This document shows positions 1 through 64,000 of a stretch of DNA of 64,000 bases, one piece after another. A program made the translations under genes and the position numbers. The DNA comes from Candidatus Multivorans sp. GTDB taxonomy: Bacteria; Acidobacteriota; Thermoanaerobaculia; Multivoradales; Multivoraceae. The notes beneath the pieces were generated by a model. The model saw nothing but the letters and a program-made list of their open reading frames with translations. It had not been told where the DNA came from and made no database searches. Location: assembly GCA_965203495.1 (NCBI GenBank), contig CBDBDB010000003.1, positions 11,297 through 75,296 on the forward strand, written 5' to 3'. How positions within the stretch are numbered: position 1 is the stretch's first letter; each line of letters starts with the position of its first letter.

Positions 1-2621
1 CCGACGTTCGCGGCCTGAGTCTGAGCGGCGCCGCGTCAACGACCGGCGTCGCGGCGGGAACGACAGTCACTCTGTCAGCGACCCTGGACGACACCCGCTA
101 CCAGAACAGACTCGGCCGTGAAGCGACGCAGAACATCGCGGCCGGCGAGTACTACATCGACGTGCCGCCCTGGGCCTCGGGGAGCACGGCGAAGGCCATG
201 TCCGCCTCGGATGGCGCCTTCGACGGCAAGGCGGAGAGCGCGACCGGAACGATCGATACGACCGGCCTGAGCAACGGCCGGCACACCGTCTTCGTTCGGG
301 CAAGAGACACCGACGGAGACTGGGGCGCGGTGAGCGCGGTCTTCCTGCAGGTCGGCCCCGTTCAGCCGCCGCCAGCGACCGTGTCGATTCCCTCGACGCT
401 GACGGTGGCGGAAGGGAACGGCCCGGCAACGGTGACGGTGACGGCATCTCGGGCGCCGGGCCAGGCGGTGACGTTCGACGTGAGCTACGACGGCACGGCG
501 ACGGGCGCCAGCGATCCGACGAACGGCGACTACGACAACGACGCGGCGACGTCCGTGGAGTTCGGCGCGAGCGATACGACGAAGGACATCGTGATTCCGA
601 TCGCCGACGACGATCTGGACGAGTCCTCGGAGACGATCGAGGTGACGATCGCGCCGGCCCAGACCGAAGGCAATGGTCTGCCGGACGGCTTCAGGCTGGG
701 CAATGCCACAACGACGGTGACGATCACGGACGACGACGCCTCGCCGGTGCTGGCGGCGATCGACGACGCGACGCTCCGGGTCGGTCAGACGGTGGACATC
801 ACGGCGTCCGCGACCGACGCGGACAACGATTCGGTGAGCTACGTCTGGTCGCGCAAGTCCGGCGAGACGACGCCGGCGATCCCGGGCGGCACGAACCTGA
901 ACCAGGCGCAGTTGACGTTCGTGACGACGGCGGCCGGGACGGTCACGATGACGGTGACGGCCTCGGACGGCAATGGCAACACGGCCGCCGAGGAGGTCGT
1001 CATCACGGTGCAGCCGGCTCTGAGCGTGACGGTGACGCCGACCGCGCTCACGGTCGAGGAGGGTTCGAGCAACACGTACACGGTGAAGCTGGACGCCGAG
1101 CCGTCGGGGAACGTGACGGTGACGGTGGCCGGCGCGTCGGGCGACGTGACGGTGACGGGTTCGCCGCTGACGTTCACGGACCGGAACTACGGCACGGCGC
1201 AGACGGTGACGGTGACGGTGAACGCGGCGTCCGACACCGACGCGACGAACGACGCGGCGACCCTGACGCATTCCGCGACCGGCGGCGGCTACAACGGGGT
1301 GACGATCGCCGATGTCGAGGTCACGGTGACCGACGTGACGCCGGTGCTGCAACTGACGACGGATCCGTCGGCGGTGACGGAGGGAACGCCGATCAGCCTG
1401 AAGGTGACCTCGGACAAGGAGCTGACGGGGACGCTGGCGGTCAGCCTGACCCTGGCGGACCGGGGCTCGAGCGGCTTCGGCGCGGCCGACGTTCCGGGCG
1501 GCCTGGGTCCGCGGACCTTCAACGCCGCCTTCGGCGCAACGCCGAGCCGAACCGGCACGGTGTCGATCCCGACGACCGCGGATTCGGCGGCGGAGGGCGC
1601 GGAGACGTACCGGATCACGTTGAACGACACGGCGGCCTACGAGCTGGGCGTGGACAGGAGTGCGGACGGCGTGCTGAACAATCGCGCCAGCGGCGGCGAC
1701 TCGGGCGGCAATGGCGGTGGTGGACCGCCTCCAGGCGGCAATGGCGGTGGTGGTGGACCGCCTCCAGGTGGTGGCGGCGGCGGTGGCGGCGGCGGACTGC
1801 CTCCAGGCGGCGGCGACGCGGGCAACAGTGGCAACGATGATGATGACGACGGCGGTGGTGGCGGAGACGGCGGTGGTGGCGGAGACGGCGGAGGCGGCCC
1901 TGGCGGCGGCGGTCCGGGGCCTGGCGGCGGCGCCCCGCGCGCTTCCTTCACCCTGAGCGCGCCCTGCGCCGACGGTCTCTGCCGCGCCCGGACCGGCGTC
2001 GCAGTGGCGTTCGCGGACACGAGCAGCGGCCTCGTCTCGTCGCGGAGATGGAACTTCGGCGACGGCGGGACCTCACGCGACGGTTCGCCGGAGCACGCCT
2101 GGTCCGTGCCCGGCTTCTACGCGGTGTCCCTCACCGTCAGCAGCCAGGGGAACGCCGACACGGCGTCGCGGAAGGTGCTGGTCGAGTCGAACGCGCCGGC
2201 CGGGACCTGCGTGTCGGACGCGGAGACGCTGTGTCTCCGGGACTCCCGCTTCGAGGTGGCGCTGGAGTGGTGGACGGCCGACGGCCAGCGCGGCGTAGGC
2301 AGCGTGGTCCACGAGGGGACGAACGACTCGGGCCTGTTCTGGTTCTTCGGCGCGGAGAACTGGGAACTGCTGGTCAAGGTGCTGGACGGCTGTTCGGTGA
2401 ACGGACACGCGTGGGTGTACGGCGCCTCGGCGACGACGCTGGGCTACTCGCTGACGGTGACCGACACGGTGACGGGGGCGGTGCGCGCCTACCGCAACGA
2501 GCCGGGCGAGCAGGCGCCGGCGTTCATCGACAGTCGGGCGTTCCCGAGCGCGTGCGCCGGCGGCGCTTCGGTCGTTTCGTCCCCATCGCCCGGCGACCTC
2601 GACGAGGCCGGCCCGCCCTGA
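1..2621 (+). CDS. Large secreted repeat protein (Calx-beta-like modules, PKD-like module, Gly/Pro/Asp-rich linker, conserved Cys-containing C-terminal domain); 5' end lies upstream of the window
   Basis: The frame of ORF 162..2621 is open back to nt 3 with no stop, so the gene enters from upstream. Repeated Calx-beta-like modules (e.g. NGDYDNDAATSVEFGASDTTKDIVIPIADDDLDESSETIEVTI). PKD-like segment (WNFGDGGTSRDGSPEHAWSVPGFYAVSLTV). C-terminal Cys-containing beta-rich domain (FEVALEWW...FWFFGAENWELLVKVLDGC). Confidence 0.8.
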   Translation, partial: DVRGLSLSGAASTTGVAAGTTVTLSATLDDTRYQNRLGREATQNIAAGEYYIDVPPWASGSTAKAMSASDGAFDGKAESATGTIDTTGLSNGRHTVFVRARDTDGDWGAVSAVFLQVGPVQPPPATVSIPSTLTVAEGNGPATVTVTASRAPGQAVTFDVSYDGTATGASDPTNGDYDNDAATSVEFGASDTTKDIVIPIADDDLDESSETIEVTIAPAQTEGNGLPDGFRLGNATTTVTITDDDASPVLAAIDDATLRVGQTVDITASATDADNDSVSYVWSRKSGETTPAIPGGTNLNQAQLTFVTTAAGTVTMTVTASDGNGNTAAEEVVITVQPALSVTVTPTALTVEEGSSNTYTVKLDAEPSGNVTVTVAGASGDVTVTGSPLTFTDRNYGTAQTVTVTVNAASDTDATNDAATLTHSATGGGYNGVTIADVEVTVTDVTPVLQLTTDPSAVTEGTPISLKVTSDKELTGTLAVSLTLADRGSSGFGAADVPGGLGPRTFNAAFGATPSRTGTVSIPTTADSAAEGAETYRITLNDTAAYELGVDRSADGVLNNRASGGDSGGNGGGGPPPGGNGGGGGPPPGGGGGGGGGGLPPGGGDAGNSGNDDDDDGGGGGDGGGGGDGGGGPGGGGPGPGGGAPRASFTLSAPCADGLCRARTGVAVAFADTSSGLVSSRRWNFGDGGTSRDGSPEHAWSVPGFYAVSLTVSSQGNADTASRKVLVESNAPAGTCVSDAETLCLRDSRFEVALEWWTADGQRGVGSVVHEGTNDSGLFWFFGAENWELLVKVLDGCSVNGHAWVYGASATTLGYSLTVTDTVTGAVRAYRNEPGEQAPAFIDSRAFPSACAGGASVVSSPSPGDLDEAGPP
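1700..1940 (+). repeat. Imperfect tandem DNA repeats (about 33-bp unit ggcggcaatggcggtggtggaccgcctccaggc, x2-3, plus ggcggtggtggcggagacggc x2) encoding a Gly/Pro/Asp low-complexity linker inside the Calx/PKD gene
   Basis: Direct repeats visible at 1704-1736 and 1737-1772 and at 1849-1890. The translation is GGNGGGGPPPGG...DDDDDGGGGGDGGGGGDGGGG. Confidence 0.7.
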
Positions 2622-2632
2622 CGCGGGTGCCG

Positions 2633-4048
2633 TCAGACGACCGGAGAGGAGCGCAGATCGTCGATTTCCAACGGTGGGGCGACGTCGCGGGAGCGTTCCG
2701 CATCGAGCAGGGAGGCACCGCGGTCGATCCAGGTCCGGCCGCGCACCCGGGCTGCGAGCAAGCCCGCAAGCAGCGCCAGGTGGACGATGAAGCAACTCCA
2801 GGCGCCGACCAGGCCCCAGTGCTTCGCGGCGAAGAAGACCAGCGGCACGAAGACGAACCAGGCCACGCCGATGTTCACCGCCATCGGGTACGTCGTGTCG
2901 CCGGCGCCCCGCAGCGCGCCGTAGTGGATGTTGAACGGCAGTTCGAAGATCAGGCACAGGGCGGCGATGAGAAAGAGCGGCCGAGCGTAGGGCATGAGCG
3001 CGGCCAGATCGCCCGCCTCGCGCGCGAACAACTGCATCAGCCAACCGGGAAATCCGACGTAGACGACGACCATGATCGCCATCGCCCCGTAGCCCAGCCA
3101 CATCACGCGGCGGACGACGAGGCGTACGTCGTCAAGCTGCCTGGCGCCCAGGCACTGTCCGACCAGCGTCGTGCAACCGACGGCCAGCGCAGCCGCGATC
3201 ATGAAGGAAACGGACCAGGCGTGAATCACGGCGTTCGTCGCCGCCATTTCCGCGTCGCCCAGATTCGCGACGAGGGCCGTGAAGACGCTGATTCCGCCCA
3301 TCTCCATGAAGAACTGCACGCCTATCGGCAAGCTGACGCGGAGCATCTTCCCGAGCAGGGCCGCCTCGGGAAGCCTGGGGCGGGTGGCGCCGTGGTCGCG
3401 CCCCATCCTCGTCGCGAGCACTCCGACCAGCAGGCCGAGTGCGACAAGAAACTGGGCGATCACGGTGCCGACCGCGGCGCCCGCGGCCCCAAGCTCCGGA
3501 AACCCCAGGACACCGAAGATGAGCAGGTAGTTCAGCCCACAGTTCAGGCCCAGTTGAATCAGGCCGGCGAACATGGGAATACCGGTACGTCCAAGTCCGC
3601 GGTAGTAGTTCTCCGCGACGAGGAAGACCATCAACCCCAGCGCGGCGCCGAGCCGCACCTCGGTGTAGTCGGTGGCGATCGCCCGGACTTCCGGCGACGC
3701 CCCCATCACGCGGAACGCCCAGCCGGACAGCGGCGACACGAGCAGAACCGCGACGCCCGCGCCCGCGGCCAGGTAGAGCCCCTGCCAGAAGGCGACGCCG
3801 ACCCGGTTCTTCTTGCCGGCGCCGAAGAACTGCGCGACGAACGTGTTCACGCCCTGCAACAGACCGACGAAGAAGCTGAGCAACCACCAGGAGATGATCC
3901 CGCCCAGGCCAACGCCGGCCAAGGCGACGACGCCCAGCCGCCCGACCATCATCGCGTCGATCAGGCCCATCGCCGTATGGGTCATCTGCGTGATGACGAC
4001 CGGCGCAGTCAGCGCCAGGATGCGCCGATGGGAAATGTCGATGAGCAT
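2633..4048 (-). CDS. MATE family multidrug/oligosaccharidyl-lipid efflux transporter
   Basis: 471 aa, 12 predicted TM helices. N-terminus MLIDISHRRILALTAPVVITQMTHTAMGLIDAMMVGRLG is typical of NorM/MATE. Confidence 0.9.
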   Translation of the reverse strand: MLIDISHRRILALTAPVVITQMTHTAMGLIDAMMVGRLGVVALAGVGLGGIISWWLLSFFVGLLQGVNTFVAQFFGAGKKNRVGVAFWQGLYLAAGAGVAVLLVSPLSGWAFRVMGASPEVRAIATDYTEVRLGAALGLMVFLVAENYYRGLGRTGIPMFAGLIQLGLNCGLNYLLIFGVLGFPELGAAGAAVGTVIAQFLVALGLLVGVLATRMGRDHGATRPRLPEAALLGKMLRVSLPIGVQFFMEMGGISVFTALVANLGDAEMAATNAVIHAWSVSFMIAAALAVGCTTLVGQCLGARQLDDVRLVVRRVMWLGYGAMAIMVVVYVGFPGWLMQLFAREAGDLAALMPYARPLFLIAALCLIFELPFNIHYGALRGAGDTTYPMAVNIGVAWFVFVPLVFFAAKHWGLVGAWSCFIVHLALLAGLLAARVRGRTWIDRGASLLDAERSRDVAPPLEIDDLRSSPVV

Positions 4049-4051
4049 CGG

Positions 4052-4756
4052 TCAGGCTTCCGCGAACAGGGCCTTGAACCGCGCCGCCATGCGCGGCGCC
4101 GCCCCCTCGTCTTCGTGCTTGAAGAAGACGTAGGTCTCGCGCCAGGGTTGCCGCCGGATCCTGTCGGCCCAGGCGCGAAGGGCCGTTTCGTCGTAGTCCT
4201 CGCGACGAAGCCGAAGATAACCGAAGTCCGCGGTCGCCACCAACGGCGCGTCATGGTCGCCGCCGCTGTCGGCGATGCAGAGCGACGCACCGGCGCCCGC
4301 AAGCAGAGCGAACACCTCGTCGTCGAACCAGCTGGCGTGGCGGAACTCGAACGCGGCGCGCGTGCCGTCGGGCAACAGGTCGAGAAAGCCCGCCAGCCGA
4401 TCGACGTCGCGCCTCAGGCTCGGCGGCGCCTGGAAGAGAAAGGGGCCCAGGCGCTCGCCGAGCGCCTCAGCGGTGCGAACCAGGTACTCGACCGAGTCCC
4501 CGGCGTCCTTAAAACGTTGCTGGTGCGTGATCCGCCGGGACGCCTTCAGCGCGAAACGAAAGGCGTCGGGCACGGCGTCGCGCCACCGCTCCAGCACATC
4601 CGTCTTCGGCATGCGGTAGAAGGTGTTGTTGATCTCCACCGCGCCGAGCCTTCCGGCATAGAACGCGAGCATGTCCGACCGCTTCGTTCCAGGCGGGTAG
4701 AACGAACCCGTCCAGGCGGGGTACGAAAACCCGCTGGCGCCGGTGCGGACCCGCAT
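4052..4756 (-). CDS. DUF72 (YecE-like) family protein
   Basis: 234 aa with the motifs GFSYPAW...FYP, LAFYAGRLGAVEINNTFYRMP and FEFRHASW, characteristic of DUF72. Confidence 0.85.
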   Translation of the reverse strand: MRVRTGASGFSYPAWTGSFYPPGTKRSDMLAFYAGRLGAVEINNTFYRMPKTDVLERWRDAVPDAFRFALKASRRITHQQRFKDAGDSVEYLVRTAEALGERLGPFLFQAPPSLRRDVDRLAGFLDLLPDGTRAAFEFRHASWFDDEVFALLAGAGASLCIADSGGDHDAPLVATADFGYLRLRREDYDETALRAWADRIRRQPWRETYVFFKHEDEGAAPRMAARFKALFAEA

Positions 4757-4790
4757 GCCTGACTGACTGCTCGGGATGAAGGCGAGGGCG

Positions 4791-6515
<1,725 letters not shown>

Positions 6516-6894
6516 CTTCGGTCTCCAGAGGGTTGGGGCCAAGCAGAACAACTCAACGGCGACGTCGAGAACCGTCCCATGTCCATCTCGACCTGCGCAC
6601 TGAACCGCCCGCCGAGGGAGCGCCTCGGCGAACCGGTTGGCTACATTGAGCGCCGACGGCGCACAAGTGTAGCAGGTTCAGGACGATCAGCCGCGCCGTC
6701 GTGTTTCACTCTCGTTCGCTCCGCTCTCGCCCGCGGGGCATCGCTTCGTCCTTCCCAACCTTCGCGGGCCGCCGGTTCTTCCCCGCCGCCGCGCCTCGCG
6801 GCGCGGTTGCTCGCACTGTCCGTCTGACGCTCCGCCGCGGCCGATCGCCGAAGCTCCTCGAACGGACCCGACGCCGGGACGCGGAAGAAAAGCC

Positions 6895-8166
6895 ATGCGC
6901 GAGGCGGATGCTCTACCATCTGTCTCTCCGTCGTGGGTCGCTCCGTTCATCGCGGCCCACCGGGCGACCGCTGGCGTTGTCCATCATGAGAGCGATGTCA
7001 CACTCGCATCGAGCCGGCCCCGAGGTCGGCTAGCTGAAACCGCCGTGAGACCAACCGCACAGGACGGTCCCGGGGAAATCCTGCGCATCGCCGGACGATT
7101 CCGGACCGGCGGCCGCGCCACCGGCGCGGTCGAACTGCGCGCGGGCCGCATCAACGATTCGTTCGTCGTCTCCACCGCCAGCGGCAGCCGTTTCCTGCTG
7201 CAGCGAATCAACGGCTACGTGTTCCCGCATCCCGCCCGGGTCATGGCGAACATCGTGCGAATCACGCGCCACCTCGAATGCAAGCTCGGCCCGGGAAGCG
7301 CTCGGCGCCGATTGACCCTGACGGCCGCGGCGGACGGAAGGATGTGGGTCGAGACGGCGCCGGAACAAGGTCCCGCCGACTGGTGGCGAATGTACGAGCT
7401 GATCGAGGACGCGACGACGGAACTTCGGGCGTCGACCCCGGAGCAGGCCTTCCTCGCCGCGCGCGCGTTCGGTCGTTTCGAGGCGCAGCTCGTCGATCTT
7501 CCTTCGCCGCCCCTGCACGAGACGATTCCCCGCTTCCACGACACGCTGAACCGTTTCGAGACGCTTGACCGGGCGCTGGACGCGGCAAGCGCCTCGCCCG
7601 CCGGCCGCGACCGGCGCCGGCAGGCCGGCGCCGAGATCCGGTCGGTCGCCGGCCATCGACATCTGGCTTCCCGGCTGCGCGACGCCGAGGCTCGCGGGTT
7701 GCCGCGGCGCACCGTCCACAACGACTGCAAGATCAGCAACCTCCTGTTCGACCGGACAACCGGCGAAGCGTTGTGTGTCGTCGATCTCGACACGACCATG
7801 CCCGGACTGGCCGCTTGCGACTTCGGAGACATGGTTCGCTCGATGAGCCACCGCGCCGACGAGGAGGGCCGGGACCTCGCCGAGGCGCAAGTCGACCTGG
7901 AACTGTTCGCCGCCCTCGCCCAGGGCTATCTGGACGGCGCGGTCTTTCTGACCGAGGCGGAGCGCCGCAGCCTGGTCGACGGCGCCCTGGCCCTGACGCT
8001 GGAGCAAGCGGTGCGCTTCCTGTCGGACCACCTGAACGGCGACGTCTACTTTCGGGTCGAGCGGCCAGACCAGAACCTGGATCGCTGCCGGGTGCAACTG
8101 GCCTTGCTCGAATCGCTGCTGGCGCGTGACGAAGACCTGCGCCGCATCGTCGGAGGCGCCGCGTAG
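6895..8166 (+). CDS. Phosphotransferase-family (APH / kinase-like) protein; start uncertain (possibly GTG near 7045)
   Basis: N-lobe motifs GRINDSFVV...RFLLQRIN. Catalytic loop VHNDCKISNLLFD and VVDLDTTMPG are typical of the aminoglycoside/homoserine-kinase-type phosphotransferase fold. Confidence 0.7.
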   Translation: MREADALPSVSPSWVAPFIAAHRATAGVVHHESDVTLASSRPRGRLAETAVRPTAQDGPGEILRIAGRFRTGGRATGAVELRAGRINDSFVVSTASGSRFLLQRINGYVFPHPARVMANIVRITRHLECKLGPGSARRRLTLTAAADGRMWVETAPEQGPADWWRMYELIEDATTELRASTPEQAFLAARAFGRFEAQLVDLPSPPLHETIPRFHDTLNRFETLDRALDAASASPAGRDRRRQAGAEIRSVAGHRHLASRLRDAEARGLPRRTVHNDCKISNLLFDRTTGEALCVVDLDTTMPGLAACDFGDMVRSMSHRADEEGRDLAEAQVDLELFAALAQGYLDGAVFLTEAERRSLVDGALALTLEQAVRFLSDHLNGDVYFRVERPDQNLDRCRVQLALLESLLARDEDLRRIVGGAA

Positions 8167-8317
8167 TGTGGAACGACGCCCGTCATCGAACATCCTATGG
8201 CATGCCGCGCGACGTCCGCCACGAGCTGCAAGGTCTCGCGGCTTTCGGCCAGATCGACGTTCGCCGGAACGACGTCTCCGGGAGCGGCGCCGCCGTCGAC
8301 GCCGGTATCGTTCACGC

Positions 8318-8707
8318 ATGACGGCTCTCCGACGTCCCCTCGCAACGCACAGGACTTCCGCGAAGGCGGTCGTTCGCGGCACGCCCCTCGAACGGACGAT
8401 CCGCGACAAGCTGGAGCAAGCGACGGGCGCCGAACGGCTCGAGGTGCTGAACGAGAGCCGGATGCACAACGTCCCGCCCAAGGCCGAAACCCACTTCCGA
8501 GTTGTGGTCGTCAGCAGCGGCTTCGAGGGCGCGAGCCGACTCCAGCGGCACCGAGCGATACACCGCGCACTGGCGGAGGAACTGGCCGGACCGGTGCACG
8601 CCCTCGCTGTCGACGCGCTGACGCCGGCCGAGTGGCGGGCACGCGACCAGAGCCGCGGCCTCTCGCCCGACTGCCGCGGCGGCGACCGGCTCGACGGCCA
8701 CGAGTAG
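8318..8707 (+). CDS. BolA family transcriptional regulator
   Basis: BolA-like core (IRDKLEQATGAERLEVLNESRMHNVPPKAETHFRVVVVSSGFEGASRLQRHRAIHRAL). The track ORF from 8126 carries an Arg-rich, unlikely N-terminal extension, so an internal start at 8318 is preferred. Confidence 0.7.
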   Translation: MTALRRPLATHRTSAKAVVRGTPLERTIRDKLEQATGAERLEVLNESRMHNVPPKAETHFRVVVVSSGFEGASRLQRHRAIHRALAEELAGPVHALAVDALTPAEWRARDQSRGLSPDCRGGDRLDGHE

Positions 8708-8754
8708 CCCGCGGCCCATCGGGCGGGAGTCGCCTCAGGGAACTTCCGTAAAGC

Positions 8755-8985
8755 CGACACTGGGTGCGCCGCCGTCTGTTCCATGCGAGGGTCCGCAGCC
8801 GTCGCGGGCTGCGCTGTCGCGCAGGGAACACGCCCGGAAAGTCGGCGAGAGCGCCCGGGGCGCCCAGTGCGACGCGCCGGCGTACCCAGTGTGCGGCCGT
8901 GGTTGTTCCACGACAAGGAACCGCCAGACGTTTGTTCCATGCGAATCCCTGGGCGGGACGCACTGGGCGTGCCGCCGCCGGGCCG
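8755..8985. repeat. Repeat-rich convergent intergenic region (copies of CACTGGG(Y)G(Y)GCCGCCG in both orientations and of TGTTCCA(T/C)G(C)GA)
   Basis: cactgggtgcgccgccg at 8758 and cactgggcgtgccgccgccg at 8961. Reverse copies cccagtg at 8864 and 8885. tgttccatgcga at 8777 and 8932, plus gttccacgacaaggaac (inverted repeat gttcc/ggaac) at 8904. Confidence 0.5.
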
Positions 8986-9068
8986 CGCCAAGGCAGCCGG
9001 CTTGAGCCCGGTTGTCATGGCGTCGCTCCTTGACGTCCGCCGCCGCGAGGGAGAATCCGCCGCCCTGG

Positions 9069-9728
<660 letters not shown>

Positions 9729-9978
9729 TCCTCCGGCTGTTCGGGTCAGGCGTGTCCGGGTCCGCCGGCCGCCACGGGCAGCGATTCTAGCCCGCACGGT
9801 TCACCGAGATCCGTAGCGAGAGCGCGTAGCCGCCGCAGCGAGGCCCTGGAACCGAGAGGCGGCGCAAGCGCCTAGTAGACACACCGTCGAGCCGATGCGA
9901 GGGAGAAGGCCCCGCCAAAGGGCGCGGCAGGAGGTTCGGGTTGTGACGAGGTCCTGGCCCGTGGCAGAATCGCCGTCG

Positions 9979-10401
9979 ATGAACACGTCCCGCGGCAGGC
10001 GACCCGCGCGTCCGCGCCAACTGGTCGCGTTGCTCCTGCTGGCATTGTGGGGCGCTGGCTGGCTGAGTCCCATCGCCGCCGAGTCGGGATGCGAGTTCGA
10101 GTGCTGCAACGACACGTCCCGCCCGTTGCCCGCGGAAGCGAAGCCGCTCGACTGCGACGAGCACGCGCCAAAGCCGGGCGGAAGCGCGGCAGGCCATCGC
10201 GCAGAACCCCCGAAGGGGCAATGCGGCATCGGCCCCTGCCACCAGACCGACGCGGACCAGCCCTGGACGTTCAAGGCCGCTCTCGTCCGCGTTCCGGACC
10301 CGGCGCCGCCGGCGATCCGCGACTGCGCTCCCGCGGATGCGCCAGCCTGGCCCGACCGGCGCCCGGCGCCCCCTCGGCCGCCGCCGCCTCAAGCGGCCTG
10401 A
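9979..10401 (+). CDS. Hypothetical small secreted Cys/His/Pro-rich protein (candidate only)
   Basis: ATG at 9979 gives MNTSRGRRPARPRQLVALLLLALWGAGWLSPIAA (a signal-peptide-like n/h/c region). It is followed by ESGCEFECCNDTS...DCDEH...GQCGIGPCHQ and lies immediately upstream of a TonB-dependent receptor. Coding status is uncertain in this GC-rich DNA. Confidence 0.35.
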   Translation: MNTSRGRRPARPRQLVALLLLALWGAGWLSPIAAESGCEFECCNDTSRPLPAEAKPLDCDEHAPKPGGSAAGHRAEPPKGQCGIGPCHQTDADQPWTFKAALVRVPDPAPPAIRDCAPADAPAWPDRRPAPPRPPPPQAA

Positions 10402-10556
10402 CATCGGAACCGCACCAACCGCCGGCGACTGCCTGCGGCGCCTGAACGAGCGGCGGCCATGACGCCGTCCCAACGCATCAGGCGCGCAAGGCCGGCGCCC
10501 CGGCCGGCGCACGCCCGCGGACGGCCCTTCATTTCGATGTCTTCAAACGGAGTCTC

Positions 10557-12674
10557 ATGACCATGCGCTTCCCAGCAACCAGAAACGCCTTCCCTGCCGT
10601 CGCGGCTCTCCCGCTGCTCCTGCTGAACGCTCCGCCGACCCTGGCCAGCCAGGACGGCGCGGCGCCCGAGTCGGAGGAGCAGCCGCCCACGATCTCCGCC
10701 CGCATGACGGTCACCGCCTCCCTGCCCGAAATCCAGGTCCAGACGACGATTCCGGCCGAGAGCTTCCAGAACGAGTCGGACCTGGCCGCGGCCTTCCGCG
10801 CCGCGCCCGGTCTCGACGCAAACCGTCGCGGACCGATCAACCTGGAACCGACTCTCCGGGGCCTGCAGGAGAACCAGATCGCGATGACCGTCGACGGCTC
10901 GCGCACGTTCGCCGCCGGCCCGGCCCGGATGGACTCCGACCTGAGCCACGTGAATCCGCTCGCCGTCGACGAGGTCCGGATCGTCAAGGGCCCTTACGCA
11001 CTGATGTGGTCCGCCGGCGCAATGGGCGCGATCGACGTCGTCACCCGGGCGCCGGAGTTCACGGCCGCCGGCCACGGGCTTTCCGGCGCTTTCTCGCTCG
11101 ACTACGGCGACAACGGGAGCACGACCAGCGGCCTCGCCCGGCTCGCCGGCGCCACGCCGAGCAGCCGCTACGCCCTCACCGCCGGCCGGCGCTCGGGCAA
11201 CGACTACGAGGACGGCGCCGGCCGGGACGTCCCGGGAGACTACCTGTCCGAGGACCTGTCCTGGCTGTTTGGCGTACAGGCGGGCAGAGGCGGTCTGCTC
11301 CGGTACAACGGCGGCTACCAGTCGCAGGAGGACATCGACTATCCCGGCCGGCTGCTGGACGCCAGCTGGTTCAAGACCCGTTCCCACAACCTCAGGTACC
11401 TGTGGAACGGCGAGCGGAAGGCGCTTCGCGGCTTCATGGTCCAGCTCTATTCGAACCGCAAGGATCACCTGATGAACAATGACGGGAAGCCGACCGGCCG
11501 CGACGCCCCTGGCCGCACACCGCCCTTCGCTCTCGATATCGACCTGCCGACCGAGTCGAACACCGACGGCCTCCGGCTCTCCTTCGACCTGGGCGGCGCG
11601 GGCGACCGCGGCTTGCGCTGGACCGTCGGCGCCGACCACTACCGCTCACGCCAGCAGGCCGAGCGCCTGGTCCAGCGCCGGTCGAACGGGCTCCTGATCT
11701 TCCGGGACCAGGTCTGGGCGGGCAGCCGCACCGACAACGTGGGCGTTTACGTGCAGGGCGTGCGCGACGCCGAGAACGCGTCCTTCGGCGCCGCGGTTCG
11801 CGTCGACTCCGTGTCCGCGGGAATCGACCACGCGACCGAGTTCTTTCGCGCCAATACGGAAGGCGGTCCGGAGCGGAACGAAACGAACCTGAGCGCGGCG
11901 CTCTCGGCGGCCTTCACGCTTGACGACGAGTGGCTCCTGACCCTCGGCGCCGGCCGCGCCGTGCGCACGGCGACCACGCTGGAGCGCTGGTCCGACCGCT
12001 TCCCCGCCAGCAAGTTCCAGCTCCCCGCGGAGTTCATGGGCAACCCCCTGATCGAACCGGAGGTCAGCAACCAGGTCGATCTCGACCTGCAGGGCCGCCC
12101 CGGCTCGCGGCTCGAAGTCAGCGCGACCCTGTTCTACCGCTGGATCGACGACTACATCACGATCGCGCCGGATCGGTCCCTGCCGAAACGACTGCCGCTC
12201 TCGCCGCCCGTCGTCTTCCGCTACGTCAACGGCGACGCGTCGTTCCTGGGCGGCGAACTCGGTCTTCGTCAGCGCGTCACCGACGTCTTCTCCTGGCGGT
12301 TCGAGGTCGAATCCGTCCGGGCGGACGACGACACCCTCGACGAGCCCCTGCTCGGCATCCCGCCTCTGACCGCCCGGGTGGGGATGCGCCTGCAACTCCC
12401 CTCCGGCCGGGCCTGGATCGACCTCTCCGGCGCCGCAACCCGGGACCAGGACCGGACCGCGACCAGCCGTCACGAAATCCCGACCGAAGGCGACGAGATC
12501 CTCGACCTTGCCGCAGCCTGGACTCTCCGTTCAGGCCTCGAGTTCCGCTTGCGGGCCTGCAACCTGACCGACGCGGCCTACGCCAGCCATCTGAACGCCA
12601 GGAACCCGTTCAACGGGCGACGCATCCTCGAACCCGGCAGGCGCCTGTTCGCGGGCATCTCCTACCGTCGTTAG
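10557..12674 (+). CDS. TonB-dependent outer-membrane receptor
   Basis: 705 aa with a signal peptide. Plug-domain region (IAMTVDGSRTF...VDEVRIVKGPYALMWSAGAMGAIDVVTR) followed by a long beta-barrel region. Confidence 0.85.
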   Translation: MTMRFPATRNAFPAVAALPLLLLNAPPTLASQDGAAPESEEQPPTISARMTVTASLPEIQVQTTIPAESFQNESDLAAAFRAAPGLDANRRGPINLEPTLRGLQENQIAMTVDGSRTFAAGPARMDSDLSHVNPLAVDEVRIVKGPYALMWSAGAMGAIDVVTRAPEFTAAGHGLSGAFSLDYGDNGSTTSGLARLAGATPSSRYALTAGRRSGNDYEDGAGRDVPGDYLSEDLSWLFGVQAGRGGLLRYNGGYQSQEDIDYPGRLLDASWFKTRSHNLRYLWNGERKALRGFMVQLYSNRKDHLMNNDGKPTGRDAPGRTPPFALDIDLPTESNTDGLRLSFDLGGAGDRGLRWTVGADHYRSRQQAERLVQRRSNGLLIFRDQVWAGSRTDNVGVYVQGVRDAENASFGAAVRVDSVSAGIDHATEFFRANTEGGPERNETNLSAALSAAFTLDDEWLLTLGAGRAVRTATTLERWSDRFPASKFQLPAEFMGNPLIEPEVSNQVDLDLQGRPGSRLEVSATLFYRWIDDYITIAPDRSLPKRLPLSPPVVFRYVNGDASFLGGELGLRQRVTDVFSWRFEVESVRADDDTLDEPLLGIPPLTARVGMRLQLPSGRAWIDLSGAATRDQDRTATSRHEIPTEGDEILDLAAAWTLRSGLEFRLRACNLTDAAYASHLNARNPFNGRRILEPGRRLFAGISYRR

Positions 12675-13165
12675 TCCTGCCGGCGGCAGCGGCGCCGCAC
12701 CGACTCCGGCCCCTCTGGCCGACGCTCACGGCGCGCTTCGATCCGCCGGCGCAATTCGTCGAGCTCCGCGCGGTCGGGCCGCAGGTTGGAGGCGCCATGG
12801 ATGTAGACGTGCTCGACGTCCGAGGCGGGAAGCGTCGTGTTCCAGTGCAGCAGGATGCGTACGCAACGCTCCAGACCGCCCGGAACCGCCATTTCGTGCC
12901 CGCACAGGAGAGCCGCGTCGCGCCAACCCATCAGCCTGGCCGCGAGCGCCGGGTACTCCGCCGTCAGGTCCGGCGAAGTCGTGAAGATGGCGCTCGCGAC
13001 CTCCTCGGGCTCGATGCCGTTCGCCTGCACCATCCGCTCGAGCAGTTCCGCCGTCGCGGTCAGAATCGACTCGCGATGCACGCCCTCTACCGTCGTCGCG
13101 CCGCGAACGCCGCGGCAGACCGGCAGCCGTGAGCGGCGGGTACTCCTGCGCGGCTTGGGAGACAT
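12671..13165 (-). CDS. aroH: Chorismate mutase, AroH class
   Basis: VRGATTVEG...SILTATAELLERMVQANGIEPEEVASAIFTTSPDLTAEYPA...LCGHEMAVPGGLERCVRILLHWNT aligns with B. subtilis AroH (RGIRGATTVE...TPDL...CMQEMDVTGGLKKCIRVMM). The true start may be downstream of 13165. Confidence 0.8.
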   Translation of the reverse strand: MSPKPRRSTRRSRLPVCRGVRGATTVEGVHRESILTATAELLERMVQANGIEPEEVASAIFTTSPDLTAEYPALAARLMGWRDAALLCGHEMAVPGGLERCVRILLHWNTTLPASDVEHVYIHGASNLRPDRAELDELRRRIEARRERRPEGPESVRRRCRRQD

Positions 13166-13200
13166 GAAACGAACCGGCGACCCATCCGGCGGAGCTAGCG

Positions 13201-16152
13201 CTAGCGCTCCTGATCGGCGCCCTCACCGAGGAAGCGGATCAGGCTGGCCAGGTCGCTCAGGGTCATCGTGTCGAGCAGGCCTTCCGGCATGATCGAGAGC
13301 GCGGACGGCTCGCGGCGCCGGATCCGCTCCTTGTCCAGATCGACGCGGACGCCGCCGGCGTCGACCAGCGTCAACCGATCGGCGCCGTCCTCCACCACCA
13401 TGCCGCTGTGCAGGCTGCCGTCGTCGAGTTCGACGTCGACCGTCTGGTACTGGTCCGAGATGACGCGTGACGGGAACATGATCGACTCGAGAACTTCGCC
13501 GCGACGAAAGCGCTTGACGACCGTCGAGAGATCCGGGCCGCCGCCGCGGCCGATGTCGCCGAAGACGTGACAGGCCGAGCAACGCGCACGGTGAAACACC
13601 CGTTCACCCTGCTCGGGGTCGTAACGCTCGTAGGCCATCACGTCGTACTCCAGGTACTCCGCGAGTTCCTCGAAGCTCATCTGGGCGAGGTCGTTCCTAC
13701 CTCGCCGGTCACCCTCGACTTCGGTGACCAGCGCGGCGGCGCGCCGCGCCCGCTCGGCCCGCTGATTCTCGAGTCGCTCCTCGGCCGCCGCGCGTTCCTC
13801 GTCCGGGAACCGGGCCAGGACGTCGTTCCAGATGGCGTCGATGTATCCCTCCATGCTGGCGGCGCCACGGAACTCCCGGGCATCGTCGAACCAGGCCACG
13901 ACCCGGCCGCGCAACGCCGGCGTCCAGCCCCTGTCCATCGTCCGCAGGCAGTAGGCGGTGTGGATCTCCTCCGGCGTCGGCCGGTTCCCTTCCAGACGCT
14001 CGACCATCAGGGCAAGGGCCCCGTCCGGCTGCAGGTAGGCGAGCAGCCGTTCGAGCTGGCGGTTCACGCGATCGTCGGCGTGCGGGTAGCGACCGAGCAA
14101 CGCCTGCCCCAAGCCGACGCGCGCCTCGTCTCGCCCCGGAGCGTCGGGCGCCGGATCGCGAATGAAGGCGATCTCCATCGTCCGCAGGAAGTCGAGTTCG
14201 GCCTCCGCATCCAGGTCGGCCCGCGCGACCTGAAGCAGGCCGCCCATGAGGAAGTTGTACTCGATTCTGTGCTCCAGGCTGTAGATCATCGCCAGCACCG
14301 CCTCGAAGAAACCGCGGGGGCGCTGCCGGGGAGAGGCCACGAACGCCTGGTCGACCCAGTAGCCATGGGGGATCCGTTGGATCGCCTCCCGCGCCGCGTA
14401 ACGGAGGAACCGGTCACCGTGATCGAGCAGGCCGTACAGGGCGTCGGAGGTTGCGACCTCGATGCCGCGGGCGCGGAGATCGAGCCCCGAACGCACCATG
14501 GACTCGGCTGCCCGCCGGGCGACCAGCGGGTCGACATCGGCCAGCGCGGCGCGCAGAGGCCGCTGTACCTGGGAGAACGGGTGGCCGCCGAGCAGCCCGG
14601 CCGCGGCCGCGCGCACCAAGGGCGCGTCGGAGTCCAGCAACGCCGCCGTTTCCTCCGAAGTCGGTCGCGGACCATGCACCTGGAGCAGTTCCAGCGCGCG
14701 GATGCGGTCGAGCTGCGGCCGTTCCGCGCTGTGAACGATCGCCCAGAGTTCCGGCGCCCAGTTCGCGCCCGCCTCTCCGCGGGCGCGCCGGATCGCCTCC
14801 CTGCCCCACGCGGAGCGGGGCATCGGCTGACGGACCGCGGCTTCCGTGCCCGTGACCGCGACCGCCTCCCCGGCTCGCTCGCTGGTCACTCGGTAGAGAC
14901 CTCCCGACGTGCCCCGGCCGCCGGTCGCGAAGTACAGAACGCCGTCCGGCCCGACATCGAGGTCCGTCACGTTCAGCGGTTCGCCCAGGACGAAATCGTG
15001 CGCCTCCCCGGTCCAGGTGGCGCCGGCCCGCTCGGGGAACAGGACCCGGATCCGGCCCCGAGACCAGTCGCCCATGAAGTAGGCGCCCTGGTAGCGATCG
15101 GGGTAGACGTGGTGGTAGTAGAAGGCGACGCCCACCGGCGAGCCCCGTCCGATGTCGACCACGCTTGGCAGCGTGTCGATCTCGTGGAACGCGATCTTCC
15201 CGGACCCGGTGCGCCAGCCGTAGTCGCCCGCCGGTATCAGGTGGACCACCCGCGTGGGGCGAAACCAGGGCAAACCGCGGTCCCACTCCATGTCCGCCTC
15301 GTAGGCGAAGATCTCGCCCGCCGCGCCGATCGCCAGATCGAAGGGATTGCGCAGGCCTCCCGCGAGCCGCTCCCACGTGTTGGCGTCGAGATCCAGACGA
15401 TGGACCGTGCCGCCCGGCGCGCGCAGGCCGTTGGCATGGCCTCGCGGGTCGAGGATCGGCGGCAGGAGCTGATCCTCCCGCAGCGCGCGCAGCGGCGAGG
15501 TCGGCGCGAGGCTGACATCGGGCGACGAGTGGTTTCCGTAGAGGACGTACAGCGCGCCGTCGGGACCTCGCGCGATCGTGTGCGGTCCGTGCTCCTGGAT
15601 GCCGCCATTCGCGGGAGCGATCCGCTCGACCGCGTCGACCCGGTCGTCGCCGTCCGTGTCCCGCAGCCGGTAGAGCCCGGCGTCCTCCACCGAGGCGTTG
15701 CGGCCGGGCCTGCCCTCGACTCCCGCCGCCTCGGCCAGCCGGCCGCGGCCATTCGCGTGGACCAGCACGTCGCCCGGCCCCATGACGTACAGCCCATGCG
15801 CGGTGGCGACCTGGGGAGCGAAATCGATGCGCCGGTCGTACCGGCCGTCACCGTCGGCGTCCTCGAGCAGGGCCAGCCCTTCGCCCTCCAGCGCCAGCAG
15901 CGGTCTGCCCGCGGCGTCGAAGGTCATGTTGACGACCGAGCCGAAGAGGCCGTCCGCCGCCGCGGGTTCCACCGCGAATCCGTCCGGCGCGCGAAATCGC
16001 TCCCCGGCGTAGTCGAGCCGCTCGCGACGAGAGGCGTCGTGATCGGGCATCAACTCCTGGGCGCCGGCCGCAGCGGCGAGACCCAGCCCGAGTCCCAAGG
16101 ACAGGCCGCGAACGAACATGGTCGGCGATCCTACCCTCCTCCCGGCGCCCAC
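13201..16152 (-). CDS. PVC-type large exported protein: putative membrane-bound dehydrogenase (beta-propeller-like) domain + HEAT-like repeats + C-terminal c-type haem domain
   Basis: 983 aa with an N-terminal signal peptide. Single CxxCH near the C-terminus (HRARCSACHVFGDIGRGGGPDL). The architecture matches the Planctomycete/Verrucomicrobia membrane-bound dehydrogenase + haem-binding domain family. Confidence 0.7.
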   Translation of the reverse strand: MGAGRRVGSPTMFVRGLSLGLGLGLAAAAGAQELMPDHDASRRERLDYAGERFRAPDGFAVEPAAADGLFGSVVNMTFDAAGRPLLALEGEGLALLEDADGDGRYDRRIDFAPQVATAHGLYVMGPGDVLVHANGRGRLAEAAGVEGRPGRNASVEDAGLYRLRDTDGDDRVDAVERIAPANGGIQEHGPHTIARGPDGALYVLYGNHSSPDVSLAPTSPLRALREDQLLPPILDPRGHANGLRAPGGTVHRLDLDANTWERLAGGLRNPFDLAIGAAGEIFAYEADMEWDRGLPWFRPTRVVHLIPAGDYGWRTGSGKIAFHEIDTLPSVVDIGRGSPVGVAFYYHHVYPDRYQGAYFMGDWSRGRIRVLFPERAGATWTGEAHDFVLGEPLNVTDLDVGPDGVLYFATGGRGTSGGLYRVTSERAGEAVAVTGTEAAVRQPMPRSAWGREAIRRARGEAGANWAPELWAIVHSAERPQLDRIRALELLQVHGPRPTSEETAALLDSDAPLVRAAAAGLLGGHPFSQVQRPLRAALADVDPLVARRAAESMVRSGLDLRARGIEVATSDALYGLLDHGDRFLRYAAREAIQRIPHGYWVDQAFVASPRQRPRGFFEAVLAMIYSLEHRIEYNFLMGGLLQVARADLDAEAELDFLRTMEIAFIRDPAPDAPGRDEARVGLGQALLGRYPHADDRVNRQLERLLAYLQPDGALALMVERLEGNRPTPEEIHTAYCLRTMDRGWTPALRGRVVAWFDDAREFRGAASMEGYIDAIWNDVLARFPDEERAAAEERLENQRAERARRAAALVTEVEGDRRGRNDLAQMSFEELAEYLEYDVMAYERYDPEQGERVFHRARCSACHVFGDIGRGGGPDLSTVVKRFRRGEVLESIMFPSRVISDQYQTVDVELDDGSLHSGMVVEDGADRLTLVDAGGVRVDLDKERIRRREPSALSIMPEGLLDTMTLSDLASLIRFLGEGADQER

Positions 16153-16186
16153 GCGCCGCGAATCCGGGGGTTAGGATGCCGACAGC

Positions 16187-17418
16187 GTGGCCGAACGCCC
16201 CCGCACCATCGCCGTGCTTGCGACCCTCGACACGAAGGGCGGGGAGGTCGCCTTCCTGGTCGACCGGATCGTGCGCGACTGGGGTTGCCGAGCCTTCGTC
16301 ATCGACCTCGGCATCCTCGGCGAGCCCGCGCCGGACGGCGGCCGGCAGCCCGACGTCAGCCGCCGCGAGGTCGCCTGCGCGGCCGGCGAGACGATCGAGG
16401 AACTCGTGCGCGCGGCCGACCGCGGTCGGACCATCGCGGCCATGTCGGCCGGCGCCGAGGAGATCGTCCGCCGCTGCGACCGTCAGGCGAGGTTCGACGC
16501 GATCGTCGGCCTCGGCGGCAGAGCGGGCACGATGATGGCGACCGCCGCGATGCGCGCCTTGCCGCTCGGCGTACCCAAGATGATGGTGTCGACGGTGGCG
16601 GGCGGCGACGTGTCCGGCTACGTCGGCGTCAAGGACATCGTGATGGCGCCGTCGATCGTCGATATCGACGGGATCAACCGGATCAGCCGGCAGGTCCTGA
16701 GCCGCACCGCCGCCGCGGTCTGCGCCATGGCCCAGGTCGAGATCGAAGGAGGAGACGACCGTCCTCTGATCGCGGTGTCCACATTCAGGAGCGCCGCGTG
16801 GACGCCTGTCGGCGCCAACTGGAGATCGAGGGACTCGAGGTTCTCGTCTTCCAGGCCACGGGCGCCGGCGGCCGCACGATGGAGAGCCTGATCGAGGCCG
16901 GCTTCGTCCACGGCGTGCTCGACCTGACGACCGCCGAGTGCGCGGACGAACTGGTCGGCGGCGTACGCACCGCCGGTCCCTCGCGACTGGAGGCAGCGGC
17001 GAAGAGCGGTACGCCCGCCGTCGTCGTGCCCGGTTGCCTCGACATGGTCAGCTTCTTCTCCCGGGACACCGTTCCGGAAGAGTTCGAGGGCCGCAACTTC
17101 CACCGCCAGAGCGACAACATGACCCTGATGCGCACGACGCGCGATGAGTCCGCCGAACTCGGCCAGGTCCTCGCCGCCAAACTGAACGCCTCCACCGGAC
17201 CGGTCGAGGTCTATCTGCCGCTGGGCGGCGTTTCCACCCTTTCCGCCCCCGGCGGACCCTTCCACGACCCAGCGGCCGACGACGCGCTCTTCGCCGCGCT
17301 GCGCGAGAACCTGCGGCGGGCCGTGCCGGTCACCGAGGTCGACGCGAACATCAACGACCCGCGTTTCGCCTGCGCCGTCAGCGACGCCATGCTGCGGCTG
17401 GTGCGGGACGCCAACTGA
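16187..17418 (+). pseudogene. UPF0261 (Tm-1-like) family gene interrupted by a -1 frameshift near 16790-16800
   Basis: The N-terminal 200 aa (VAERPRTIAVLATLDTKGGE...RPLIAVSTF) are in frame 2 and terminate at 16891. The C-terminal 210 aa (VDACRRQLEIEGLEVLVFQATGAGGRTMESLIEAGFVHGVLDLTTAEC...LRLVRDAN) are in frame 1 and end at 17418. Both halves match one UPF0261 protein. Confidence 0.7.
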
Positions 17419-17422
17419 GGCG

Positions 17423-18133
17423 TCATCCGCGCACCAGAACGCGCTCCCCGAGCGGCTGAACCGGCCGACGGTTGTTCGGGTAGGTCGCCGCGAAGGCCTC
17501 GATCTGGGCGGCGGACAGCGTGAGCGGTTCCGTCAGGACGATCCAGGCCACGCCCTCCGTGCACGGCGGCGTGGTCAGCGATCCCCGGTACCGCCAGGAG
17601 GTCCGCGGCGCCGGCAACAGGGCCGGCAGATCGACCGCGTCCGGGATGGCGCGCGGCGGATCGGCAGCGGCCGGAAAGCTCGACCACACGGTCGCCAGCG
17701 CCGGGTTCGGGGGACCCTCGCGGAACAGGACGCCGACGACCAGCAGCGAGCTGGCGGCGCTCCGATGCACGAAGTGCATCTCGAGCGGCAGGCGGACGCC
17801 CGCGATCGTGTGCTCGGCGCCGTGGTGGAAGTGGAACTGCTCCAACTCGAACCGCACGCCCGCGACGACGATCCGGTTGCCGGGTTCCGGGTTCACCTGG
17901 ATCGAGTGCCCCGTGTTCTCGACCGTCGACCGGGAAGACCGGTACCTGAACTCGACCGGGTCGACCCGTGCCTCGCGTGCGTCGATCAGATCGATCGGAG
18001 ACTGTTCGCCGCCCAGCGAACACGTCTGGTAGGCAGGGTCGAGACGTCCCCAGACGGCGGGGCCGTCGTGCTCATCGTAGCCCCACTCCGCTCCGTCGGC
18101 AGGTTCGCGCATCGGCGCGGGACGATAACCCAT
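17423..18133 (-). CDS. Alpha-class carbonic anhydrase (no signal peptide)
   Basis: WGYDEHDGPAVWG...SPIDL...QFHFHHGAEHTIAGVRLPLEMHFVH...GSLTTPPCTEGVAWIV carries the alpha-CA zinc-ligand and active-site motifs. Confidence 0.9.
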   Translation of the reverse strand: MGYRPAPMREPADGAEWGYDEHDGPAVWGRLDPAYQTCSLGGEQSPIDLIDAREARVDPVEFRYRSSRSTVENTGHSIQVNPEPGNRIVVAGVRFELEQFHFHHGAEHTIAGVRLPLEMHFVHRSAASSLLVVGVLFREGPPNPALATVWSSFPAAADPPRAIPDAVDLPALLPAPRTSWRYRGSLTTPPCTEGVAWIVLTEPLTLSAAQIEAFAATYPNNRRPVQPLGERVLVRG

Positions 18134-18138
18134 GCGGG

Positions 18139-19551
18139 CTATTCGTCCGCGGGCTCTCCCGCGTGCTCCTGCGCCGCTCTCGCGGCCTCCATGTCGTCTT
18201 CATCCGGCATCAGGATGAACTCGGGGTAGGACTCGATGCCGAGTTCGGCCATGTCCTGACCGAGTTCCTCGACCTCCGGCGACACGCGAACGCCGATCGT
18301 CTTGCCGAGCGCCCACCACAGCAGCATCGACAGCCCGAACACGAAGGCCCCGACAGACAGGATGCCGACGATCTGATGCACGAGGTTGCCGCCGGCCGCG
18401 ATGCAGACGGCGAGCGTTCCCCAGATGCCGGCGAACAGGTGGACCGGAACGGCGCCCACGACATCGTCCAGCTTCATCCGCTCGAGCAGCTTCATGCCGG
18501 CGACGGTGACGACGCCGCCTATCGCGCCGATCAGGAGCGCCCAGTGGTGGCCGACCAGGTCAGGCCCGGCGGTGACGCCGACCAGCCCCCCAAGCGCGCC
18601 GTTCAGAACCGCCAGCAGGTCCACGCGACCCAGCAACGGCCGCGAGACAACCAACGCCGCGACGACGCCCGCGGCGGCGGCGAGGTTCGTGTTGACCAGC
18701 AGGTTGCTCATCGCCGTCGCGTCGGCTGCGCCGCCGAGCGCGAGCTGAGAACCGCCGTTGAAGCCGAACCAGCCCATCCACAGGATGAAGACGCCCAGAG
18801 TGACGATCGGGACGTTCGAAGGCGGAGTGACCTTGACGCCGCCGTCGGAGCGGAACTTGCCGCGCCTCGCGCCAACCGTGATGATCCCCGCCAGGGCAGC
18901 CCAGCCGCCCGTCGAATGGACGATGGTGGAGCCGGCGAAATCCTGGAAGCCCAGCTCGGCAAGCCAACCGCCGCCCCAGGTCCAGGCGCCGACGATCGGA
19001 TAGATCACCGCGGTCAGTGCGCCAGTGAAGATGAGGAAGGACCAGAGCTTGACGCGCTCGGCGAGAGCTCCCGACACGATCGAGGCCGTGGTGGCCACGA
19101 AGGTCATCTGGAAGAACCAGCTCGACATCTCGGAATACCCGCTCCCGATGACCGCGGCCGCCTTGTCCGCGTCGCCGCCGAGCAGGGCCATCTCGTCCGC
19201 GGACGCTTCGAACAGCGGCGTGACCGACCCGATCCAGGCGCCCACATCGACGTACATCAGGTTGTAGCCGATGACGTAGTAGGCGATGCCGGCGATCGAG
19301 TAGAGCCCGATGTTCTTCATGCAGATGACGGAGGCGTTCTTCGTCCGCACCGAACCGGCCTCGAGCATCGTGAAGCCGGCGCACATCCACATGATGAACG
19401 CGCCCCAGACCAGGAAGGCGTACGTACTGAAGACGTAGGCGACGTCTCCGGACACCTGGGCGCCGGCGGCGGCCGCGACGAGAAGCAGCACGGCGCCGGC
19501 GAGAACGGCCTTGAGAACGAACGGTCGGAAGGTCAGGGATTGCGCGTTCAT
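18139..19551 (-). CDS. amt: Ammonium transporter (Amt family)
   Basis: About 470 aa with 11 TM helices. Amt signature blocks (FLVWGAFIMWMCAGFTMLEAGSVRTKN..., DFAGSTIVHSTGGWAALAG). The track ORF starts at 19587; MNAQSL at 19551 is more likely. Confidence 0.9.
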   Translation of the reverse strand: MNAQSLTFRPFVLKAVLAGAVLLLVAAAAGAQVSGDVAYVFSTYAFLVWGAFIMWMCAGFTMLEAGSVRTKNASVICMKNIGLYSIAGIAYYVIGYNLMYVDVGAWIGSVTPLFEASADEMALLGGDADKAAAVIGSGYSEMSSWFFQMTFVATTASIVSGALAERVKLWSFLIFTGALTAVIYPIVGAWTWGGGWLAELGFQDFAGSTIVHSTGGWAALAGIITVGARRGKFRSDGGVKVTPPSNVPIVTLGVFILWMGWFGFNGGSQLALGGAADATAMSNLLVNTNLAAAAGVVAALVVSRPLLGRVDLLAVLNGALGGLVGVTAGPDLVGHHWALLIGAIGGVVTVAGMKLLERMKLDDVVGAVPVHLFAGIWGTLAVCIAAGGNLVHQIVGILSVGAFVFGLSMLLWWALGKTIGVRVSPEVEELGQDMAELGIESYPEFILMPDEDDMEAARAAQEHAGEPADE

Positions 19552-19759
19552 CGGTTCCCCCCTCAGGGCAGCCGCCTCCTCCGCCACGCACGGAGCTCCT
19601 CCACTGCCCGGCCACGGACATCCGTCAATCGGAGGCCGTGAACACTATAGCGGCACGCCGGGCACGCTGCTCGATCCGGCCTCGATCCGGCGAAGAACCG
19701 TCGCCTTCCATTGCCCATCCCGAGTCGATCGCAGCGCTTGAACGTCATACGATCGCCTC

Positions 19760-20863
19760 ATGCTTCTGCTGGTTCTGCCCTGGGACGCCGAGGCTGACGC
19801 GTCCGCGGAGTGGCGGTACCTCCGCCGCTGGCTCGTCGGCGAGGCGCGGGCGGTGTTCGGCGACGTCAAGGTCGTCGCCGAGACGCCCTCCGTGCCGCCC
19901 GACGGCACGGAGGCGACACTCGTCCTCGGCTCCTGCCGGGTCCTGATCGGTCGGGCTTCGCTGCACAGGATGCGACGGGAGCTGACGGCCGCGTCAGGCT
20001 GGGGCAGCGCGGTCTACGCAACCGATCTGACGACAACCGGCCCCGAAGCCGGCGACGACCTCTTCACCCTGGCCGACTTCGAGCAGGCGGAGGCAACGTG
20101 GCTGGCGAGTCCGGACGCCGAGGCTTCGTCCTTGCCGGCCGGGGAAGCCGCCTTCCCGGCCGCGCTGCTGTCGCCGGCCGCGACCGCCCAGCGTGCCGCG
20201 GGCGAGCGGATCCCCGGTCCGCGAGTCGGCCTCTGCTACGAGTTCATCGACTACTACGGCGTGGAACGCGCCGACGTCCTGCCGCTTCTGCCGGAGACGC
20301 TCGGGCCCCATTCCTCGGTACTGGAGGTCGGCTGCGGGCGCGGCGCGACGGCGCGCCTGATCAAGCAGCGTTTCAACTGCCGGATGGTCGGGATCGAACT
20401 GAATCCCGAGGCCGCCGCGGCCGCCGGGAACCGACTCGACCGGGTCGTTTGCGGCGACGTCCAGACCGTGGAACCGGGCGAGACCTTCGACGCGGTCGTC
20501 GCCTTCGAGCTGTTCGAGCATCTTGCCGAAGGGCAGGCGTTCCTGGAACGAGCCGCCGGCTGGCTCCGTCCCGCCGGACGCATCGTGTTCTCGGTCCCGA
20601 ACGTCGGCCACTATTCGGTCGTCGAGGACCTGATCTCCGGGCGGTGGGACTACGTTCCCATGGGACTGCTTTGCGCCACCCACGTCCGCTTCTTCACCCG
20701 CCGCACACTCGAGGACTGGCTCCGCGCGGCCGGCTTCGACCGCTACCGGATCGACGCCCAGACCACCCCGCTGCCGCCCCGGATGGACGCGCTGCCGGAG
20801 TCGATGGCGGCCGACCGCGAGAGCCTCGCCGCGGCGGGCTTCTACGTGTCGATCTTCGGCTGA
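19760..20863 (+). CDS. Class I SAM-dependent methyltransferase with an N-terminal extension of unknown function
   Basis: Motif I (VLEVGCGRGATARLI), then post-I/II blocks (DAVVAFELFEHLAEGQAFLERAAGWLRPAGRIVFSVPN). Confidence 0.7.
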   Translation: MLLLVLPWDAEADASAEWRYLRRWLVGEARAVFGDVKVVAETPSVPPDGTEATLVLGSCRVLIGRASLHRMRRELTAASGWGSAVYATDLTTTGPEAGDDLFTLADFEQAEATWLASPDAEASSLPAGEAAFPAALLSPAATAQRAAGERIPGPRVGLCYEFIDYYGVERADVLPLLPETLGPHSSVLEVGCGRGATARLIKQRFNCRMVGIELNPEAAAAAGNRLDRVVCGDVQTVEPGETFDAVVAFELFEHLAEGQAFLERAAGWLRPAGRIVFSVPNVGHYSVVEDLISGRWDYVPMGLLCATHVRFFTRRTLEDWLRAAGFDRYRIDAQTTPLPPRMDALPESMAADRESLAAAGFYVSIFG

Positions 20864-21843
20864 ACCGTCGACTGACGAGGCCGTTGGCGGTCGGCGTCGA
20901 ATGCGCGCATCAGCGCCTCGCCAGTGCGCTCCTCCGTGTACGTCTCGGCGATCGCCCGGCCGCCGCCGCCCAGCCGCCGCCGGAGGCGCCGGTCGCGCCA
21001 CAGGCGCTCCACGGCGCCTCGAAGCGCCTCCCCGTCGCCGAACGGCGCCTTGATGGAGGCCTGGCAATCCGGATCGAGATCGCGGTGCGAGGGAATGTCC
21101 GTCAGAACGCAGGGACGAGCACAGCCCATCGCCTCGAGCGCAAGCAGGCCGAAGCCCTCGAGGGGCGACGAGGGCCCGATGCAGAGGTCGACTCCCTGGA
21201 TCAGCGCGGGAACTTGAGCCGGCGGGACGTGACGATGCCGCTCCGCTTCGGGCCAGAGGGACACCTCTTCGGGATCCGCGTCGAGCGACAGACGCACCAG
21301 GTCGAGCCGACCGCCACTCCGCTCGAACAGCGGCCGCAGTGCGCGCAGGCACCAGGCAACGCCCTTCACGTCGAGTGCCCAGTGCCCGCTGACCAGAACG
21401 CGCAGCCGTCCGTCCTCGGTTCGTTCATTCGCCGGCGGCCGGAACAGATCCGGCTCGAACGGCTGCGGAATCCACCGGGCCGGCACGCCGTGACGATCCT
21501 GGATCGTCCGGAGAAGGTGGGGCGACACGACGAGCTTTCGAGCCGGCAGGTCGTAGGCCGCGCGCATCGCGGCGCGCTCGGCGCGAGGCAGCGTGTCGTG
21601 GGCCGGTTCGTAGCCCTGGCACAGGTGACACGCCAGGCGGTCGGCGATGCCGATCGCCGGAGCGACGGTCGGCGCCAGGGTCCCCACCGCCACGTCGACC
21701 GGCGGCAGCGATTGCCGATCGAGCGCCCGAACCCGCCGGTAGAAGGCGTTCGCTCCGTCGAACCAGTTCGGGCACGGATCCGGCGAGTGGACGGTTGTCT
21801 CGACTCCGAGGCCCCGGAGCGCCCGGGCATGCTGCAACGCCAC
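20842..21843 (-). CDS. Glycosyltransferase, GT4/GT1 (GT-B) family
   Basis: C-terminal domain motif GPSSPLEGFGLLALEAMGCARPCVLTD (the EX7E-type GT4 signature). The 3' end overlaps the convergent methyltransferase by about 20 nt. Confidence 0.7.
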   Translation of the reverse strand: MALQHARALRGLGVETTVHSPDPCPNWFDGANAFYRRVRALDRQSLPPVDVAVGTLAPTVAPAIGIADRLACHLCQGYEPAHDTLPRAERAAMRAAYDLPARKLVVSPHLLRTIQDRHGVPARWIPQPFEPDLFRPPANERTEDGRLRVLVSGHWALDVKGVAWCLRALRPLFERSGGRLDLVRLSLDADPEEVSLWPEAERHRHVPPAQVPALIQGVDLCIGPSSPLEGFGLLALEAMGCARPCVLTDIPSHRDLDPDCQASIKAPFGDGEALRGAVERLWRDRRLRRRLGGGGRAIAETYTEERTGEALMRAFDADRQRPRQSTVQPKIDT

Positions 21844-21890
21844 CTTGACGCCGCCGTAGAGGGCGGCGCCGGGCAGAAGATAGGCGACTC

Positions 21891-23285
21891 TCAGGCGACG
21901 ATCCCCAAAGGCGGCCGCGTACGGTAGGCGCCGCGCGTGAAGTCGGGAAACTCGACCGGCTCGCTGCCCCGAGCGACAGAGATCTCGCTCAGCTCAACCG
22001 GCGCCGAGAGCGCGGCCGCGTCGTAGACGTCCATGTCGGTGGGCGTGCCCTCGAGCAGACAGCGGACCAGCCGGTAGTCCTCGAGGTAGTCCATGCCGCC
22101 GTGGCCGCCGCCCTCGGCATCCCCGGCCCGTTCCGCCCACAAGGGATGCTCGAACCGCTCCCGGTAGGGCTCGATGTCGCTCCACCCGTGCCCCTCGGCC
22201 TCGCCTTCGATGAAGATCCGGTCCGGGAACCCCGCGAACACGCCGCGCGTGCCCTGCACCAGGTTGAGCCGACTGTACGGCCTGGGCGTCGTCGTGTCGT
22301 GCTGCAGCAGGATGCTCCGCCCGCGCCGCGTACGGATCAGGCTCGAGTTCATGTCGCCGAGGGCGTAGCGGACCCTGGCGCGGGGATCGTCGGCGCCGAA
22401 GCGCTCCTCGGCGTAGAGCGCCAACCCCTTCGCCGGGCTCGACAGCGAAACGAGGTAGTCGAAGCAGTCGCCCCGGTTGATGTCCATGCACTGGGCCACC
22501 GGCCCGAGACCGTGGGTCGGATAGAGGTTCGCGTCCCGTTCCACCGAGTGCTGGAGACGCCACAGCCCCTCGTTGCGGTCCGAGAACTTGATCGACCGCA
22601 GATCGTGAATGTAGGCCGCTTCGCCGTGAAGAAGCTCGCCCAGCAGGCCCTGACGCACCATGTTCAGGACCATCATCTCGCTGCGGCCGTAGTTGCAGTT
22701 CTCCATCATCACGCAATGCCGCGCCGTGCGTTCGGCCGTGTCGACCAGACGCCAGCAGCCTTCGAGGGTGATCGCCGCCGGCACCTCGACCGCCGTGTGC
22801 TTCCCGGTCTCCATTGCCTCGACGCAAACCGGAACGTGCCACCGCCAGGGAGTCGAGTTGAACACGAGGTCGACGTCGTCGCGCGCGCACAGCCGCTGGA
22901 AGTCGGTATCGCCCCGGGTATACAACGCCGGCGGCGTTCGTCCGGCGTCGACCACCCAGGAGGCCACCTCCCGCGCCCGCGGCTCGTCGATGTCGCAGAT
23001 GGCAACCAAGTCGACGCCGTCGATCCGCAGGAAGTTCCGGACGTGGCCGCCGCCCTGGTTGCCGACGCCGACGAATCCGATCCGCAGCCTCTCGAGCGGC
23101 GCCGAGGCGAAACCCGCGCGGTACGCCTCGAGCGCCGCCTGGTCAGCCTCGCCGGCCTGTTCCGCCGGCCCGTCCGCCGGTTCGGCGGCGTCGGGTTCCT
23201 GTCTGGCCGCGGCACGGACGCCAAGCGCGACGGCCGCCGCCTTCAGCAGCTCGCGGCGTCCCCAGATCGGTGTCCAAGCGGCCAT
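21891..23285 (-). CDS. Tat-exported Gfo/Idh/MocA-family NAD(P)-dependent oxidoreductase (GH109-like)
   Basis: Twin-arginine signal (WGRRELLKAAAVALGVRAAA). Rossmann block GFVGVGNQGGGHVRNF...VAICD. The architecture resembles GH109 / inositol-dehydrogenase-like enzymes. Confidence 0.75.
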   Translation of the reverse strand: MAAWTPIWGRRELLKAAAVALGVRAAARQEPDAAEPADGPAEQAGEADQAALEAYRAGFASAPLERLRIGFVGVGNQGGGHVRNFLRIDGVDLVAICDIDEPRAREVASWVVDAGRTPPALYTRGDTDFQRLCARDDVDLVFNSTPWRWHVPVCVEAMETGKHTAVEVPAAITLEGCWRLVDTAERTARHCVMMENCNYGRSEMMVLNMVRQGLLGELLHGEAAYIHDLRSIKFSDRNEGLWRLQHSVERDANLYPTHGLGPVAQCMDINRGDCFDYLVSLSSPAKGLALYAEERFGADDPRARVRYALGDMNSSLIRTRRGRSILLQHDTTTPRPYSRLNLVQGTRGVFAGFPDRIFIEGEAEGHGWSDIEPYRERFEHPLWAERAGDAEGGGHGGMDYLEDYRLVRCLLEGTPTDMDVYDAAALSAPVELSEISVARGSEPVEFPDFTRGAYRTRPPLGIVA

Positions 23286-23451
23286 GGACCCTGAGCGTAC
23301 ACTGAAGGCGCGGCCGCGGGCCAACGCCGCACTGGGCGCCGCCTACGATGCCGGCGCACACGCGGTCTTCGGGCCAACTTCGACCGAGGAGCAACGATGC
23401 CGGGCGGGATGGTTGGCCGCTCGAATGCAGCGCGACGTTCGCCACGGGCTG

Positions 23452-24255
23452 CTAGAAGTCGAAGAAGTCGTCCTCGCCGCCGGTGAGGTAGGACGCCTCC
23501 TCGTCGAGCCAAGCCTGGAACTCTTCCTCGGTATGCACCGTCAGGAAGCCGCGCATCGAGTAGTGACTGTTGCCGCAGAGCTGAGCGCAGGCAATCTCGT
23601 AGACGTAGTCCGGATTGCCGGTCTCCTCTCGGATCCGGGCAGTCGTCTTGGTTGGCACGAACCAGACGGGAATCGAGAGCCCGGGGATGGCGTCCTGCTT
23701 GATCCGCATGTTCGGCAGGTTGAAGCTGTGGATCACGTCCTTGGACGACAGGTGGATGATCGCCGCCTTGTCGACCGGCAGGTGCAACTGGTTCACGGTC
23801 CAGATGTCGTCCGCGCCGGCTGGATCGTCGCGGTCGAGGCCGATCGGATTGGTCGCTTCGTCGACCAGGGAGACGTCCGCGGCGCCGAACTCCCCGTCGG
23901 CGCCCGGGTACCAGACGTTCCAGGCGAACTGCTGCGCGACGACGCGCACGACCGTCGCCTCCGATTCCGGCGGCGCCTCGTCGACGCGCTCCGCCCACAT
24001 CGGGATGGAGAACCCGAGCAGGAGCACGCCCTCGACGATTGCCACGGCGACCTCCCCGTAGGTGCTCGCCTTGCTCTTGACGCCGACGTAATCCGCCTTC
24101 GGGTTGCGCCTGGCCCGGAAGCGCATCAGCACGTACACGAAGAACGCGCCCCAGACGATGAAGAGCGCGAACATCAGGTAGTGCACCACGTCGATCATGT
24201 TGTCGATCCGACCGGCGTGCTCCGACGCCGCGGCAGGGAACATGGAATCCATCAT
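23452..24255 (-). CDS. ctaC: Cytochrome c oxidase subunit II (CuA subunit; no fused cytochrome c domain)
   Basis: Two N-terminal TM helices, then a cupredoxin domain with CuA ligands (IHSFNLPNM ... CAQLCGNSHYSM). Its ATG overlaps the upstream ORF stop (ATGA). Confidence 0.9.
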   Translation of the reverse strand: MMDSMFPAAASEHAGRIDNMIDVVHYLMFALFIVWGAFFVYVLMRFRARRNPKADYVGVKSKASTYGEVAVAIVEGVLLLGFSIPMWAERVDEAPPESEATVVRVVAQQFAWNVWYPGADGEFGAADVSLVDEATNPIGLDRDDPAGADDIWTVNQLHLPVDKAAIIHLSSKDVIHSFNLPNMRIKQDAIPGLSIPVWFVPTKTTARIREETGNPDYVYEIACAQLCGNSHYSMRGFLTVHTEEEFQAWLDEEASYLTGGEDDFFDF

Positions 24256-24761
24256 GACTTGACAGGCTCCTCGACGGTGCTCCACCAGGGCGGCACCGGG
24301 TCGGTACGGAGGCGCCGCGCCCGACGCCGGAGACAGAGAAAGAAGAGAACCAGAGCGGCCTGCATCAGAAAGACCGAGCCGAGGAGAACCCAGGCGCCGG
24401 CGCGGGCGGCGTCGAGCATTCCGCCGCCGCCGCCGAAGAAACCGCCCCCGACGCCCTCGTCGCCCAGACCGCCGTAGCACGCCCTGCAGGCCCAGGCCGC
24501 GGGTTCGGATAAAAGGAGCCAGGCCGCCGCGACAACGGGAATCGTGCGAAACAGCTTCCGCCGCCTGGCCCACTCCTCCTCGGGAGTCGTGATCTTGCGC
24601 CAGAACCAGACGCCATACCCCACGAGCGCCGCGGCGACGACGAACGACAGCAGCGCCCCGATCCGGTACCCGACGCCCTGCGCCAGGCACCAGCCGCCGA
24701 AGAACAGCGCGAGGAGAACGGCGCTGCCGACGAAGACGATGTGGATGACCTTCAGGTTCAT
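24252..24761 (-). CDS. Hypothetical 4-TM membrane protein with CRAC motif, encoded between oxidase subunits IV and II
   Basis: MNLKVIHIVFVGSAVLLALFFGGWCLAQG... with four hydrophobic segments, CRACYGG and a Gly-rich loop. Start/stop overlaps indicate translational coupling with ctaF and ctaC. No recognisable family. Confidence 0.5.
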   Translation of the reverse strand: MNLKVIHIVFVGSAVLLALFFGGWCLAQGVGYRIGALLSFVVAAALVGYGVWFWRKITTPEEEWARRRKLFRTIPVVAAAWLLLSEPAAWACRACYGGLGDEGVGGGFFGGGGGMLDAARAGAWVLLGSVFLMQAALVLFFLCLRRRARRLRTDPVPPWWSTVEEPVKS

Positions 24762-24780
24762 GGCTTGACCGGGGAGACCG

Positions 24781-25110
24781 TCAGTGCGAAACAGGCGCCT
24801 CGAACGCCTCGAACTCGCCGACCTGATCCGCAACCGAGGTCAGGAGCGGCAACGCCATCAGGGCGATGAAGAAGGCAACGGTCAGCGCCAGCGTCCAGTA
24901 GATGATCTTCTTCTCGTCGATCAGGTGCATGAAGAAGCAGGCGACCAGAGAGGCCTTGACGGTGGCGATGAACAGGCCGATGGCGAGGGCGACCGGCACG
25001 GAGACGTCCAGGTAGTACGCGCCAACCGTGAAGCCCGTCCCCACCATCAGGGCGCCGAACACCAGGAAGTAGATGCGGACCTGCCGGTCGATATCGACGT
25101 GTTCACTCAT
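24781..25110 (-). CDS. ctaF: Cytochrome c oxidase subunit IV (prokaryotic aa3/caa3 type)
   Basis: 109 aa with 3 TM helices. YFLVFGALMVGTGFTVGAYYLD...IATVKASLVACFFMHL matches the bacterial COX4 (CtaF/CoxD) family. Confidence 0.75.
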   Translation of the reverse strand: MSEHVDIDRQVRIYFLVFGALMVGTGFTVGAYYLDVSVPVALAIGLFIATVKASLVACFFMHLIDEKKIIYWTLALTVAFFIALMALPLLTSVADQVGEFEAFEAPVSH

Positions 25111-25162
25111 GGGATGCGACTCGCTCCAGGGTAACCGGGGTCAAGGGCGGAGACAACGCCCG

Positions 25163-25762
25163 CTACAGGAGGTAGAAGACGGGAAAGAGGAAGATCCAGA
25201 CCAGGTCGACGAAGTGCCAGAAGAGGCCGGAGTGCTCGACCCGGTCGGTCAGCCACTGCCGGTTCGTGTGGAACAGCTTCGACCCGGGCCCGGCGAAGTA
25301 GGCGTTCCAGGCCATGCCGCCGATCACGTGCAGGGCGTGGAGGCCGGTCATCGCGAAGTAGATGGCGAGGAACGTGCTCGACTCCGGATAGTGATGGTGA
25401 TCGAACTTAGCCATGTACTCGAAGTACTTGATGACCAGGAAGACGCCGCCACAGCCGACGGTCGCCCAGCCGTAGGCCCGAAAGCGGTTCAGCTTCCCGC
25501 GCATCAGCGACGCCCAGGCCATGACCATCGTCAGACTGGAGCCGATCAGCACCACCGTGTTGAGCGTCGCCAGCGGAATGTTCAGTTCCGCTTCGGCCTG
25601 CATTGCCGCCCAGGCGCCGTCCGATCCCAGGCGCAGCATGATGAACGTGGCGAACAGCGCTCCGAACAGCATGACCTCCGAGGTCAGAAACAGCCAGATG
25701 CCGATCTTGCCGTTGTTTAGGCCGGTCTCGGGGTGGGCCTCTACCGTGTAGGGAATGTCCAT
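25163..25762 (-). CDS. ctaE: Cytochrome c oxidase subunit III
   Basis: GIWLFLTSEVMLFGALFATF... and HHHYPESSTFLAIYFAMTGLHALHVIGG are the COX3 family signature. Confidence 0.9.
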   Translation of the reverse strand: MDIPYTVEAHPETGLNNGKIGIWLFLTSEVMLFGALFATFIMLRLGSDGAWAAMQAEAELNIPLATLNTVVLIGSSLTMVMAWASLMRGKLNRFRAYGWATVGCGGVFLVIKYFEYMAKFDHHHYPESSTFLAIYFAMTGLHALHVIGGMAWNAYFAGPGSKLFHTNRQWLTDRVEHSGLFWHFVDLVWIFLFPVFYLL

Positions 25763-25783
25763 GATCCTGGGGTCCTCGAACGG

Positions 25784-27541
25784 TCAGGTTGAAGCCGGTT
25801 CGGCCTGTGGGACGTAGTCCCTGTCGCTGCCCGGAACGCTGTACTCGTACGGTCCGCGCACGACCTCGATCTCCTGGTCGAAGTTCCCGTGCGGCGCCGG
25901 CGACGGCGCCAGCCACTCGACCGTGGTCGAGTTCCAGGGGTTGCGGCCGGCCTTCTCGCCGTTCCGGATGCTCATGAAGAAGTTGACGATGAACGGAATC
26001 TGGGCCAGCGCCAGGCACCAGGCCGAAACCGACATCATGCGGTTCAGTCCAGCCACGTTGCCCGCGAAGTCGTAGGTGACGCCGCCGTCGGCAAGACGCC
26101 GCGAGACGCCGTTCAGGCCCTGAATCAGCATCGGGAAGAAGACGCCGTTCATGAAGACGAAGGAGGGCCAGAAGTGGAGCTTGCCCAGGAACTCGTTCAT
26201 CTTCCGTCCCGTCACCTTGGGGAACCAGTAATAGATGCCGGCGAACAGCGCGAACAGGGTGCCGGGCGCCACGACGTAGTGGAAGTGGCCGATCACGTAG
26301 TACGTGTCGTGGAGCGGGATGTCCGCCGCGGCAAGTCCCAGCGGCAGTCCGGTCAGCCCGCCGATGCCGAACATCGGCAGAAAGCCGAGCGCGAACAGCA
26401 TCGGCGTGTTGTAGCGGATGGAACCGCCCCAGAGCGAGATGAACAGGGCGCTCAGGATGATGACCGAGGGGATGGAGATGATCATCGTCGTCGTCTGGAA
26501 GAAGGTGGACATCACCGAGCCCATGCCCGTGATGAACATGTGGTGCGCCCAGACGATGAAACTCATGAAGCCGAGGAAGATCAGGGAGTACACCATCGAG
26601 CGGTAGCCCCAGAGCGGCTTGCGGGAGTTGTTCGCGATCACCTCGGCGACGATACCCATCGCCGGCAGGATGAGCACGTAGACCTCCGGGTGGGCCAGGA
26701 ACCAGAACAGGTGCTGCCAGAGCAGCGGACTGCCGCCTCCGCTCCGATCAAGCGCCTCGCCGCCGACCACCAGCCCGTCCGGTATGAAGAAGCTGGTGTT
26801 CGCCACGCGATCCATCAACTGCAGCACGCCCGCGGCCTCGAGCGGCGGAAAGGCGAGCAGCAGGAGGAAAGCGGTCACGATCTGCGCCCAGCAGAAGAAC
26901 GGCAGGCGCATCCAGGTCATGCCGGGCGCGCGGAGCTGGATCGCCGTGGTGATGAAGTTGATCGCGCCCAGCAGGGACGACGTGATCAGGAAGATCATCC
27001 CGATCAACCAGGCGGTCTGACCGTTCAGCGCGAGGTCGGCCAGCGGCGAGTACGAGGTCCAGCCGTTGCCCGCGGCGCCGTTCGGCAGGAAGAAGCTGGC
27101 GAACATGGTCACGCCGCCCAGGAACAGGCACCAGTAGCTCAGCATGTTGAGCCGCGGGAAGGCCATGTCCGGGGCGCCGAGCTGAAGCGGCATGACGAAG
27201 TTGCCGAAACCGCCGACCGCCAGCGGCACGACGCCCAGAAACACCATGATCGTCCCGTGCATGGCGCCGAGCTCGTTGTAGAAGTCCGGCAGCATGATGC
27301 CGCCGGGCGCCCGGTTCTCGCCGAAGAGCGAGCCGATCAGGGGAATCGGTTCGCCCGGATAGGCCAGCTGCCAACGCATCACCATCATCAGGGCGAACCC
27401 GAACAGAAGGAACGCGAGGCCGGTGACCGAGTACTGGACGCCGATCACCTTGTGATCGGTCGAGAAGACGCACTTCCTCCAGAAGCTCTGCTCGTGATGA
27501 TGCTCGTCGCGTGCGGGTGACGCGTGAACGGGCTCCGCCAT
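25784..27541 (-). CDS. ctaD: Cytochrome c oxidase subunit I (haem-copper oxidase catalytic subunit)
   Basis: 585 aa with 12+ TM helices. WFFGHPEVY-type blocks (LFWFLAHPEVYVLILPAMGIVAEVI), haem/CuB His ligands and the GMHGTIMVF... motif. Confidence 0.95.
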   Translation of the reverse strand: MAEPVHASPARDEHHHEQSFWRKCVFSTDHKVIGVQYSVTGLAFLLFGFALMMVMRWQLAYPGEPIPLIGSLFGENRAPGGIMLPDFYNELGAMHGTIMVFLGVVPLAVGGFGNFVMPLQLGAPDMAFPRLNMLSYWCLFLGGVTMFASFFLPNGAAGNGWTSYSPLADLALNGQTAWLIGMIFLITSSLLGAINFITTAIQLRAPGMTWMRLPFFCWAQIVTAFLLLLAFPPLEAAGVLQLMDRVANTSFFIPDGLVVGGEALDRSGGGSPLLWQHLFWFLAHPEVYVLILPAMGIVAEVIANNSRKPLWGYRSMVYSLIFLGFMSFIVWAHHMFITGMGSVMSTFFQTTTMIISIPSVIILSALFISLWGGSIRYNTPMLFALGFLPMFGIGGLTGLPLGLAAADIPLHDTYYVIGHFHYVVAPGTLFALFAGIYYWFPKVTGRKMNEFLGKLHFWPSFVFMNGVFFPMLIQGLNGVSRRLADGGVTYDFAGNVAGLNRMMSVSAWCLALAQIPFIVNFFMSIRNGEKAGRNPWNSTTVEWLAPSPAPHGNFDQEIEVVRGPYEYSVPGSDRDYVPQAEPAST

Positions 27542-27583
27542 GGACGCCGCTCCTTTCTCGTTGCTTGGCCGGGGGCGCCTCGG

Positions 27584-28300
27584 CTACTCCGGCTTGAAGA
27601 CGAAGTTCGCCGTCACGACGCCGTCGTCGCTGACCTCGACGGTCTCGGACTGGATCCTGAACCTCTCGAACTCGTGCCGCGCCTCGATCGTGTAAACGCC
27701 GGCCGGCACGTTCTCGATGCGGAAGGAACCGTCGGCGCCCGACACGGCGTAGAACGGATGATCGACGACGGTCACCCAGGAGGTCATCCAGGGATGAACG
27801 TCGCACTTGATCCGGAAGCGCTCCGTCTTCTCGAAGCTGTAGTCGGCCTCGGTCACGCTGGCCGGCATCGCCCGGTTGAACGGGGGGTTGTCCTTGGACA
27901 GCGAGTGGACGTTGTGCAGCAGGCCGTCCGAGTTCTTCACCTTGAACTGCTGGCCGACCTGGACGCCCATGATGCGCGGCGTGTAGATGCAGCCGTTCTG
28001 ATCCATGACCACGGGCTGCGAAGGCGCATCGAAGGACTTCCCTTCCAGGCCCTCGGTGATCGCCAGAAAGACGTTGGCGAAGGCGCCGTCATCCCCGACC
28101 ACGAAGGTCTGGTCGAGGACCGTGCCGCTGTGCTTCGCGGCACACTTGGGATCCGCGTCCATCCTCATTGGACGTTGCGGAGGCGTCCGGCCCTCGTACG
28201 TGACCTTGCCGACAATCGTGCCGCCGAAGGCAACCGGGGAGGAAGCCAGGGCGAGGGCGAGAAGAACGGCACAGACGCGGATCGTCCGCTTCGGAATCAT
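27584..28300 (-). CDS. Exported cupredoxin-like (type-1 copper motif) protein with CarboxypepD_reg-like beta-sandwich flanks (P1)
   Basis: AAGGAG Shine-Dalgarno 8 nt upstream of the ATG at 28300, and a signal peptide (MIPKRTIRVCAVLLALALASSPVAFG). Plastocyanin/pseudoazurin-like block VGQQFKVKNSDGLLHNVHSL ... KCDVHPWM (His ... Cys-x2-His-x2-Met). C-terminal GADGSFRIENVPAGVYTIEA. There is a paralogue at 31901..32692. Confidence 0.7.
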   Translation of the reverse strand: MIPKRTIRVCAVLLALALASSPVAFGGTIVGKVTYEGRTPPQRPMRMDADPKCAAKHSGTVLDQTFVVGDDGAFANVFLAITEGLEGKSFDAPSQPVVMDQNGCIYTPRIMGVQVGQQFKVKNSDGLLHNVHSLSKDNPPFNRAMPASVTEADYSFEKTERFRIKCDVHPWMTSWVTVVDHPFYAVSGADGSFRIENVPAGVYTIEARHEFERFRIQSETVEVSDDGVVTANFVFKPE

Positions 28301-28421
28301 GTCGATGCTCCTTGACTTGGAGTGGTGTCCGGGTTCACGAGGCGCGACCGGCAGAGTAGCAGGGACGACGGCTTGTAACAAGAACGGATCGCTGGCGCGG
28401 CGGCGCGGGTCCGGCGCCTCT

Positions 28422-29657
28422 TCAGACGTTCTCGAACGCCAGGGATTCGACGAGCCGCGGGTCCCGGGACGGCGCCAGCGGGCCGCGGCTCAGCAACCAG
28501 ACCGCGGTCGCCAGGAACAGGCCGCCGACGCCGAGCAGGCAGGTCAGGTCGAGAAGGCTGAACGTCATCTCCCGATGCAGGTTCGGCATGACCAGCCAGA
28601 ACACGTCCCACAGATGCATGGCCAGCATCCAGACGGCGCCGATCAGCAGGAAGGCGCGGTTGCGCTTGATCGTTCGCGGCATGAGGAAGAAGAACGGGAC
28701 GGCGAAGTGGCCGACGGCCAGCAGCACGGTCGCCGCGCGCCAGTTCGCCGGGTTGTTCGCCGTGCCGTGCAGCCGGCTCAGGAACCAGTTGGTCTCCTCC
28801 GGGATGTTCGCGTACCAGATCAGGAAGAACTGGCTGAAGGCGATGTACGCCCAGAACACGGTGAAGGCGAACAGCAGCTTGCCGAGATCGTGGAAATGCT
28901 CGCCGGTGACCACGCCCCGGAAGTGGCCGGACCGCTCGAACGCCAGCGTGAAGACGATGAGCGCGGCAAACGCCGAAACGACCGTGCCGGCGAAGAAGTA
29001 GACGCCGAACATGGTCGAGTACCAGTGCGGCTCCAGCGACATCAGCCAGTCGAAACCGGCAAACGTCAGCGTCACCGCGAGGAGGGCGATCGCAACGGGG
29101 CTGAATCGCGCCATTCGGCGGGAAAGGGCTTCGTCTCCGCTCTCGTCCTGCCGCCGCGACGCGCTGCGGTAGTAGAGCGCCAGCCCGCTCCAGACCACGA
29201 AGTAGATGACCGCCCGAATCCAGAAGCCGGTCTCGTTGAGCCACGGTTCCTTGACCTGCAGCAATCGGTCATGCGCTACCGCGTCGGCGTGGGTCCAGTG
29301 GAACAGGTCGTACATGCCCAGGGCGACGACGGGAACGAACAGGACCGCCAGCGCCGGCGCCGTGCAGGCCAGGTTCTCGGCCAGGCGGCGCACCACGACG
29401 CCCCAGCCCGCCTTCGTCGCGTGGTGAATCAGCACGAAGAACAGACAGCCGAGACCAATGCCGAGAAAGTAGACGACGGCCACGAGCCAGGAGTGGAAGA
29501 ACTGCTTCGCGCTCTCCGCCGATCCCATCGCCAGAACGACCGACGCGGCCGTGAAGACCAGGCCGACCGTTCCCGCGATCAACGGCAGGCGCGACCAGCC
29601 GCCGCCCGGTCGGATGACCAGCTGATCGAGATGAACGGTGCGCGGTCCGTGGGCCAT
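28422..29657 (-). CDS. actF: Alternative complex III subunit ActF-like (second NrfD-family polytopic membrane subunit)
   Basis: About 410 aa with 10 TM helices. Its ATG overlaps the actD stop by 1 nt. It is similar in topology and motifs to actC and is the third gene of the actC-actD-actF series. Confidence 0.8.
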   Translation of the reverse strand: MAHGPRTVHLDQLVIRPGGGWSRLPLIAGTVGLVFTAASVVLAMGSAESAKQFFHSWLVAVVYFLGIGLGCLFFVLIHHATKAGWGVVVRRLAENLACTAPALAVLFVPVVALGMYDLFHWTHADAVAHDRLLQVKEPWLNETGFWIRAVIYFVVWSGLALYYRSASRRQDESGDEALSRRMARFSPVAIALLAVTLTFAGFDWLMSLEPHWYSTMFGVYFFAGTVVSAFAALIVFTLAFERSGHFRGVVTGEHFHDLGKLLFAFTVFWAYIAFSQFFLIWYANIPEETNWFLSRLHGTANNPANWRAATVLLAVGHFAVPFFFLMPRTIKRNRAFLLIGAVWMLAMHLWDVFWLVMPNLHREMTFSLLDLTCLLGVGGLFLATAVWLLSRGPLAPSRDPRLVESLAFENV

Positions 29658-30265
29658 CAGACGGCGCCTCCCGCGTCGCCGTCTTCCGCCGGGTCGTCGA
29701 TCGGCACGTGCTCCACTTCGACCGCGCCAAGTCCGCTCAGGAACTCGGCGGTGGCCCGGTCGTCGTACTTCGCGTCCCAGGCTTCGATCGCGATGAACAG
29801 ACCGTCGTCCGTGACCCGCGCGAAGTTCTTCGACCGGAACAGCGGATGGTGGTAGGTCGGCAGCTTGTTGAAGGCGAACATGCCGAGCACCGCTCCCAGC
29901 GCCGCGCCGAGCACGCCGAGCTCGAAGGTGACCGGCACGAAGGCTGGCCAGGTGAACAGAGGCTTGCCGCTGATGATCAGCGGATAGGCCTGGACGTGAA
30001 CCCAGCTCTGCAGGGCGAAGCCCAGCCCGGCGCCGGAAAGTCCCGTCGCCAGCACGAGGAAGGGCAACCTGGACGGCTTCAGCCCCATCGCCTTCTCGAG
30101 ACCGTGCACCGGGAACGGCGTCAGCGCGTCCCACTTCGAGTAGCCGGCGTCACGGACCGCCTCGCACGCTCGATAGAGCGCCTTGGCCGTCTCGAAGCGA
30201 GCCAGGACGCCGTAGTGGCGGTAGCCCGCCGACGCTTCCGGCACGTCCAGGGTCATCAGGCCCAT
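29657..30265 (-). CDS. actD: Alternative complex III subunit ActD-like (DUF3341 membrane protein)
   Basis: 202 aa. Cytoplasmic N-terminal part (YGVLARFETAKALYRACEAVRDAGYSKWDALTPFPVHGLEKAMG) followed by 2 TM helices. It sits between two NrfD-like genes with 1-nt spacing. Confidence 0.75.
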   Translation of the reverse strand: MGLMTLDVPEASAGYRHYGVLARFETAKALYRACEAVRDAGYSKWDALTPFPVHGLEKAMGLKPSRLPFLVLATGLSGAGLGFALQSWVHVQAYPLIISGKPLFTWPAFVPVTFELGVLGAALGAVLGMFAFNKLPTYHHPLFRSKNFARVTDDGLFIAIEAWDAKYDDRATAEFLSGLGAVEVEHVPIDDPAEDGDAGGAV

Positions 30266-30266
30266 G

Positions 30267-31727
30267 TCACGCGCCTCCCGCGCCGGCCGTCGCCGGCCGC
30301 GCCGCGGCCGTCGCTCCGGCCCCGGCGGCCGCGACCCGCACGAGTTCCTCGCCCTGGTGCGGATCGGCCTCCGGCAGCACGGTCTTGACCTCCGCCGTCG
30401 CCACCAGCGGCAGGAAGCGGGCGAACAGGCAGAACATCGTGAAGAACAGGCCGAAGCTGCCGATCAGCGAGGCGAAGTCCCAGAAGGTCGCCTGGTAGTA
30501 GTCCCAGCTCGCCGGCAGGAAGTCCCGGTGCAGCGACGACGCGACGATGACGAAACGCTCGAACCACATGCCGATGTTGATCAGGATCGAGGAGACGAAC
30601 AGCCAGCCGATGTGGTTGCGCATCTTCTTGAACCAGAACAGTTGCGGCGTGAGCACGTTGCAGCTGACCATGATCCAGTAGGCCCAGGCGTAGGGGCCGA
30701 GGGCCCGGTTGGCGAAGGCGAACTGCTCGTAGGGGTTGCCGCTGTACCAGGCGATGAACATCTCGATGCCGTAGGCGTAGCCGACCATGCACCCCGTCAG
30801 CAGCATGATCTTGGCCATGTTCTCGAGATGGCGCATCGTGATGATGTCCTCCATCCTGAACAGGACCCGGCAGATCAGCATCAGGGTCACGACCATGGCG
30901 AAGCCGGAGAAGATGGCGCCGGCGACGAAGTAGGGCGGGAAGATCGTCGTGTGCCAGCCCGGCAGCTGGGCGGTCGCGAAGTCCATCGACACGACGGAGT
31001 GGACGGAGAGGACGAGGGGAGTCGCCAGTCCGGCCAGCATCAGGTAGGCCCGCTCGTAGTGCAGCCAGTTCCGGTGAGAACCGCGCCAGCCGAGAGCGAA
31101 GACGCCGTAGACGATCCGCCGGATCCGCGTCCGGGCGCGGTCGCGAATCGTCGCGAGGTCCGGAATCAGGCCGACGTACCAGAACATCAGGGACACCGTG
31201 CCGTAGATCGACACCGCGAACACGTCCCAGATCAACGGACTGCGGAAGTTCGGCCACATGTCCATCTGGTTCGGCAGCGGGAACATCCAGTAGGCGACCC
31301 ACACGCGGCCGACGTGGATGCCGGGAAACACCAGGGCGCACATGACCGCGAAGATCGTCATCGCCTCCGCGGCGCGGTTGATCGAGGTGCGCCACTTCTG
31401 CCGGAACAGGAAGAGGATCGCGGAGATCAACGTGCCGGCGTGGCCGATGCCGACCCAGAAGACGAAGTTGACGATCGCGAAGCCCCAGTTGACCGGATTG
31501 TTCAGGCCCCAGATGCCGGTGCCCTCCCAGAACAGCCAGGCGATCGAAACGCCGAACAGGCCCAGCAGCGCCAGCGACGGCAGGAAGAAGAACCACCAGC
31601 CGATCGGCGTCCCGCGCTCGACCGGCGCCGCGACCGCTTCCGTCAGGGAGCGGAAGTCGTAGCCGCCTACGATCAGCGGCGCGCGGCCGGCGACCGGTTC
31701 CTGGGTGTTGTCCTGACTCTGTGCCAT
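30267..31727 (-). CDS. actC: Alternative complex III subunit ActC-like (NrfD/PsrC-family quinol-interacting membrane subunit)
   Basis: 486 aa. [56 protein letters not shown] matches the ActC/NrfD signature block. Confidence 0.85.
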
Positions 31728-31900
31728 CGAGGGCCTGGAAGTAGGGCGGCGGCGCCCTCAAGGGCTGGGCCGGGCCACGAATCGCGCGGAAGCTAGCACC
31801 GGCCCCTGACCGGGTCAAGGAAACGGGCTGCACGGCGGCGGCGCGGGCACGGTCCCGCGCAGCCTACTCCGGCCTCCCCCGGCCTGCGTAGAATGGAAGG

Positions 31901-32692
31901 ATGACCTGTCCACCGACTTCCTCGTCCCGCCGGATTCTCGCGGCGGTTCCCGCCCTGGCCTTCCTCTCGCTCGCCGCGTGCGGCGACGCCGCGTCCGAGG
32001 GCGCTGGCGGCCATGCCGCGGAAGCGACCGAAGCGCCGCCCGCCGAACCCCTGGGCAGGAGCGCCATCGCCGGCGTCGTTCGCTTCGACGGCGAGGCGCC
32101 GAAGCTCCGTCCGCTCGACATGGGCGCCGACCCCGCCTGCGCCGCCAAGCACGCGGAACCGGCATACCCCGAGTTCCTCGCGGTCGACGACCAGGCCGGC
32201 CTGGCCAACGTCCTCGTCTACGTCGCCGACAACGTTCCGCAGGGCCCCTACCCGCCGGCCGAGCCGCCCGTGATCGACCAGAAGGGCTGTCGGTACACGC
32301 CCCGCGTCGCCGGCATCATGGTGGGCCAGGAGCTCCGGGTGCTGAATTCGGACGACCTCCTCCACAACGTCCACTCCCTTTCCGAGATCAACTGTCCCTT
32401 CAACCGGGCGATGCCCGCCGCGATCAAGGAGGCCTCCTTCTCGTTCACCGACGCGGAACCCGCCTTCCGGATCAAGTGCGACGTGCACCCCTGGATGTCG
32501 AGCTACCTCGCCGTCTTCGGCCATCCCTTCTTCGCCGTCACCGGACCGGACGGCGCCTTCGAGATCCCCGGGCTGCCCGCCGGCACCTACACGATCGAAG
32601 CCTGGCACGAACGCCTGGGCAGCCAGCGCGCCGGCGTCACGCTCCTCGACGGACTGGCCGCGACGGTCGATCTCGCGTTCACCCTTCCGTAA
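31901..32692 (+). CDS. Cupredoxin-like (type-1 copper motif) lipoprotein, paralogue of P1 (P2)
   Basis: Lipobox LSLAAC, then the same conserved blocks as P1: DMGADPACAAKH, VLNSDDLLHNVHSLS, NRAMPA, FRIKCDVHPWM and HPFFAVTGPDGAFEIPGLPAGTYTIEAWHE. It is transcribed divergently from actC across a 173-bp spacer. Confidence 0.7.
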   Translation: MTCPPTSSSRRILAAVPALAFLSLAACGDAASEGAGGHAAEATEAPPAEPLGRSAIAGVVRFDGEAPKLRPLDMGADPACAAKHAEPAYPEFLAVDDQAGLANVLVYVADNVPQGPYPPAEPPVIDQKGCRYTPRVAGIMVGQELRVLNSDDLLHNVHSLSEINCPFNRAMPAAIKEASFSFTDAEPAFRIKCDVHPWMSSYLAVFGHPFFAVTGPDGAFEIPGLPAGTYTIEAWHERLGSQRAGVTLLDGLAATVDLAFTLP

Positions 32693-33344
32693 CGGCCAGC
32701 GTCCGCCAGAGCTCCGCAAGCGCGCGGTCCGGGTCGTCGACCTTGATCGTCGTCATGCCGAGCGCCCGCGCGCTCTTCAGGTTCGACCCGATGTCGTCCA
32801 GGAACACCGCCTCGCGCGGTTCGACGCCGATCCGTCGGCAGGCCAGGCGGTAGATCGCGGGATCGGGCTTGCGCAGGCCGACGACGCTCGACTCGACGTA
32901 GTCGTCGAAGAGCGCCCGGATCCCGGCCCGCGTCGCGGCCTCCTCGGCATCCGCGGGTTCCCGTTCCTCCGCGCTGACCCAGTTGTTCGTCAGCGCCGTC
33001 ACGATGTAGCCGCGAGCACGCAGCCGCCGCAGCGCCTCGATCATCCGCGGCCGCGGCCGCGACTCCTCCGCTATCGCCGCCATCATCTCCTCGGCCGAGA
33101 ACCGCTTGGCCGCCGAGGGATCCGCCGCCCTCGCCTCGTCGTCGAAGGCGGCGAAGAACTCCGGTCCCATCGCCAGTTCGCCCCGCTCCATCCGCTGCCA
33201 GGATCCTCCCGGTCCGGCCGCCGCGACCAGGCGGTTGACGAAGTTCTCCTCGATCCCGTTCGCCAGCTCGTAGCGCCGGATGGCGTGCAGCGGGGAGCCG
33301 AAGACGACTCCGCCCAGGTCGAAGATGACGGCTCGACAGCCCAT
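32679..33344 (-). CDS. HAD-superfamily hydrolase
   Basis: N-terminal motif I (VIFDLGGVV) and a C-terminal motif (VFLDDIGSNLKSARALGMTTIKV). Confidence 0.7.
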   Translation of the reverse strand: MGCRAVIFDLGGVVFGSPLHAIRRYELANGIEENFVNRLVAAAGPGGSWQRMERGELAMGPEFFAAFDDEARAADPSAAKRFSAEEMMAAIAEESRPRPRMIEALRRLRARGYIVTALTNNWVSAEEREPADAEEAATRAGIRALFDDYVESSVVGLRKPDPAIYRLACRRIGVEPREAVFLDDIGSNLKSARALGMTTIKVDDPDRALAELWRTLAVTEG

Positions 33345-33360
33345 GAATCCGCTCCTCCCG

Positions 33361-34473
33361 TTATCTCCGCAACGTTGTCGGCAGCGTCAGAGGCTCCGTC
33401 GGCGTTCCACCGGAGGCGATGAAGTCCTCCTCGTCCCAGCGATAGTCCAGGATGTGGATGCGGGGGTCGACGGCGACATACTGCCCGTCGCGGCGGCGAC
33501 GCAGCACGCCGTAGTGGAGATTCGGCTCGACGCCCCATCCCGTCGCGCCGACGCTGCCGATGCGCTGTCCCCGGCTGACCAACTCGCCCGCTTGCACGTC
33601 CGTCGCATCCAGGTGGCCGAACAGGGTGATGAATCGGTCGCCGTGGCGGACGCCAACCATGCGCCCGTAACGAATCCAGGAACGGCCCAGGGCCGCGCCC
33701 CGCCCCGCCCAGGTCACGCGACCTGCCGCGGTGGCCAGCACCGGGGCGCCGCCGGCAACCGCGAGATCGATGCCGGAATGAAACTCCTCCGCTCCCGTGA
33801 CCCGATTTCTCGTCTGTCCGAACGGGCCGACGAGGACGAAGTCGTCGCCCCGGAGCGGCGCCGCGGACGGCGTCAGCTCGACCAGTTCGGGCGCGTCCCG
33901 TTCGACCTCGACCGCGGCCCGCAATCGGCCTCCAATGCGCTCGGTCACTCGTTCCGCGTCTTCCTCGACGCCTGACTCGATCAACACCGCCTCGCCATGG
34001 CGCAAGGTCAGGGCGGGTTCCTCCAGGACATCGACGGCCTCGCCACAGCCCTCGTTCGCGGGCGCCCCGACACCGTAGGACAGAACGATCTTGCACAGTC
34101 GGCCATCCAGCTCCGACGCCAGCTGGCGGACCTCCGAGTAGCGTTCGGCCAGCGCCTCGAAGCGGGCCGCGAGTCTCCGGTGTTCCTCGATCGCCTCGAC
34201 CTGCCCGGACCTGGAGAGCTCGGAGCGCAACACGGCCGGCGCGGCCAGAACGGCGTGGACGACGAAGGCGGCCACGAGGATCAGGGACGCCAACACGAGC
34301 CGCAGCCTCGCGGACGTCACCCCAAGGCGGCGAACCCGTCCGCTCGGGCCGTGGATCTGGACGGTCCCGAGGCGAACGCTGCCGTCGGCGGAAAGCTCAG
34401 CCATCGAACCGGTCCGTCCTGCGGCCGGCCCGACGGCCGAACACCGCGCCCGCGGCGCCGACGCCGACGACAA
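33361..34473 (-). CDS. M23 (LytM-type) metallopeptidase with N-terminal membrane anchor
   Basis: HSGIDLAVAGGAPVLATAAGRVTWAG ... GHLD block (the HxxxD / HxH zinc-ligand arrangement of peptidase M23). Confidence 0.8.
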   Translation of the reverse strand: MSSASAPRARCSAVGPAAGRTGSMAELSADGSVRLGTVQIHGPSGRVRRLGVTSARLRLVLASLILVAAFVVHAVLAAPAVLRSELSRSGQVEAIEEHRRLAARFEALAERYSEVRQLASELDGRLCKIVLSYGVGAPANEGCGEAVDVLEEPALTLRHGEAVLIESGVEEDAERVTERIGGRLRAAVEVERDAPELVELTPSAAPLRGDDFVLVGPFGQTRNRVTGAEEFHSGIDLAVAGGAPVLATAAGRVTWAGRGAALGRSWIRYGRMVGVRHGDRFITLFGHLDATDVQAGELVSRGQRIGSVGATGWGVEPNLHYGVLRRRRDGQYVAVDPRIHILDYRWDEEDFIASGGTPTEPLTLPTTLRR

Positions 34474-34619
34474 CCACGCGCCGCTTGACTGCTGCTCGCT
34501 CTCCCATCACCTCGCCACGTCCGGCGCCGAAAGGTAGCGTAGTCGCCAGAAACTCGGGAAGACACTCGCCAGGAGACGCCCGAAATCCCCAAACACAAAC
34601 CGTCCACGAGATCGGGACA

Positions 34620-34871
34620 ACTCCAGAACGCGCCTTTACGAGCGACTGGACGGCATTCATTCGTGTCGGTCTGACAAACGGCCTGCTCAACTGGGCAGGC
34701 GAGCTCGCGTGGCGCCACGGCCTGCGGACCTACGATGCCGTGCAGTTGGCGGCTGCACTGGCATAGCGGGAAACGACCGGCGCCGCCGCCGAGGAGCTGA
34801 CGTTCGCCTGCTTCGACAACGATCTGCGCCGAGCGGCCGCCGTCGAAGGCCTGACGCCTTGGCCGAAGTGA
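34620..34871 (+). pseudogene. Remnant of a PIN-domain (VapC-type) toxin gene: N-terminus lost, in-frame TAG at 34764
   Basis: ...FIRVGLTNGLLNWAGELAWRHGLRTYDAVQLAAALA*RETTGAAAEELTFACFDNDLRRAAAVEGLTPWPK matches the C-terminal half of VapC/PIN proteins, reading through an in-frame amber codon. The local G+C is about 55%, against about 70% in the flanks. Confidence 0.6.
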
Positions 34872-34989
34872 CCGCCTGAGGGCGGCAGGAAACCTGCCGG
34901 GGGAAGGGCCAACCGAGAGAAGGCGGAGCGCCGAAGCCGGTCACGATCACGCCGGCGCCGGGCTGGCTCCGGAGCCGAAACGGTCGGAT

Positions 34990-36275
34990 CTACGGCGACT
35001 CGATCACGCGACCGCCGACCACCGTGCCGGCCGGCGCGCCGCGGAGCTTCCAGCCCGCGAACGGGGTGTTCCGCGACCGGCTCCGGAAGGTCGCCGGATC
35101 GACCTCGACCTCGCGCTCCGGATCGATCAGGGTGACGTCGCCGGGCGACCCGGCCGCCAGGCTGCCGCCGGGTACGCGGAGGATCCGCGCGGGCGCCGTC
35201 GACAGCAGATCGACGAGCCGCGGCAGGTCGATCACGCCCCTCGCCACCAGCCGGTCCAGACACAGGCTGAGCGTCGTCTCGAGGCCGACGACGCCGTTCG
35301 GCGAGGCGACGAAGTCGAGTTCCTTCTCGTCCGGATGGTGGGGGGCGTGATCGCTCGCAATCGCGTCGATCGAACCATCGACGAGGCCCCCGAGCAGGGC
35401 CTCGCGATCGGCGGCGCTTCTGAGCGGCGGGTGCATCCTGAGGTTCGGGTCCAGCCCCGAGTCGAAGACGTCCTCGTCCGTCAGCAGCAGGTGATGGGCC
35501 GTCACCTCGCAGGTGACCCGGCGGCCATCGGCCTTGGCCGCCCGCATCAGGTCCAGACTGCGGGCGGTCGACATGTGCGCCAGGTGGTAACGGCCGCCGG
35601 TGTCGGCCACGAGCAGCAGATCGCGGGCGACCATCGCGTCGTCCGCGGCGCCGGGGATCCCCTCGACGCCCAGCCGCGTCGAGAACCGCCCCTCGTGCAT
35701 GACGCCGTCGCCGGAGAGCGCGAGTTCCTCGGCGTGCTGGATGACCGGCAGGTCGAAGTGCCGGGCGTAGCGCAGAGCCTGGCGCATCAGGGCGGCGTTC
35801 CATACCGGTCGACCGTCATCGGAAACGGCAACCGCTCCGGCCCGCCGCTGGGCCCCGAACTCCGTCAGCTCGCGACCCTTCAGCCCCCGACTGACCGCCG
35901 CGATCGGGTACACGCGGGCCCAGCCAGCGCGCTCCGCCTGCCTGAGCAGGAACTCGGTCAGGGACGGGTCGTCGTTCACCGGGTCCGTGTTCGGCATGCA
36001 GGCGACGGCCGTGAACCCGCCGGCCGCCGCCGCTCTGGCGCCGCTCGCGATCGTCTCCTTGTACTCCTGACCCGGCTCGCGCAGGTGGACGTGCATGTCG
36101 ATCAGCCCGGGTACCGCGACCAGACCCGCGGCGTCGAACTCGCGCGCGTGCCCCGGCGCCGCGAGACCGGAACCGCAGGCCGTCACCCTGCCGTTCTCGA
36201 TCAGGACGTCGGCCGGGCCGTCGAGTCCCTGGGTCGGATCGACAACCCTGCCGCCGCGGATCGCCAGCGATCCGC

Positions 36276-36279
<4 letters not shown>
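34990..36279 (-). CDS. pyrC: Dihydroorotase (PyrC)
   Basis: GTG start overlaps the pyrB stop (GTGA). Metal-ligand blocks [15 protein letters not shown], ...HLAHMSTA... and ...DHAPH.... Confidence 0.9.
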
Positions 36280-37228
<949 letters not shown>

Positions 37229-37233
<5 letters not shown>

Positions 37234-37783
37234 CCTCGCGCTCGAGCAGTTCGACCGTCTCCTTGCCGTCGACGGCGGCAAAGGAGACCTTGATCACCTC
37301 GGTGTCGGTCGTCTGCACCTGTTCGCCGACGCAGTCCGCGTGGATCGGCAATTCCCGGTGGCCCCGGTCGATCAGCACCGCCAGACGAATCGCCCGCGGA
37401 CGGCCGTAGTCCATGATCAGGGCGTCCATCGCCGCCCGGATCGTGCGACCGCTGTACAGAACGTCGTCGCAGAGCACGACGATCCGGTCGTCGATCGGCG
37501 CCGGCATCGCGCTCTCCTTGACCACGGGCTGCGGCGCGATGGTCGAGAGATCGTCCCGGTAGAGCGTGATGTCGAGCACTCCGACCGGCACGGCGACGCC
37601 TTCGGTGCGCTGGATCTCGGCGGCGATGAACTCGGCCAGCGGTACGCCGCGCGTGCGCACGCCGACCAGCATCAACGAGTCCGTGCCTCCCGCGCGCTCG
37701 ACCACCTCCGCGGCCATCCGCCGCAGCGTCCGCGCCATCTGCGGCGCATCGAACAGCACCCTCCTGACCGTCAGCGCACTCAC
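37229..37783 (-). CDS. pyrR: Bifunctional pyrimidine operon regulator / uracil phosphoribosyltransferase PyrR
   Basis: 184 aa. PRTase fold with [21 protein letters not shown] (PRPP-binding loop). It is the first gene of the pyrR-pyrB-pyrC series. Confidence 0.9.
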
Positions 37784-37927
37784 CGTCGCGGCAGCGTATC
37801 AGCGCCCCGCCGGCGACGCGACATGTTGTGGATTCGTGCCCGCCGCGGCACAACCGCTTGTGACTCATGCACGAACCCTGCTATGTTCCTCGAACTTCGA
37901 CCAGCGCGATTCGCAGCCGCCCGCACG

Positions 37928-40900
37928 ATGCTCAAACTCGAGAGTCTGGAAGTCAACGGCTTCAAGACGTTCGTCGACCCGGTAACGAGCCGGTTCGCCC
38001 GCGGCATCACCGCGATCGTCGGGCCGAACGGCTGCGGCAAGAGCAACCTTGCCGAAGCCATCACCTGGGTGCTCGGCGAGCAGAGCGCCAAGTCGCTCCG
38101 CGGCAGTTCCATGGAGGAGGTCATCTTCAACGGAAGCGGCCAGCGCAAGCCCCTGGGGATGGCCGAGGTCAGCCTCACCTTCCTCGCCGATGGCGGCGTC
38201 GAGAACGCCGAGGACGGCCGCATCACGATCGGGCGGCGGATCTTCCGCGGCGGCGAGGGACAGTACCGGTTGAACGACCGGGCGACTCGGCTGAAGGACA
38301 TCCGCGACCTCCTGATGGACACGGGTCTGGGCATTCGCGCCTACTCCGTGATCGAGCAGGGGCGAATCGGGATGATTCTCTCCGGCAAGCCTCAGGAACG
38401 CCGCAAGCTGATCGAGGAGGCCGCCGGGATCACTCGCTACAAGAACCGCAAGCGGCTCGCCGGCCTGAAGCTCGAGGACGCGACCGCCGATCTGCTCCGA
38501 CTCGACGACATCATCTCCGAAGTCGAGCGCAGTCTCCGATCCCTCAAGCGGCAGGCGACGGCCGCCCGGCGCCACCGCGAACGCCGACAGGCCTACCGTG
38601 AACTGCTCGACGCCGTGCTGCGGGCGCGTTGGGCGAGACGTCGAGGCGAACTCGAGGAGATCGGATCGGCTCTGGAACGGGAAGCCGACCGCGAAGCGGC
38701 GCTTCTGGCCGACATCGGCCGCGGCGCCGCGGAACTCGCGGAATGCCGTCAGGCCATCGACGCGCGCACGGAAGAGGCCGTTCGCTCGCACGAACGCCAG
38801 GCCACCCTGCTGGCGACGATCGAGGGGCGCCAGGAACTGATCAAGGGCGGCCGCGCAACCCGGGCGGAGATCGCCGAACGGCTCGAGGCCGGCGGCCGCG
38901 GCGCGGAGACGCGGCGGCGCGAACTGTCGACGGCCGAAGAGGCGCTCGCGGTCCTTGCGGGACGCCGGCGGATGTTCCTCTCGGAGCGCGAAGAAGCGCT
39001 GGCGAAGGTCCACGAGGACCGCCGGCGGATCGACGAGGCCGACGGCGCGATCGAACGCGCCCGCGGGCGACATCGCGACCTGCTGGAAGAACAGGCGGCG
39101 GCGGGCGCCGCGATCGACGAACTGCGCGGCCGCCTGGTCGCCGAGCGCATCGCCAACGAGAAGGCGGTCGATCGCCGCGACCGCGCCGAGAAGACGCTGG
39201 AACGCAGCCAGGAGGCGCTCCGCTCGATCGACGACGACGTCCGGGGCGTCGGCGCCAGGGTGGAGACGCTGGACGTCGCCCTGACCTCCGAGACCCGAGC
39301 CGCCCGGCGGGCGGCGGAGGCCCTGGAAGCGAGCCGGAACCGGTGGGAGACCGCCAGGGCCGAACTGGAATCGCGTCGTCAGGAGCTGGTCGAAGCCCAG
39401 AAGCGCGCGGCCGTTCTCCGGGAGCTCGGTCAGCGAGACGAAGAGCTGCGAGCCGGGATCCGCGACGCATTGCTCGAGTTGGAGCTGCCGGCGCCCCGTT
39501 TTCTCGGCGACGAAGTCAACGTGCCGGCGGGCTGGGAAGACAGCCTGGACGTCTTTCTCGGTCCGCTGCGCCATGCGGTCCTCGTCCCCGGCGACGAAGA
39601 CGCGGTGGCCATTGCCCGGGCCCTTGCCGGCTTCGACCGCCAGGTCACGCTGCTCCGGCCGGCCGGCCCCGGGCCGCCCGCTCCGGACCGCGCGGCGAGC
39701 GGGAAACTCGACGACCCGGAGATCGTCGGCGACGCGTGGACCGCGCTGGGCCTCCCCGCGGAACTGCGTGGATCGCTCCGCCCCGGCTGGCTCGCGACAA
39801 GCCCCGAGGCGGCGGAGCGCTTGGCGGCCGACAACCCGGGCGTCGCCTTTCTGTGCCGCGAGCGGCTCTGGATCGAGGCCGGCCGGGTCACGGTGCGCGG
39901 CGCGGCCGCGGCGCCCGGCGCCTTGGGCCGCCAGCGTGAACTCGACGACCTCGATCGACGCTCCGAGGAACTCGAGGAGCGCTGCACGACACTGGGTCGC
40001 GAAATCGATGCCGCCGCCGAAAGCGGCCGCGACGCCGCGCTGGAAGGTCGGAGGATCGAGCAGGCCGCGGCCGAACTGCGGGAACGACTGGCCGTCGCCA
40101 AGGCCCGGCTCCAGGATCTGGACGAACGGCGGGCGGCGCAGGCCGATGAGAGCGCGGCGGCCGAGACCGAGCGCGACGAACTGATCCGCGGCATCGAGGA
40201 GACGGAAAGCCGGCAGGCCCGGATCCGGGCCGACATGGAGGCCCGGGAAACGGTTCACCGCGGTCTGGAACAGGCAGTGCGAGAGGCGTCCGCCGCCGTC
40301 GAACGGGCTCGGGAAGAGCGCGAGGAGCGCGTCACGGCGGGCGCCGGACGCCAGGGCCAGCTCGAACTGATCGAGGAGCGCTCCGCCACCGAGCGGAACG
40401 AGACAGAGAGGCTGGAGGGTCGCATCGCGAGTCTGCGCGAGGCCGACGGAGAGTGGCTGGCCGAGCAGGAACGGTTGCGCGGCCGCCTCGTCGAACTCGA
40501 GGAGGCGTCCAACCAGGCAAGGCGGGAACTCGACGAGGCCCTGGCCGAGCGGACGAGCGCCGGAGACGAAGCGACCGGCGCCCAGGAGGCTCTCGCGACC
40601 GAGCGCGACCGCGGCCGCGAGCTGGACGGCCGCATGCGCGATCTCGGCGCCCAGCGCGAGGAACTGCGTGAGCGGATGGAGGAACTGCGGGTGCGCCAGG
40701 CGGGTCTGCGCCAGGACGCGGAACACCTGGAGCGGGAGTACCGCGAGGAGTTCCGGCGCGAACTGACCGCGCGGGAAGCGCCGGCGGCGCCTGTCGACGA
40801 AGCCCCCGACCTCGAGACGATGACCGAGGAGCTCGAGCGGCGCCGCGCCCTGCTGGAGCGCATGGGACCGGTCAACGTCCTGGCGGCCGACGAGTACGAC

Positions 40901-41488
40901 GAGCAGCAGGAGCGCCACGCGTTCCTGACCGGACAGCGCGCCGACGTGGCGTCCTCGGTCGAGAGCCTGAAGCGCACGATCCGCGACATCGACAGGACCT
41001 CCTCCGAGCGCTTCGTCTCCACCTTCAGGGAGGTCAACGAGAGCTTCGGGCGGACGTTCACGGAGCTGTTCCGGGGCGGCGAAGCCGAGATGCGCCTGAT
41101 GGACGAGGACGATCCGCTGGACTGCGGCATCGAGATCACCGCCCGGCCGCCGGGCAAGCGGGCCCAGAACATCATGCTGCTCTCGGGCGGGGAGAAGGCG
41201 CTGGCGGCGATCGCCCTGCTGTTCGCCCTGTTCCAGACCAAGCCCTCCCCGTTCTGCATCCTCGACGAGGTCGACGCGCCGCTCGACGACGCGAACATCC
41301 TGCGATTCGTCGACATGCTGGAGCGCATGTCGAAGGAAACCCAGTTTCTCGTCATCACTCACAACAAGCTGACGATGCAGGTTGCGAGCACGCTCTACGG
41401 GGTCACGATGGAGGAACGCGGAGTCTCGAAGATCGTCGGCGTCGACGTCGACGAAATGCACCCCGAACGCCAGTTGGCCACTGCCTGA
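37928..41488 (+). CDS. smc: Chromosome segregation protein SMC
   Basis: N-terminal Walker A (MLKLESLEVNGFKTF...IVGPNGCGKSN), a long coiled-coil region, and C-terminal signature/Walker B (LLSGGEKALAAIALLFALFQTKPSPFCILDEVDAPLDD). Confidence 0.9.
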   Translation: MLKLESLEVNGFKTFVDPVTSRFARGITAIVGPNGCGKSNLAEAITWVLGEQSAKSLRGSSMEEVIFNGSGQRKPLGMAEVSLTFLADGGVENAEDGRITIGRRIFRGGEGQYRLNDRATRLKDIRDLLMDTGLGIRAYSVIEQGRIGMILSGKPQERRKLIEEAAGITRYKNRKRLAGLKLEDATADLLRLDDIISEVERSLRSLKRQATAARRHRERRQAYRELLDAVLRARWARRRGELEEIGSALEREADREAALLADIGRGAAELAECRQAIDARTEEAVRSHERQATLLATIEGRQELIKGGRATRAEIAERLEAGGRGAETRRRELSTAEEALAVLAGRRRMFLSEREEALAKVHEDRRRIDEADGAIERARGRHRDLLEEQAAAGAAIDELRGRLVAERIANEKAVDRRDRAEKTLERSQEALRSIDDDVRGVGARVETLDVALTSETRAARRAAEALEASRNRWETARAELESRRQELVEAQKRAAVLRELGQRDEELRAGIRDALLELELPAPRFLGDEVNVPAGWEDSLDVFLGPLRHAVLVPGDEDAVAIARALAGFDRQVTLLRPAGPGPPAPDRAASGKLDDPEIVGDAWTALGLPAELRGSLRPGWLATSPEAAERLAADNPGVAFLCRERLWIEAGRVTVRGAAAAPGALGRQRELDDLDRRSEELEERCTTLGREIDAAAESGRDAALEGRRIEQAAAELRERLAVAKARLQDLDERRAAQADESAAAETERDELIRGIEETESRQARIRADMEARETVHRGLEQAVREASAAVERAREEREERVTAGAGRQGQLELIEERSATERNETERLEGRIASLREADGEWLAEQERLRGRLVELEEASNQARRELDEALAERTSAGDEATGAQEALATERDRGRELDGRMRDLGAQREELRERMEELRVRQAGLRQDAEHLEREYREEFRRELTAREAPAAPVDEAPDLETMTEELERRRALLERMGPVNVLAADEYDEQQERHAFLTGQRADVASSVESLKRTIRDIDRTSSERFVSTFREVNESFGRTFTELFRGGEAEMRLMDEDDPLDCGIEITARPPGKRAQNIMLLSGGEKALAAIALLFALFQTKPSPFCILDEVDAPLDDANILRFVDMLERMSKETQFLVITHNKLTMQVASTLYGVTMEERGVSKIVGVDVDEMHPERQLATA

Positions 41489-41507
41489 GCGCTGGTAGGC
41501 TGACGCC

Positions 41508-42803
41508 ATGAAGCGCTCGGTCCTCTTCTGTCTCGTCCTTCCGCTCGCGGTCGGCGCCGCGGACGCCTCGGACCGCGACGCACCCACCTTCCACGCCGAC
41601 GTGCTGCCCGTGCTTCAGACCCACTGTCAGGATTGTCACCGCCCCGCCGGAGCGAACTACGGCGGGATGCGGGCGCCGATGGCCCTGACCACCTATGCCG
41701 AGACGCGGCCCTGGGCCCGGTCCATCGCACGGACGGTGGCGGCCCGGGAGATGCCGCCCTGGGACGCCCACCCCCGACACGACGGGACGTTCGCGAACGA
41801 GCGGGTGCTCGACCCGGCGGAGATCGAGATCCTGGTCAACTGGGCGCGCGGCGGCGCCGCCCCCGGCGATGCCGGCGACGCTCCCCCGCCGCGGGAGTTT
41901 CCGAGCGCCGGCGGCTGGGTGGTGGGCGAGCCCGACCTCGTGGTGACCATGCCGGCGCCCTACTTCGTCGAGGACGAAGTCGACGACCTCTACGCCGCCT
42001 TCTCGACCGTCCTCACCGAGGAGGATCTGCCCGAGGATCGTTGGGTCGTCGCCTTCCAGTGCAAGCCGGACAGCGAGATCATCCATCACTTCAACCTTCA
42101 CCTGCTGGCGCCGGACGAAAACGGCCAATTGCCGCCGGCGCCGGCGTTCCCGAACCAGGATCAGCTCGCCCCGGCGCCGGAGAACGCGGGCGCCTACATG
42201 GGCGGCGTCTCGTCCGGCAGCGACGCCAACCGCTACCCGGAGGGCTACGGGTTTCTTCTCAGGAAGGGCTCGCGGGTGACGTTCGACATCCACTACCACA
42301 AGGAAGCCGGCGCCGGCACGGGCCTGTGGGACCAGTCGTCGATCGGTTTCGTCTTCGCCGACGAACCGGTGACCCGTCCGCTCGGCTCCGGTCTGCGCCC
42401 GATCATGAACTTCACGTTCGCGATTCCGCCGAATGACGGCAACTTCCAGGTGGGTCCCTACTCCACCGTCGCCCGACGGGACACCGAGATCATCGCGCTC
42501 ATGCCGCACATGCACATGCGCGGCAAGGCCGCGCGCTTCGAGGCGTTCTACCCCGACGGCACGAGCGAAGTGCTGCTCGAGGTGCCCGAGTTCGACTTCT
42601 CCTGGCAGACCGTCTACTACTACGACAAGCTGAAGCGCATCCCCGCCGGCTCCCGGATCGAGTACACGGCCTGGTACGACAACTCGCCCGAGAAGGCGGC
42701 CCGTTACGGCTTCGACTCGAATCGCACGGTCCGCTTCGGCCAGCCCTCCACCGACGAGATGATGATGGGCTTCATGATGAGCGCCGCGGCGCCGGAGAAC
42801 TAG
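41508..42803 (+). CDS. Exported fusion protein: N-terminal PSCyt1-type mono-haem cytochrome c domain + copper type-II ascorbate-dependent monooxygenase-like (PHM/DBH-like) two-domain region
   Basis: Signal peptide; FHADVLPVLQTHCQDCHRPAG (CxxCH). CuH-like HH...H ligands (EIIHHFNLH ... DIHYH) and CuM-like HxH...M ligands (PHMHMRGKA ... STDEMMMGF), with spacing as in peptidylglycine alpha-hydroxylating monooxygenase. Confidence 0.6.
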   Translation: MKRSVLFCLVLPLAVGAADASDRDAPTFHADVLPVLQTHCQDCHRPAGANYGGMRAPMALTTYAETRPWARSIARTVAAREMPPWDAHPRHDGTFANERVLDPAEIEILVNWARGGAAPGDAGDAPPPREFPSAGGWVVGEPDLVVTMPAPYFVEDEVDDLYAAFSTVLTEEDLPEDRWVVAFQCKPDSEIIHHFNLHLLAPDENGQLPPAPAFPNQDQLAPAPENAGAYMGGVSSGSDANRYPEGYGFLLRKGSRVTFDIHYHKEAGAGTGLWDQSSIGFVFADEPVTRPLGSGLRPIMNFTFAIPPNDGNFQVGPYSTVARRDTEIIALMPHMHMRGKAARFEAFYPDGTSEVLLEVPEFDFSWQTVYYYDKLKRIPAGSRIEYTAWYDNSPEKAARYGFDSNRTVRFGQPSTDEMMMGFMMSAAAPEN

Positions 42804-42843
42804 CCGCCCGGAGCCGTCCCGCGGGTCTTCCGAGCCACGGGAC

Positions 42844-43167
42844 CTACGTCCGCGCAAGCCGGTGGGCGGCGCCCAGAGAACCGGCGGCGATCAACAGACC
42901 CAGCAGCTCGCGGCTGCGCTCGATGTGCATCCGGCTGGCCGACATCGGGGCCCACAGGTCGCTGGTCGGACGGTGCAGAAGCCAGTCGATGAACCCCGGC
43001 AGCGTCAGCGCGACGCCCGCCGCCGTGACCGTGACGAGCGCCAGAAAGACGACGCGGTGAAGCGGCCGGTAGGCGGCGATCGTGCAGGCGCAGGCGACCG
43101 ACGCGTAGTAGGTCACCCAGATCAGCGGGTCCGGGTCGTTGATCTGCAGCAGGGCGAAGACCAGCAT
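42844..43167 (-). CDS. TMEM220-like small membrane protein
   Basis: MLVFALLQINDPDPLIWVTYY and ...SRELLGLLIAAGS resemble the TMEM220 family blocks (ALVQVNDPDAELWVVVY; GRELSGLVIITAW). Confidence 0.5.
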   Translation of the reverse strand: MLVFALLQINDPDPLIWVTYYASVACACTIAAYRPLHRVVFLALVTVTAAGVALTLPGFIDWLLHRPTSDLWAPMSASRMHIERSRELLGLLIAAGSLGAAHRLART

Positions 43168-43202
43168 CGCCAAGCCCAGCAACAGGGACGGGAACCGAGG
43201 AC

Positions 43203-44234
43203 TCAACTCCACTCCAGACCGTCGAGGTCGACGCAGACTTCCTCGGCGAGCGAAACGCTCAGTTCGACGATCAGGCGCGTGAAGGGCGAACGAGCCAGCC
43301 ACGCGCGGTCCTGGTCTGCGGCCGCCGACCAGATCTCGAGCGTCGACGAACCGTGTTCGCGGGACTCGACCGTGACGACCGCCTCGGGTCGCCAGCCGGG
43401 GTCGGGATCCCCGGGCCGATAGGCCACGGCCGAGAGGCGGAAGAACTTGTCGACCCAGGCGGCCAGGTCGGCGTCGGCGTCGTCCGAGGTCTCGACGGTC
43501 CAGTACGGCTCGGCGGGGCCGGCGCCGAGGCGCTGGCGAATCCTCAGCGGCGCCTCCGTTCCGGACCCCGGGCGGCGCAGGGTCATCGCCTCCACTTCGG
43601 GCCGCGACGCGGCGAACAGCCGCCGCTCCATCAGCAGCTCGGCGCCGCCGCCCAGACCTGAAGCGACCTCGGAAGGCAACACCAGAACGGTTCCGCCGGG
43701 GGCGGCGCCAGCGCCCGGCCCGGTCTCGCGTCGCGCGTAGCGGTCGGCGCCGCCGAAGGGCCGGCCGCCGAGTCGAAAGCCGATGTCCCGGCCGCGCACG
43801 GTCAACGTCAGGAACTCGGCCGCCGAGTCGCCGTCGGCAAGCCCGAGTTCCGCGAGCTTGGCGCCGTCCACGTTCTCGAGCGCCCTGACCGCCCGCAGCG
43901 GCGCAAGTCCTCGCCACAGCGTCTCCACCTGCCGGCCGCCGACGAACACCGTGTCCGCTCCTTCGCGGCCGGCGAACCAACGCCCCAGGTCGTCTTCCCG
44001 AGCCTCGATCTCGATCCTCTGTTCGCCACGCTCGTACGCCACGCGCTCGACGTCTTCTTCGGCCGCCTGAACAACGACCGCGCCTGTCGCGGCGCCGGCG
44101 GCCGCGCCCTCGAACGGCCGTTCGAAGGACAGCCAGGCGCCGGCCAGCGCGAGGACGAGCAAGGCGAGGTGGCGCCAGGTCGATCGCCAGGGCGACTTCG
44201 GGAGCGGAACCAGGGTCGGCGCCGGAGGAGTCAC
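43203..44234 (-). CDS. DUF4340-like protein (partner of the GldG-type ABC auxiliary component)
   Basis: N-terminal TM anchor. Its position immediately downstream of a GldG-like gene and its length/composition are typical of DUF4340. Confidence 0.5.
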   Translation of the reverse strand: MTPPAPTLVPLPKSPWRSTWRHLALLVLALAGAWLSFERPFEGAAAGAATGAVVVQAAEEDVERVAYERGEQRIEIEAREDDLGRWFAGREGADTVFVGGRQVETLWRGLAPLRAVRALENVDGAKLAELGLADGDSAAEFLTLTVRGRDIGFRLGGRPFGGADRYARRETGPGAGAAPGGTVLVLPSEVASGLGGGAELLMERRLFAASRPEVEAMTLRRPGSGTEAPLRIRQRLGAGPAEPYWTVETSDDADADLAAWVDKFFRLSAVAYRPGDPDPGWRPEAVVTVESREHGSSTLEIWSAAADQDRAWLARSPFTRLIVELSVSLAEEVCVDLDGLEWS

Positions 44235-46096
44235 GAACCTACCCTCGCGGCCTGCCGCCAGCCGACCGCGCGGCGCCGGCGGACGGTCGCGAAGCCGATG
44301 GCCAGAACCAGGGCGGGCGCTCCGAACACCGTACCGAGGAACCAGCGGATCGACTCGCCGCGGGTCCGCTGCAGGACGGGATCGTCATCGCCCGGAACGC
44401 TCGCGACAGCCGCTTCGCCTTCGCGGGCCAGCCAGGCGTACGCGTCGAGCAGAAGCTTGGCGTTGGCCGACATCGCGCCGGGACCGGCAACGTACACGTA
44501 GTCGTCGTTCAGCGCGTCGACGTCGCCGATCACGACGGCGCGGCTCTCGGCGCCTTCGCCGGCGCCCTCCGTCGGCAGGGTCGATGCCATCGCCAGGGCC
44601 TCGATGGCGTCCGTTTCCGCTTCGCGGTCGCGCTCGAAATCGCCGTCGAGTTCCAGCCAGCTCCCGGTCATCGGGCGCACCAGCACGGTCGAGCGGGCCG
44701 GACCGCCCGCCACGCCCTCGAGCCCGGACGCGCCTTCCAGCACGAGGCCAATGCGGCTCGCCGCACGGGACAGGTCGCTCGTCGTCGCGTGGCTGCCAAA
44801 GCGGTTGGTCAGGACCAGACGGCGGTCGCTCGCGCCCCCGTCCCGCCGCAGGTGGTACCGGTCGTTGGCGACCGTGCCCGCGAGCCGGCGGATCGCCATC
44901 TCCTCGAGCAGCGACGCCAGACCGTGATCGACTCCCGGCTCCAGCAGCAGCAGAATCGAGCCGCCGCGGTTCCAGAACCGGCGCAGACTGTCGACCTCCT
45001 CAGGCAGGAAGCGCCGGGTGGGGCCGAGAGCGGCGACGACGCCGGCTTCCGGCGGCAGGTCCTGGATCAGGTCGGCCACGGGCAGATTCCGGGTGCGGAC
45101 GTTGAGCGCCCGCAGGATGCCGTATGCGTTCCCGAGCCCTGGTTCGCCGGCATCGTTCGCTACCTCGCCCCGCTCGCCGTGGCCGACGGTGACGTACAGT
45201 GTCCGGCGTTCCCGGCCGATCTCCAGCAGCGCCTCCTGAAACTCCCGGTCGAGGGCGCCAAGACGCCGCTTTGCCCGCTCGTAGTCCACGTCGAGTTCGA
45301 TCCTGCGCTGATCGCCTCCACGCAGAACAAACAGCACGCCGTTGTTCCGGGCGCCGAGCGCCGCCGCGCGGGTCGGTTCGAGCGCCTGGTCGAGCACCGT
45401 CACATCCACCGGCCCGGCGGCGGCGACTTCGTCGAGGAAAGGCTGGATCCGCCTCAGGACCTGGTTCGCGGGCGGGAAGAACGCAACGACCTCGACCGGC
45501 GTCCGAAGGGAGCCGACGAGCTCCAGCGTCGCCTCCGAGGCCCGCGCCCGGCTGAGCGCGCTCCACTCCCACAGCCGGTCGCGCTCGCCGGCCGTGTAGT
45601 TGACCGCGACCACCCAGGCAAACGCCAGCGCCAGGCTCAGAGCGGCGGCGGTCGCGGCGAGCACGCGGCGCGGTTCCTGACCGCCGCCGCGAAAGCGGGT
45701 CCAGTCGCCGCCGACCGCGGCCACGGTTCCCACCCACCAGGCGAGCATCCAGGCCACGGACCACACTCCCCGCCAGGACGCCGCGCCATCCTCGTCGAAA
45801 CCGAGGCGATCCACCACCGTGCCGGTGGTCAGCGGATAGAGGAGGAGACCGAGCGCCGCCAGACCGTAGAACCCGAGCGCCCGCCTGGCCGCGGCGCGCG
45901 CCGGAGAGCCGGAGGCGGCGCTGGCCAGTTCCGCCGCGGCGGCGGCGACCGCCAACGCGGCAAGCCCGGCCCCGGTTCCCCGCAGGATCCCGCTCAGGAC
46001 GCCCGCGGTCGCGTAGCGTTCCGCCGCGAGAATCAGAATGGAACCGCCGAGCCACAGCATCGGCGCGGCGCGGCCGGGCCGTCCGGTCACCGCCAT
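44231..46096 (-). CDS. GldG-like ABC-transporter auxiliary component
   Basis: 621 aa with an N-terminal TM and a large extracytoplasmic domain. The ATG at 46096 overlaps the ABC-2 permease 3' end. The upstream part of the track ORF (to 46864) is out-of-frame overlap with the permease gene. Confidence 0.7.
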   Translation of the reverse strand: MAVTGRPGRAAPMLWLGGSILILAAERYATAGVLSGILRGTGAGLAALAVAAAAAELASAASGSPARAAARRALGFYGLAALGLLLYPLTTGTVVDRLGFDEDGAASWRGVWSVAWMLAWWVGTVAAVGGDWTRFRGGGQEPRRVLAATAAALSLALAFAWVVAVNYTAGERDRLWEWSALSRARASEATLELVGSLRTPVEVVAFFPPANQVLRRIQPFLDEVAAAGPVDVTVLDQALEPTRAAALGARNNGVLFVLRGGDQRRIELDVDYERAKRRLGALDREFQEALLEIGRERRTLYVTVGHGERGEVANDAGEPGLGNAYGILRALNVRTRNLPVADLIQDLPPEAGVVAALGPTRRFLPEEVDSLRRFWNRGGSILLLLEPGVDHGLASLLEEMAIRRLAGTVANDRYHLRRDGGASDRRLVLTNRFGSHATTSDLSRAASRIGLVLEGASGLEGVAGGPARSTVLVRPMTGSWLELDGDFERDREAETDAIEALAMASTLPTEGAGEGAESRAVVIGDVDALNDDYVYVAGPGAMSANAKLLLDAYAWLAREGEAAVASVPGDDDPVLQRTRGESIRWFLGTVFGAPALVLAIGFATVRRRRAVGWRQAARVGS

Positions 46097-46809
46097 CTCC
46101 TCGCCTGCAGCGCCCGCACGGCGAGCAGCAGGAACAGGAAGGAGACCGTCGGCGCGTAGACCAGCGTCTTCAGGTGGACCGCCCCGTCCTGGAACGGTTC
46201 GAAGTGCTCGCGGTAGAGGTCCATCGCCGCGAACACGCGGTCGAGAGGAGGTTCGCTGATCCCGGAGAGCAGCCAGAACAGAACCTGGAGCGTGACCAGG
46301 AAGCCGGCGGCGACGCCGGCGGCCAGTTGATTCGGCGCCAGGGCCGAGCAGAAGACGCCGATCGCGGTGCACACCGCCGCGGCCAGCGCAATGCCAAGAT
46401 AGCCAGCGGCGGCCTGACCCCACTCCAGGTTGCCCTTGAGCTGGATCATGACCGGGATGTACGCCGCCGCGGCCACCGTGCAGAGCACGAAGCCCAACGC
46501 GCCCAGGTACTTGCCGAGCACGATCTGCCAGTCCCCGGCCGGCGAGGTCAGCAGGAGAACCAGCGTGCGCTGCTCGCGCTCGGCGGCGAACGAGCGCATC
46601 GTGACGAACACCGCCGCCGCCATCGTGACGCCGAAGTTCGTGTAGAGGAAGAGGCTCAGCACTTCGGACGAGGGCCGTTGGCCGCCCAGCGTCCAGGCAT
46701 TGAAGAAGAGGCCGTCGAGCATCAGGACCAGGGCCAGGATCGCCCAGCCGTGGAGTCCGACGAACGCGGCGTGGAGTTCGCGCCGCGCGATCAGCAGGAC
46801 CGTGCTCAC
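46087..46809 (-). CDS. ABC-2 type transporter permease
   Basis: 240 aa with 6 TM helices. It sits between the ATPase and the GldG-like gene with overlapping termini. Confidence 0.7.
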   Translation of the reverse strand: MSTVLLIARRELHAAFVGLHGWAILALVLMLDGLFFNAWTLGGQRPSSEVLSLFLYTNFGVTMAAAVFVTMRSFAAEREQRTLVLLLTSPAGDWQIVLGKYLGALGFVLCTVAAAAYIPVMIQLKGNLEWGQAAAGYLGIALAAAVCTAIGVFCSALAPNQLAAGVAAGFLVTLQVLFWLLSGISEPPLDRVFAAMDLYREHFEPFQDGAVHLKTLVYAPTVSFLFLLLAVRALQARRWR

Positions 46810-47801
46810 GATCCGCCCGTCCCCCCTGTTCGGCTGGGGCCGCCTGTCCGGCCATCGACGCCATCGCCCCGCACCAGATCGAGGAACACCCGCTCCAGGT
46901 CGGAGCGAACCGGCGCCAGGCGCCGGAGGCCGAGCCCGGCCCCGACCAGCGCTCCGGCCACCTCCTCTCGTTCGACGCCGGCCAGGTCCAGCGTCAGCGC
47001 CGAGACGCCGTCGCCGAGATCCGCCGACTGAACCGTTGCGGCGCCGGCCGGCAGCCGGCCGGCCGCGTCCGCCAGTGTCCCCCGCACCTCGACCTCCACC
47101 CGCTCCCTGCCGGCCAGAGCTCCGAGTTCCTCCTGGCTGCCGTGCGCGAGAAGCTCTCCCTCGTGCAGGACGAGAATCGAGTCGCAGGTCTCGTGAACCT
47201 CGCGCAGATGGTGAGACGACGTGAACACGGTGCGCCGACCGCCGAGCGAACGGACCAACTCGCGCATGCCGACGATCTCGGCCGGGTCAAGCGAAGACAC
47301 CGGTTCGTCGAGCAGGACGACGTCCGGTTCGTGAAGGAGCGCCTGGGCGATGCCGACGCGCTTGCGGTAGCCCATCGACAACTCGCCGACCACGCGGTCG
47401 AGGTGTCCGCCCAGGTGCGCCTGCTCGGCGACGACGGCGATGCGGCCAGCCAGGTCCCGACGCGCCACGCCGTTCAGCGCGCCCACGAAGCCCAGGCAGT
47501 CGCGGACCCGCATCTCCCGGTAGAGCGGCGGTTCCTCGGGGAGGTAGCCGACCCGCGAACGCATCGCGCGCGAGTCGTCTCCCGGCTCGCCGTCTCCCAG
47601 CCGGAAGGGGCCGATCGAGACGCGGCCGCCGCTGGGCAGGATCTCGCCCGCCAGAATCCGCAGCAGCGTCGACTTGCCGGCGCCGTTCAGGCCAAGAACC
47701 CCGACGACCTCGCCGGCGCGGCAGGCGAAACCGACGTCGGCGAGCGCCGTCACCGCGCCGTACCTCTTGCTCAGCCGTTCCGTCCGGACGATCGCCGTCA
47801 C
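46806..47801 (-). CDS. ABC transporter ATP-binding protein (start uncertain; GTG at 47801 or upstream ATG)
   Basis: Walker A (GLNGAGKSTLLR), signature (LSMGYRKR) and Walker B (VVLLDEP). Confidence 0.85.
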   Translation of the reverse strand: MTAIVRTERLSKRYGAVTALADVGFACRAGEVVGVLGLNGAGKSTLLRILAGEILPSGGRVSIGPFRLGDGEPGDDSRAMRSRVGYLPEEPPLYREMRVRDCLGFVGALNGVARRDLAGRIAVVAEQAHLGGHLDRVVGELSMGYRKRVGIAQALLHEPDVVLLDEPVSSLDPAEIVGMRELVRSLGGRRTVFTSSHHLREVHETCDSILVLHEGELLAHGSQEELGALAGRERVEVEVRGTLADAAGRLPAGAATVQSADLGDGVSALTLDLAGVEREEVAGALVGAGLGLRRLAPVRSDLERVFLDLVRGDGVDGRTGGPSRTGGTGGS

Positions 47802-47913
47802 CTTGTCAACCCATCGAACAGGCGCCCCGAATCCGGGACGATCGGAATCCTGACCGATGGCGGCGAACCGACGCAAGGCCCGCGGAGGCAGGGCAAGTAG
47901 ACTTCGCCCCATC

Positions 47914-49107
47914 ATGCGGCGCCTCAGCTTCGGCCCGGTCCGAACCTCCGCCGACCTGGAGGCCTTGGCATACCACGAAGCCCTGGCCTTCAACACGCCC
48001 TACGACTCGTGCGTCTCCTGGCTGCGAGCCACACGCGACGACGTGCGCGTCCTGCGCGCGGAAGGCGATGTCGTCGGGGGCCTGGTCCGGTACGACATGG
48101 GCCTGTTCCTTGGGGGCCGGTCAGTCCGCAACCTGGGCATCGCCGGGGTCGCGATCAGTCCCGCGGCCCGCGGCCGCGGCGCGGCGTCATCTCTGTTGTC
48201 GGCCACCCTGAACGAACTGCACGACGCCGGCGTGGCGGTGTCCACCCTCTACCCCACGACCTTCACCCTGTACGGCCGCGCCGGCTACGCGGTTGCCGGC
48301 CACCGCTACCAGTACCGGCTGCCGCTCGACGGACTGGGACGCGTCCGGGCGAGCGGAGAGATCCGTCGGCTCGACCCGGACGCCGACGCGGACGGGCTCG
48401 CGCGGCTCTACCGGCGGTTGGCCGCGCACCGCCCCGGCTGGCTTGACCGCAACGAACACATCTGGCAGCGCGTCCATAGCCACCCGGCCGGCCGGGACGT
48501 GCATGGCTATGTCCTGCCGGCGGACGACGGCGCCATCGACGGCTACGTGGTCTACACGCTGGGCGCGGTGGGCCGTTATCCGTACGACCTCAAGATCCGC
48601 GACGTTCAGGTGGCGCATCCCGGCGCGGCGCGGCGCATTCTCGCGCTGTTCTCGGACTGCCGCACCATCGCCCGACACGCGATCTGGCACGGACCGCTGG
48701 ACGACCCGCTGCTCCTCGCCGTGCCGGAGCTCGGGACCCGGATCTCCATCGCGGAGACCTGGATGATCCGCATCGTCGACGTCCGGGCGGCGTTCGGCGA
48801 GCGCGGCTATCCGGCATCCGCGAGCGTCAGGCTCGACCTGGAACTGACGGACGACGTCCTGCCCGGCAACGCGGGCCGTTGGCTGATCGAGATCGACGGC
48901 GGCGAGGCCAGGGCGAACCGGATCGATCAGGATGCGGGGCCCGACACGCTGAGGATGGACATCCGCGCACTCGGTTCTCTCTACACCGGCCACCTGAGCG
49001 CCCGACGCCTCGCCGCGTTGGACTTCCTCCGGGGATCGGCCGCTGCCCTGGAACGCGCGGACCGCGTCTTCGGCGCCGAGCCGCCGTCCATGCCGGACTA
49101 CTTCTGA
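47914..49107 (+). CDS. GNAT-family N-acetyltransferase, Eis-like (GNAT + C-terminal sterol-carrier-like domain)
   Basis: Acetyl-CoA binding block (IAGVAISPAARGRGAASSLLSATLNELHDAGVAVSTLYP). The roughly 400-aa length and C-terminal domain are as in Eis. Confidence 0.65.
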   Translation: MRRLSFGPVRTSADLEALAYHEALAFNTPYDSCVSWLRATRDDVRVLRAEGDVVGGLVRYDMGLFLGGRSVRNLGIAGVAISPAARGRGAASSLLSATLNELHDAGVAVSTLYPTTFTLYGRAGYAVAGHRYQYRLPLDGLGRVRASGEIRRLDPDADADGLARLYRRLAAHRPGWLDRNEHIWQRVHSHPAGRDVHGYVLPADDGAIDGYVVYTLGAVGRYPYDLKIRDVQVAHPGAARRILALFSDCRTIARHAIWHGPLDDPLLLAVPELGTRISIAETWMIRIVDVRAAFGERGYPASASVRLDLELTDDVLPGNAGRWLIEIDGGEARANRIDQDAGPDTLRMDIRALGSLYTGHLSARRLAALDFLRGSAAALERADRVFGAEPPSMPDYF

Positions 49108-49304
49108 CTAGGCCGCGCATGGAACCGGCCGCCCGCCGGGCAAGCGGCGCCGGCGCCGTGGCTCATGCGGCGTTGTTCGCTCCACGCAACCCTGCGGCGG
49201 AACGGACCGGGTGCGGCGTTGTCCGTTCCGTGCAAGACTTGCCGGTCGCAGGCGCCCGCGCCTGTCCGCGCGAACATCCGTCCATCAGGAGGGCCTGACA
49301 CGGC

Positions 49305-50255
49305 ATGACACAAGACCCCCATCGCAGACCCCGCGTCCTCCCGTTCCTGACCGCTCTCCTGCTGGCCGGACCGGCATTGACCCAGCCTCCGCCGCCGCCA
49401 TCCCAGGCGCCGCGAGCCGACGCCGCCGAGATCGAGGCGTTCCTCGGCGAGTGGGTGCTCGAGGTGCTCACCCGGCAAGGCTCGCTCAACAGCCTGATCA
49501 CGTTCGTCGACGACGACGGCAAGGCGAGCGCCGACTTCTACCTGGCGCGTGTGGCCGACGTCGTGGTCGAGAACGTCAGCCGCACGGAAACGGGCGTCCG
49601 ACTCGCGTGGAACCAGGACTTCGGCGGTCAACTCGTGCCGGTCGAGATGGACCTCGCGCGCGCCGGCGACGGTCTGGTCGGAAAGCTGGAGACGGGGTTC
49701 TTCAACGCCGACATCAAGGGCATGACGAAGGAGGCGGCCGAAGCGGCCGGAATCGTCGTCCGGCGCCAACCGGTCGACGACCGGGACGATCTGGGCATGT
49801 CCCGGGTCGAGGTCGGCGGCCAGGCGATCCGGCTCCGCTTCGATCGCCTGCCGGCGGCGGGCGCCGACTACGAACGACTCGGCAACCTGGGGGACGGCGA
49901 GGTCCTGGGCCCCATCTTCGGCAAGCCGTTCAAGTTCTGGACCGACGCCGACCTCGCGTTCGAGGACGTCGAAGTGGCCGCCCACAATCACGGTCCGACG
50001 TATCCAGGCGTCTACAGCCTCTGGCTGAAGCGCGAGGGCGACGGCTGGAATCTCGTGTTCAATCACCTGGCCGACGTCTGGGGCACGATGCACATGGCCG
50101 AACACGACGCCGGCGAGACGCCGCTGACGTTCCGCGCCCTCGCCGAACCGGCGGAGCGCACGGAGGGCGTGCTCGAGACGGACGGCGCCGGCGGCACGCT
50201 GACGATCCGCTGGGGAACGATGGAGTGGTCCGCGCCCTTCCGGGTCGTCGAGTGA
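49305..50255 (+). CDS. Exported DUF2911-family protein
   Basis: Signal peptide. C-terminal block FKFWTDADLAFEDVEVAAHNHGPTYPGVYSLWLKREGDGWNLVFNHLADVWGT is typical of DUF2911. Confidence 0.6.
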   Translation: MTQDPHRRPRVLPFLTALLLAGPALTQPPPPPSQAPRADAAEIEAFLGEWVLEVLTRQGSLNSLITFVDDDGKASADFYLARVADVVVENVSRTETGVRLAWNQDFGGQLVPVEMDLARAGDGLVGKLETGFFNADIKGMTKEAAEAAGIVVRRQPVDDRDDLGMSRVEVGGQAIRLRFDRLPAAGADYERLGNLGDGEVLGPIFGKPFKFWTDADLAFEDVEVAAHNHGPTYPGVYSLWLKREGDGWNLVFNHLADVWGTMHMAEHDAGETPLTFRALAEPAERTEGVLETDGAGGTLTIRWGTMEWSAPFRVVE

Positions 50256-50288
50256 AACGTCGGGGCGCCGAGTGAACCCCAGCCGCCG

Positions 50289-51491
50289 TCAGGGATCGGT
50301 CACGACCGGCGAACCGTCGCTCAGACTGTCGCTCGGATAGACGATCACCTGCTCGCCGACTTCCAGACCGCCAAGCACCTGGGCTTCCCGCGCGTTCCGT
50401 TCGCCGACCTCGATCGTTCTCAACGCCGCGCGGCCGCCGTCGACCGCGAACACGGCCCAGTTCTCGTCGCGCCGGAAGAGCGCTCCGGTCGGCGCCTTCA
50501 GTTCGTCCTCGCTCTCCCAGACGACGACTCGGGTCTCGACCCGGAATCCGTCGCCCAGGCCGTCCCGGACGGCCGGCGGATCAACGATGTCGATGACCAC
50601 GTTCACCCGCTGTTCCTCGACGCCCAGCGCCGAGATCTTCGTGAAACCGGAGGGCTCCACCCGCCGTACCCGCCCCCGCAGGGGCTGCTCCCCGCCCCAT
50701 CGATCGATCAGCACGCGCTGGCCCGACCGCATGCGGACGGCGTCCTTCGACAAGTAGTCGGCAACCACCTCGATCCGGGCCGGATCGCCCACCTCCAGCA
50801 GCGCCTCGCCGGCCGACACGACGGACTCGCTCTCCCGAACGCGACGCAGCACGACGCCCGAAACCGGCGACACGATCCGGATCGCCGTGCCGTTCATTTC
50901 CTCCGCGCTCTCGTCGCTGAACTGCAGCAGACGGGCCCGCGCCGCCTGCAACTCGCCGCGGGCGGTGCGCGCCGCGTAGTCGGCCGCCTCGACGGCCTCG
51001 CGGCGCGTATCGAGATCGAGCTGGGCGGCTTCCATCGTCTCGACCGAGACGATCCCCTCCTGGCTCAGCCTCAGATAGCGCGCCGCCTCCGAGCGCGAGT
51101 AGGCGAGTTCGGCCGCCGCCCGCTCGTGGTGCGCCTCGGCCTGACCAAGCGCGGCGGTCGCGGTCTGTACCGCCGCCTCCGCCTCGGCCCGGCTGCGGGC
51201 GTCGAGGAGCACCGGCGCCGAGGGCAGGAAGACCGCGAGCACCGTCTCGCCCGCCGACACGGCGTCGCCGGGCTCGAGTTCGATCCGCAGAACCCGGCCA
51301 GCAAGCGGCGCCGAGATGACGAACCGGTCCCGGACCCTCGTCTCGCCCTCGTCGTCGACGGTCACTTCAAGAGGTCCTCGCGCAACCTCGGCCAGTTCGG
51401 CCGGCACGGGCTGCGGCCGCGTGCCGAGAGCCACGGCGGCCACGACCACGACCATCGCCGCTCCCCACAACACCCAGCGCCTCGTCTTCAT
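50289..51491 (-). CDS. Efflux transporter periplasmic adaptor subunit (HlyD/MacA family)
   Basis: N-terminal TM, coiled-coil hairpin region (AAVQTATAALGQAEAHHERAAAELAYSRSEAARY...), and barrel-sandwich / beta-barrel domains. Confidence 0.8.
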   Translation of the reverse strand: MKTRRWVLWGAAMVVVVAAVALGTRPQPVPAELAEVARGPLEVTVDDEGETRVRDRFVISAPLAGRVLRIELEPGDAVSAGETVLAVFLPSAPVLLDARSRAEAEAAVQTATAALGQAEAHHERAAAELAYSRSEAARYLRLSQEGIVSVETMEAAQLDLDTRREAVEAADYAARTARGELQAARARLLQFSDESAEEMNGTAIRIVSPVSGVVLRRVRESESVVSAGEALLEVGDPARIEVVADYLSKDAVRMRSGQRVLIDRWGGEQPLRGRVRRVEPSGFTKISALGVEEQRVNVVIDIVDPPAVRDGLGDGFRVETRVVVWESEDELKAPTGALFRRDENWAVFAVDGGRAALRTIEVGERNAREAQVLGGLEVGEQVIVYPSDSLSDGSPVVTDP

Positions 51492-51505
51492 GGCCTCCCT
51501 CGCCG

Positions 51506-53875
51506 CTACTCGCGGGTCTTGAGCACGGCGACGAGATCGAGATCGCGGAGCTTGCGCCGCACGATCCAGGCCGAGACGGCCATCGAGCCGAGAACGGCGG
51601 CCGCGGAAACCAGGAACGTGCTCGGCTCGACGACCACCGGAAGCCGGAACAGCTCGGTCTCGAACACGCTCATCGCACCGGTGATCATGCCGAAGCCGAG
51701 GAGCAGGCCGAGCGGAATCGAGGCCGCCGTGAGTATCCCGAGTTCGCCGAGCAGGATCGAGGCGATCTCGCCGCGAGTGAAGCCGATCACCCGCAGGCTG
51801 GCGAGTTCGCGGCTGGTTTCGGACAACGAGATCCGGGCCGTGTTGTAGATCACGCCGAAGGCGATGATCACGGCGAAGAACAGGTTGACGCCCATCATCA
51901 TGCCCATGTTGTCAAGCATGTAGGTCTGGATGTTCCGCAGGACGGCGCCGCGCAGCGTCACGCCCGCCACCGCCGGCATCGCCTTCAGCAGAACGAACAG
52001 CCGCTCCTCGGCCAGCGCGTCGATCTTCAGCATCGCGCCGGTCATCGTGTCGTCGCGGCGCACCAGCCGCCGCAGCGACTCCTGCTCCATGTACGCCGTC
52101 ACGCCGAGCAGGTCGTCGACGGTGTCGGCCAGCACGACGTCACGCACGGGCCTTGCGTCCTCCATGATCTCGACCGTCAGCGTGTCGCCCGGCTCGACCT
52201 GCAGCTGTTCCGCGAGCAGCGTGGACAGGACGAGACCCGGCCGGTCGAGCCGGATGGCGCGATGGTCGACATCGACTACGCGCCGCAGCCTGGCGTCGGG
52301 CGCAAGCGCCTGGATCGCCGTGTACTTCCGCAGGTGGCCGTTGCGGAGCCGCGCCGCGACGCCGTTCGTCGGCTCGACCTGGAGCACGCCGGACAGCGAC
52401 GCGAGTTCGTGAACCGCGCTCCGTTCCACCGGCTCGAAGAAGCTCACCGAGAGATCCTGACGCTGGACGACGTTGAACTGCACCTCGAGGAGTTCGTCCA
52501 TCGAGTCCATCATCGCCCAACCCACGACCATGATCGCGCCGGCGAAGGCGATGCCGACGATCGACAGGATCGCGCGCACCGGGCGACGCGACAGGTTGCG
52601 GAGCACCATCCGCGCCGGTTGCGACAACCACCGCCGGGCGCCCAGCCGTTCGAACAGGGACACCCGGAAGGTCTCGGGACTCGCCGGGCGCATCGCTTCG
52701 GCGGGGGGCAGCGAAGCGACGCCGCGCACGGCGTCCAGGGCGCCCACCGCCGCGGCGGCGAAACTCGTCCCGACGGCGAGCAGAATGCCCGACGCCGGCA
52801 CGTCGTGAATCAGGAACGGGAAGCGGAAGTACTCCATGTAGACGCCCAGCATCGCCTCGGCCAGCAACAGGCCGGCGACGATCCCCGGCAGGGCGCCGAG
52901 GACCACCACGACCGCGGCCCACTGCACGTAGTGGACGCCGAGCCGGATGTTCGAGTAGCCGAGAGCCTTGAGCGCCGCGATCTGTTCGCGTTGCACCGCG
53001 ACCGTTCGCCGCAGGACGACATGGAGCAGGAACGCGGCCACGGCGAGAAAGATCAGGGGCACGAGAATCCCCATGCTCCGAAGCTGAGAGACCTCGTTCT
53101 GAAGGTACCAGTTCGAGGTCTGCTCCGAGCGCGGAATCGCCCCCAGGCCGCCGTACGGATCGAGAAGCGCGTCGAGCGCGACGATCGCCGCGCGTTCCAG
53201 GCCGGGCGAGTCGTCAGCGAGCGCCAGGGCGACGTCGTTGAATCCACCCTCCATGTCGAAGGCGGCAGCGAGGCGCCGCCGGGACATCCACAGGAAACCG
53301 AAGTGCTCCGGATCCGGGAACAGCTCGCCCGGGCCGATGCCGTAGACGAACTCCGGGCTGAGCGCGATGCCGACGATCTCCAGAGGCTGCCGGCGACCGT
53401 TGATCACCGCGAACAGGCGATCGCCCAGGTCGAGGCCGTGAGCTTCCGCGAATCGCTCGCCGACCAGGGCTTCCTCCGCCCGGTCCGGATCGAGGAACCG
53501 TCCGCGGCGCAGCGCGACGTCGTTGAGCGCCGGCCGGCCGCGCTCCGGCATGGACACCAGGCGTCCGTTGATCGGATCGGAAACTCCGGGCACGTCCAGC
53601 GAGACGCTCACGACCACCCGGGTCTGCACCTTCTCCACTCCCGGGATGGCCGCGATCCGCTGCTCGACCCGGTCGGGAACGCGCCTGGCGGAGGCGAACA
53701 CATCGGCGAAGGCGTACCGGGCGTAGTAGGCGTCGCGAGTCGTCACCAGCGAACCGAACACTCCGCGCGCCATGACCAGCAGAGCGATTCCCGACGCCAC
53801 GACCAGGGCGATCGCCAGCGCCTGGGACCGCACGTTCCAGAGGTCGCGCAGCAGCTTGCGGTCCAGGGATCTCAT
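51506..53875 (-). CDS. ABC transporter permease with two FtsX-like domains (MacB/YbbP-like)
   Basis: 789 aa with two repeats of the FtsX-type 4-TM module and large periplasmic domains. Confidence 0.8.
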   Translation of the reverse strand: MRSLDRKLLRDLWNVRSQALAIALVVASGIALLVMARGVFGSLVTTRDAYYARYAFADVFASARRVPDRVEQRIAAIPGVEKVQTRVVVSVSLDVPGVSDPINGRLVSMPERGRPALNDVALRRGRFLDPDRAEEALVGERFAEAHGLDLGDRLFAVINGRRQPLEIVGIALSPEFVYGIGPGELFPDPEHFGFLWMSRRRLAAAFDMEGGFNDVALALADDSPGLERAAIVALDALLDPYGGLGAIPRSEQTSNWYLQNEVSQLRSMGILVPLIFLAVAAFLLHVVLRRTVAVQREQIAALKALGYSNIRLGVHYVQWAAVVVVLGALPGIVAGLLLAEAMLGVYMEYFRFPFLIHDVPASGILLAVGTSFAAAAVGALDAVRGVASLPPAEAMRPASPETFRVSLFERLGARRWLSQPARMVLRNLSRRPVRAILSIVGIAFAGAIMVVGWAMMDSMDELLEVQFNVVQRQDLSVSFFEPVERSAVHELASLSGVLQVEPTNGVAARLRNGHLRKYTAIQALAPDARLRRVVDVDHRAIRLDRPGLVLSTLLAEQLQVEPGDTLTVEIMEDARPVRDVVLADTVDDLLGVTAYMEQESLRRLVRRDDTMTGAMLKIDALAEERLFVLLKAMPAVAGVTLRGAVLRNIQTYMLDNMGMMMGVNLFFAVIIAFGVIYNTARISLSETSRELASLRVIGFTRGEIASILLGELGILTAASIPLGLLLGFGMITGAMSVFETELFRLPVVVEPSTFLVSAAAVLGSMAVSAWIVRRKLRDLDLVAVLKTRE

Positions 53876-53903
53876 CGTCCGGCCTGAAGATCTCTCCGGG
53901 GCC

Positions 53904-54634
<731 letters not shown>

Positions 54635-54635
<1 letters not shown>

Positions 54636-56793
54636 CAGGGCAGCTCGATGTCGGGAGGCGCCGCGGACAGCTCGACGATCATCTCGGTGAACTCGCCCGG
54701 GACCGTGTCGACGCGGATCATGCCGCCGTGCTCGCGCACGATGTCCGCCGAGAGCGCCAGGCCCAGGCCCGTACCCTGGTCCGTCGGCTTGGTGGTGAAG
54801 AACGGATTGAAGATCCTGTCCACGATGTCCCTCGGGATCCCGTCGCCGTTGTCCCGGATCCGGACCTCTACGCCGTCGTCCATCCTTCGCGTCGTCACCG
54901 TCAGCGTCGGCTCGTAGGAGTCGTCGTCCGCGGCGAGCCGCTTCTCGTTGGTGGCGTAGCAGGCGTTGCCGACCAGATTGAGGAACACGCGGCCCACGTC
55001 CTGGGACACGACCTCCAGCATGCCCAGGTCCGGATCGAAGTCCTTCTCGATCGTCAGGTTGAAGTCCGGGTCGGAAGCGCGAGCGCTGTGGTAGGCGAGC
55101 CCGACGTGCTCGTCGACCAGCCGGTTGATGTCGGCCTGCTCGCGGCCGGCGGAGCCCCGGCCCATCTTCAGCATGTCGGTGACGATCCGGTTGGCGCGCT
55201 CGCCGTGGCTCTGAATCAGCTTCAGGTTGCCGCTCAGATCCTCGAAGATCTCCCCGATCTCCTCCCGCTGATCCTCGCTCAGGCTGCCGTCCGCGTTCTC
55301 CTTCAACATCTCCTCGACCTCCTCGAGAAGTTCAGAGGACACTTCGGAGAAGTTCTTGACGAAGTTGAGAGGATTCTTGATTTCGTGGGCGACGCCGGCC
55401 GTCAGTTCGCCGAGCGCGGCGAGCTTCTCGCGCATCACGATCTGATCCTGAGCCTTCTGCAGGTCGACCAGCACGACCTCCAGCTCCTGGTTCTTCTCCT
55501 TCAGCTCTTCCGCCAGCTTCTCGACCAGGTTCAGTCGCTGCACTTCCAGCGCGTGACGACGGAAGACCTCGAGAGCCGCGGCCATGTCCGCGACCTCGTC
55601 GTTGCCGCCGATGCCGATTTCGGCCTCCAGATTGCCGTCCGCCATCTCGCGCATGCTGTTCGACAGCGCCTCGAACCGGCGTACGAGGAGTCGCCCCACG
55701 AACAACCAGGCAATGAAGACGGCGCCGGCAATGCTGACGACGTTCAGGCCGATCAGCAGCGCTCTTCCCGTGCGGATGGCCTGGGATGCCGCCACGGTCG
55801 CCACGTCCGAACGGGACCGCGACGCGGCGACGAGGCTCTCCACGTCGCGGCTCAGCCTCGCCGCCAGATCGCGGTTCTGCCCCAGCAACTCCTGCTGCCG
55901 ATCCAGCGCATCGACCTCGCGGCGCCTCAGATCGAAGGACTCCCGGCTCTTCTCCAGGGTTTGTTCGAACAGAGGCTTCAACCGGTTGGACGTCGCGGTG
56001 TCGCCGATCGCGCCGAGAGCGCGTTCGATGCTGGTAGCGGAAGACTCGTAGCGCTCCTCGACCGGCTCGATGGCGGGGCCGTCGGTCAACACCGCAAGGC
56101 TCTTCAGGAGTTGATCGATGATCGTGATGTCCTGCTGAAGCCCGACCAGCACGCGATAGCGGTCGATCTCGGGCTCGGAGAAGTGCACCTCGCGGGACAC
56201 CCGCGGCTGGTCGAACGACCGGAAGCCGGTCATCGCGTAGAACAGCTGATCGTCGAGAGCCGGCAACAGAAGCGCGGCGATCCGGCCCTGCAGCCCGTCC
56301 AGGTCCGATCGCAGCGTCCGGCCCGCGGCGCCAAGTTCGAACCCTTCCGAGACCGACTCCTGGATCGCCGCGATGTTCCGGATCAGCTCTTCGCCCCGCG
56401 TCTGGATGCTCGCGATTTCCTCTTCGCCGCCAAGCGGCGCCTCGGACCCGCCCTCCTGGCGCATGAGTTCCGCGAGCGCGCCTTCGAAGTCCCGGCTGGC
56501 CGGCGCGATCTCGACCCAGACCCGGTCCAGTTCGCTCCGGTTCGCGGCCGCGGTCAGCCCGGGTCCCGCCGCCACCAGGGTGCCACTGCCCTGGGCGACG
56601 CCGAACGCCGCCGCGAGTTCGGGCACCGTGCCCTCGTTGACCCGGCTCTGGGAATCGCCCACCTGAGCGAAGGCGAACAGCGCAACGACACTCGCCGCGA
56701 GGGTCAGCGCCGCGGCGCCGCCGATGCCGACGTAGAGCTGCGTGGAGATCCGGAAACGTCCCTCCGCGAGTCGGCGAAACCACGAAATCATCG
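54635..56793 (-). CDS. Sensor histidine kinase (TM - periplasmic sensor - TM - HAMP - coiled coil - HisKA - HATPase_c)
   Basis: The ATG at 56793 overlaps the stop of the upstream binding-protein gene (ATGA). H-box [11 protein letters not shown]; ATPase N/G boxes ([10 protein letters not shown] ... GTGLGLAL). Confidence 0.85.
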
Positions 56794-58009
56794 CTTCGCG
56801 GCGCCTTCGAGCCGCGTCGCCGGTCGATACCGGCCACGTTCGTCGATCACGGTCAGGAACACGGCGTCCGACCCCTGGTTGTCGTCCTCGCCGAACGCCA
56901 GTCGGAATCCGTCCAGGTCCAGGGAGCCGGCGCCGCGCAACGTCCGGATGAAGCGATCCCGATCGACCGTCATCCCGCAGCGCTCCAGCGCCTCGATCAC
57001 CAAGCGGCCGGCAAGGTACCCCTCGAACGAAACGAAACCGGGCTCGGCGCCCGGGGTATGGGCGCGCAGAGCGCGCCGGTAGGCGGCGGCGACTCTCGAG
57101 CCGGGCGCGCTCGGAAACGGCACGACCTGGGTGACGTAGACGCCGGCGCCGCGTGGACCGAGTTCTTCCGCGAGAGCGTTGCTGCCCACGAAGGACAGGG
57201 TCATGAAGACCGGATCCAGCCCCATGTGCCGAATCCAGGCGACCAGACTGGCGACCGGCTGATAGGCGCCCACGATGATGACGGCCTCGGGACGCCCCAC
57301 CTCGATGTCGACGATGGCCGTCTTGACGGCGGTCGTGTTGCGCGGATAGACGCCGATGGCGACCGCCTCCATGCCCCGCCTGTCGAGCGCGGCACGAACG
57401 CCCGCCAGGCCGGCGCGGCCGAAGGAGTCGTTCTGGATGACGACGGCGATCCGCTCGATGCCCAGATCCCTGGTCAGCCGCTCCACCATCTCCTCCGTTT
57501 CCTGGGCGTAGGAGGCGCGGAGGTTGATCACATGCGGTTTCGCCGCGGAGAAAGCCGGCGCCCGTGAACGGAGCGATGTACGGCACGCCGGCCTCTTCCG
57601 CAACCGGCGCCGCGGAGCGGGAAGTCGGCGTGCCGACGCCGCCGACCAGCGCGAACACGCCCTCGACCTCGATCAGACGGCGCGTGTTCCGGATCGCGGC
57701 CTCCGGTTCGTAGCCGTCGTCCACGGTCACCAGTTCCAGCCGCCGACCATGAATGCCGCCGCCGTCGTTGGCCTCCTTGAAGGCCGCCTGGATGCCGAGC
57801 CTCATTCCCCTCCCCAGTTCGGCGGCCGGTCCGCTGAACGCCGCGGACTGCCCGAACAGGATGCGCCCGGCCGCAACGCCTGGCGTCCCTTCCGACTCGG
57901 TCGGCTCAGCTGGGGGCGGCTGAGCCGGCGACGCCGCCGGCGCGGCCAGCAGAGCCGCCGCGGCCCAGGCCGAGGCGATCAGGGCTGTTCCAGCAGCACG
58001 TGCGCGCAT
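56788..58009 (-). pseudogene. Periplasmic Leu/Ile/Val-binding-protein-like (PBP1, LivK family) solute-binding protein gene with a single-nucleotide frameshift near 57540
   Basis: The N-terminal 155 aa (signal peptide ... GRILFGQSAAFSGPAAELGRGMRLGIQAAF ... VPYIAPFTGAGFLR) are in one frame (ORF from 58009). The remainder (HVINLRASYAQETEEMVERL ... FVSFEGYLAGRLVIEALERCG ...) is in the frame of ORF 56788..57603. Both halves match one LivK-like protein. Confidence 0.65.
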
Positions 58010-58035
58010 CGCTCTCGGCCGTCCCGCGCCGCGGT

Positions 58036-58434
58036 TCAGCTCCGGCGCTTGACCATCGTGACGTGGTTGCGGCCGCGCTCGCGACTGTACGACGCCTCGT
58101 CCATCAGCGCCTTGACGAAGTGGACTCCCAAGCCGCCGATCCTGCGCTCCTGAACTCCCGCGTCGAGGTCCGGCTCAGCCGCCTCCCGGAAGGGGTCGAA
58201 CGCTTTCCCGCCATCGCGAACATCTACCCGCACTTCCTCGTCGCTCGACGTGACGTCGATTTCGATCTCGCTGCCGCCCGGTTCGATTCCGCCGTGACGC
58301 ACGACGTTCGTCGTCACTTCCTCGAGGCCGAGAACGACTGCGTACGTCACGTCCCTCGTCCAACGCTCCTCCCGACCGGAGCGTCTCGACAGCCTCCGAG
58401 ACACGCGCGAGTTCGCCGATCCGGTTCGGTACAC
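58036..58434 (-). CDS. Anti-sigma regulatory factor, Ser/Thr protein kinase (RsbW/SpoIIAB-like, HATPase_c_2)
   Basis: LEEVTTNVVRHGG ... IDVRDGGKAFDPF ... RIGGLGVHFVKALMDE are GHKL kinase N/G-box-like blocks in a roughly 130-aa protein. Confidence 0.7.
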   Translation of the reverse strand: MYRTGSANSRVSRRLSRRSGREERWTRDVTYAVVLGLEEVTTNVVRHGGIEPGGSEIEIDVTSSDEEVRVDVRDGGKAFDPFREAAEPDLDAGVQERRIGGLGVHFVKALMDEASYSRERGRNHVTMVKRRS

Positions 58435-58452
58435 GGAACTTGAGGGTGGCGC

Positions 58453-59634
58453 TCACTCGTCGGCGACGCGCAAGGTCATGCAGGTCAGATCGTCGAACTG
58501 CGGCGCTTCGCCGGCGAAGTCCCGCACGGCCCGCAGGATCGTCTCGGCGGCTTCCCGGGCGCTCGGCGTCGGACCGTCCCGAAACAGCCCCTGAAGCGAC
58601 TCGAGACCGAACTCCTCGTTCGAGACGTTGATCGCCTCGGTGACCCCGTCCGTGAAGAAGACGACGAGATCTCCCGGATCGAGCCGGACGCTGGCCTGCC
58701 CGTACTCGAAGCCTGGCATCGCCCCGAGGGCGAGCCCGCCCGTCCGTTCGAGTTCCTCCGAACTCCCATCGGCGTGCACCACCAACGGCGGGTTGTGGCC
58801 GCCGTTGGCGAAGGTGAGCACCCTGGCCGAAGGTTCGTAGACGCCGTAGAACACGGTGACGAACATCGCCGCCTCGTTCGTCTCGTTCAGCAGGTCGTTC
58901 ACTTCCCGAAGCACCGTGGAAGGCGCCTCGGCGCCGATCGCCGACCCCTTGAGCAGCGTGCGGCTCGACATCATGAACAGGGCCGCCGGCACTCCCTTGT
59001 CCGACACGTCGGCCACCGCGAGCCCGATCCGCCCCGCATCGAGGTTGATCACGTCGAAGAAGTCCCCTCCGACGTTGCGCGCGGCATGCATGCATCCGTA
59101 GACCTCGCAGCCGTCCAGACGGGGGAAGGTGTCCGGCAGGATCGACTGCTGGATCTTCGTCGCCACGTCGAGCTCGTTCTGTATCGCCACCAGCTTGTCG
59201 CGCGAGGCGAGAGCGGCGCGCCACTCGTCCAGGTGCCGCAACGTCCGCTCGATGGTCACCTCGAGATCGGTGAAGTCGATCGGCTTGGTGACGAAGTCGA
59301 AGGCGCCGCGGTTCATCGCGGTGCGGATGTTCTCCATGTCCCCGTAGGCCGAGACGATGACCGAGCGGAGATCCGAGTTCACCTCGGGAATCTGCTGCAG
59401 CAGGGTCAGGCCGTCCATCCTCGGCATGTTGATGTCCGAGAGAACGATGTCGATTTCCCTCTTCTCCGCCAGGACCTCCAGCGCCTCGACGCCGTTGCCG
59501 GCGAACTCGAAGCCGTACTTGCCGCTGCGGATCTGACGCCGCATGCGCTGGCGAACCAGACGCTCCAGATCCGGCTCGTCGTCGACGACCAGGATCCTGT
59601 AGTCGGGATTGTCCGGATCCCCCACCTGGACCGC
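58453..59634 (-). CDS. Response regulator receiver domain fused to PP2C-type (SpoIIE/RsbU-like) Ser/Thr phosphatase
   Basis: REC block (ILVVDDEPDLERL ... DIVLSDINMPRMDGLTLL) followed by a PP2C block (GGDFFDVINLDAGRIGLAVADVSDKGVPAALFM ... TFANGGHNPPLVV). A GTG start at 59634 is proposed. Confidence 0.8.
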   Translation of the reverse strand, partial: AVQVGDPDNPDYRILVVDDEPDLERLVRQRMRRQIRSGKYGFEFAGNGVEALEVLAEKREIDIVLSDINMPRMDGLTLLQQIPEVNSDLRSVIVSAYGDMENIRTAMNRGAFDFVTKPIDFTDLEVTIERTLRHLDEWRAALASRDKLVAIQNELDVATKIQQSILPDTFPRLDGCEVYGCMHAARNVGGDFFDVINLDAGRIGLAVADVSDKGVPAALFMMSSRTLLKGSAIGAEAPSTVLREVNDLLNETNEAAMFVTVFYGVYEPSARVLTFANGGHNPPLVVHADGSSEELERTGGLALGAMPGFEYGQASVRLDPGDLVVFFTDGVTEAINVSNEEFGLESLQGLFRDGPTPSAREAAETILRAVRDFAGEAPQFDDLTCMTLRVADE

Positions 59635-59657
59635 CGCCCCTCTCGGGCTCGAACTCT

Positions 59658-59993
59658 CTACTCCGCCGCCGCCAGGGCGTCGGCCTGCGTGTCGTGAATC
59701 CGGATGATGCGATTGAAGCCGCTGATCTCGAACACCGACAGAACGGGATCGCTCAGCGCGCAAAGAGAGATGCTCACGTTGCGCTGGCCAAGAGTCTTGG
59801 CGACCAGCAGGACCACTCTCAGGCCGGCGCTGCTGATGTAGGCGAGCTGAGCGAGATCAATGACCACGGCCTTGACCTCCTCGCCGATCGCCCCTTGCAG
59901 CTGGCGTTCGAAGTCCTGGGAGTTCGAACTGTCGACACGGCCGTCGACTCTGGCCACAAGAACCCTGTCGTGATGCTCCACCTGGACGTTCAT
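59658..59993 (-). CDS. STAS-domain anti-sigma-factor antagonist (RsbV/SpoIIAA-like)
   Basis: 111 aa. DLAQLAYISSAGLRVVLLVAK carries the conserved phosphorylatable Ser in the STAS motif. Confidence 0.8.
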   Translation of the reverse strand: MNVQVEHHDRVLVARVDGRVDSSNSQDFERQLQGAIGEEVKAVVIDLAQLAYISSAGLRVVLLVAKTLGQRNVSISLCALSDPVLSVFEISGFNRIIRIHDTQADALAAAE

Positions 59994-60225
59994 GCTCTCA
60001 GCCTCCCGTTGCAGTTCCTTCCGCCAGGCCGCGCCCGGTCAGATGCATTGCCTATCACATCCACCGCGACTCGCGCATCTCCGGCGCCCCGCCGCCGGTC
60101 GCGGGGCGCCGGCCGCCGCTTGGACGCCGTGACCCTCCGCCCCGTATCATCCTGCAAGACCGGCGGCGACGCGCCCAGGCGGCGCCGCGGTCGGCACTCG
60201 ACATCTCACAACAAGGAGCACGAAG

Positions 60226-60801
60226 ATGAACGGAGCGCGCTCCCACGGCCGGCAAGCCGGCTTCACCCTGATTGAACTCCTGATCGTCGTGGCGATCATC
60301 GGCATCATCTCCGCGCTGCTGGTGCCGAACCTGATGACCGGGCTGCAGAACGCGAACCAGACGCGCACCCAGGCCGACATGAAGGCCGTCGGCTCCGCCT
60401 GGATGCTGTGGCTGACCGACCAGGTCGGCGCCGCCGCGGCCGGATCGAGCACGACCGCCACGTTCAGCTGGAGCGAGTTCACCCATCCCGACTTCTCCCA
60501 CGCCGACCTCTCCGCCCTGCTCCGCCCGTCGAACGCCTTCTTCTACCTGCAGGACGTGCCCGAACGAGACGGCTGGAACAACCCCTACCGATTCGGCTTC
60601 GCCGGCGCGGACCAGCTGCTCGGCACTCAGGTCATCGGCATCTGGAGCGGTGGCCGCGACGGCTCGAACAGCGAACAGCCGCAGTCCACCTACGAGATCG
60701 GCGCGTTCCCCGGCAACGACTTCAACGAGGACCTGGTCTGGGCCGACGGCTACTGGGTGCGCTGGCCCGGCAGCGCCGCGGAAGCGTCGTCGGAACAGTA
60801 G
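60226..60801 (+). CDS. Prepilin-type N-terminal cleavage/methylation domain protein (type II secretion pseudopilin / type IV pilin-like)
   Basis: GFTLIELLIVVAIIGIISALLVPNL is the class III signal peptide (G|FTLIEL). Confidence 0.75.
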   Translation: MNGARSHGRQAGFTLIELLIVVAIIGIISALLVPNLMTGLQNANQTRTQADMKAVGSAWMLWLTDQVGAAAAGSSTTATFSWSEFTHPDFSHADLSALLRPSNAFFYLQDVPERDGWNNPYRFGFAGADQLLGTQVIGIWSGGRDGSNSEQPQSTYEIGAFPGNDFNEDLVWADGYWVRWPGSAAEASSEQ

Positions 60802-60845
60802 TTCGGAACCCGAGCGCAAGGGACAAGGGATAGGGTCCGGAGACG

Positions 60846-61538
60846 GTGGAATCCTGTTTCCTCTACTGGGACAACTCGAACATCCTTCACGAAGCTCAGC
60901 GACTCGCGGAGCAGAGGGAGGCCGGCCCCGATGCGCGCTACCGGGTTCGGATCAACTTCGAGAACATCCGGAGACTGACCGATGCCGGGCGGCACGTGGA
61001 GACGGCCTTCCTCGCGGGCTCGGTCCCGCCTGAGCTCCGCCAACTGTGGAATCGTCTGGAGGCTGACGGATGGAGGGTCCAGCTGTTCGACCGGGGCTCG
61101 CCCGGCCGCGGCGAGCAACAGATGCCCGATCACATTCTGCAACTGCGGATGTTGGAAGACGCCCTCGATTACAACGGCGACCCCGGCATCGCCGTCCTGT
61201 TGAGCGGGGACGGCGCGGGCTGCCGCGAAGGCGGCGGCTTTCATCGCACGCTCGAGCGGATGCACCGGAAAGGCTGGAGGATCGAGATCCTCTCGTGGGC
61301 GAACTCCTGCAACCAGCGGATGCGGCAGTGGGCTGAACGGAACGGCGTGTTCGTCGCCCTCGACGACTTCTACGAGTCCATCTCGTTTCTCGAACCATCC
61401 GCGCCTGGCCACGCGACCGCTTCGCCGCGCGAATCCTCGCCGCTCGATCTTTCCAGGCGGCCGATCTCTCGTTGCCGCGACTTCCCCGGTTCCGCGGGGG
61501 AGTCCGGTTCGACCGGCGGGTCCTCGAAGCGCTTGTAG
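60846..61538 (+). CDS. NYN-domain (PIN-like nuclease fold) protein
   Basis: FLYWDNSNI ... RINFENI ... AVLLSGDGAG ... GWRIEILSW matches the NYN/LabA-like block pattern. The C-terminal roughly 55 aa are low-complexity and overlap a convergent gene. Confidence 0.6.
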   Translation: MESCFLYWDNSNILHEAQRLAEQREAGPDARYRVRINFENIRRLTDAGRHVETAFLAGSVPPELRQLWNRLEADGWRVQLFDRGSPGRGEQQMPDHILQLRMLEDALDYNGDPGIAVLLSGDGAGCREGGGFHRTLERMHRKGWRIEILSWANSCNQRMRQWAERNGVFVALDDFYESISFLEPSAPGHATASPRESSPLDLSRRPISRCRDFPGSAGESGSTGGSSKRL

Positions 61539-61972
61539 TTCTTTCCGTAGTCCGGTCGGGTGCGGCGATGGCAGACGACGCAGGACATGTAGACCTGCTC
61601 GTTCAAGGCGACCAGCGCCTCGAGGTCCCGCTCGAGAGCGGCTTCCCAGGCCGCGACGCCGGCATCGAACATCAACCGGGCGTCGCGCATCCACTCGTCG
61701 CGGTCGCCGACCACGCGGCTCGGCATCATGATCAGGTTGGCCGACTCGGCCAGGAGGAGCGCCTGCGCCTGCAGTTCGTTCCACTCGACGTCGTTGGTCG
61801 GGGCCCGGCTCTCCACGTAGAGAATGGCGTCCGAAGCCGGATACAACAGCTTGATCATCAGTTCGCTCATCGTGCCGACGGGCGCCGGCTCGGGAACCGG
61901 TCCGTCGTCCCGCGCGGCCGCCGCGGCCGCGAAGACGGCCGCGAGCGCGGCGATTGCAATCCATCTCGGCAT
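61370..61972 (-). CDS. Exported mono-haem cytochrome c (class II / cytochrome c'-like, C-terminal CxxCH)
   Basis: Signal peptide (MPRWIAIAALAAVFAAAAAA), a helical region, and a single haem site (YMSCVVCHRRTRPDYG) near the C-terminus. Confidence 0.45.
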   Translation of the reverse strand: MPRWIAIAALAAVFAAAAAARDDGPVPEPAPVGTMSELMIKLLYPASDAILYVESRAPTNDVEWNELQAQALLLAESANLIMMPSRVVGDRDEWMRDARLMFDAGVAAWEAALERDLEALVALNEQVYMSCVVCHRRTRPDYGKNYKRFEDPPVEPDSPAEPGKSRQREIGRLERSSGEDSRGEAVAWPGADGSRNEMDS

Positions 61973-62037
61973 GCTGATGGGGCTATGATGGCACGATTCG
62001 GACAGCCAGTACACGACCCGGAGATGGAATCCCAGTC

Positions 62038-63285
62038 ATGAAGCACTACGTCCTCGGCCCCTCGGTCCTGTTCATCCTTGCCTCCTGCGCGCAGGAGGAC
62101 GCCATGCTGCGTCCCGGCGACAACGACCATGGAACGCTCCAGGAGGCGTTGCTGACGGCCGAGCCCGGCGCGGTCATCGAGCTTGCCGCCGGACGCTTCG
62201 AACTCGACGCCACCCTGTCGCTGGACGTCGAGGGCGTGACCCTGCGCGGCCAGGGGATGGACGACACGATCCTCGACTTCTCGTCGCAGGCCCCGGGGAC
62301 GGGCGGCGAGGGGATCCTCGCCACCGCCGACGACTTCACGGTCGAGAACCTCGCGGTCGAGAACACCAGGGGCGACGGCATCAAGGTGGAGGGCACCACC
62401 GGCGCCGCGTTCCGGAGCGTCCGCGTCGAATGGACGAACGGACCCGACACGAACAACGGCGCCTACGGGCTCTACCCGGTCCAGGTCACGAACGTGCTGA
62501 TCGAGGACAGCCGGGTTCGCGGCGCCTCGGACGCCGGCATCTACGTCGGTCAGTCCGCCAACGTCGTCGTCCGGCGCAACGAAGCCTGGGAGAACGTGGC
62601 CGGCATCGAGATCGAGAACACGACCGGCGCCGACGTCTACGGCAATCGGGCCCACGGCAACACCGGCGGTCTGCTCGTCTTCTCGCTGCCGGAACTGCCG
62701 GTCAAGGACGGCCGCGACGCGCGCGTCTACGACAACGACATCGTCGAGAACAATCTGCCGAACTTCGGCAAGGAAGGCGCGATCGTGTCGACGATCCCGG
62801 CCGGTTCGGGGGTGATCGTGATGGCGAGCGACAACGTCGAGCTGTTCGGGAACCGGATCCGCGACAACCAGAACTCGAACCTGGCGGTCCTCTCCTACCT
62901 CTCGACCGGACGCAACTACAACGACCCGGGCTACGACCCCTATACCGAGGGCGTCTACATTCACGACAACGAGTTCATCGGCGGCGGCGACAGCCCGAAC
63001 GGAGACTTCGCCGACGCCTTCGTCGCCCTGGCGGGCGGCGCCTTTCCGGACATCGTGTGGGACGGCGTCTCGAACCCGGACAAGCTGGTCGAAGGCGAAC
63101 TGCCCGCGGACCTGCGGCTGTACATCGAGAACAACGGCGACGCCGACTTCGTGAACCTCGACCTCGGATCCGTCTTCGCGGGCGGCGAACCGAACGTGAG
63201 CACGGACCTGGCGGCGCATCGGGGGGCGCTGCCGGCCGTGCCCCAGCCGGTCGATCTCGGCGCGGCGACCGGTGGCGCTCCGTAA
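62038..63285 (+). CDS. Right-handed parallel beta-helix repeat lipoprotein (TIGR03805-like)
   Basis: Lipobox (FILASC). Repeated beta-helix rungs (GIKVEGTTGAAFRSVRVEW ... GIYVGQSANVVVRRNEAWENVAGIEIENTTGADVYGNRAHGN ...). Confidence 0.7.
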   Translation: MKHYVLGPSVLFILASCAQEDAMLRPGDNDHGTLQEALLTAEPGAVIELAAGRFELDATLSLDVEGVTLRGQGMDDTILDFSSQAPGTGGEGILATADDFTVENLAVENTRGDGIKVEGTTGAAFRSVRVEWTNGPDTNNGAYGLYPVQVTNVLIEDSRVRGASDAGIYVGQSANVVVRRNEAWENVAGIEIENTTGADVYGNRAHGNTGGLLVFSLPELPVKDGRDARVYDNDIVENNLPNFGKEGAIVSTIPAGSGVIVMASDNVELFGNRIRDNQNSNLAVLSYLSTGRNYNDPGYDPYTEGVYIHDNEFIGGGDSPNGDFADAFVALAGGAFPDIVWDGVSNPDKLVEGELPADLRLYIENNGDADFVNLDLGSVFAGGEPNVSTDLAAHRGALPAVPQPVDLGAATGGAP

Positions 63286-64000
63286 CCGCGGGTCTTCCGA
63301 CCGGCCACGGCCGCCGCGGCCCCCAGGCCGGCGCGGCGCCGGCGGCGGGGTCCGCGCGCGACTCGCGACCGCGGCGCTGACGCTCGCCCTCGCCGGCTGC
63401 GCGGCTGGCGAGGCCGGTTCCGGACAGGGGCCGTTCGCCCGTTACCCGTCGCGGCTCTCGGCCTGGGGACTGTTCGCCGGAGAGCCGGCGAACCACATCC
63501 CGGACGCCGGCGTCGAGCCCTACGACCTGAACACCGCGCTGTTCTCGGACTACGCGCTGAAGTTCCGCTTCGTCCGCCTGCCGAGAGGAACCGACGACGC
63601 CGTCGAACCCGCGCTGTACCGCGAGGCGGGTCCGTTCGAGTTCCCGGTCGGCACGGTCATCTCGAAGACCTTCGCCTATCCCGCGGACCTCAGGGTTCCG
63701 GAAGAGGGTCTGCGGCCCCTGGAAACCAGGCTGCTCGTCCACGAAGCGGGCGGTTGGGTGGGCCTGCCGTACATCTGGAACGCCGAGCTGACGGACGCCG
63801 ACCTCGCGATCGTCGGCGGACCGATCGAGGCGTCATGGATCGATGCCCGGGGCGAGAGGATCCGGCACACCTACCGGGCGCCGAACGCGAACCAGTGCAA
63901 GACCTGCCACCGGACGGACGGCGAGCGGGTCCTGCCGATCGGCCCCCAGGCGGCGCAACTGAACCGCGAGTCCGCCTACCCGGCCGCCGACCGCGCGGCC
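63272..64000 (+). CDS. CxxCH-containing lipoprotein, HNE_0200/TIGR03806-like partner of the beta-helix gene; 3' end beyond the window
   Basis: Open frame with no stop to the window end. Lipobox (LTLALAGC). ... IWNAELTDADLAIVGGPIEASWIDARGERIRHTYRAPNANQCKTCHRTDGERVLPIGPQAAQLN carries a haem c motif. A GTG start at 63272 is tentative. Confidence 0.55.
   Translation, partial: MALRNRGSSDRPRPPRPPGRRGAGGGVRARLATAALTLALAGCAAGEAGSGQGPFARYPSRLSAWGLFAGEPANHIPDAGVEPYDLNTALFSDYALKFRFVRLPRGTDDAVEPALYREAGPFEFPVGTVISKTFAYPADLRVPEEGLRPLETRLLVHEAGGWVGLPYIWNAELTDADLAIVGGPIEASWIDARGERIRHTYRAPNANQCKTCHRTDGERVLPIGPQAAQLNRESAYPAADRAA

Follow-up and report, generated by a model that had tools for sequence, protein, structure and literature searches.

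An alternative complex III membrane module encoded with a cupredoxin and an A1-type aa3 oxidase, a probable half of a split complex in Acidobacteriota

Alternative complex III (ACIII) genes followed by those of an oxidase form a well-known 'superoperon' (PMC5928083; PMC8407424 for Acidobacteria), and the quinol-site residues of ActC, together with those coupling ActC, ActD and ActF, have been assigned in Rhodothermus ACIII (PMC5928083). ACIII also precedes a cytochrome bd-like oxidase (CydAA', OR-N type) in Nitrospirales and 'Ca. Manganitrophus' TO_3 (PMC12342949; bioRxiv 10.1101/2021.11.15.468770). Assembly in trans has a precedent in Chloroflexus aurantiacus, whose Cr operon comprises actB, actE, actA and actG with SCO and cox genes and lacks actC, actD and actF (PMC3150298); proteomics points to a shared ActCDF (PMC9316378). 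The blue copper protein auracyanin is reduced by ACIII, according to Gao et al. 2009 as cited in PMC3150298.

We analysed a 64-kb stretch of DNA (the window) holding ACIII membrane genes and an aa3 oxidase. The original prediction held that a one-transcript operon leading from quinol to O2 was undescribed. This was too broad, since superoperons and ActCDF acting in trans are published. The literature searched yielded no case of the specific layout, in which the membrane half is joined to a cupredoxin and an aa3 oxidase and the haem/FeS half lies in a second operon.

Gene content of the operon

Codon-position GC3 follows nine consecutive minus-strand frames (23452-31727), which Pfam and NCBIfam profile searches and searches of PDB sequences identify, in operon order, as actC', actD', actF', P1, ctaD, ctaE, ctaF, a 4-TM open reading frame and ctaC (Table 1). 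All had been named correctly in the original prediction, P1 as 'cupredoxin-like' included; the ActC and ActF types are upheld by matches to 6f0k_C and 6f0k_F, and the predicted spacing of -4 to 121 nt was reproduced from the gene coordinates (1, -1, 121, 42, 21, 52, 19 and -4 nt in operon order), the start of actF' overlapping the stop of actD' by 1 nt. Promoters of both divergent transcription units presumably lie in the region upstream of actC', where a scan for the sigma-70 consensus, uninformative for Acidobacteriota, gave no match. The divergent gene encodes a P1 paralogue with the same copper-ligand motifs as P1 (LLHNVH and KCDVHPWM) and occupies this position in L001 and L008-L014 as well.

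Table 1. Features of the operon and its upstream flank
Feature	Position	Strand	Description
P1 paralogue	31901..32692	+	divergent; 48% identical to P1; predicted lipoprotein, lipobox LAAC
Intergenic region	31728..31900		173 bp, divergent; from coordinates
actC'	30267..31727	-	NrfD-type, 10-TMH quinol-binding ACIII subunit; Pfam NrfD E=5e-25; R. marinus 6f0k_C E=5.5e-203
actD'	29657..30265	-	two-TMH ACIII subunit with cytoplasmic domain; Pfam ActD PF11821 E=4e-63, 212 bits
actF'	28422..29657	-	second NrfD-like ACIII membrane subunit; 6f0k_F E=3.5e-86
P1	27584..28300	-	secreted amicyanin-like type-1 cupredoxin (predicted) with C-terminal CarboxypepD_reg/NOMO-like beta-sandwich
ctaD	25784..27541	-	haem-copper oxidase subunit I, A1-type (AHPEVY); COX1 E=1e-135, 453 bits
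ctaE	25163..25762	-	subunit III, short, ~5-TMH form; Pfam COX3 E=9e-20
ctaF	24781..25110	-	oxidase subunit IV; COX4_pro E=1.5e-10; TIGR02229 caa3_sub_IV 49 bits, over cut-off
4-TM ORF	24252..24761	-	periplasmic AC-x-x-C-(Y/F)-G motif; conserved; GC3 frame
ctaC	23452..24255	-	subunit II with CuA site; CoxB TIGR02866 E=2e-35, 122 bits, under 147.7 cut-off

As judged by alignment, all quinol-site and coupling residues of Rhodothermus ACIII are present in the membrane subunits. ActC' keeps W82, I86, F89, P136, H139, L166, D169, V250, D253 and S245 (R. marinus numbering), ActD' keeps the coupling Glu122 along with the ActB-contacting loop YPLxIxGKPxFxxPxxVPxxFE, and ActF' keeps the coupling Tyr284 within FWAYIAFSQ. 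Among PDB sequences ActD' matches 6lod_D (E=1.7e-50) and 6f0k_D (E=7e-45); ActF' has no match among Pfam and NCBIfam models. In each reduced lineage, that of the window among them, the periplasmic loops of ActC' share 72-74% identity with the canonical ActC loops, which matches the baseline of 71% for canonical ActCs compared with one another as well as the level in two genomes with adjacent ActA'B'E'. At the level of sequence, the ActB-facing loops of ActC' are no more relaxed than those of complete complexes.

P1 is a predicted type-1 copper protein of the amicyanin kind. Its N-terminal signal peptide can be read from the sequence. Taken singly, the sequence reaches E=0.01 with no Pfam cupredoxin model. 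A profile built from 18 orthologues recovers amicyanin (E=3e-6) and also pseudoazurin, the cupredoxin domain of NirK and a blue copper protein of Nitrosopumilus; amicyanin is also the top structural match of a low-confidence AF2 model. The P1 core aligns along the entire amicyanin chain and the four copper ligands of the amicyanin/pseudoazurin/plastocyanin family, His-Cys-His-Met (H129, C166, H169, M172), are invariant among P1 orthologues. Unlike that family, P1 has an N-terminal extension of ~70 residues bearing a conserved Cys, and a C-terminal sandwich domain whose CarboxypepD_reg match (E=2e-6) is under the Pfam gathering score.

CtaD scores 586 bits against TIGR02891, under the 670.75 cut-off, and lacks the K-pathway lysine (Ile362): VPTGIK362IF of 1m56_A is aligned to IPSVIILS. 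The lysine is replaced likewise in every reduced-operon CtaD with a readable segment. The NCBIfam aa3_CtaE_Actin and CyoC-like matches of CtaE fall under their cut-offs. The 4-TM frame has no family match in Pfam or NCBIfam; tblastn finds it at the same position in most reduced operons, and its CxxC motif is present in 19/19 listed orthologue HSPs. The CuA ligands of CtaC can be read from the sequence (DVIHSF ... CAQLCGNSHYSM), and its frame contains no CXXCH, i.e. no cytochrome c domain. In contrast, the two canonical ACIII-linked oxidases with a subunit-II Pfam annotation (L293, L294) do carry a Cytochrom_C domain. P1 probably stands in for the domain missing from CtaC.

Relation to described ACIII systems

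ActC', ActD' and ActF' are orthologous to those of the ACIII-caa3/aa3 supercomplexes (R. marinus 6F0K, Flavobacterium johnsoniae 6BTM) and share identical quinol-site and coupling residues. As in the 'ACIII-A2 caa3 superoperon' of Acidobacteriaceae (PMC5928083, PMC8407424), the oxidase genes follow immediately downstream and are transcribed in the same direction, and the quinol-to-O2 logic of the superoperon is expected here. Unlike the superoperon, the present locus lacks actA, actB, actE and SCO, has a cupredoxin gene between actF' and ctaD, and is ordered ctaD-E-F-x-C instead of coxB-ctaD-E-F. Its oxidase is A1-type (HPEVY), whereas A2-type (YSHPAVY) oxidases stand beside canonical ACIII in the compared loci; subunit II has no cytochrome c domain and the K-pathway lysine is gone.

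The locus is also like the Cr/Cp complexes of Chloroflexus aurantiacus (PMC3150298, PMC9316378), whose modules are encoded apart, part in the oxidase operon and the remainder in trans. It is a mirror image of them: the Chloroflexus oxidase operon holds actB, E, A and G without actC, D and F, whereas here actC, D and F stand without actA, B and E. Chloroflexus ACIII has a type-1 blue copper protein as its acceptor, a role that we propose for P1. However, auracyanin genes are unlinked whereas P1 lies inside the operon, and P1, amicyanin-like with an extra beta-sandwich domain, had no auracyanin homology by any test done.

Distribution of the two half-operons

The nine-gene order recurs in 31 of the 80 GTDB species-representative genomes or loci retrieved with ActC. 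All 31 are Acidobacteriota (Thermoanaerobaculia and Vicinamibacteria) and include closed chromosomes. Their ActC' proteins group in a single clade whose sister is canonical Myxococcota-type ACIII. Nested within the ActC' clade are L033 and L039, in which actC'D'F', actA'B'E' and a bd-like oxidase are contiguous, ActB being split into B1 and B2 in L039.

No ActA, ActB or ActE is encoded within the window. None of its frames has CXXCH more than once, and the CxxCxxCxxxC motif occurs in no real frame; tblastn with two types of ActA/B/E gave noise only (E>0.03), and Pfam searches of the remaining frames returned nothing related. Nor do the genes occur within 10 kb either side of the operon in eight close relatives (L001, L008-L014). 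Their predicted lack from the locus is real and conserved. The proposed comparison with relatives likewise bore out the same gene order, with differing flanks, in L001, L002, L004 and L005/6. A mis-join near 31.8 kb that removed actA and actB would explain why the cluster begins abruptly with actC', and nothing further favours it. The junction of P1 paralogue, ~170-bp spacer and actC' recurs in the independent assemblies of L001 and L008-L014, among them closed chromosomes of 3.9-5.1 Mb, and the nine-gene order persists in 31 species representatives with unrelated flanks. An artefact is therefore refuted, with next to no probability left to it.

In a large protein database ActB' is represented by more than 120 clusters with 78-86% identity; none of the best 120 matches listed is from Thermoanaerobaculia, the class to which the window's Ca. 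Multivorans-like lineage belongs. All four clusters examined are orphan operons, actA'-actB'-actE'-bd-like oxidase-cytochromes c, without NrfD, ActD or ActF. Two of the four, from Vicinamibacteria, share a contig with the reduced operon: on contig_2249 actA' starts ~15 kb past the ctaC stop, convergently, the loci overlapping by 1010 identical bases, and on contig_36366 the distance is ~47 kb. These orphan operons, like L033 and L039, resemble the ACIII and bd-like clusters of Nitrospirales and 'Ca. Manganitrophus' TO_3, in which ActB is also divided into B1 and B2. The Nitrospirales cluster, actABCDE, however, does include ActC and ActD but no ActF, whereas the Vicinamibacteria orphans have no membrane Act subunit. 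No part of such a bd-like partner operon is in the window, and the rSAM-PCP_red and Mrp-like ATPase genes that bridge both half-operons in other lineages are absent from it.

In L018, L019, L027 and L041 the reduced operon has a complete canonical actABCDEF cluster as its immediate neighbour; L025, L029 and L038 have one close by. These clusters are of a Planctomycete-like type, with ActC 57% identical to the window's and ActB 48% identical to ActB'. Since orphan actA'B'E' sets occur on reduced-operon contigs, such genomes hold two ActABE and two ActCDF sets, one contiguous and one split.

Electron partners of the membrane module

Of the two alternatives originally put forward, the evidence favours a split ACIII and gives no support to a reduced ActCDF module with a different carrier. 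In the latter, a self-contained quinol oxidase without FeS or haem c, P1 and/or its lipoprotein paralogue would dock on ActC' and accept single electrons from ActC'D'F' directly at the type-1 copper; P1 would then pass them to CuA, copper replacing ActABE. In keeping with it, the quinol site is intact, the nine genes are always found together, P1 sits immediately downstream of actF' where L033 and L039 have actA'B'E', and the window's lineage has two P1 paralogues on the flanks of the operon and no ActABE in 64 kb. A change of partner, however, predicts divergence of the ActB-binding ActC' and ActD loops, and these are undiverged; genomes with the same operon retain orphan actA'B'E' sets lacking a membrane partner of their own. 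P1-like genes also adjoin oxidase clusters without ActCDF (L221, L224, L235, L282 and others), so the P1 family goes with terminal oxidases rather than with ActC. Among NrfD-family enzymes, none is known to pass electrons to anything other than an FeS subunit (Table 1 of PMC8076601). We regard direct transfer to copper as quite improbable. That ActC'D'F' borrows ActA, ActB and ActE from a complete canonical ACIII in the same genome is a little less so, though still unlikely. The adjacent canonical clusters and the Chloroflexus precedent (PMC9316378) speak for borrowing, which would make ActC'D'F' an additional membrane module adapted to the aa3 oxidase, mirroring Chloroflexus with its one ActCDF for two ActABEG sets. 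Yet the canonical neighbour differs in type, orphan A'B'E' sets would be left without any membrane module, C'D'F' is paired with A'B'E' and not the canonical set in L033 and L039, and no canonical ACIII was observed close to the operon in the lineage of the window.

Very unlikely is a redox-inert role, ActC'D'F' being a structural or proton-handling module of the oxidase and electrons coming from an unrelated complex III through P1. The lost K-pathway lysine and the strict co-occurrence of oxidase, 4-TM CxxC protein and ActC'D'F' would fit, but a scaffold has no reason to retain His139, Asp169, Asp253, the hydrophobic lining, ActD Glu122 and ActF Tyr284, and no physical route is known that would link the proton paths of ActC/F with the active site of the oxidase.

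We therefore consider it probable that the complex is an ACIII split over two loci and not a new minimal enzyme, because orphan actA'B'E' operons share contigs with the reduced operon, adjoin actC'D'F' in two genomes, and the ActB-facing loops are unrelaxed. Counting against a split ACIII are the lack of ActA/B/E in the window and near the operon in close relatives, the missing bridging genes, and the place of P1 exactly where L033 and L039 have actA'B'E', which could equally mean replacement; two operons with different terminal oxidases would also be an odd regulatory design. In a split ACIII, ActC'D'F', co-transcribed with P1 and the oxidase, would supply the quinol site and proposed proton paths, and the pentahaem ActA', the Mo-less FeS protein ActB' and the monohaem ActE' would form a periplasmic electron-transfer module in trans. 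We infer that actA'B'E' is encoded elsewhere in the window's own genome and that the halves assemble into one complex. Electrons would run from menaquinol at ActC' through the FeS clusters of ActB' and the haems of ActA'/ActE' to the copper of P1, which would carry them to CuA of CtaC in place of the cytochrome c domain of caa3 oxidases, and then via haem a to haem a3/CuB and O2. What is new is the split layout, the cupredoxin within the operon and an A1-type oxidase without the K-pathway lysine.

Gene content and conservation of the reduced operon

At a G+C content of ~70%, ORFs in the window are by themselves weak evidence for genes. GC3 (third-codon-position G+C) tracks nine successive minus-strand frames from 31727 down to 23452, and these frames, together with profile and PDB-sequence matches and spacers of 1, -1, 121, 42, 21, 52, 19 and -4 nt in order, bear out the layout of the original prediction: actC-actD-actF-P1-ctaD-ctaE-ctaF-4-TM ORF-ctaC, P1 being a cupredoxin-like protein. 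actD and actF overlap by 1 nt. [quoted passage not shown] A sigma-70 and terminator scan of the operon gave nothing above shuffles, the sigma-70 consensus being uninformative for Acidobacteriota.

Coordinates of the features discussed, in the window or, where L numbers are given, in fetched relative loci
Feature	Location	Strand	Evidence or remark
actC	30267-31727	-	NrfD family, Pfam E=5e-25; R. marinus ACIII chain C (6f0k_C) E=5.5e-203
actD	29657-30265	-	PF11821, 212 bits; 6lod_D E=1.7e-50
actF	28422-29657	-	R. marinus ActF (6f0k_F) E=3.5e-86; no Pfam/NCBIfam match
P1	27584-28300	-	cupredoxin-like
ctaD, haem-copper oxidase subunit I	25784-27541	-	COX1, 453 bits
K-pathway position	26456-26458, codon 362 of ctaD	-	same site in L001-L053, L211, L215
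oxidase subunit III	25163-25762	-	profile search
oxidase subunit IV	24781-25110	-	profile search
4-TM ORF	24252-24761	-	four-helix membrane ORF, between ctaF and ctaC
ctaC, oxidase subunit II	23452-24255	-	TIGR02866 E=2e-35, under curated cut-off
P1 paralogue	31901-32692	+	48% identical to P1; lipobox LAAC
candidate monohaem c protein	13201-16170	-	989-aa DUF7133-HEAT protein, C-terminal CXXCH
candidate monohaem c protein	41499-42803	+	435 aa, no Pfam match, one CXXCH
candidate monohaem c protein	61370-62035	-	221-aa ORF with CXXCH
NosD-like beta-helix protein	61978-63285	+	overlaps the next ORF
CXXCH-containing ORF	63200-64000	+	runs off window end
actA'-actB'-actE'-CydA-like oxidase + cytochromes c regions	L039 10001-21252; L033 10001-21461; L088, L089, L290, L291 about 9.4-18.9 kb		
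P1-like genes	L221, L224, L229, L242, L252 (about 5.1-5.5 kb); L235 20253; L282 19683		beside haem-copper and bd-like oxidase clusters
accessory set	L002 18733-21452; L016; L022; L040; L088 18891-23090; L211-L217; L221-L282		

The closest ActC in the database is 95% identical; its 4.58-Mb contig repeats all nine genes as well as the divergent neighbour, and ActC relatives at 73-81% identity keep the nine genes between unrelated flanks. One genome per GTDB species was scanned and the resulting 80 loci were classed by local tblastn synteny. The order actC-actD-actF-P1-ctaD... was found in 31, all Acidobacteriota by title or sequence; some two dozen belong to Vicinamibacteria and seven to Thermoanaerobaculia, the latter at 93-97% identity and with 'Candidatus Multivorans' and several closed chromosomes among them. 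Three more loci are truncated members of the same clade and two are permuted (L033 and L039). Canonical loci, with actB directly upstream of actC, number 40, and four are canonical-like or truncated; ActC identity across these 44 is at most 75% (at most 70% in 40). A neighbour-joining tree places the reduced-operon ActC proteins in one clade, sister to canonical Myxococcota-type ACIII. With the nine genes and divergent neighbour repeated on the 4.58-Mb contig, the unrelated flanks elsewhere and the 31 loci, an assembly artefact is hardly credible; the junction upstream of actC recurs in independent relatives, so that there is no mis-join near 31.8 kb.

Some Vicinamibacteria-type operons (L021, L030, L041, L035 and L024) come from MAG records titled 'uncultured cyanobacterium', 'Acidimicrobiia', 'Bifidobacteriaceae' or 'Deltaproteobacteria'. 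These records are probably mislabelled or mis-binned, and titles alone are therefore unfit for judging the operon's taxonomic range.

That actA, actB and actE are missing from the locus, as originally claimed, was upheld by motif, tblastn and Pfam searches of the window. No ORF in the 64 kb has more than one CXXCH, no real ORF carries a ferredoxin-type CxxCxxCxxxC, tblastn with ActA, ActB and ActE queries of two types returned noise only, and Pfam assigned the other coding regions to unrelated functions (for example RpoD, MatE, AmtB, carbonic anhydrase, SMC and ABC transporters). Neither pentahaem ActA nor monohaem ActE was found in the window by CXXCH scan and tblastn. ActB, defined by a Mo-bisPGD-like domain and an FeS domain with one [3Fe-4S] and three [4Fe-4S] clusters, was found neither in the window nor within 10 kb on each side in eight close relatives. 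There is no single act cluster with all subunits: a 173-bp spacer separates actC from a divergent plus-strand gene, and the incomplete set is kept in 31 genomes. Single-CXXCH proteins do occur elsewhere in the window, three of them candidate monohaem c proteins, and a NosD-like gene overlaps a further CXXCH-containing ORF (Table).

Membrane module, oxidase and cupredoxin

In R. marinus ACIII the quinol pocket of ActC is formed by Trp82, Ile86, Phe89, Pro136, His139, Leu166, Asp169, Val250 and Asp253, coupling residues are ActC Ser245, ActD Glu122 and ActF Tyr284, and a periplasmic loop of ActD contacts ActB (Sousa et al., PMC5928083). Alignment to the R. marinus proteins shows all nine pocket residues to be identical in the window's ActC, as are the three coupling residues in their respective subunits. 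The Glu122 equivalent is the conserved Glu in VTFELG of ActD, whose ActB-contacting loop YPLIISGKPLFTWPAFVP is also conserved, and the Tyr284 segment FWAYIAFSQ is conserved in ActF, the second NrfD-like subunit, which has no quinol site. Once the ten ActC helices had been placed by homology, periplasmic loops of the window's lineage proved 72-73% identical to those of canonical ActC; values are 73% for Vicinamibacteria reduced operons and 73-74% for the two genomes with adjacent ActA'B'E' (primes denote split-type subunits), against a canonical-versus-canonical baseline of 71%. Loss of ActB or a switch to a copper protein would predict loop divergence; none is seen. Judged from sequence, the membrane module looks fully functional and ActB-facing. 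ActC, ActD and ActF are thus ACIII proteins by every test at the level of the subunit; at the level of the locus, the operon has no ActA, ActB or ActE.

CtaD is of A1 type, with AHPEVY (bearing the cross-linked Tyr), GAPDMAFPR, WAHHMF and GHFHYV; the haem a/a3 and CuB ligands are present, and the D-pathway Asp and Glu are kept. The K-pathway lysine (R. sphaeroides K362, helix VIII) is considered essential for A-type enzymes. The window has Ile in its place (IPSVIILSAL versus VPTGIKIFSW), and all reduced-operon CtaD sequences readable at this position, from both Acidobacteriota classes, have Ile or Val. In the loci compared, the oxidases linked to canonical ACIII are of A2 type and have retained this lysine. 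We found no description of an A1 oxidase lacking it in literature searched for the operon layout. CtaC carries the full CuA ligand set (H...CxxxCxxxHxxM), as DVIHSF and CAQLCGNSHYSM, and a quinol oxidase lacking CuA was rejected on this ground. CtaC has no CXXCH, hence no cytochrome c domain of the caa3 kind; subunit II of two annotated canonical ACIII-linked oxidases (L293 and L294) carries Pfam Cytochrom_C. The 4-TM ORF matched no Pfam or NCBIfam family. Its periplasmic motif reads AC-x-x-C-(Y/F)-G...EG.M(I/V)D, the CxxC being present in 19 of 19 orthologue HSPs examined. Since the operon has no SCO gene, this ORF may encode a redox or copper-handling assembly factor.

An N-terminal signal peptide can be read in the P1 sequence. 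The P1 profile matches amicyanin over the whole chain (E=3e-6), the copper ligands falling at equivalent positions, and also matches a Nitrosopumilus blue copper protein, pseudoazurin and NirK cupredoxin domains. His129, Cys166, His169 and Met172 are invariant in an alignment of 18 diverse P1 orthologues and paralogues, and the C-terminal 60 residues form a CarboxypepD_reg/NOMO-type sandwich. Although an AlphaFold model built from two sequences is of low quality (pLDDT 55), Foldseek still ranks amicyanin and cupredoxins first, a weak corroboration. By fold and by its His, Cys, His and Met ligands, P1 is a predicted type-1 (blue) cupredoxin, sharpening its earlier description as cupredoxin-like. 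The divergent gene next to actC encodes a paralogue whose SRR-containing N terminus could be a Tat signal; it is kept at this position only in Thermoanaerobaculia relatives (L001, L008-L014). P1-like genes sharing a C-x-x-H-x-x-M ligand loop adjoin other oxidase clusters without ActCDF, which ties the family to terminal oxidases, not to ActC, and suggests that blue copper proteins associated with oxidases form a broader family. ACIII is established to reduce a blue copper protein in the case of auracyanin (as cited in PMC3150298). Given this precedent and a CtaC without a cytochrome c domain, the simplest reading is that P1 would act as a shuttle from ACIII to CuA, in place of the haem c step.

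Partner operons and alternative explanations

The permuted loci L033 and L039 carry actC'D'F' of the reduced clade, inside which both are nested (ActC 72-75% identical to the window's). On the same strand follow genes for a pentahaem cytochrome, Mo-bisPGD-like and FeS proteins, a monohaem cytochrome, a CydA-like 'bd-like' oxidase and more cytochromes c; in L039 the Mo-bisPGD-like protein and the separate FeS protein represent ActB split into B1 and B2. Querying a large protein database with the L039 ActB' gave at least 120 clusters at 78-86% identity among the matches listed. All four matches looked up lie in orphan operons without NrfD, ActD or ActF, ordered actA'-actB'-actE'-bd-like oxidase-two or three cytochromes c-Usp/PCP_red protein-acetyltransferase-Mrp-like ATPase. 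Listed matches to ActB of L024, a sister canonical locus, were 46-52% identical, and those looked up (P0340, P0273 and P0288) are ordinary canonical ACIII(-caa3) clusters. The best ActB' match is 58% identical in a representative library whose 50% clustering merges ActB' with canonical ActB.

Two of the four orphan operons share a contig with a reduced operon. On contig_2249 (1,631,743 bp), where L088 and L022 overlap by 1010 identical bases, the A'B'E' unit runs towards ctaC, with the start of actA' ~15 kb past the ctaC stop; the distance between the two units on contig_36366 (586,531 bp) is ~47 kb. A complete canonical actABCDEF set, of Planctomycete-like type, adjoins in L018, L019, L027, L041, L088 and L291, so that such genomes have every ACIII subunit twice over, once in a contiguous set and once in a split one. 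An accessory set (radical-SAM/SPASM/PCP_red protein, small PCP_red protein, Mrp/ParA-like ATPase and Usp-PCP_red protein) was seen with three different oxidase clusters. Besides the reduced operon and the actA'B'E'-bd-like operon, it accompanies an A1 oxidase cluster that has a P1-like gene. These associations and those of the P1-like genes come from a metagenome scan of 80 loci with the Mrp-like protein at the end of L002, a Thermoanaerobaculia-like contig. The accessory genes, which bridge the half-operons in other lineages, are absent from the window. In the L002 lineage (ActC 81% identical) the rSAM-PCP_red/Mrp genes lie downstream of ctaC, arranged as in the Vicinamibacteria super-locus, which hints that an ActA'B'E' partner may lie just past the DNA examined.

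The best explanation, which we hold with moderate confidence, is a split ACIII in which ActC'D'F' is served in trans by a dedicated A'B'E' partner. The original prediction had offered either an FeS/haem half encoded elsewhere or a reduced ActCDF module; orphan A'B'E' operons in Vicinamibacteria and the undiverged ActC loops favour the former over the latter. That ActC'D'F' instead borrows ABE from a canonical ACIII is unlikely, since the neighbouring canonical set is of a different type, its ActC 57% identical to the window's and its ActB 48% to ActB'.

We regard as quite unlikely a copper-only, FeS-free module, in which the window's lineage would lack ActA/B/E genome-wide and P1 or its lipoprotein paralogue would dock over the ActC'D'F' quinol site and feed the K-pathway-less aa3 oxidase. 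It would make copper centres the sole carriers between quinol and haem a in a supercomplex, and would be unprecedented as an NrfD-family module that works with no FeS subunit. Against it stand the ActC periplasmic loops, undiverged relative to the canonical baseline, and, against P1 as the direct acceptor at the quinol site, the P1-like genes beside oxidases without ActCDF. That ActC'D'F' is a redox-inert accessory of the oxidase appears highly improbable.

Relation to known systems and implications

An oxidase following ACIII is textbook knowledge (PMC5928083), and the term 'superoperon' is in use for it in Acidobacteria (PMC8407424); ACIII followed by a bd-like oxidase has been described in Nitrospirales and Manganitrophus (PMC12342949; bioRxiv 10.1101/2021.11.15.468770). 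The view that a one-transcript quinol-to-O2 operon is undescribed thus falls as far as ACIII plus oxidase is concerned; it survives for the exact split layout, since the literature searched yielded no dedicated ActCDF encoded together with an oxidase while ActABE sits in a separate operon. Nor did it yield an in-operon amicyanin-like protein. The Vicinamibacteria actA'-actB'-actE'-CydA-like cluster resembles the ACIII plus OR-N-type oxidase clusters of Nitrospirales. Chloroflexus aurantiacus presents the mirror image: its respiratory operon comprises actB,E,A,G, SCO and cox without actC,D,F (PMC3150298), whereas the reduced operon here is without actA/B/E. Proteomics indicated that one ActCDF serves two ActABEG sets in Chloroflexus (PMC9316378).

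The reduced operon, and with it probably the split layout, is widespread among lineages of Vicinamibacteria and Thermoanaerobaculia, which were recovered chiefly from metagenomes and in many cases from soil. To our knowledge, ACIII has been treated as one operon-encoded machine, and surveys score it as present only if actABCDEF occur together. In such organisms, marker-based annotation will wrongly report an 'incomplete' ACIII. The two halves are coupled to different terminal oxidases, a cupredoxin and aa3 on one side and a bd-like oxidase with cytochromes c on the other. The reduced operon suggests that copper links ACIII to an A1-type oxidase without the K-pathway lysine, and this oxidase clade is worth biochemical study. 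The split layout is also a natural experiment on the proposal, made for Chloroflexus, that ActCDF and ActABE are modules that can be exchanged.

What the first reader, a model, noticed from the sequence alone, without database searches (positions are those of the whole stretch)
27584..28300. Cupredoxin-like protein with a type-1 copper ligand set sits exactly where actE would be, just upstream of ctaD
P1 has a strong Shine-Dalgarno site (AAGGAG, 8 nt before the ATG) and a signal peptide. Its core (VGQQFKVKNSDGLLHNVHSL ... FRIKCDVHPWM) reproduces the plastocyanin/pseudoazurin/amicyanin pattern: the V-x-N-x-D...HNV first His, and Cys-x2-His-x2-Met about 38 residues later. CarboxypepD_reg-like beta-strand motifs flank it (TIVGKVTYEG; GADGSFRIENVPAGVYTIEA). 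It is the only soluble redox-type protein in an operon that lacks actE and whose ctaC has no fused cytochrome c domain. That makes it a candidate blue-copper shuttle between the Act module and CuA of the oxidase. Cupredoxin fused to or inserted into a transthyretin-like sandwich in this context looks uncharacterised.
Basis: partly seen in the sequence, partly recalled or inferred. Interest (0 to 1): 0.65.

Follow-up and report, generated by a model that had tools for sequence, protein, structure and literature searches.

The report
Oxidase-linked blue-copper protein, nested fold
This gene most likely encodes a periplasmic blue-copper electron carrier that feeds a cytochrome oxidase lacking the usual built-in cytochrome c domain; the family is common in several poorly studied bacterial phyla, and I found no paper describing it.

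Summary
The gene is real.

- **Fold:** AlphaFold2 gives a confident model (pLDDT 93). Its core matches amicyanin, plastocyanin and pseudoazurin, and a profile alignment places the four residues on amicyanin's four copper ligands.
- **Ligand conservation:** the quartet is kept in 122/122 close homologues and in 131/138 domains from diverse cluster representatives.
- **Architecture:** the cupredoxin is inserted inside a CarboxypepD_reg-like beta-sandwich.
- **Partner:** P1 goes with the oxidase, not with ActE. In 79 genome loci from many phyla, 60 copies sit directly upstream of COX1-COX3-COX4-X-COX2. Only 30 of those have ActC-ActD-ActF upstream. Others have a Rieske/cytochrome b/octahaem complex or nothing.
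- **COX2:** none of about 60 linked COX2 genes carries a haem-c motif.
- **Fusions:** natural fusions join the P1 module to COX4, COX2 or multihaem cytochromes.

My reading is a trans-encoded copper counterpart of the cytochrome c domain of caa3 oxidases. It is a new variant of a known kind. The local Act genes also lack actA and actB, which remains unexplained.

The parts
27584..28300 (-). P1 gene: 238-aa periplasmic two-domain copper protein (stop codon 27584-27586)
   Evidence: Translation; GC3 0.87; 1638 homologues with E<=1e-3; AlphaFold2 mean pLDDT 93.2
28308..28313 (-). Shine-Dalgarno AAGGAG, 7 nt before the ATG
   Evidence: Read directly from the sequence
28223..28300 (-). Signal peptide, residues 1-26. 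Inferred cleavage after AFG, so a soluble periplasmic protein
   Evidence: Sequence inspection; helix 4-19 in the model; no signal-peptide predictor was available
28181..28222 (-). Beta-sandwich strand A (residues 27-40, GTIVGKVTYEGRTP)
   Evidence: Strand 27-35 in the model; splice test gives a full-length PF13620 match at 44.0 bits
28088..28180 (-). Inserted loop, residues 41-71, carrying near-invariant Cys53. Cys53 probably forms a disulfide with Cys104 (inferred)
   Evidence: Cys53 in 133/138 and Cys104 in 134/138 domains; both invariant in close homologues
28052..28087 (-). Beta-sandwich strand B (residues 72-83, GAFANVFLAITE)
   Evidence: Strand 77-83; splice test
27761..28021 (-). Cupredoxin domain, residues 94-180, eight strands
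   Evidence: Foldseek versus PDB: amicyanin, plastocyanin, pseudoazurin and 5fc9, TM-score on target 0.67-0.76, probability 1.00; hhalign versus amicyanin covers residues 94-178, E=2.2e-6; phmmer versus 5fc9_A E=0.0027
27914..27916 (-). His129 codon, predicted first copper ligand
   Evidence: Aligns to amicyanin His53; His in 134/138 domains
27785..27805 (-). Ligand loop Cys166-Asp-Val-His169-Pro-Trp-Met172 (C-x2-H-x2-M, amicyanin spacing)
   Evidence: Aligns to amicyanin Cys92/His95/Met98; Cys 136/138, His 137/138, Met 131/138
27587..27760 (-). C-terminal part of the CarboxypepD_reg-like beta-sandwich, residues 181-238
   Evidence: PF13620 match at 176-234; strands 184-235
31901..32692 (+). 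P1 paralogue, 263 aa, 45% identical. Has a lipobox (LSLAAC), a linker and the same ligand motifs. Divergent from actC
   Evidence: the same divergent position is conserved in 11 related loci
30267..31727 (-). ActC (NrfD-like quinol-binding subunit)
   Evidence: PF03916; E=5.5e-203 to R. marinus ActC 6f0k_C, with the quinol-site His/Ser/Asp/Asp conserved (residue list from PMC8076601)
29657..30265 (-). ActD
   Evidence: PF11821, E=4.3e-63
28422..29657 (-). ActF
   Evidence: E=3.5e-86 to R. marinus ActF 6f0k_F
25784..27541 (-). COX1 (CtaD), A-type, with the HPEVY motif
   Evidence: PF00115; TIGR02891; motif read
25163..25762 (-). COX3
   Evidence: PF00510
24781..25110 (-). COX4, caa3-type subunit IV
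   Evidence: PF03626; TIGR02229 at 49.2 bits, above the 37.25 cutoff
24252..24737 (-). Conserved 161-aa membrane protein X with a CxxC motif (ACRACYGG). No known family
   Evidence: No Pfam or NCBIfam hit; present at the same place in related operons
23452..24252 (-). COX2 (CtaC) with CuA site CAQLCGNSHYSM and no cytochrome c domain
   Evidence: PF00116; TIGR02866; alignment to P. denitrificans subunit II

Best explanation
P1 is most likely a secreted type-1 (blue) copper protein. It would act as the dedicated electron-entry partner of the aa3-type cytochrome oxidase encoded immediately downstream. In effect it would be a separately encoded copper counterpart of the cytochrome c domain that caa3 oxidases carry fused to subunit II.

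Proposed mechanism:
1. The signal peptide takes P1 to the periplasm (inferred).
2. The eight-stranded cupredoxin domain (residues 94-180) binds one copper through His129, Cys166, His169 and Met172. Fold and ligand alignment are shown in silico. Copper binding itself is inferred.
3. The CarboxypepD_reg-like beta-sandwich, into which the cupredoxin is inserted, serves as a docking or spacer domain (inferred).
4. Reduced Cu(I) passes one electron at a time to CuA of COX2. This is inferred from synteny and fusions.
5. The electron source is whichever quinol-oxidising system the organism has. In some phyla that is a Rieske/cytochrome b complex with an octahaem cytochrome c encoded just upstream. 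Here it is presumably an alternative complex III whose membrane subunits ActC/D/F are encoded upstream. This step is the least certain.

The lipoprotein paralogue next to actC may be the donor-side member of a two-cupredoxin relay (speculative).
For: Fold and site:
- AlphaFold2 mean pLDDT 93.2, pTM 0.85.
- Top solved-structure matches are amicyanin, plastocyanin, pseudoazurin and the N. maritimus purple cupredoxin, with probability 1.00 and TM-score on target 0.67-0.76.
- hhalign versus amicyanin gives E=2.2e-6 and places His129/Cys166/His169/Met172 on His53/Cys92/His95/Met98.
- The ligands sit at the canonical positions: start of strand 4, end of strand 7, and the loop between strands 7 and 8.
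- The HCHM quartet is kept in 122/122 close homologues and 131/138 domains from 50%-identity cluster representatives.

Oxidase link:
- In 79 species-level genome loci from Acidobacteriota, Omnitrophota, Marinimicrobia, Latescibacterota, Planctomycetota, Verrucomicrobiota, Calditrichia, Binatia and Gemmatimonas, 60 P1 copies lie within 1 kb upstream of COX1 or COX2 on the same strand.
- 0 of about 60 linked COX2 have CxxCH, and all but one have the CuA motif.
- COX4 is of the caa3 type.
- The P1-cox unit also occurs without any Act genes.
- Off-operon copies sit beside haem A synthesis genes: CtaA by Pfam; CtaA/CtaB-like ORFs by my reading of N-terminal sequences, no family search run.

Fusions:
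- COX4_pro::P1 occurs in three separate 50%-identity clusters. One has 19 members on 13 or more contigs in Ca. Poribacteria.
- COX2-linker-P1 and P1-linker-COX2 both occur, with the type-1 and CuA motifs intact.
- Multihaem cytochrome c::P1 fusions occur.

Donor side:
- Rieske, cytochrome b and an octahaem cytochrome c lie directly upstream of P1 in Planctomycetota and Omnitrophota loci.

Precedents:
- Auracyanin as the electron acceptor of alternative complex III (PMC10873879).
- AcoP, a cupredoxin encoded in the A. ferrooxidans rus operon (operon placement from my own knowledge) and studied with that respiratory chain's cytochromes (PMC4059628, PMC5982212).
Against: - There is no experimental evidence for copper binding or for any redox partner.
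- Pfam Copper-bind and NCBIfam amicyanin score below their cutoffs: 15.8 versus 21.2 bits and 13.6 versus 110.2 bits.
- The two COX2 fusions are single sequences from short contigs and could be assembly or gene-calling artefacts.
- About a fifth of family loci show no cox genes within 10 kb.
- The loci were picked with ligand-containing peptide patterns. They therefore say nothing independent about ligand conservation.
- A soluble cytochrome c encoded elsewhere could be the true donor.
- The Trp that I recall (my own knowledge) as the electron entry point in P. denitrificans COX2 (W121) aligns to Phe here, so docking may differ from known models.
Confidence: 0.65

Rival explanations
1. P1 and its paralogue are the only redox partners of an ActC/D/F membrane module. 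Together with the oxidase they form a quinol oxidase with no haem c and no iron-sulfur clusters. Type-1 copper would take electrons directly from the quinol site of ActC and pass them to CuA.
For: - ActC/D/F without actA, actB or actE is conserved next to P1-cox in 30 loci across phyla.
- ActC keeps all four quinol-site residues.
- No CxxCH or iron-sulfur ORF lies in the operon, and no ActA- or ActB-like ORF lies anywhere in the 64-kb window.
- In this clade a second cupredoxin sits next to actC.
Against: - The window ActC is very close to canonical R. marinus ActC (678 bits, versus 533-556 bits for the other solved ActC chains), which I take to argue for a conventional ActA/ActB-binding surface.
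- Three loci (L011, L041, L044) carry an ActA-like pentahaem gene on the opposite strand beside the operon. In L044, Pfam and tblastn confirm ActA, ActB and a second ActC.
- P1-cox occurs without Act genes. In one locus P1 is separated from actF by an opposite-strand gene.
- No fusion of P1 to an Act subunit was seen.
- No NrfD-type complex in the published survey lacks an iron-sulfur partner (PMC8076601).
Confidence: 0.12
2. P1 is a functional replacement of ActE, that is, a subunit of alternative complex III rather than of the oxidase.
For: - The operon lacks a monohaem ActE, and P1 is encoded right after actF.
- A blue copper protein, auracyanin, works with alternative complex III in Chloroflexi (PMC10873879).
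Against: - The gene position is after actF, not between actD and actF.
- Of the 60 cox-adjacent P1 copies, 30 lack ActF directly upstream (24 with no Act or octahaem genes, 3 with an octahaem gene, 3 with too little upstream DNA).
- Fusions are to COX4, COX2 or multihaem cytochromes.
- ActE itself is dispensable for electron transfer to aa3 in F. johnsoniae (PMC8552683, title).
Confidence: 0.1
3. P1 is a copper chaperone or assembly factor for the CuA or CuB site of the adjacent oxidase, not an electron carrier.
For: - It is encoded inside a cox operon. In other genomes it sits near haem A synthesis genes: CtaA by Pfam; CtaA/CtaB-like ORFs by my reading of N-terminal sequences only.
- Cupredoxin-like folds are used by the PCuAC chaperones (own knowledge).
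- P1 has extra conserved His and Met residues outside the type-1 set: His57, His181, His209, Met47.
Against: - P1 has no PCuAC motif (H(M)x10Mx21HxM) and no Sco CxxxC motif.
- The ligand set and spacing are those of amicyanin, an electron carrier.
- Permanent fusions to mature oxidase subunits and to multihaem cytochromes fit a relay better than a transient chaperone.
Confidence: 0.1
4. P1 is a non-redox structural or accessory periplasmic protein whose copper-like motif is vestigial.
For: A few divergent or tandem-domain relatives have lost ligands, showing quartets such as HCHE, HCHV or YCHV.
Against: 95% of diverse domains keep all four ligands. The surrounding motif (NSDxxxHN ... KCDVHPWM) is among the most conserved parts of the protein.
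Confidence: 0.03

Closest known systems
Amicyanin (Paracoccus; PDB 1aaj, 2gb2)
   Same: Cupredoxin fold, the PHNVH-type first His, and the identical short Cys-x2-His-x2-Met ligand loop. Among the best structural matches, and the profile alignment puts ligand on ligand.
   Different: Amicyanin is a single domain of about 105 aa that serves methylamine dehydrogenase. P1 scores far below the amicyanin equivalog cutoff (13.6 versus 110.2 bits), is nested in a second domain, and is linked to an oxidase.
Cytochrome c domain of caa3-type oxidase subunit II
   Same: Proposed role: a built-in one-electron entry module for CuA. The linked oxidase has a caa3-type subunit IV. A COX2-linker-P1 fusion mimics the caa3 COX2-linker-cytochrome c layout.
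   Different: The cofactor is copper rather than haem c, and the fold is unrelated. In this window the module is encoded as a separate secreted protein.
Auracyanin (Chloroflexus/Roseiflexus)
   Same: A blue copper protein described as the periplasmic electron acceptor of alternative complex III (PMC10873879). Many P1 relatives are lipid-anchored with a flexible linker; I recall auracyanin as membrane-tethered too (own knowledge).
   Different: From my own knowledge, auracyanin is a single-domain protein that is not encoded in a cox operon and mainly serves the photosynthetic reaction centre. It has no beta-sandwich host domain.
AcoP and rusticyanin (Acidithiobacillus ferrooxidans rus operon); sulfocyanin and halocyanin in archaea
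   Same: Cupredoxins encoded with, or physically associated with, terminal haem-copper oxidases as part of the electron path to oxygen (PMC4059628, PMC5982212, PMC10804444). The sulfocyanin and halocyanin comparison rests on my own knowledge.
   Different: These have different sequence families and ligand-loop lengths, and are single-domain. They occur in acidophile or archaeal settings. None has the CarboxypepD_reg insertion architecture or the Act or octahaem neighbourhood.
ActE (monohaem subunit of alternative complex III)
   Same: A small periplasmic one-electron carrier at the exit of alternative complex III, encoded next to the Act membrane subunits.
   Different: ActE is a c-type cytochrome with CxxCH, encoded between actD and actF. 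P1 has no CxxCH, follows actF, and travels with cox genes rather than Act genes.
Purple cupredoxin Nmar_1307 of Nitrosopumilus maritimus (PDB 5fc9)
   Same: Best solved-structure sequence match. Shares HN(I/V) and C-x2-HPW (E=0.0027, TM-score on target 0.68).
   Different: A single domain of 95 aa. The position of P1's axial Met172 is not Met in 5fc9 (alignment). Its genomic context was not examined.

Membership tests
Type-1 (blue) copper cupredoxins | Eight-stranded Greek-key beta-sandwich (cupredoxin fold) | tested here: met
   AlphaFold2 pLDDT 93.2 with eight strands in residues 97-179. Foldseek probability 1.00 and TM-score on target 0.67-0.76 to amicyanin, plastocyanin and pseudoazurin.
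Type-1 (blue) copper cupredoxins | Ligand set His ... Cys-Xn-His-Xm-Met at the canonical positions | tested here: met
   His129/Cys166/His169/Met172 align to amicyanin His53/Cys92/His95/Met98. Conserved in 122/122 and 131/138 sequences.
Type-1 (blue) copper cupredoxins | The four ligand side chains converge on one site in three dimensions | not testable with these tools
   Model coordinates are not exposed. Only secondary structure and fold matches were available.
Type-1 (blue) copper cupredoxins | Binds one copper, with intense absorbance near 600 nm and small parallel hyperfine splitting in EPR | not testable with these tools
   Needs protein expression and spectroscopy.
Pfam Copper-bind (PF00127) / NCBIfam amicyanin (TIGR02657) | Profile score at or above the curated cutoff | tested here: not met
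   PF00127 gives 15.8 bits against a 21.2 cutoff on the isolated domain. It gives no hit on the whole protein. TIGR02657 gives 13.6 bits against 110.2. P1 is a divergent cupredoxin, not a member of these curated families.
CarboxypepD_reg (PF13620) transthyretin-like beta-sandwich | Profile score at or above the cutoff over the full domain | tested here: inconclusive
   The intact protein scores 28.7 bits, below the 32.3 cutoff, and covers profile positions 19-80 only. With the two inserts removed it scores 44.0 bits over positions 1-80 of 82. It is therefore a split member hosting an insertion.
ActE of alternative complex III | Monohaem c-type cytochrome with a CxxCH motif, encoded between actD and actF | tested here: not met
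   No CxxCH. The gene follows actF.
Canonical alternative complex III operon (ActABCDEF), as context | Pentahaem ActA and iron-sulfur ActB encoded with ActC/D/F | tested here: not met
   Nothing is encoded upstream of actC on its strand; the divergent paralogue lies there instead. No multihaem or iron-sulfur ORF exists in the 64-kb window. The same holds in related loci. Whether actA and actB lie elsewhere in the genome could not be tested.
PCuAC / Sco copper chaperones | H(M)x10Mx21HxM motif (PCuAC) or CxxxC plus His in a thioredoxin fold (Sco) | tested here: not met
   Regular-expression search was negative. The fold is cupredoxin plus beta-sandwich.

The most novel reading that the evidence does not exclude
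ActC/D/F, the two cupredoxins (P1 and its lipoprotein paralogue) and the aa3 oxidase together form a quinol oxidase supercomplex with no haem c and no iron-sulfur clusters. Type-1 copper would take electrons directly from the ActC quinol site, replacing the six haems and four clusters of ActA, ActB and ActE. This would be a copper-for-iron redesign of alternative complex III, and the first NrfD-type module working without an iron-sulfur partner.
Probability: 0.12. Interest if true: 0.85.

Novelty: new variant of a known kind. Interest (0 to 1): 0.55.

Why it matters
Blue copper proteins are already known to feed terminal oxidases in a few specialised lineages: acidophiles, haloarchaea, Sulfolobus, cyanobacteria and Chloroflexi.

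This family would extend that solution to many abundant but little-cultured phyla, including Acidobacteriota, Omnitrophota, Marinimicrobia, Latescibacterota, Planctomycetota and Poribacteria. At least 590 species-level genomes matched in one scan.

- **A missing donor:** it would name the electron donor for a widespread class of aa3 oxidases whose subunit II lacks a cytochrome c domain.
- **Annotation:** it would improve metabolic annotation of metagenome-assembled genomes. The protein is currently labelled 'carboxypeptidase regulatory-like domain protein', 'plastocyanin' or 'hypothetical'.
- **Architecture:** a cupredoxin nested inside a transthyretin-like sandwich matched no curated Pfam or NCBIfam family and turned up in none of my literature searches, and it may show how a redox domain is positioned against a membrane complex.
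- **An open puzzle:** the finding exposes a conserved ActC/D/F trio that has none of the redox subunits of alternative complex III.

Tried and rejected
- **Family scans of the intact protein.** Pfam and NCBIfam detect only the C-terminal half of the beta-sandwich and give an insignificant amicyanin hit. The cupredoxin became clear only with structure prediction, a profile-profile comparison and the splice test.
- **Over-strict motif.** My first motif screen, H-x-x-H, was too strict. The second His (His132) is not universal, with Asn, Arg or Lys in 25 of 138 domains. I replaced the screen with alignment-based counts. His132 is therefore not a ligand.
- **Haem attachment at CAAKH (Cys53-x2-Lys-His57).** Considered and rejected. 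Lys56 is variable, His57 is present in only 108/138 domains, and Cys53 co-varies with invariant Cys104. A disulfide is more likely.
- **Copper chaperone motifs (PCuAC, Sco).** Absent.
- **Promoter and terminator scan of the operon.** No promoter-like sites and only two weak terminator-like hits, fewer than in shuffled sequence. Uninformative for this GC-rich genome.
- **Literature.** Six full-text searches found no description of this family or of ActC/D/F-only clusters. The NrfD survey (PMC8076601) does not mention them. Subscription-only papers were not searchable.
- **actA/actB elsewhere in the genome.** I could not determine this.
Full report
**1. The observation**

The ORF is on the minus strand, 27584-28300, and encodes 238 aa.
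- The longest open frame starts at a TTG at 28381. The ATG at 28300 is preferable. It is preceded by AAGGAG with a 7-nt spacer, and homologues are 238-243 aa long.
- GC3 is 0.87, typical of real genes in this 69% GC window.
- The N-terminus looks like a signal peptide and is modelled as a helix.
- COX1 starts 42 nt downstream.
- No operon ORF carries CxxCH.
- COX2 has a CuA motif and no cytochrome c domain.

Three points need correcting.
- P1 follows actF. It does not sit between actD and actF, where actE normally lies.
- The operon also lacks actA and actB.
- A 45%-identical paralogue lies at 31901-32692 (+), divergent from actC. It has a lipoprotein box and the same copper motifs.

**2. What the protein is**

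Direct family scans see little. Pfam finds only a sub-threshold CarboxypepD_reg match at residues 176-234, and NCBIfam gives an insignificant amicyanin hit.

Structure prediction from a 71-sequence alignment gives a confident model, with mean pLDDT 93.2 and pTM 0.85.

Foldseek against the PDB returns cupredoxins: amicyanin and its mutants, plastocyanins, pseudoazurins, the N. maritimus purple cupredoxin 5fc9, and CuA domains. Probability is 1.00 and TM-score on the target is 0.67-0.76.

A profile-profile alignment of the family against P. denitrificans amicyanin gives E=2.2e-6. The alignment places His129, Cys166, His169 and Met172 on His53, Cys92, His95 and Met98. The loop spacing C-x2-H-x2-M is that of amicyanin.

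In the model, the ligands occupy the canonical positions: the start of strand 4, the end of strand 7, and the loop between strands 7 and 8. I could not measure distances because coordinates are not exposed.

**3. Architecture**

The strands at residues 27-35 and 77-83 combine with residues 184-235 to form the second domain.

As a test, I removed residues 41-71 and 84-180 and scanned the remaining 85 residues.
- The spliced sequence matches PF13620 from position 1 to 80 of 82 at 44.0 bits, above the 32.3 cutoff.
- The C-terminal piece alone scores 30.5 bits, and the intact protein 28.7 bits.

Cys53 in the loop and Cys104 in the first cupredoxin strand are nearly invariant. They probably form a disulfide (inference).

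**4. Conservation**

| Sample | HCHM quartet intact |
|---|---|
| Window P1, its paralogue and the 120 closest homologues (45-93% identity) | 122/122 for His129, Cys166 and His169; Met172 121/122 |
| Domains from representatives of 50%-identity clusters | 131/138 |

- The representatives came from an exhaustive profile search. That search returned 30,973 hits at E<=1e-3, but many are CarboxypepD_reg repeat proteins, so this is not the family size.
- Most exceptions are second, degenerate copies in tandem-domain proteins.
- His132 and Lys56 are not conserved across the wider family. That rules out His132 as a ligand and CAAKH as a haem motif.

**5. Genomic context here**

The minus-strand gene order is ActC, ActD, ActF, P1, COX1, COX3, COX4, X, COX2.

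| Gene | Evidence |
|---|---|
| ActC | PF03916; E=5.5e-203 to R. marinus ActC; quinol-site His/Ser/Asp/Asp conserved |
| ActD | PF11821 |
| ActF | E=3.5e-86 to R. marinus ActF |
| COX1, COX3 | PF00115, PF00510 |
| COX4 | caa3-type subunit IV, above the NCBIfam cutoff |
| X | 161-aa membrane protein with a CxxC motif; no known family |
| COX2 | PF00116; CuA motif |

The list of quinol-site residues comes from PMC8076601.

**6. Context elsewhere**

One scan of species-representative genomes found 590 or more encoding stretches. I analysed the best 79 loci, which come from at least nine phylum-level groups.

| Arrangement | Count |
|---|---|
| P1 copies within 1 kb upstream of COX1 or COX2, same strand | 60 |
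| ... with ActC/D/F directly upstream | 30 |
| ... with no Act or octahaem genes upstream | 24 |
| ... with an octahaem cytochrome c directly upstream | 3 |
| ... with too little upstream DNA to tell | 3 |
| Linked COX2 carrying CxxCH | 0 of about 60 |

- All but one of the linked COX2 genes have the CuA motif.
- Pfam-annotated contigs confirm three layouts. One is a stand-alone P1-COX1-COX3-COX4-X-COX2 unit. A second has CtaA divergent from ActC/D/F-P1-cox. In the third, an opposite-strand gene separates actF from P1.
- In Planctomycetota, Omnitrophota and Marinimicrobia, P1 follows genes for a Rieske protein, a split cytochrome b and an octahaem cytochrome c of about 1000 aa.
- Octahaem-adjacent copies form separate sequence clusters. 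They are often followed by a second copy next to cox, which hints at a two-cupredoxin relay.
- Three ActC/D/F-type loci carry an ActA-like pentahaem gene on the opposite strand. In L044, Pfam and tblastn confirm ActA, ActB and a second ActC.
- Copies away from cox genes still sit beside haem A genes: CtaA by Pfam in one locus, and ORFs that look like CtaA, CtaB and DUF420 by their N-terminal sequences, without a family search, in two others.

Caveat: these loci were found with the ligand-containing peptides CDVHPWM and DGLLHNVH. They are valid for synteny but not for ligand conservation.

**7. Fusions**

Among cluster representatives, the P1 module is fused to several partners.
- **COX4_pro::P1.** Found in three 50%-identity clusters. 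One (P0180) has 19 members on 13 or more contigs from Ca. Poribacteria.
- **COX2-linker-P1 (P0175).** The linker is acidic, and the layout copies that of caa3 subunit II.
- **P1-linker-COX2 (P0168).**
- **Multihaem cytochrome c::P1 (P0264, P0266).**

All of these keep CDVHPWM, and the COX2 fusions also keep the CuA motif. The two COX2 fusions are single sequences, so they need confirmation.

About 27% of single-domain members have a lipobox followed by a Pro/Ala/Glu-rich linker, meaning they are membrane-tethered.

**8. Interpretation**

The simplest account is that P1 is the one-electron entry module of a caa3-like oxidase that has replaced its cytochrome c domain with a separately encoded or tethered blue copper protein.
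- Shown in silico: the fold, the ligand set and its conservation, the nesting, the synteny and the fusions.
- Inferred: copper binding, electron transfer to CuA, a docking role for the sandwich, and the identity of the donor.

Rivals:
- **Copper chaperone.** Disfavoured by the ligand chemistry, the missing chaperone motifs and the fusions.
- **ActE replacement.** Disfavoured by gene order, by independence from Act genes and by the fusion partners. ActE is also dispensable in F. johnsoniae (PMC8552683).
- **Copper-only ActC/D/F-cupredoxin-oxidase quinol oxidase.** This is the most novel reading and cannot be excluded. The high similarity of ActC to canonical ActC, and the adjacent ActA/ActB genes in some genomes, argue for a conventional complex encoded elsewhere.

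**9. Comparison with known systems, and novelty**

- In copper-site design P1 resembles amicyanin.
- In role it resembles the caa3 cytochrome c domain, auracyanin, AcoP/rusticyanin, sulfocyanin and halocyanin.
- It fails the curated cutoffs of Pfam Copper-bind and NCBIfam amicyanin, and it is not ActE.
- No curated family or paper describing it was found.

I rate it a new variant of a known kind: a known function class in a new nested architecture. It has a broad, previously unrecognised distribution and a clear, testable partner.

Noticed in passing
window 31901-32692 (+): A paralogue of P1: 263 aa, 45% identical, with the same HNVH and CDVHPWM motifs. It differs in having a lipoprotein box (LSLAAC) and a linker of about 35 residues. 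It is divergently transcribed from actC. The same arrangement is conserved in 11 related genomes.
   Followed up: partly
window 28422-31727 (-); also L008, L011, L016, L019-L021, L080, L084, L085: ActC-ActD-ActF occur without actA, actB or actE across several phyla, always next to P1-cox. ActC is very close to R. marinus ActC (E=5.5e-203) and keeps its quinol-site residues. What these three redox-cofactor-free membrane subunits do on their own is unexplained.
   Followed up: partly
window 24252-24737 (-): A conserved 161-aa membrane protein with a periplasm-facing CxxC motif (ACRACYGG), encoded between COX4 and COX2. It has no Pfam or NCBIfam family. A gene of 149-161 aa lies at the same place in all annotated related operons. 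It may be an oxidase subunit or a CuA-assembly thiol protein.
   Followed up: no
window 23452-24252 (-), COX2 residues about 108-117: The conserved motif is QQFAWNVWYP. In P. denitrificans subunit II the corresponding motif is HQWYWSYEYP. The Trp I recall as the cytochrome c electron entry point (W121) aligns to Phe here and in the fused COX2 proteins. This may reflect docking of a cupredoxin instead of cytochrome c.
   Followed up: partly
L026 3027-8704; L010, L012, L015, L027, L043, L049, L053, L056, L060, L063, L065, L068, L073, L075, L077-L079: In Planctomycetota, Omnitrophota, Marinimicrobia and Latescibacterota, an operon encodes a Rieske protein, a split cytochrome b and a membrane-anchored octahaem cytochrome c of about 1000 aa. 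It lies directly upstream of a P1 homologue, often followed by a second P1 copy and cox genes.
   Followed up: partly
L044 1186-4973 (-); L011 3031-3765 (-); L041 4758-5549 (-): Three loci have an ActA-like pentahaem gene on the opposite strand beside the ActC/D/F-P1-cox operon. In L044 (Vicinamibacterales), Pfam and tblastn confirm ActA, ActB and a second ActC at 59% identity. At least that genome therefore carries two ActC paralogues.
   Followed up: partly
window 13201-16152 (-): A 983-aa protein with DUF7133, HEAT repeats and a single C-terminal CxxCH (CSACH). It is a large periplasmic haem protein of unknown role, about 8 kb from the oxidase operon, and could be another electron donor.
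   Followed up: no
window 17423-19587 (-): An alpha-type carbonic anhydrase (PF00194) lies immediately downstream of an ammonium transporter (PF00909) on the same strand.
   Followed up: no
P0126, P0135, P0153, P0158, P0227, P0229 (cluster representatives): Tandem two-module versions of the P1 architecture exist. In several, one module has lost ligands (HCHE, HCHV, or no Cys) while the other keeps them.
   Followed up: no

Follow-up and report, generated by a model that had tools for sequence, protein, structure and literature searches.

A bacterial haem c-fused homologue of the two-copper hydroxylases PHM and DBH, a candidate periplasmic monooxygenase

Analysis of the 64-kb window (the whole stretch of DNA examined, 64,000 nucleotides) revealed a complete open reading frame with an ATG start and a TGA stop at positions 41508-42803 of the + strand, encoding a protein of 431 amino acid residues; both its coordinates and the motifs quoted from it in an earlier, sequence-only reading proved exact. 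The GC content at the third codon position (0.91) is typical for real genes in a window of ~70% GC, 1,719 homologues were retrieved, and no paralogue was found within the 64 kb. In order, the reading frame encodes a signal peptide, a haem-c domain, and N and C lobes resembling those of peptidylglycine alpha-hydroxylating monooxygenase (PHM), all features given below being on the + strand. The signal peptide and the single CxxCH motif first noted were both recognised. The signal-peptide-like residues MKRSVLFCLVLPLAVGAADA (41508-41567), judged by eye, would form a Sec-type signal peptide cleaved at approximately residues 18-21 and free of a lipobox, and a hydrophobic N-terminus is common to all homologues aligned with this protein. 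The only CxxCH motif is CQDCH at residues 40-44 (41625-41639), a haem-c attachment motif in which conservation points to C40 and C43 as attachment residues and to H44 as the proximal ligand.

The c-type cytochrome domain extends over approximately residues 25-125 (41580-41882) and has three predicted helices, as judged from a Cytochrom_C match and AlphaFold (AF2) models. Conservation was counted over up to 150 divergent representatives of clusters formed at 50% identity: CxxCH is kept in all 141 representatives covering that position, and M82 of the MPPW motif (41751-41762), the putative distal (sixth) haem ligand, in 146 of 146, both being invariant also in the low-diversity alignment A1. Other methionines near the haem motif, M54 and M58, are not conserved in the consensus of the wider family (alignment A2). 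The combination of CxxCH, invariant M82 and an export-type N-terminus points to a class I-type c-type cytochrome domain. It is recognised solely by the generic models Cytochrom_C, Cytochrome_CBB3 and Haem_bd; Cytochrom_C scored 19.0 bits on the whole protein (cut-off 21.3) and 21.7 bits on the isolated domain, and among 33 family members 25 were matched by Cytochrome_CBB3 (best 6.1e-06) and 21 by Cytochrom_C. The AF2 model of the isolated domain (pLDDT 74.5, three helices) gave no significant fold match, and a PDB profile search with the domain returned weak hits to the haem domain of hydrazine synthase alpha (E 0.084, not significant) and to a cytochrome c-550-like protein (E 0.86). The label PSCyt1 originally attached to this domain has to be dropped: the Pfam model PSCyt1 (PF07635) matched neither the whole protein nor the isolated domain at E <= 10, and the resemblance is confined to the motif level (F..DV.PIL...C..CH...MPPW).

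The N lobe (CuH domain, approximately residues 136-290, 41913-42377), delimited by Foldseek, hhalign and the Cu2_monooxygen matches of relatives, contains H193-H194 within IIHHFNLH (42084-42089), which profile alignment and conservation equate with the CuH ligands H107-H108 of PHM, and H262-Y263 within DIHYH (42291-42296), equivalent to PHM H172-Y173, with H262 as the predicted third CuH ligand. The C lobe (CuM domain, approximately residues 296-427, 42393-42788), delimited by Pfam Cu2_monoox_C, Foldseek and hhalign, harbours the corresponding CuM set on the same two grounds: H334-M-H336 within PHMHMRGK (42507-42515), aligned with PHM H242-x-H244, and D416-E417-M418 within STDEMMMGF (42753-42761), aligned with PHM D312-E313-M314, M418 being the predicted methionine ligand. 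A lack of conservation of these residues among homologues had been named as grounds for abandoning the assignment; they align with the PHM ligands, and their conservation over the 150 divergent representatives amounts to 92-100% (H193 in 138/150, H194 in 147/150, H262 in 149/150, H334 and H336 in 142/144, M418 in 140/141). The neighbouring Y263 and E417 are retained in 144/150 and 140/141 representatives, respectively, position 260, which is Asp in the query, is Gln in most family members (78/150), like PHM Q170, and an aromatic residue (F, Y or W) occupies the position of PHM Y318 in 105/150. C185, the sole cysteine of the query beyond CxxCH and the signal peptide, is invariant within its close clade; it was considered as an extra CuH ligand across the family and rejected, since it is C in 16/150 representatives and V, I or F in most.

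The two sets of copper ligands had been described as lying at the spacing of PHM, and their intervals do match those of the rat enzyme: 68 residues from H194 to H262 vs 64 (H108 to H172), 72 from H262 to H334 vs 70 (H172 to H242), and 82 from H336 to M418 vs 70 (H244 to M314). In 200,000 shuffles of the query protein the loose pattern HH..H..HxH..M arose 116 times, and the same pattern with an upstream CxxCH not once, so the copper-ligand pattern of the query is not a product of chance.

The predicted fold is the two-lobe jelly-roll pair of PHM and dopamine beta-hydroxylase (DBH) rather than an unrelated one (Foldseek E 6e-12 to 5e-08). The AF2 model of the query (mean pLDDT 79.5, pTM 0.71) had human DBH (4zel_A, E 6e-12) as its best PDB match, followed by ~30 PHM entries (E 6.6e-11 to 5.3e-08). 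The top 31 matches were all DBH or PHM, with a probability of 1.00 and TM values of ~0.5-0.6 normalised to PHM length, and the ranks below PHM, from E 1.3e-05, were taken by generic jelly-roll or capsid proteins. Sequence profiles agreed with the structural comparison once they were made diverse enough. With the low-diversity alignment A1 (Neff 2.1), hhalign was marginal (E 1.2e-3 for rat PHM, 3.6e-4 for the PHM profile), and the clear match came from a broader core profile. The core profile of the family (144 sequences, Neff 5.2), compared with a PHM family profile of 25 sequences, yielded a probability of 98.9% and E 1.9e-17 in local mode, and 99.5% and E 7.5e-22 in global mode, over 261-266 columns spanning both lobes, with the six ligands in register: HH on H107/H108, xHY on QVH172Y, PHMH on H242-T-H244 and DEM on DEM314 (PHM reference sequence checked against PDB chain 4e4z_A). 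Searches of PDB sequences with the query or with a 33-sequence profile did not find PHM or DBH, returning noise at E > 0.2.

The suggested check against the two Pfam models of the PHM/DBH catalytic core gave a divided result. Cu2_monoox_C (PF03712) matched residues 304-424 of the query at E 0.0029 and 17.5 bits, below its 23-bit cut-off, and the N-lobe model Cu2_monooxygen (PF01082) had no match in the query at all; relatives matched both, Cu2_monoox_C in 23/33 close and 21/77 distant relatives (best E 2.5e-08) and Cu2_monooxygen in two (best E 2.7e-07), and some passed the Pfam cut-offs, e.g. P0152 (25.0 bits) and P0127 (24.3 bits). With the query under the cut-offs that some of its relatives pass, these scores place it as a remote homologue outside the curated Pfam family boundary of PHM, DBH and tyramine beta-monooxygenase (TBM). 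Taken together, the data support the original view of a PHM/DBH-like dicopper scaffold fused to a haem c domain, and we regard true homology to PHM/DBH with intact metal sites as very nearly certain.

PHM, the catalytic core of PAM (PDB 1phm, 1opm, 1sdw, 3mll), shares with the query the two-lobe jelly-roll with homology over both lobes, the CuH set HH...H and the CuM set HxH...M in the same order and at near-equal spacing, and the xHY and S/T-D-E-M motifs. Nevertheless, identity between the two is only ~15-18%, and the query lacks the R240 and N316 anchors of PHM, its disulfides and its PAL partner, of all these features retaining only an aromatic residue at Y318. The setting differs as well: PHM operates in eukaryotic secretory granules and is reduced by ascorbate, whereas the query is predicted to reside in the bacterial periplasm and to have a covalent haem-c domain ahead of the core. 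DBH (4zel), MOXD1, MOXD2 and TBM have the same copper ligands, and DBH, the best structural match, also carries an extra N-terminal domain ahead of its catalytic core. That domain, DOMON, is a member of a superfamily in which haem-b-binding cytochrome domains are also found; in contrast, the N-terminal module of the query, a class I-like c-type cytochrome with predicted covalent haem, is unrelated to it, and the query has no dimerisation domain. By analogy, the arrangement may be likened to cytochrome-c-fused NirK and subunit II of caa3 oxidase, in which a mono-haem c domain lies in cis to a periplasmic copper centre, and in which the haem is the point where the respiratory cytochrome c pool delivers its electrons. 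The copper domains of these proteins, however, are cupredoxins (type 1/type 2 Cu or CuA) with reductive chemistry, and have no homology to the copper part of the query.

The family to which the query belongs is large: clustering at 50% identity gave 3,066 clusters matched at E <= 1e-30, and family-wide the clusters number roughly 17,000. It occurs in abundant, uncultured lineages (Acidobacteriota, Hydrogenedentota, Sumerlaeota, Nitrospirales), and multiple paralogues per genome are seen. In the source records its members go by no names other than 'hypothetical protein', 'mono/diheme cytochrome c family protein' and 'peroxiredoxin', none of the curated NCBIfam models matched the query protein, and no description of a bacterial haem-c/PHM-like protein was found in the literature searched, an absence of evidence only, given limited coverage of subscription journals. 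With generic names alone and neither a family model nor a description, the architecture does appear to be uncharacterised, as had been anticipated, and this very large family appears never to have been studied. PHM, DBH and TBM are textbook eukaryotic enzymes. As recently as 2022, a survey of jelly-roll proteins still termed PHM the eukaryotic member of its clan (PMC8812541).

The genomic neighbourhood identifies the host as aerobic. An Alternative Complex III (ActD, NrfD/ActC) and an aa3-type cytochrome c oxidase (COX1, COX2, COX3) are encoded at 23.4-31.7 kb of the window, which indicates that the host respires O2 and should possess periplasmic carriers at cytochrome c potential. Neighbourhoods of 86 loci were compared: they yielded neither a conserved operon partner nor a substrate-related gene nor a dedicated electron donor, conservation was restricted to a clade of at least 80% identity and represents shared synteny, and among mid-distance orthologues no neighbour recurred in more than 6 of 29. 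Alpha/beta-hydrolase genes lie 3-5 kb away on the opposite strand at some loci, mostly in related taxa, and a cytochrome c peroxidase gene is located nearby in two.

Longer relatives are frequently extended by a redoxin. An N-terminal AhpC/TSA or Redoxin domain directly precedes the haem domain in 38/77 longer representatives, the motifs T-x-C-P-[LIV]-[AS]...Y and G-C-x-I-G-R being conserved among the fused domains, and in Chondrinema litorale the same type of redoxin is encoded by a separate, co-oriented gene whose end lies 9 nt upstream of the homologue (WP_284688969.1 / WP_284688968.1). Like the query, these redoxin-cytochrome c-PHM-like proteins (P0162, P0175 and the C. litorale pair) combine haem-c with a two-copper core in which all ligands are kept; they differ in the added AhpC/TSA-type redoxin domain or gene and, sometimes, in a C-terminal CBM48, hydrolase, EF-hand or DUF2911 domain, the query being a minimal stand-alone form. 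Accessory domains seen among relatives also include GDSL lipase and lipocalin; for DUF2911, no informative solved relative was found. No redoxin domain is present in the query or anywhere in its clade, and the 5 kb around the query contain no redoxin gene. The fused or adjacent redoxins of many relatives offer a second possible electron route for the family, not visibly for the query; they suggest that some family members are involved in thiol or peroxide chemistry, which a simple path from respiratory chain to haem to copper does not explain.

On balance, we consider it fairly probable that the query is a periplasmic redox enzyme of three modules, a mono-haem c domain and two PHM/DBH-type copper lobes, carrying out haem-fed hydroxylation. 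In the first module, haem would be bound covalently to C40 and C43 with H44 and, as inferred from conservation, M82 as axial ligands; the second and third would be the beta-sandwich lobes of a non-coupled two-copper centre, with CuH held by H193, H194 and H262 and CuM by H334, H336 and M418. The proposed mechanism is modelled by analogy on PHM, DBH and TBM. The haem would be reduced by a periplasmic one-electron carrier, perhaps a soluble cytochrome c or a cupredoxin itself reduced by the respiratory chain, and electrons would pass one at a time from haem to CuH, in the place of the ascorbate that serves as reductant for the eukaryotic enzymes. CuH would relay the electron to CuM, where Cu(I) would bind O2, and a substrate lodged between the lobes would have one oxygen atom inserted into one of its C-H bonds. 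A reductant other than ascorbate is suggested by the fused haem-c domain together with the predicted periplasmic location, and the respiratory chain may reasonably be proposed as the electron source. For a copper site supplied by a tethered cytochrome c domain there are precedents in cytochrome-c-fused NirK and caa3 oxidase subunit II. The parts of this reading differ in strength: the haem quite probably provides an internal entry point for electrons bound for a copper site that activates O2 or peroxide, and on whether an organic substrate undergoes C-H hydroxylation the arguments are about evenly balanced. That substrate would not be a glycine-extended peptide, because the carboxylate-binding residues of PHM are missing.

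The strongest competitor, which we consider unlikely yet worth weighing, keeps the scaffold and metals and restricts the chemistry to small inorganic molecules: the protein would act as an oxidase, peroxidase or reductase that depends on cytochrome c, converting O2 to H2O2 or H2O, removing peroxide or reducing nitrite-type anions at CuM, with no C-H hydroxylation. The CuM site of PHM does bind nitrite, azide, CO and peroxide, according to the titles of PDB 3mlk, 3mib, 3mll and 3mlj, and such a role would agree with the absence of PHM substrate-anchoring residues and of a conserved substrate-related neighbour, with the frequent AhpC/TSA peroxiredoxin-type fusion or adjacency, and with the cytochrome c peroxidase gene near two loci. 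Yet, to our knowledge, a His2Met CuM facing a His3 CuH across a cleft is a C-H hydroxylating centre in every characterised member; moreover, the inter-lobe cleft and the aromatic residue at the Y318 position are kept, and the CBM48, alpha/beta-hydrolase, GDSL lipase and lipocalin domains of relatives suggest organic substrates.

The redoxins allow for another arrangement, in which electrons would come from a periplasmic thiol-redox relay (DsbD/CcdA-type to redoxin), or in which the redoxin would handle a peroxide co-substrate or by-product, the haem acting as an internal relay or sensor. About half of the longer representatives do have the redoxin domain, with its conserved Cys motifs, before the haem domain, and the gene pair of C. 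litorale speaks in the same direction. For the query we judge it improbable: neither the protein nor its clade has the domain, no redoxin gene lies close by, the window encodes an aerobic respiratory chain that is complete at the level of cytochrome c, and electron transfer from thiols to c-type haem is unusual.

Still less credible, and in our view very improbable, is a non-catalytic role, as a periplasmic copper-binding or trafficking protein or a pure electron shuttle that has kept the PHM fold. His- and Met-rich sites are also found in periplasmic Cu(I) chaperones, and the neighbourhoods yielded no substrate or partner genes, but retention of six ligands and a second shell (Q/D260, Y263, E417) over thousands of clusters, with multiple paralogues per genome, is typical of enzymes, and covalent haem would have no obvious role in a chaperone. 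Finally, a genuine bacterial peptidylglycine alpha-hydroxylating (peptide-amidating) enzyme, for which the shared PHM fold and metal ligands could be adduced, is hardly conceivable, since the peptidylglycine-binding residues of PHM are absent (the carboxylate binder R240 corresponds to M332 in the query and to a variable M, L, F or T in the family, and N316 aligns with a hydrophobic residue), the disulfide cysteines of PHM are absent and the mature query has one Cys beyond CxxCH, no PAL-like lyase partner or precursor peptide gene lies nearby, and DBH is structurally at least as close as PHM.

The two-copper hydroxylases to which the query is homologous make peptide hormones and noradrenaline in animals. 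Returning to the haem-fed hydroxylase reading, we tentatively put forward, at somewhat less than even confidence, that the family may form a large class of haem-copper monooxygenases, so far overlooked, in the periplasm of bacteria from many environmental phyla, drawing electrons directly from the respiratory cytochrome c pool (in fused relatives, from a thiol-redoxin module) where the eukaryotic enzymes use ascorbate, hydroxylating extracytoplasmic substrates, and possibly representing the prokaryotic stock of eukaryotic hormone-processing enzymes. A bacterial branch of thousands of clusters, with ligands intact and haem built in, would widen the biological range of non-coupled two-copper oxygen activation, would bear on how peptide amidation and catecholamine synthesis arose in evolution and, if real, would indicate that abundant uncultured lineages carry out periplasmic hydroxylations yet to be described. 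The haem fusion would also allow electron delivery to CuH, and the much-debated transfer from CuH to CuM, to be triggered and followed optically. Chondrinema litorale WSW3-B12 is a cultured carrier of the family, which makes the question experimentally approachable.

The haem-copper ORF (41508-42803, + strand; 431 aa) is a real gene lying exactly where the sequence-only reading had placed it, with a GC3 of 0.91 that is in line with the other genuine genes of the window (~70% GC). It starts 19 nt past the stop codon of smc, with a weak ribosome-binding site (GGTAGG) 8 nt ahead of its ATG. All the elements claimed for the deduced protein were recovered at verified coordinates, namely an N-terminal Sec-type signal sequence (MKRSVLFCLVLPLAVGAADA), a single CxxCH motif (CQDCH, residues 40-44), and the copper motifs HH (residues 193-194), HY (residues 262-263), HMH (residues 334-336) and DEM (residues 416-418). 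The claimed resemblance in ligand spacing to peptidylglycine alpha-hydroxylating monooxygenase (PHM) also held, the intervals being 68, 72 and 82 residues in the query vs 64, 70 and 70 in rat PHM. Composition-preserving shuffling of the query reproduced the copper-ligand pattern, loosely defined, in 116 of 200,000 cases, and in none of the 200,000 when an upstream CxxCH was required as well.

By Pfam, the query alone is borderline and falls outside the curated boundaries, scoring 17.5 bits against Cu2_monoox_C (E 0.0029; cut-off 23) and, as a whole sequence, 19.0 bits against Cytochrom_C (cut-off 21.3); sequence searches of the PDB did not reach PHM. The proposed check against the Cu2 profiles failed at the cut-off for the query itself; among its relatives, Cu2_monoox_C was matched by 23 of 33 close and 21 of 77 distant ones (best E 2.5e-08), and the N-lobe model Cu2_monooxygen by two (best E 2.7e-07). 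The AlphaFold2 model of the query (pLDDT 79.5, pTM 0.71) has the PHM/DBH fold on which the earlier reading depended: its top PDB structure match was human dopamine beta-hydroxylase (DBH; 4zel, E 6e-12, probability 1.00). About 30 PHM entries ranked next (E 6.6e-11 to 5.3e-08), likewise at probability 1.00, and all further matches were to generic jelly-roll and viral capsid proteins, as expected because the PHM fold is a double jelly-roll (PMC8812541). For the profile comparison, the rat PHM core reference sequence was checked against PDB chain 4e4z_A, and true PHM relatives were gathered and aligned into a profile. A profile of 144 diverse bacterial core sequences matched it with a probability of 98.9-99.5% (E 1.9e-17 local and 7.5e-22 global) over 261-266 columns covering both lobes. 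In this alignment and in two weaker ones, H193/H194 corresponded to PHM H107/H108, H262 to H172, H334/H336 to H242/H244, and D-E-M418 to D-E-M314. The structure match, the profile-profile alignment and the ligand register, as three independent lines, settle the homology of the query with the copper type II ascorbate-dependent monooxygenases (PHM/DBH), and the proposed dicopper scaffold is upheld overall, with homology spanning both lobes and the ligands in register.

A word-indexed search detected 1,719 relatives of the query, nearly all of them unnamed or named "mono/diheme cytochrome c family protein". When 1.84 billion cluster representatives were searched exhaustively with a profile, 17,093 matched at E <= 1e-3, 10,782 at E <= 1e-10 and 3,066 at E <= 1e-30, the last number being the safer estimate of family size because the weakest matches may cover the cytochrome domain alone. 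In a 33-sequence alignment extending down to 53% identity, C40, C43, H44, M82-P-P-W, H193, H194, H262, H334 and H336 were invariant, and M418 was retained in at least 90% of sequences. Among 150 representatives differing pairwise by more than 50%, CxxCH was kept in 141/141 and M82 in 146/146, while the six copper ligands, whose lack of conservation among homologues would have refuted the sequence-only reading, were kept in 138/150 or better (H193, 138/150; H194, 147/150; H262, 149/150; H334 and H336, 142/144 each; M418, 140/141). Position 260 was Gln in most of these representatives and corresponds to Q170 of the PHM QVHY motif. The closest orthologues (84-91% identity) all belong to MAGs labelled Thermoanaerobaculia, Holophagales or "Candidatus Multivorans" (Acidobacteriota), and those at 53-62% identity to Sumerlaeota, Hydrogenedentota, Nitrospirales, Rhodothermaeota and Gammaproteobacteria. 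A second copy at about 48% identity is present in several genomes, and the genomes with a close orthologue contain at least one paralogue of the same architecture at 44-48% identity (L071-L085); OZ244782.1, for example, holds both an orthologue locus (L032) and a paralogue locus (L071). Such paralogues suggest several substrate specificities per organism; none was found within the window.

The view of this architecture as uncharacterised appears to stand, given that no NCBIfam model exists for the query, that the database names of family members are uninformative, and that no published description of a bacterial haem-c/PHM-like protein was found in the full-text literature covered, outside which most subscription journals lie. 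In one review of this fold, PHM is presented as a eukaryotic enzyme (PMC8812541). The existence of the family was probably already partly visible at database level through weak Pfam and InterPro matches. With its built-in haem as a spectroscopic handle, the query family is a large, well-supported and uncharacterised bacterial branch of a group of textbook enzymes.

When scanned alone, the haem domain (residues 20-133) just passed the Cytochrom_C cut-off (21.7 vs 21.3 bits), and most relatives matched Cytochrome_CBB3 or Cytochrom_C. The earlier PSCyt1 label was not sustained, since that model remained silent even at E <= 10 and the likeness is at motif level only. M82, the sole universally conserved Met downstream of CxxCH in the family alignments, is the inferred sixth haem ligand. 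The AF2 model of the isolated domain consists of three helices (pLDDT 74.5) and had no significant fold match, which we attribute to a disordered haem loop in this apo model; a PDB profile search with the domain gave sub-significant matches only.

A cluster encoding Alternative Complex III (ACIII) and an aa3-type cytochrome c oxidase lies 10-18 kb upstream of the query (23452-31727, - strand). It comprises COX2 (23452-24690), COX3 (25163-25762) and COX1 (25784-27541) of the oxidase, and ActF-like (about 28422-29600), ActD (29657-30265) and NrfD/ActC (30267-31727) genes of ACIII. The cluster shows that the host respires O2, and carriers at cytochrome c potential are to be expected in its periplasm. 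Between the two gene sets, an exported protein of 265 aa (27584-28381, - strand) carries a CarboxypepD_reg-like domain. As recognized by eye, KCDVHPWM in this protein resembles the Cys-x2-His-x2-Met motif of cupredoxins, and LLHNVH precedes it. The protein may shuttle electrons as a blue-copper carrier and, if so, could serve as a donor to periplasmic redox enzymes.

The query is thus an exported protein of an aerobic host, with a c-type haem motif, both PHM-type copper-ligand sets, the PHM/DBH fold and strong purifying selection. In PHM, DBH and tyramine beta-monooxygenase, CuH (His3) stores and relays electrons, CuM (His2Met) binds O2 and abstracts the substrate hydrogen, and turnover consumes two electrons, one on each copper. 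By analogy, the CuH site of the query would act as the electron-storage and relay site and its CuM site would bind O2 and abstract hydrogen from the substrate, with two electrons per turnover, one per copper. The haem-c domain, an addition relative to the copper type II ascorbate-dependent monooxygenases, would supply CuH with single electrons in place of ascorbate, after receiving them from a cytochrome c or cupredoxin of the periplasm. Such a design has precedents in cytochrome-c-tethered NirK and caa3 subunit II. As for the substrate, the accessory domains of relatives hint at organic compounds (glycan, ester, lipid) rather than peptides. The observation made by the sequence-only reading is confirmed, and its interpretation supported apart from the PSCyt1 label and the electron source.

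Among the alternatives to a haem-fed monooxygenase, a small-molecule oxidase, peroxidase or reductase ranks first, followed by a thiol-redoxin-fed or peroxide-linked variant. Among the top 149 newly returned representatives, about half exceed 480 aa (the 150th, P0044, was already known from the word-indexed search); in 38 of 77 scanned representatives of this length, the haem domain is directly preceded by an AhpC/TSA or Redoxin domain at the N-terminus. In most of the fused redoxin domains (relatives P0160-P0268), T-x-C-P-[LIV]-[AS]..Y holds a single Cys and G-C-x-I-G-R, close to the domain end, a second conserved one, a CPxC pair occurring in about 4 of 35 only; this active-site pattern is unusual for a redoxin, and its chemistry may be peroxidatic or that of a disulfide relay. 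On the Chondrinema litorale WSW3-B12 plasmid NZ_CP111057.1 (locus L086, 6279-8332), WP_284688969.1 ("redoxin domain-containing protein"), with the CPLA and GC motifs of the fused domains, ends 9 nt ahead of WP_284688968.1 ("hypothetical protein"), a family member with all ligands intact (27.5% identity, E 7e-31). The fusions and this gene pair make the redoxin link a real family feature, which is absent from the query's clade. The same locus has a cytochrome c peroxidase gene at a distance of 2.3 kb on the opposite strand; C. litorale is a cultured member of the Bacteroidota and an experimentally tractable carrier of the family. Other extra modules in long relatives are EF-hands, CBM48, alpha/beta-hydrolase, GDSL lipase, PQQ-type propeller, BlaR1-M56, lipocalin and DUF2911.

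A non-catalytic copper protein ranks third, and a true amidating enzyme, the last alternative, is effectively excluded because the substrate anchors and disulfides of PHM are not kept: R240, the carboxylate/backbone anchor for peptidylglycine, is replaced by a variable hydrophobic position (M332), the anchor N316 by a hydrophobic residue, and the invariant disulfide cysteines are absent, an aromatic at the Y318 position being the sole peptidylglycine-anchor feature to persist in the family. The one Cys outside CxxCH in the mature query, C185, was rejected as a metal ligand, as the close clade conserves it throughout but the family as a whole does not.

The window neighbours of the haem-copper gene are functionally uninformative. 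Upstream lies smc (37220-41488, + strand), whose mechanical call is over-extended at the 5' end, SMC-like sequence starting from about MLKLESLEVNGFKTF, about 230 codons in; downstream, on the opposite strand, are a small TMEM220-family membrane protein (42844-43260, - strand), a DUF4340-like ORF, a GldG-like ABC auxiliary protein, an ABC-2 permease and an ABC ATPase. In L001/L002, the loci of an 84% identical relative, the smc, TMEM220 and haem-copper genes are adjacent, with order and orientation rearranged. Clustering of neighbour ORFs across 86 loci revealed conservation within the clade of at least 80% identity only, which reflects shared ancestry, and no partner recurred in more than six of 29 mid-distance loci. 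The sole cross-phylum neighbour among the loci compared, absent from the window, is a lone CheY-like receiver gene directly upstream of the orthologue and on the same strand in 6 of these 29 (L003 5557-5931, L053 7494-7901, L054 7413-7874, L060 3869-4306, L061 338-784 and L065 7419-7826), from Hydrogenedentota, Nitrospirales, Rhodothermaeota and one further MAG, representing at least three phyla.

The gene for a DUF2911 protein lies at 49305-50255 (+ strand), 6.5 kb downstream from the query; DUF2911 itself has no informative solved relative. The C-terminal domain of this protein is homologous to the C-terminal extensions of P0129, P0131 and P0134 (blastp E 1e-17, 4.5e-15 and 5e-05, respectively), which are among the highest-scoring family representatives; this similarity ties DUF2911 to the haem-copper core by domain fusion. 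Elsewhere in the window, the tRNA-SeC called by ARAGORN (19375-19466, - strand) is probably a false positive, because it falls inside the GC-rich coding sequence of an Amt ammonium transporter ORF (18139-19587) on the same strand.
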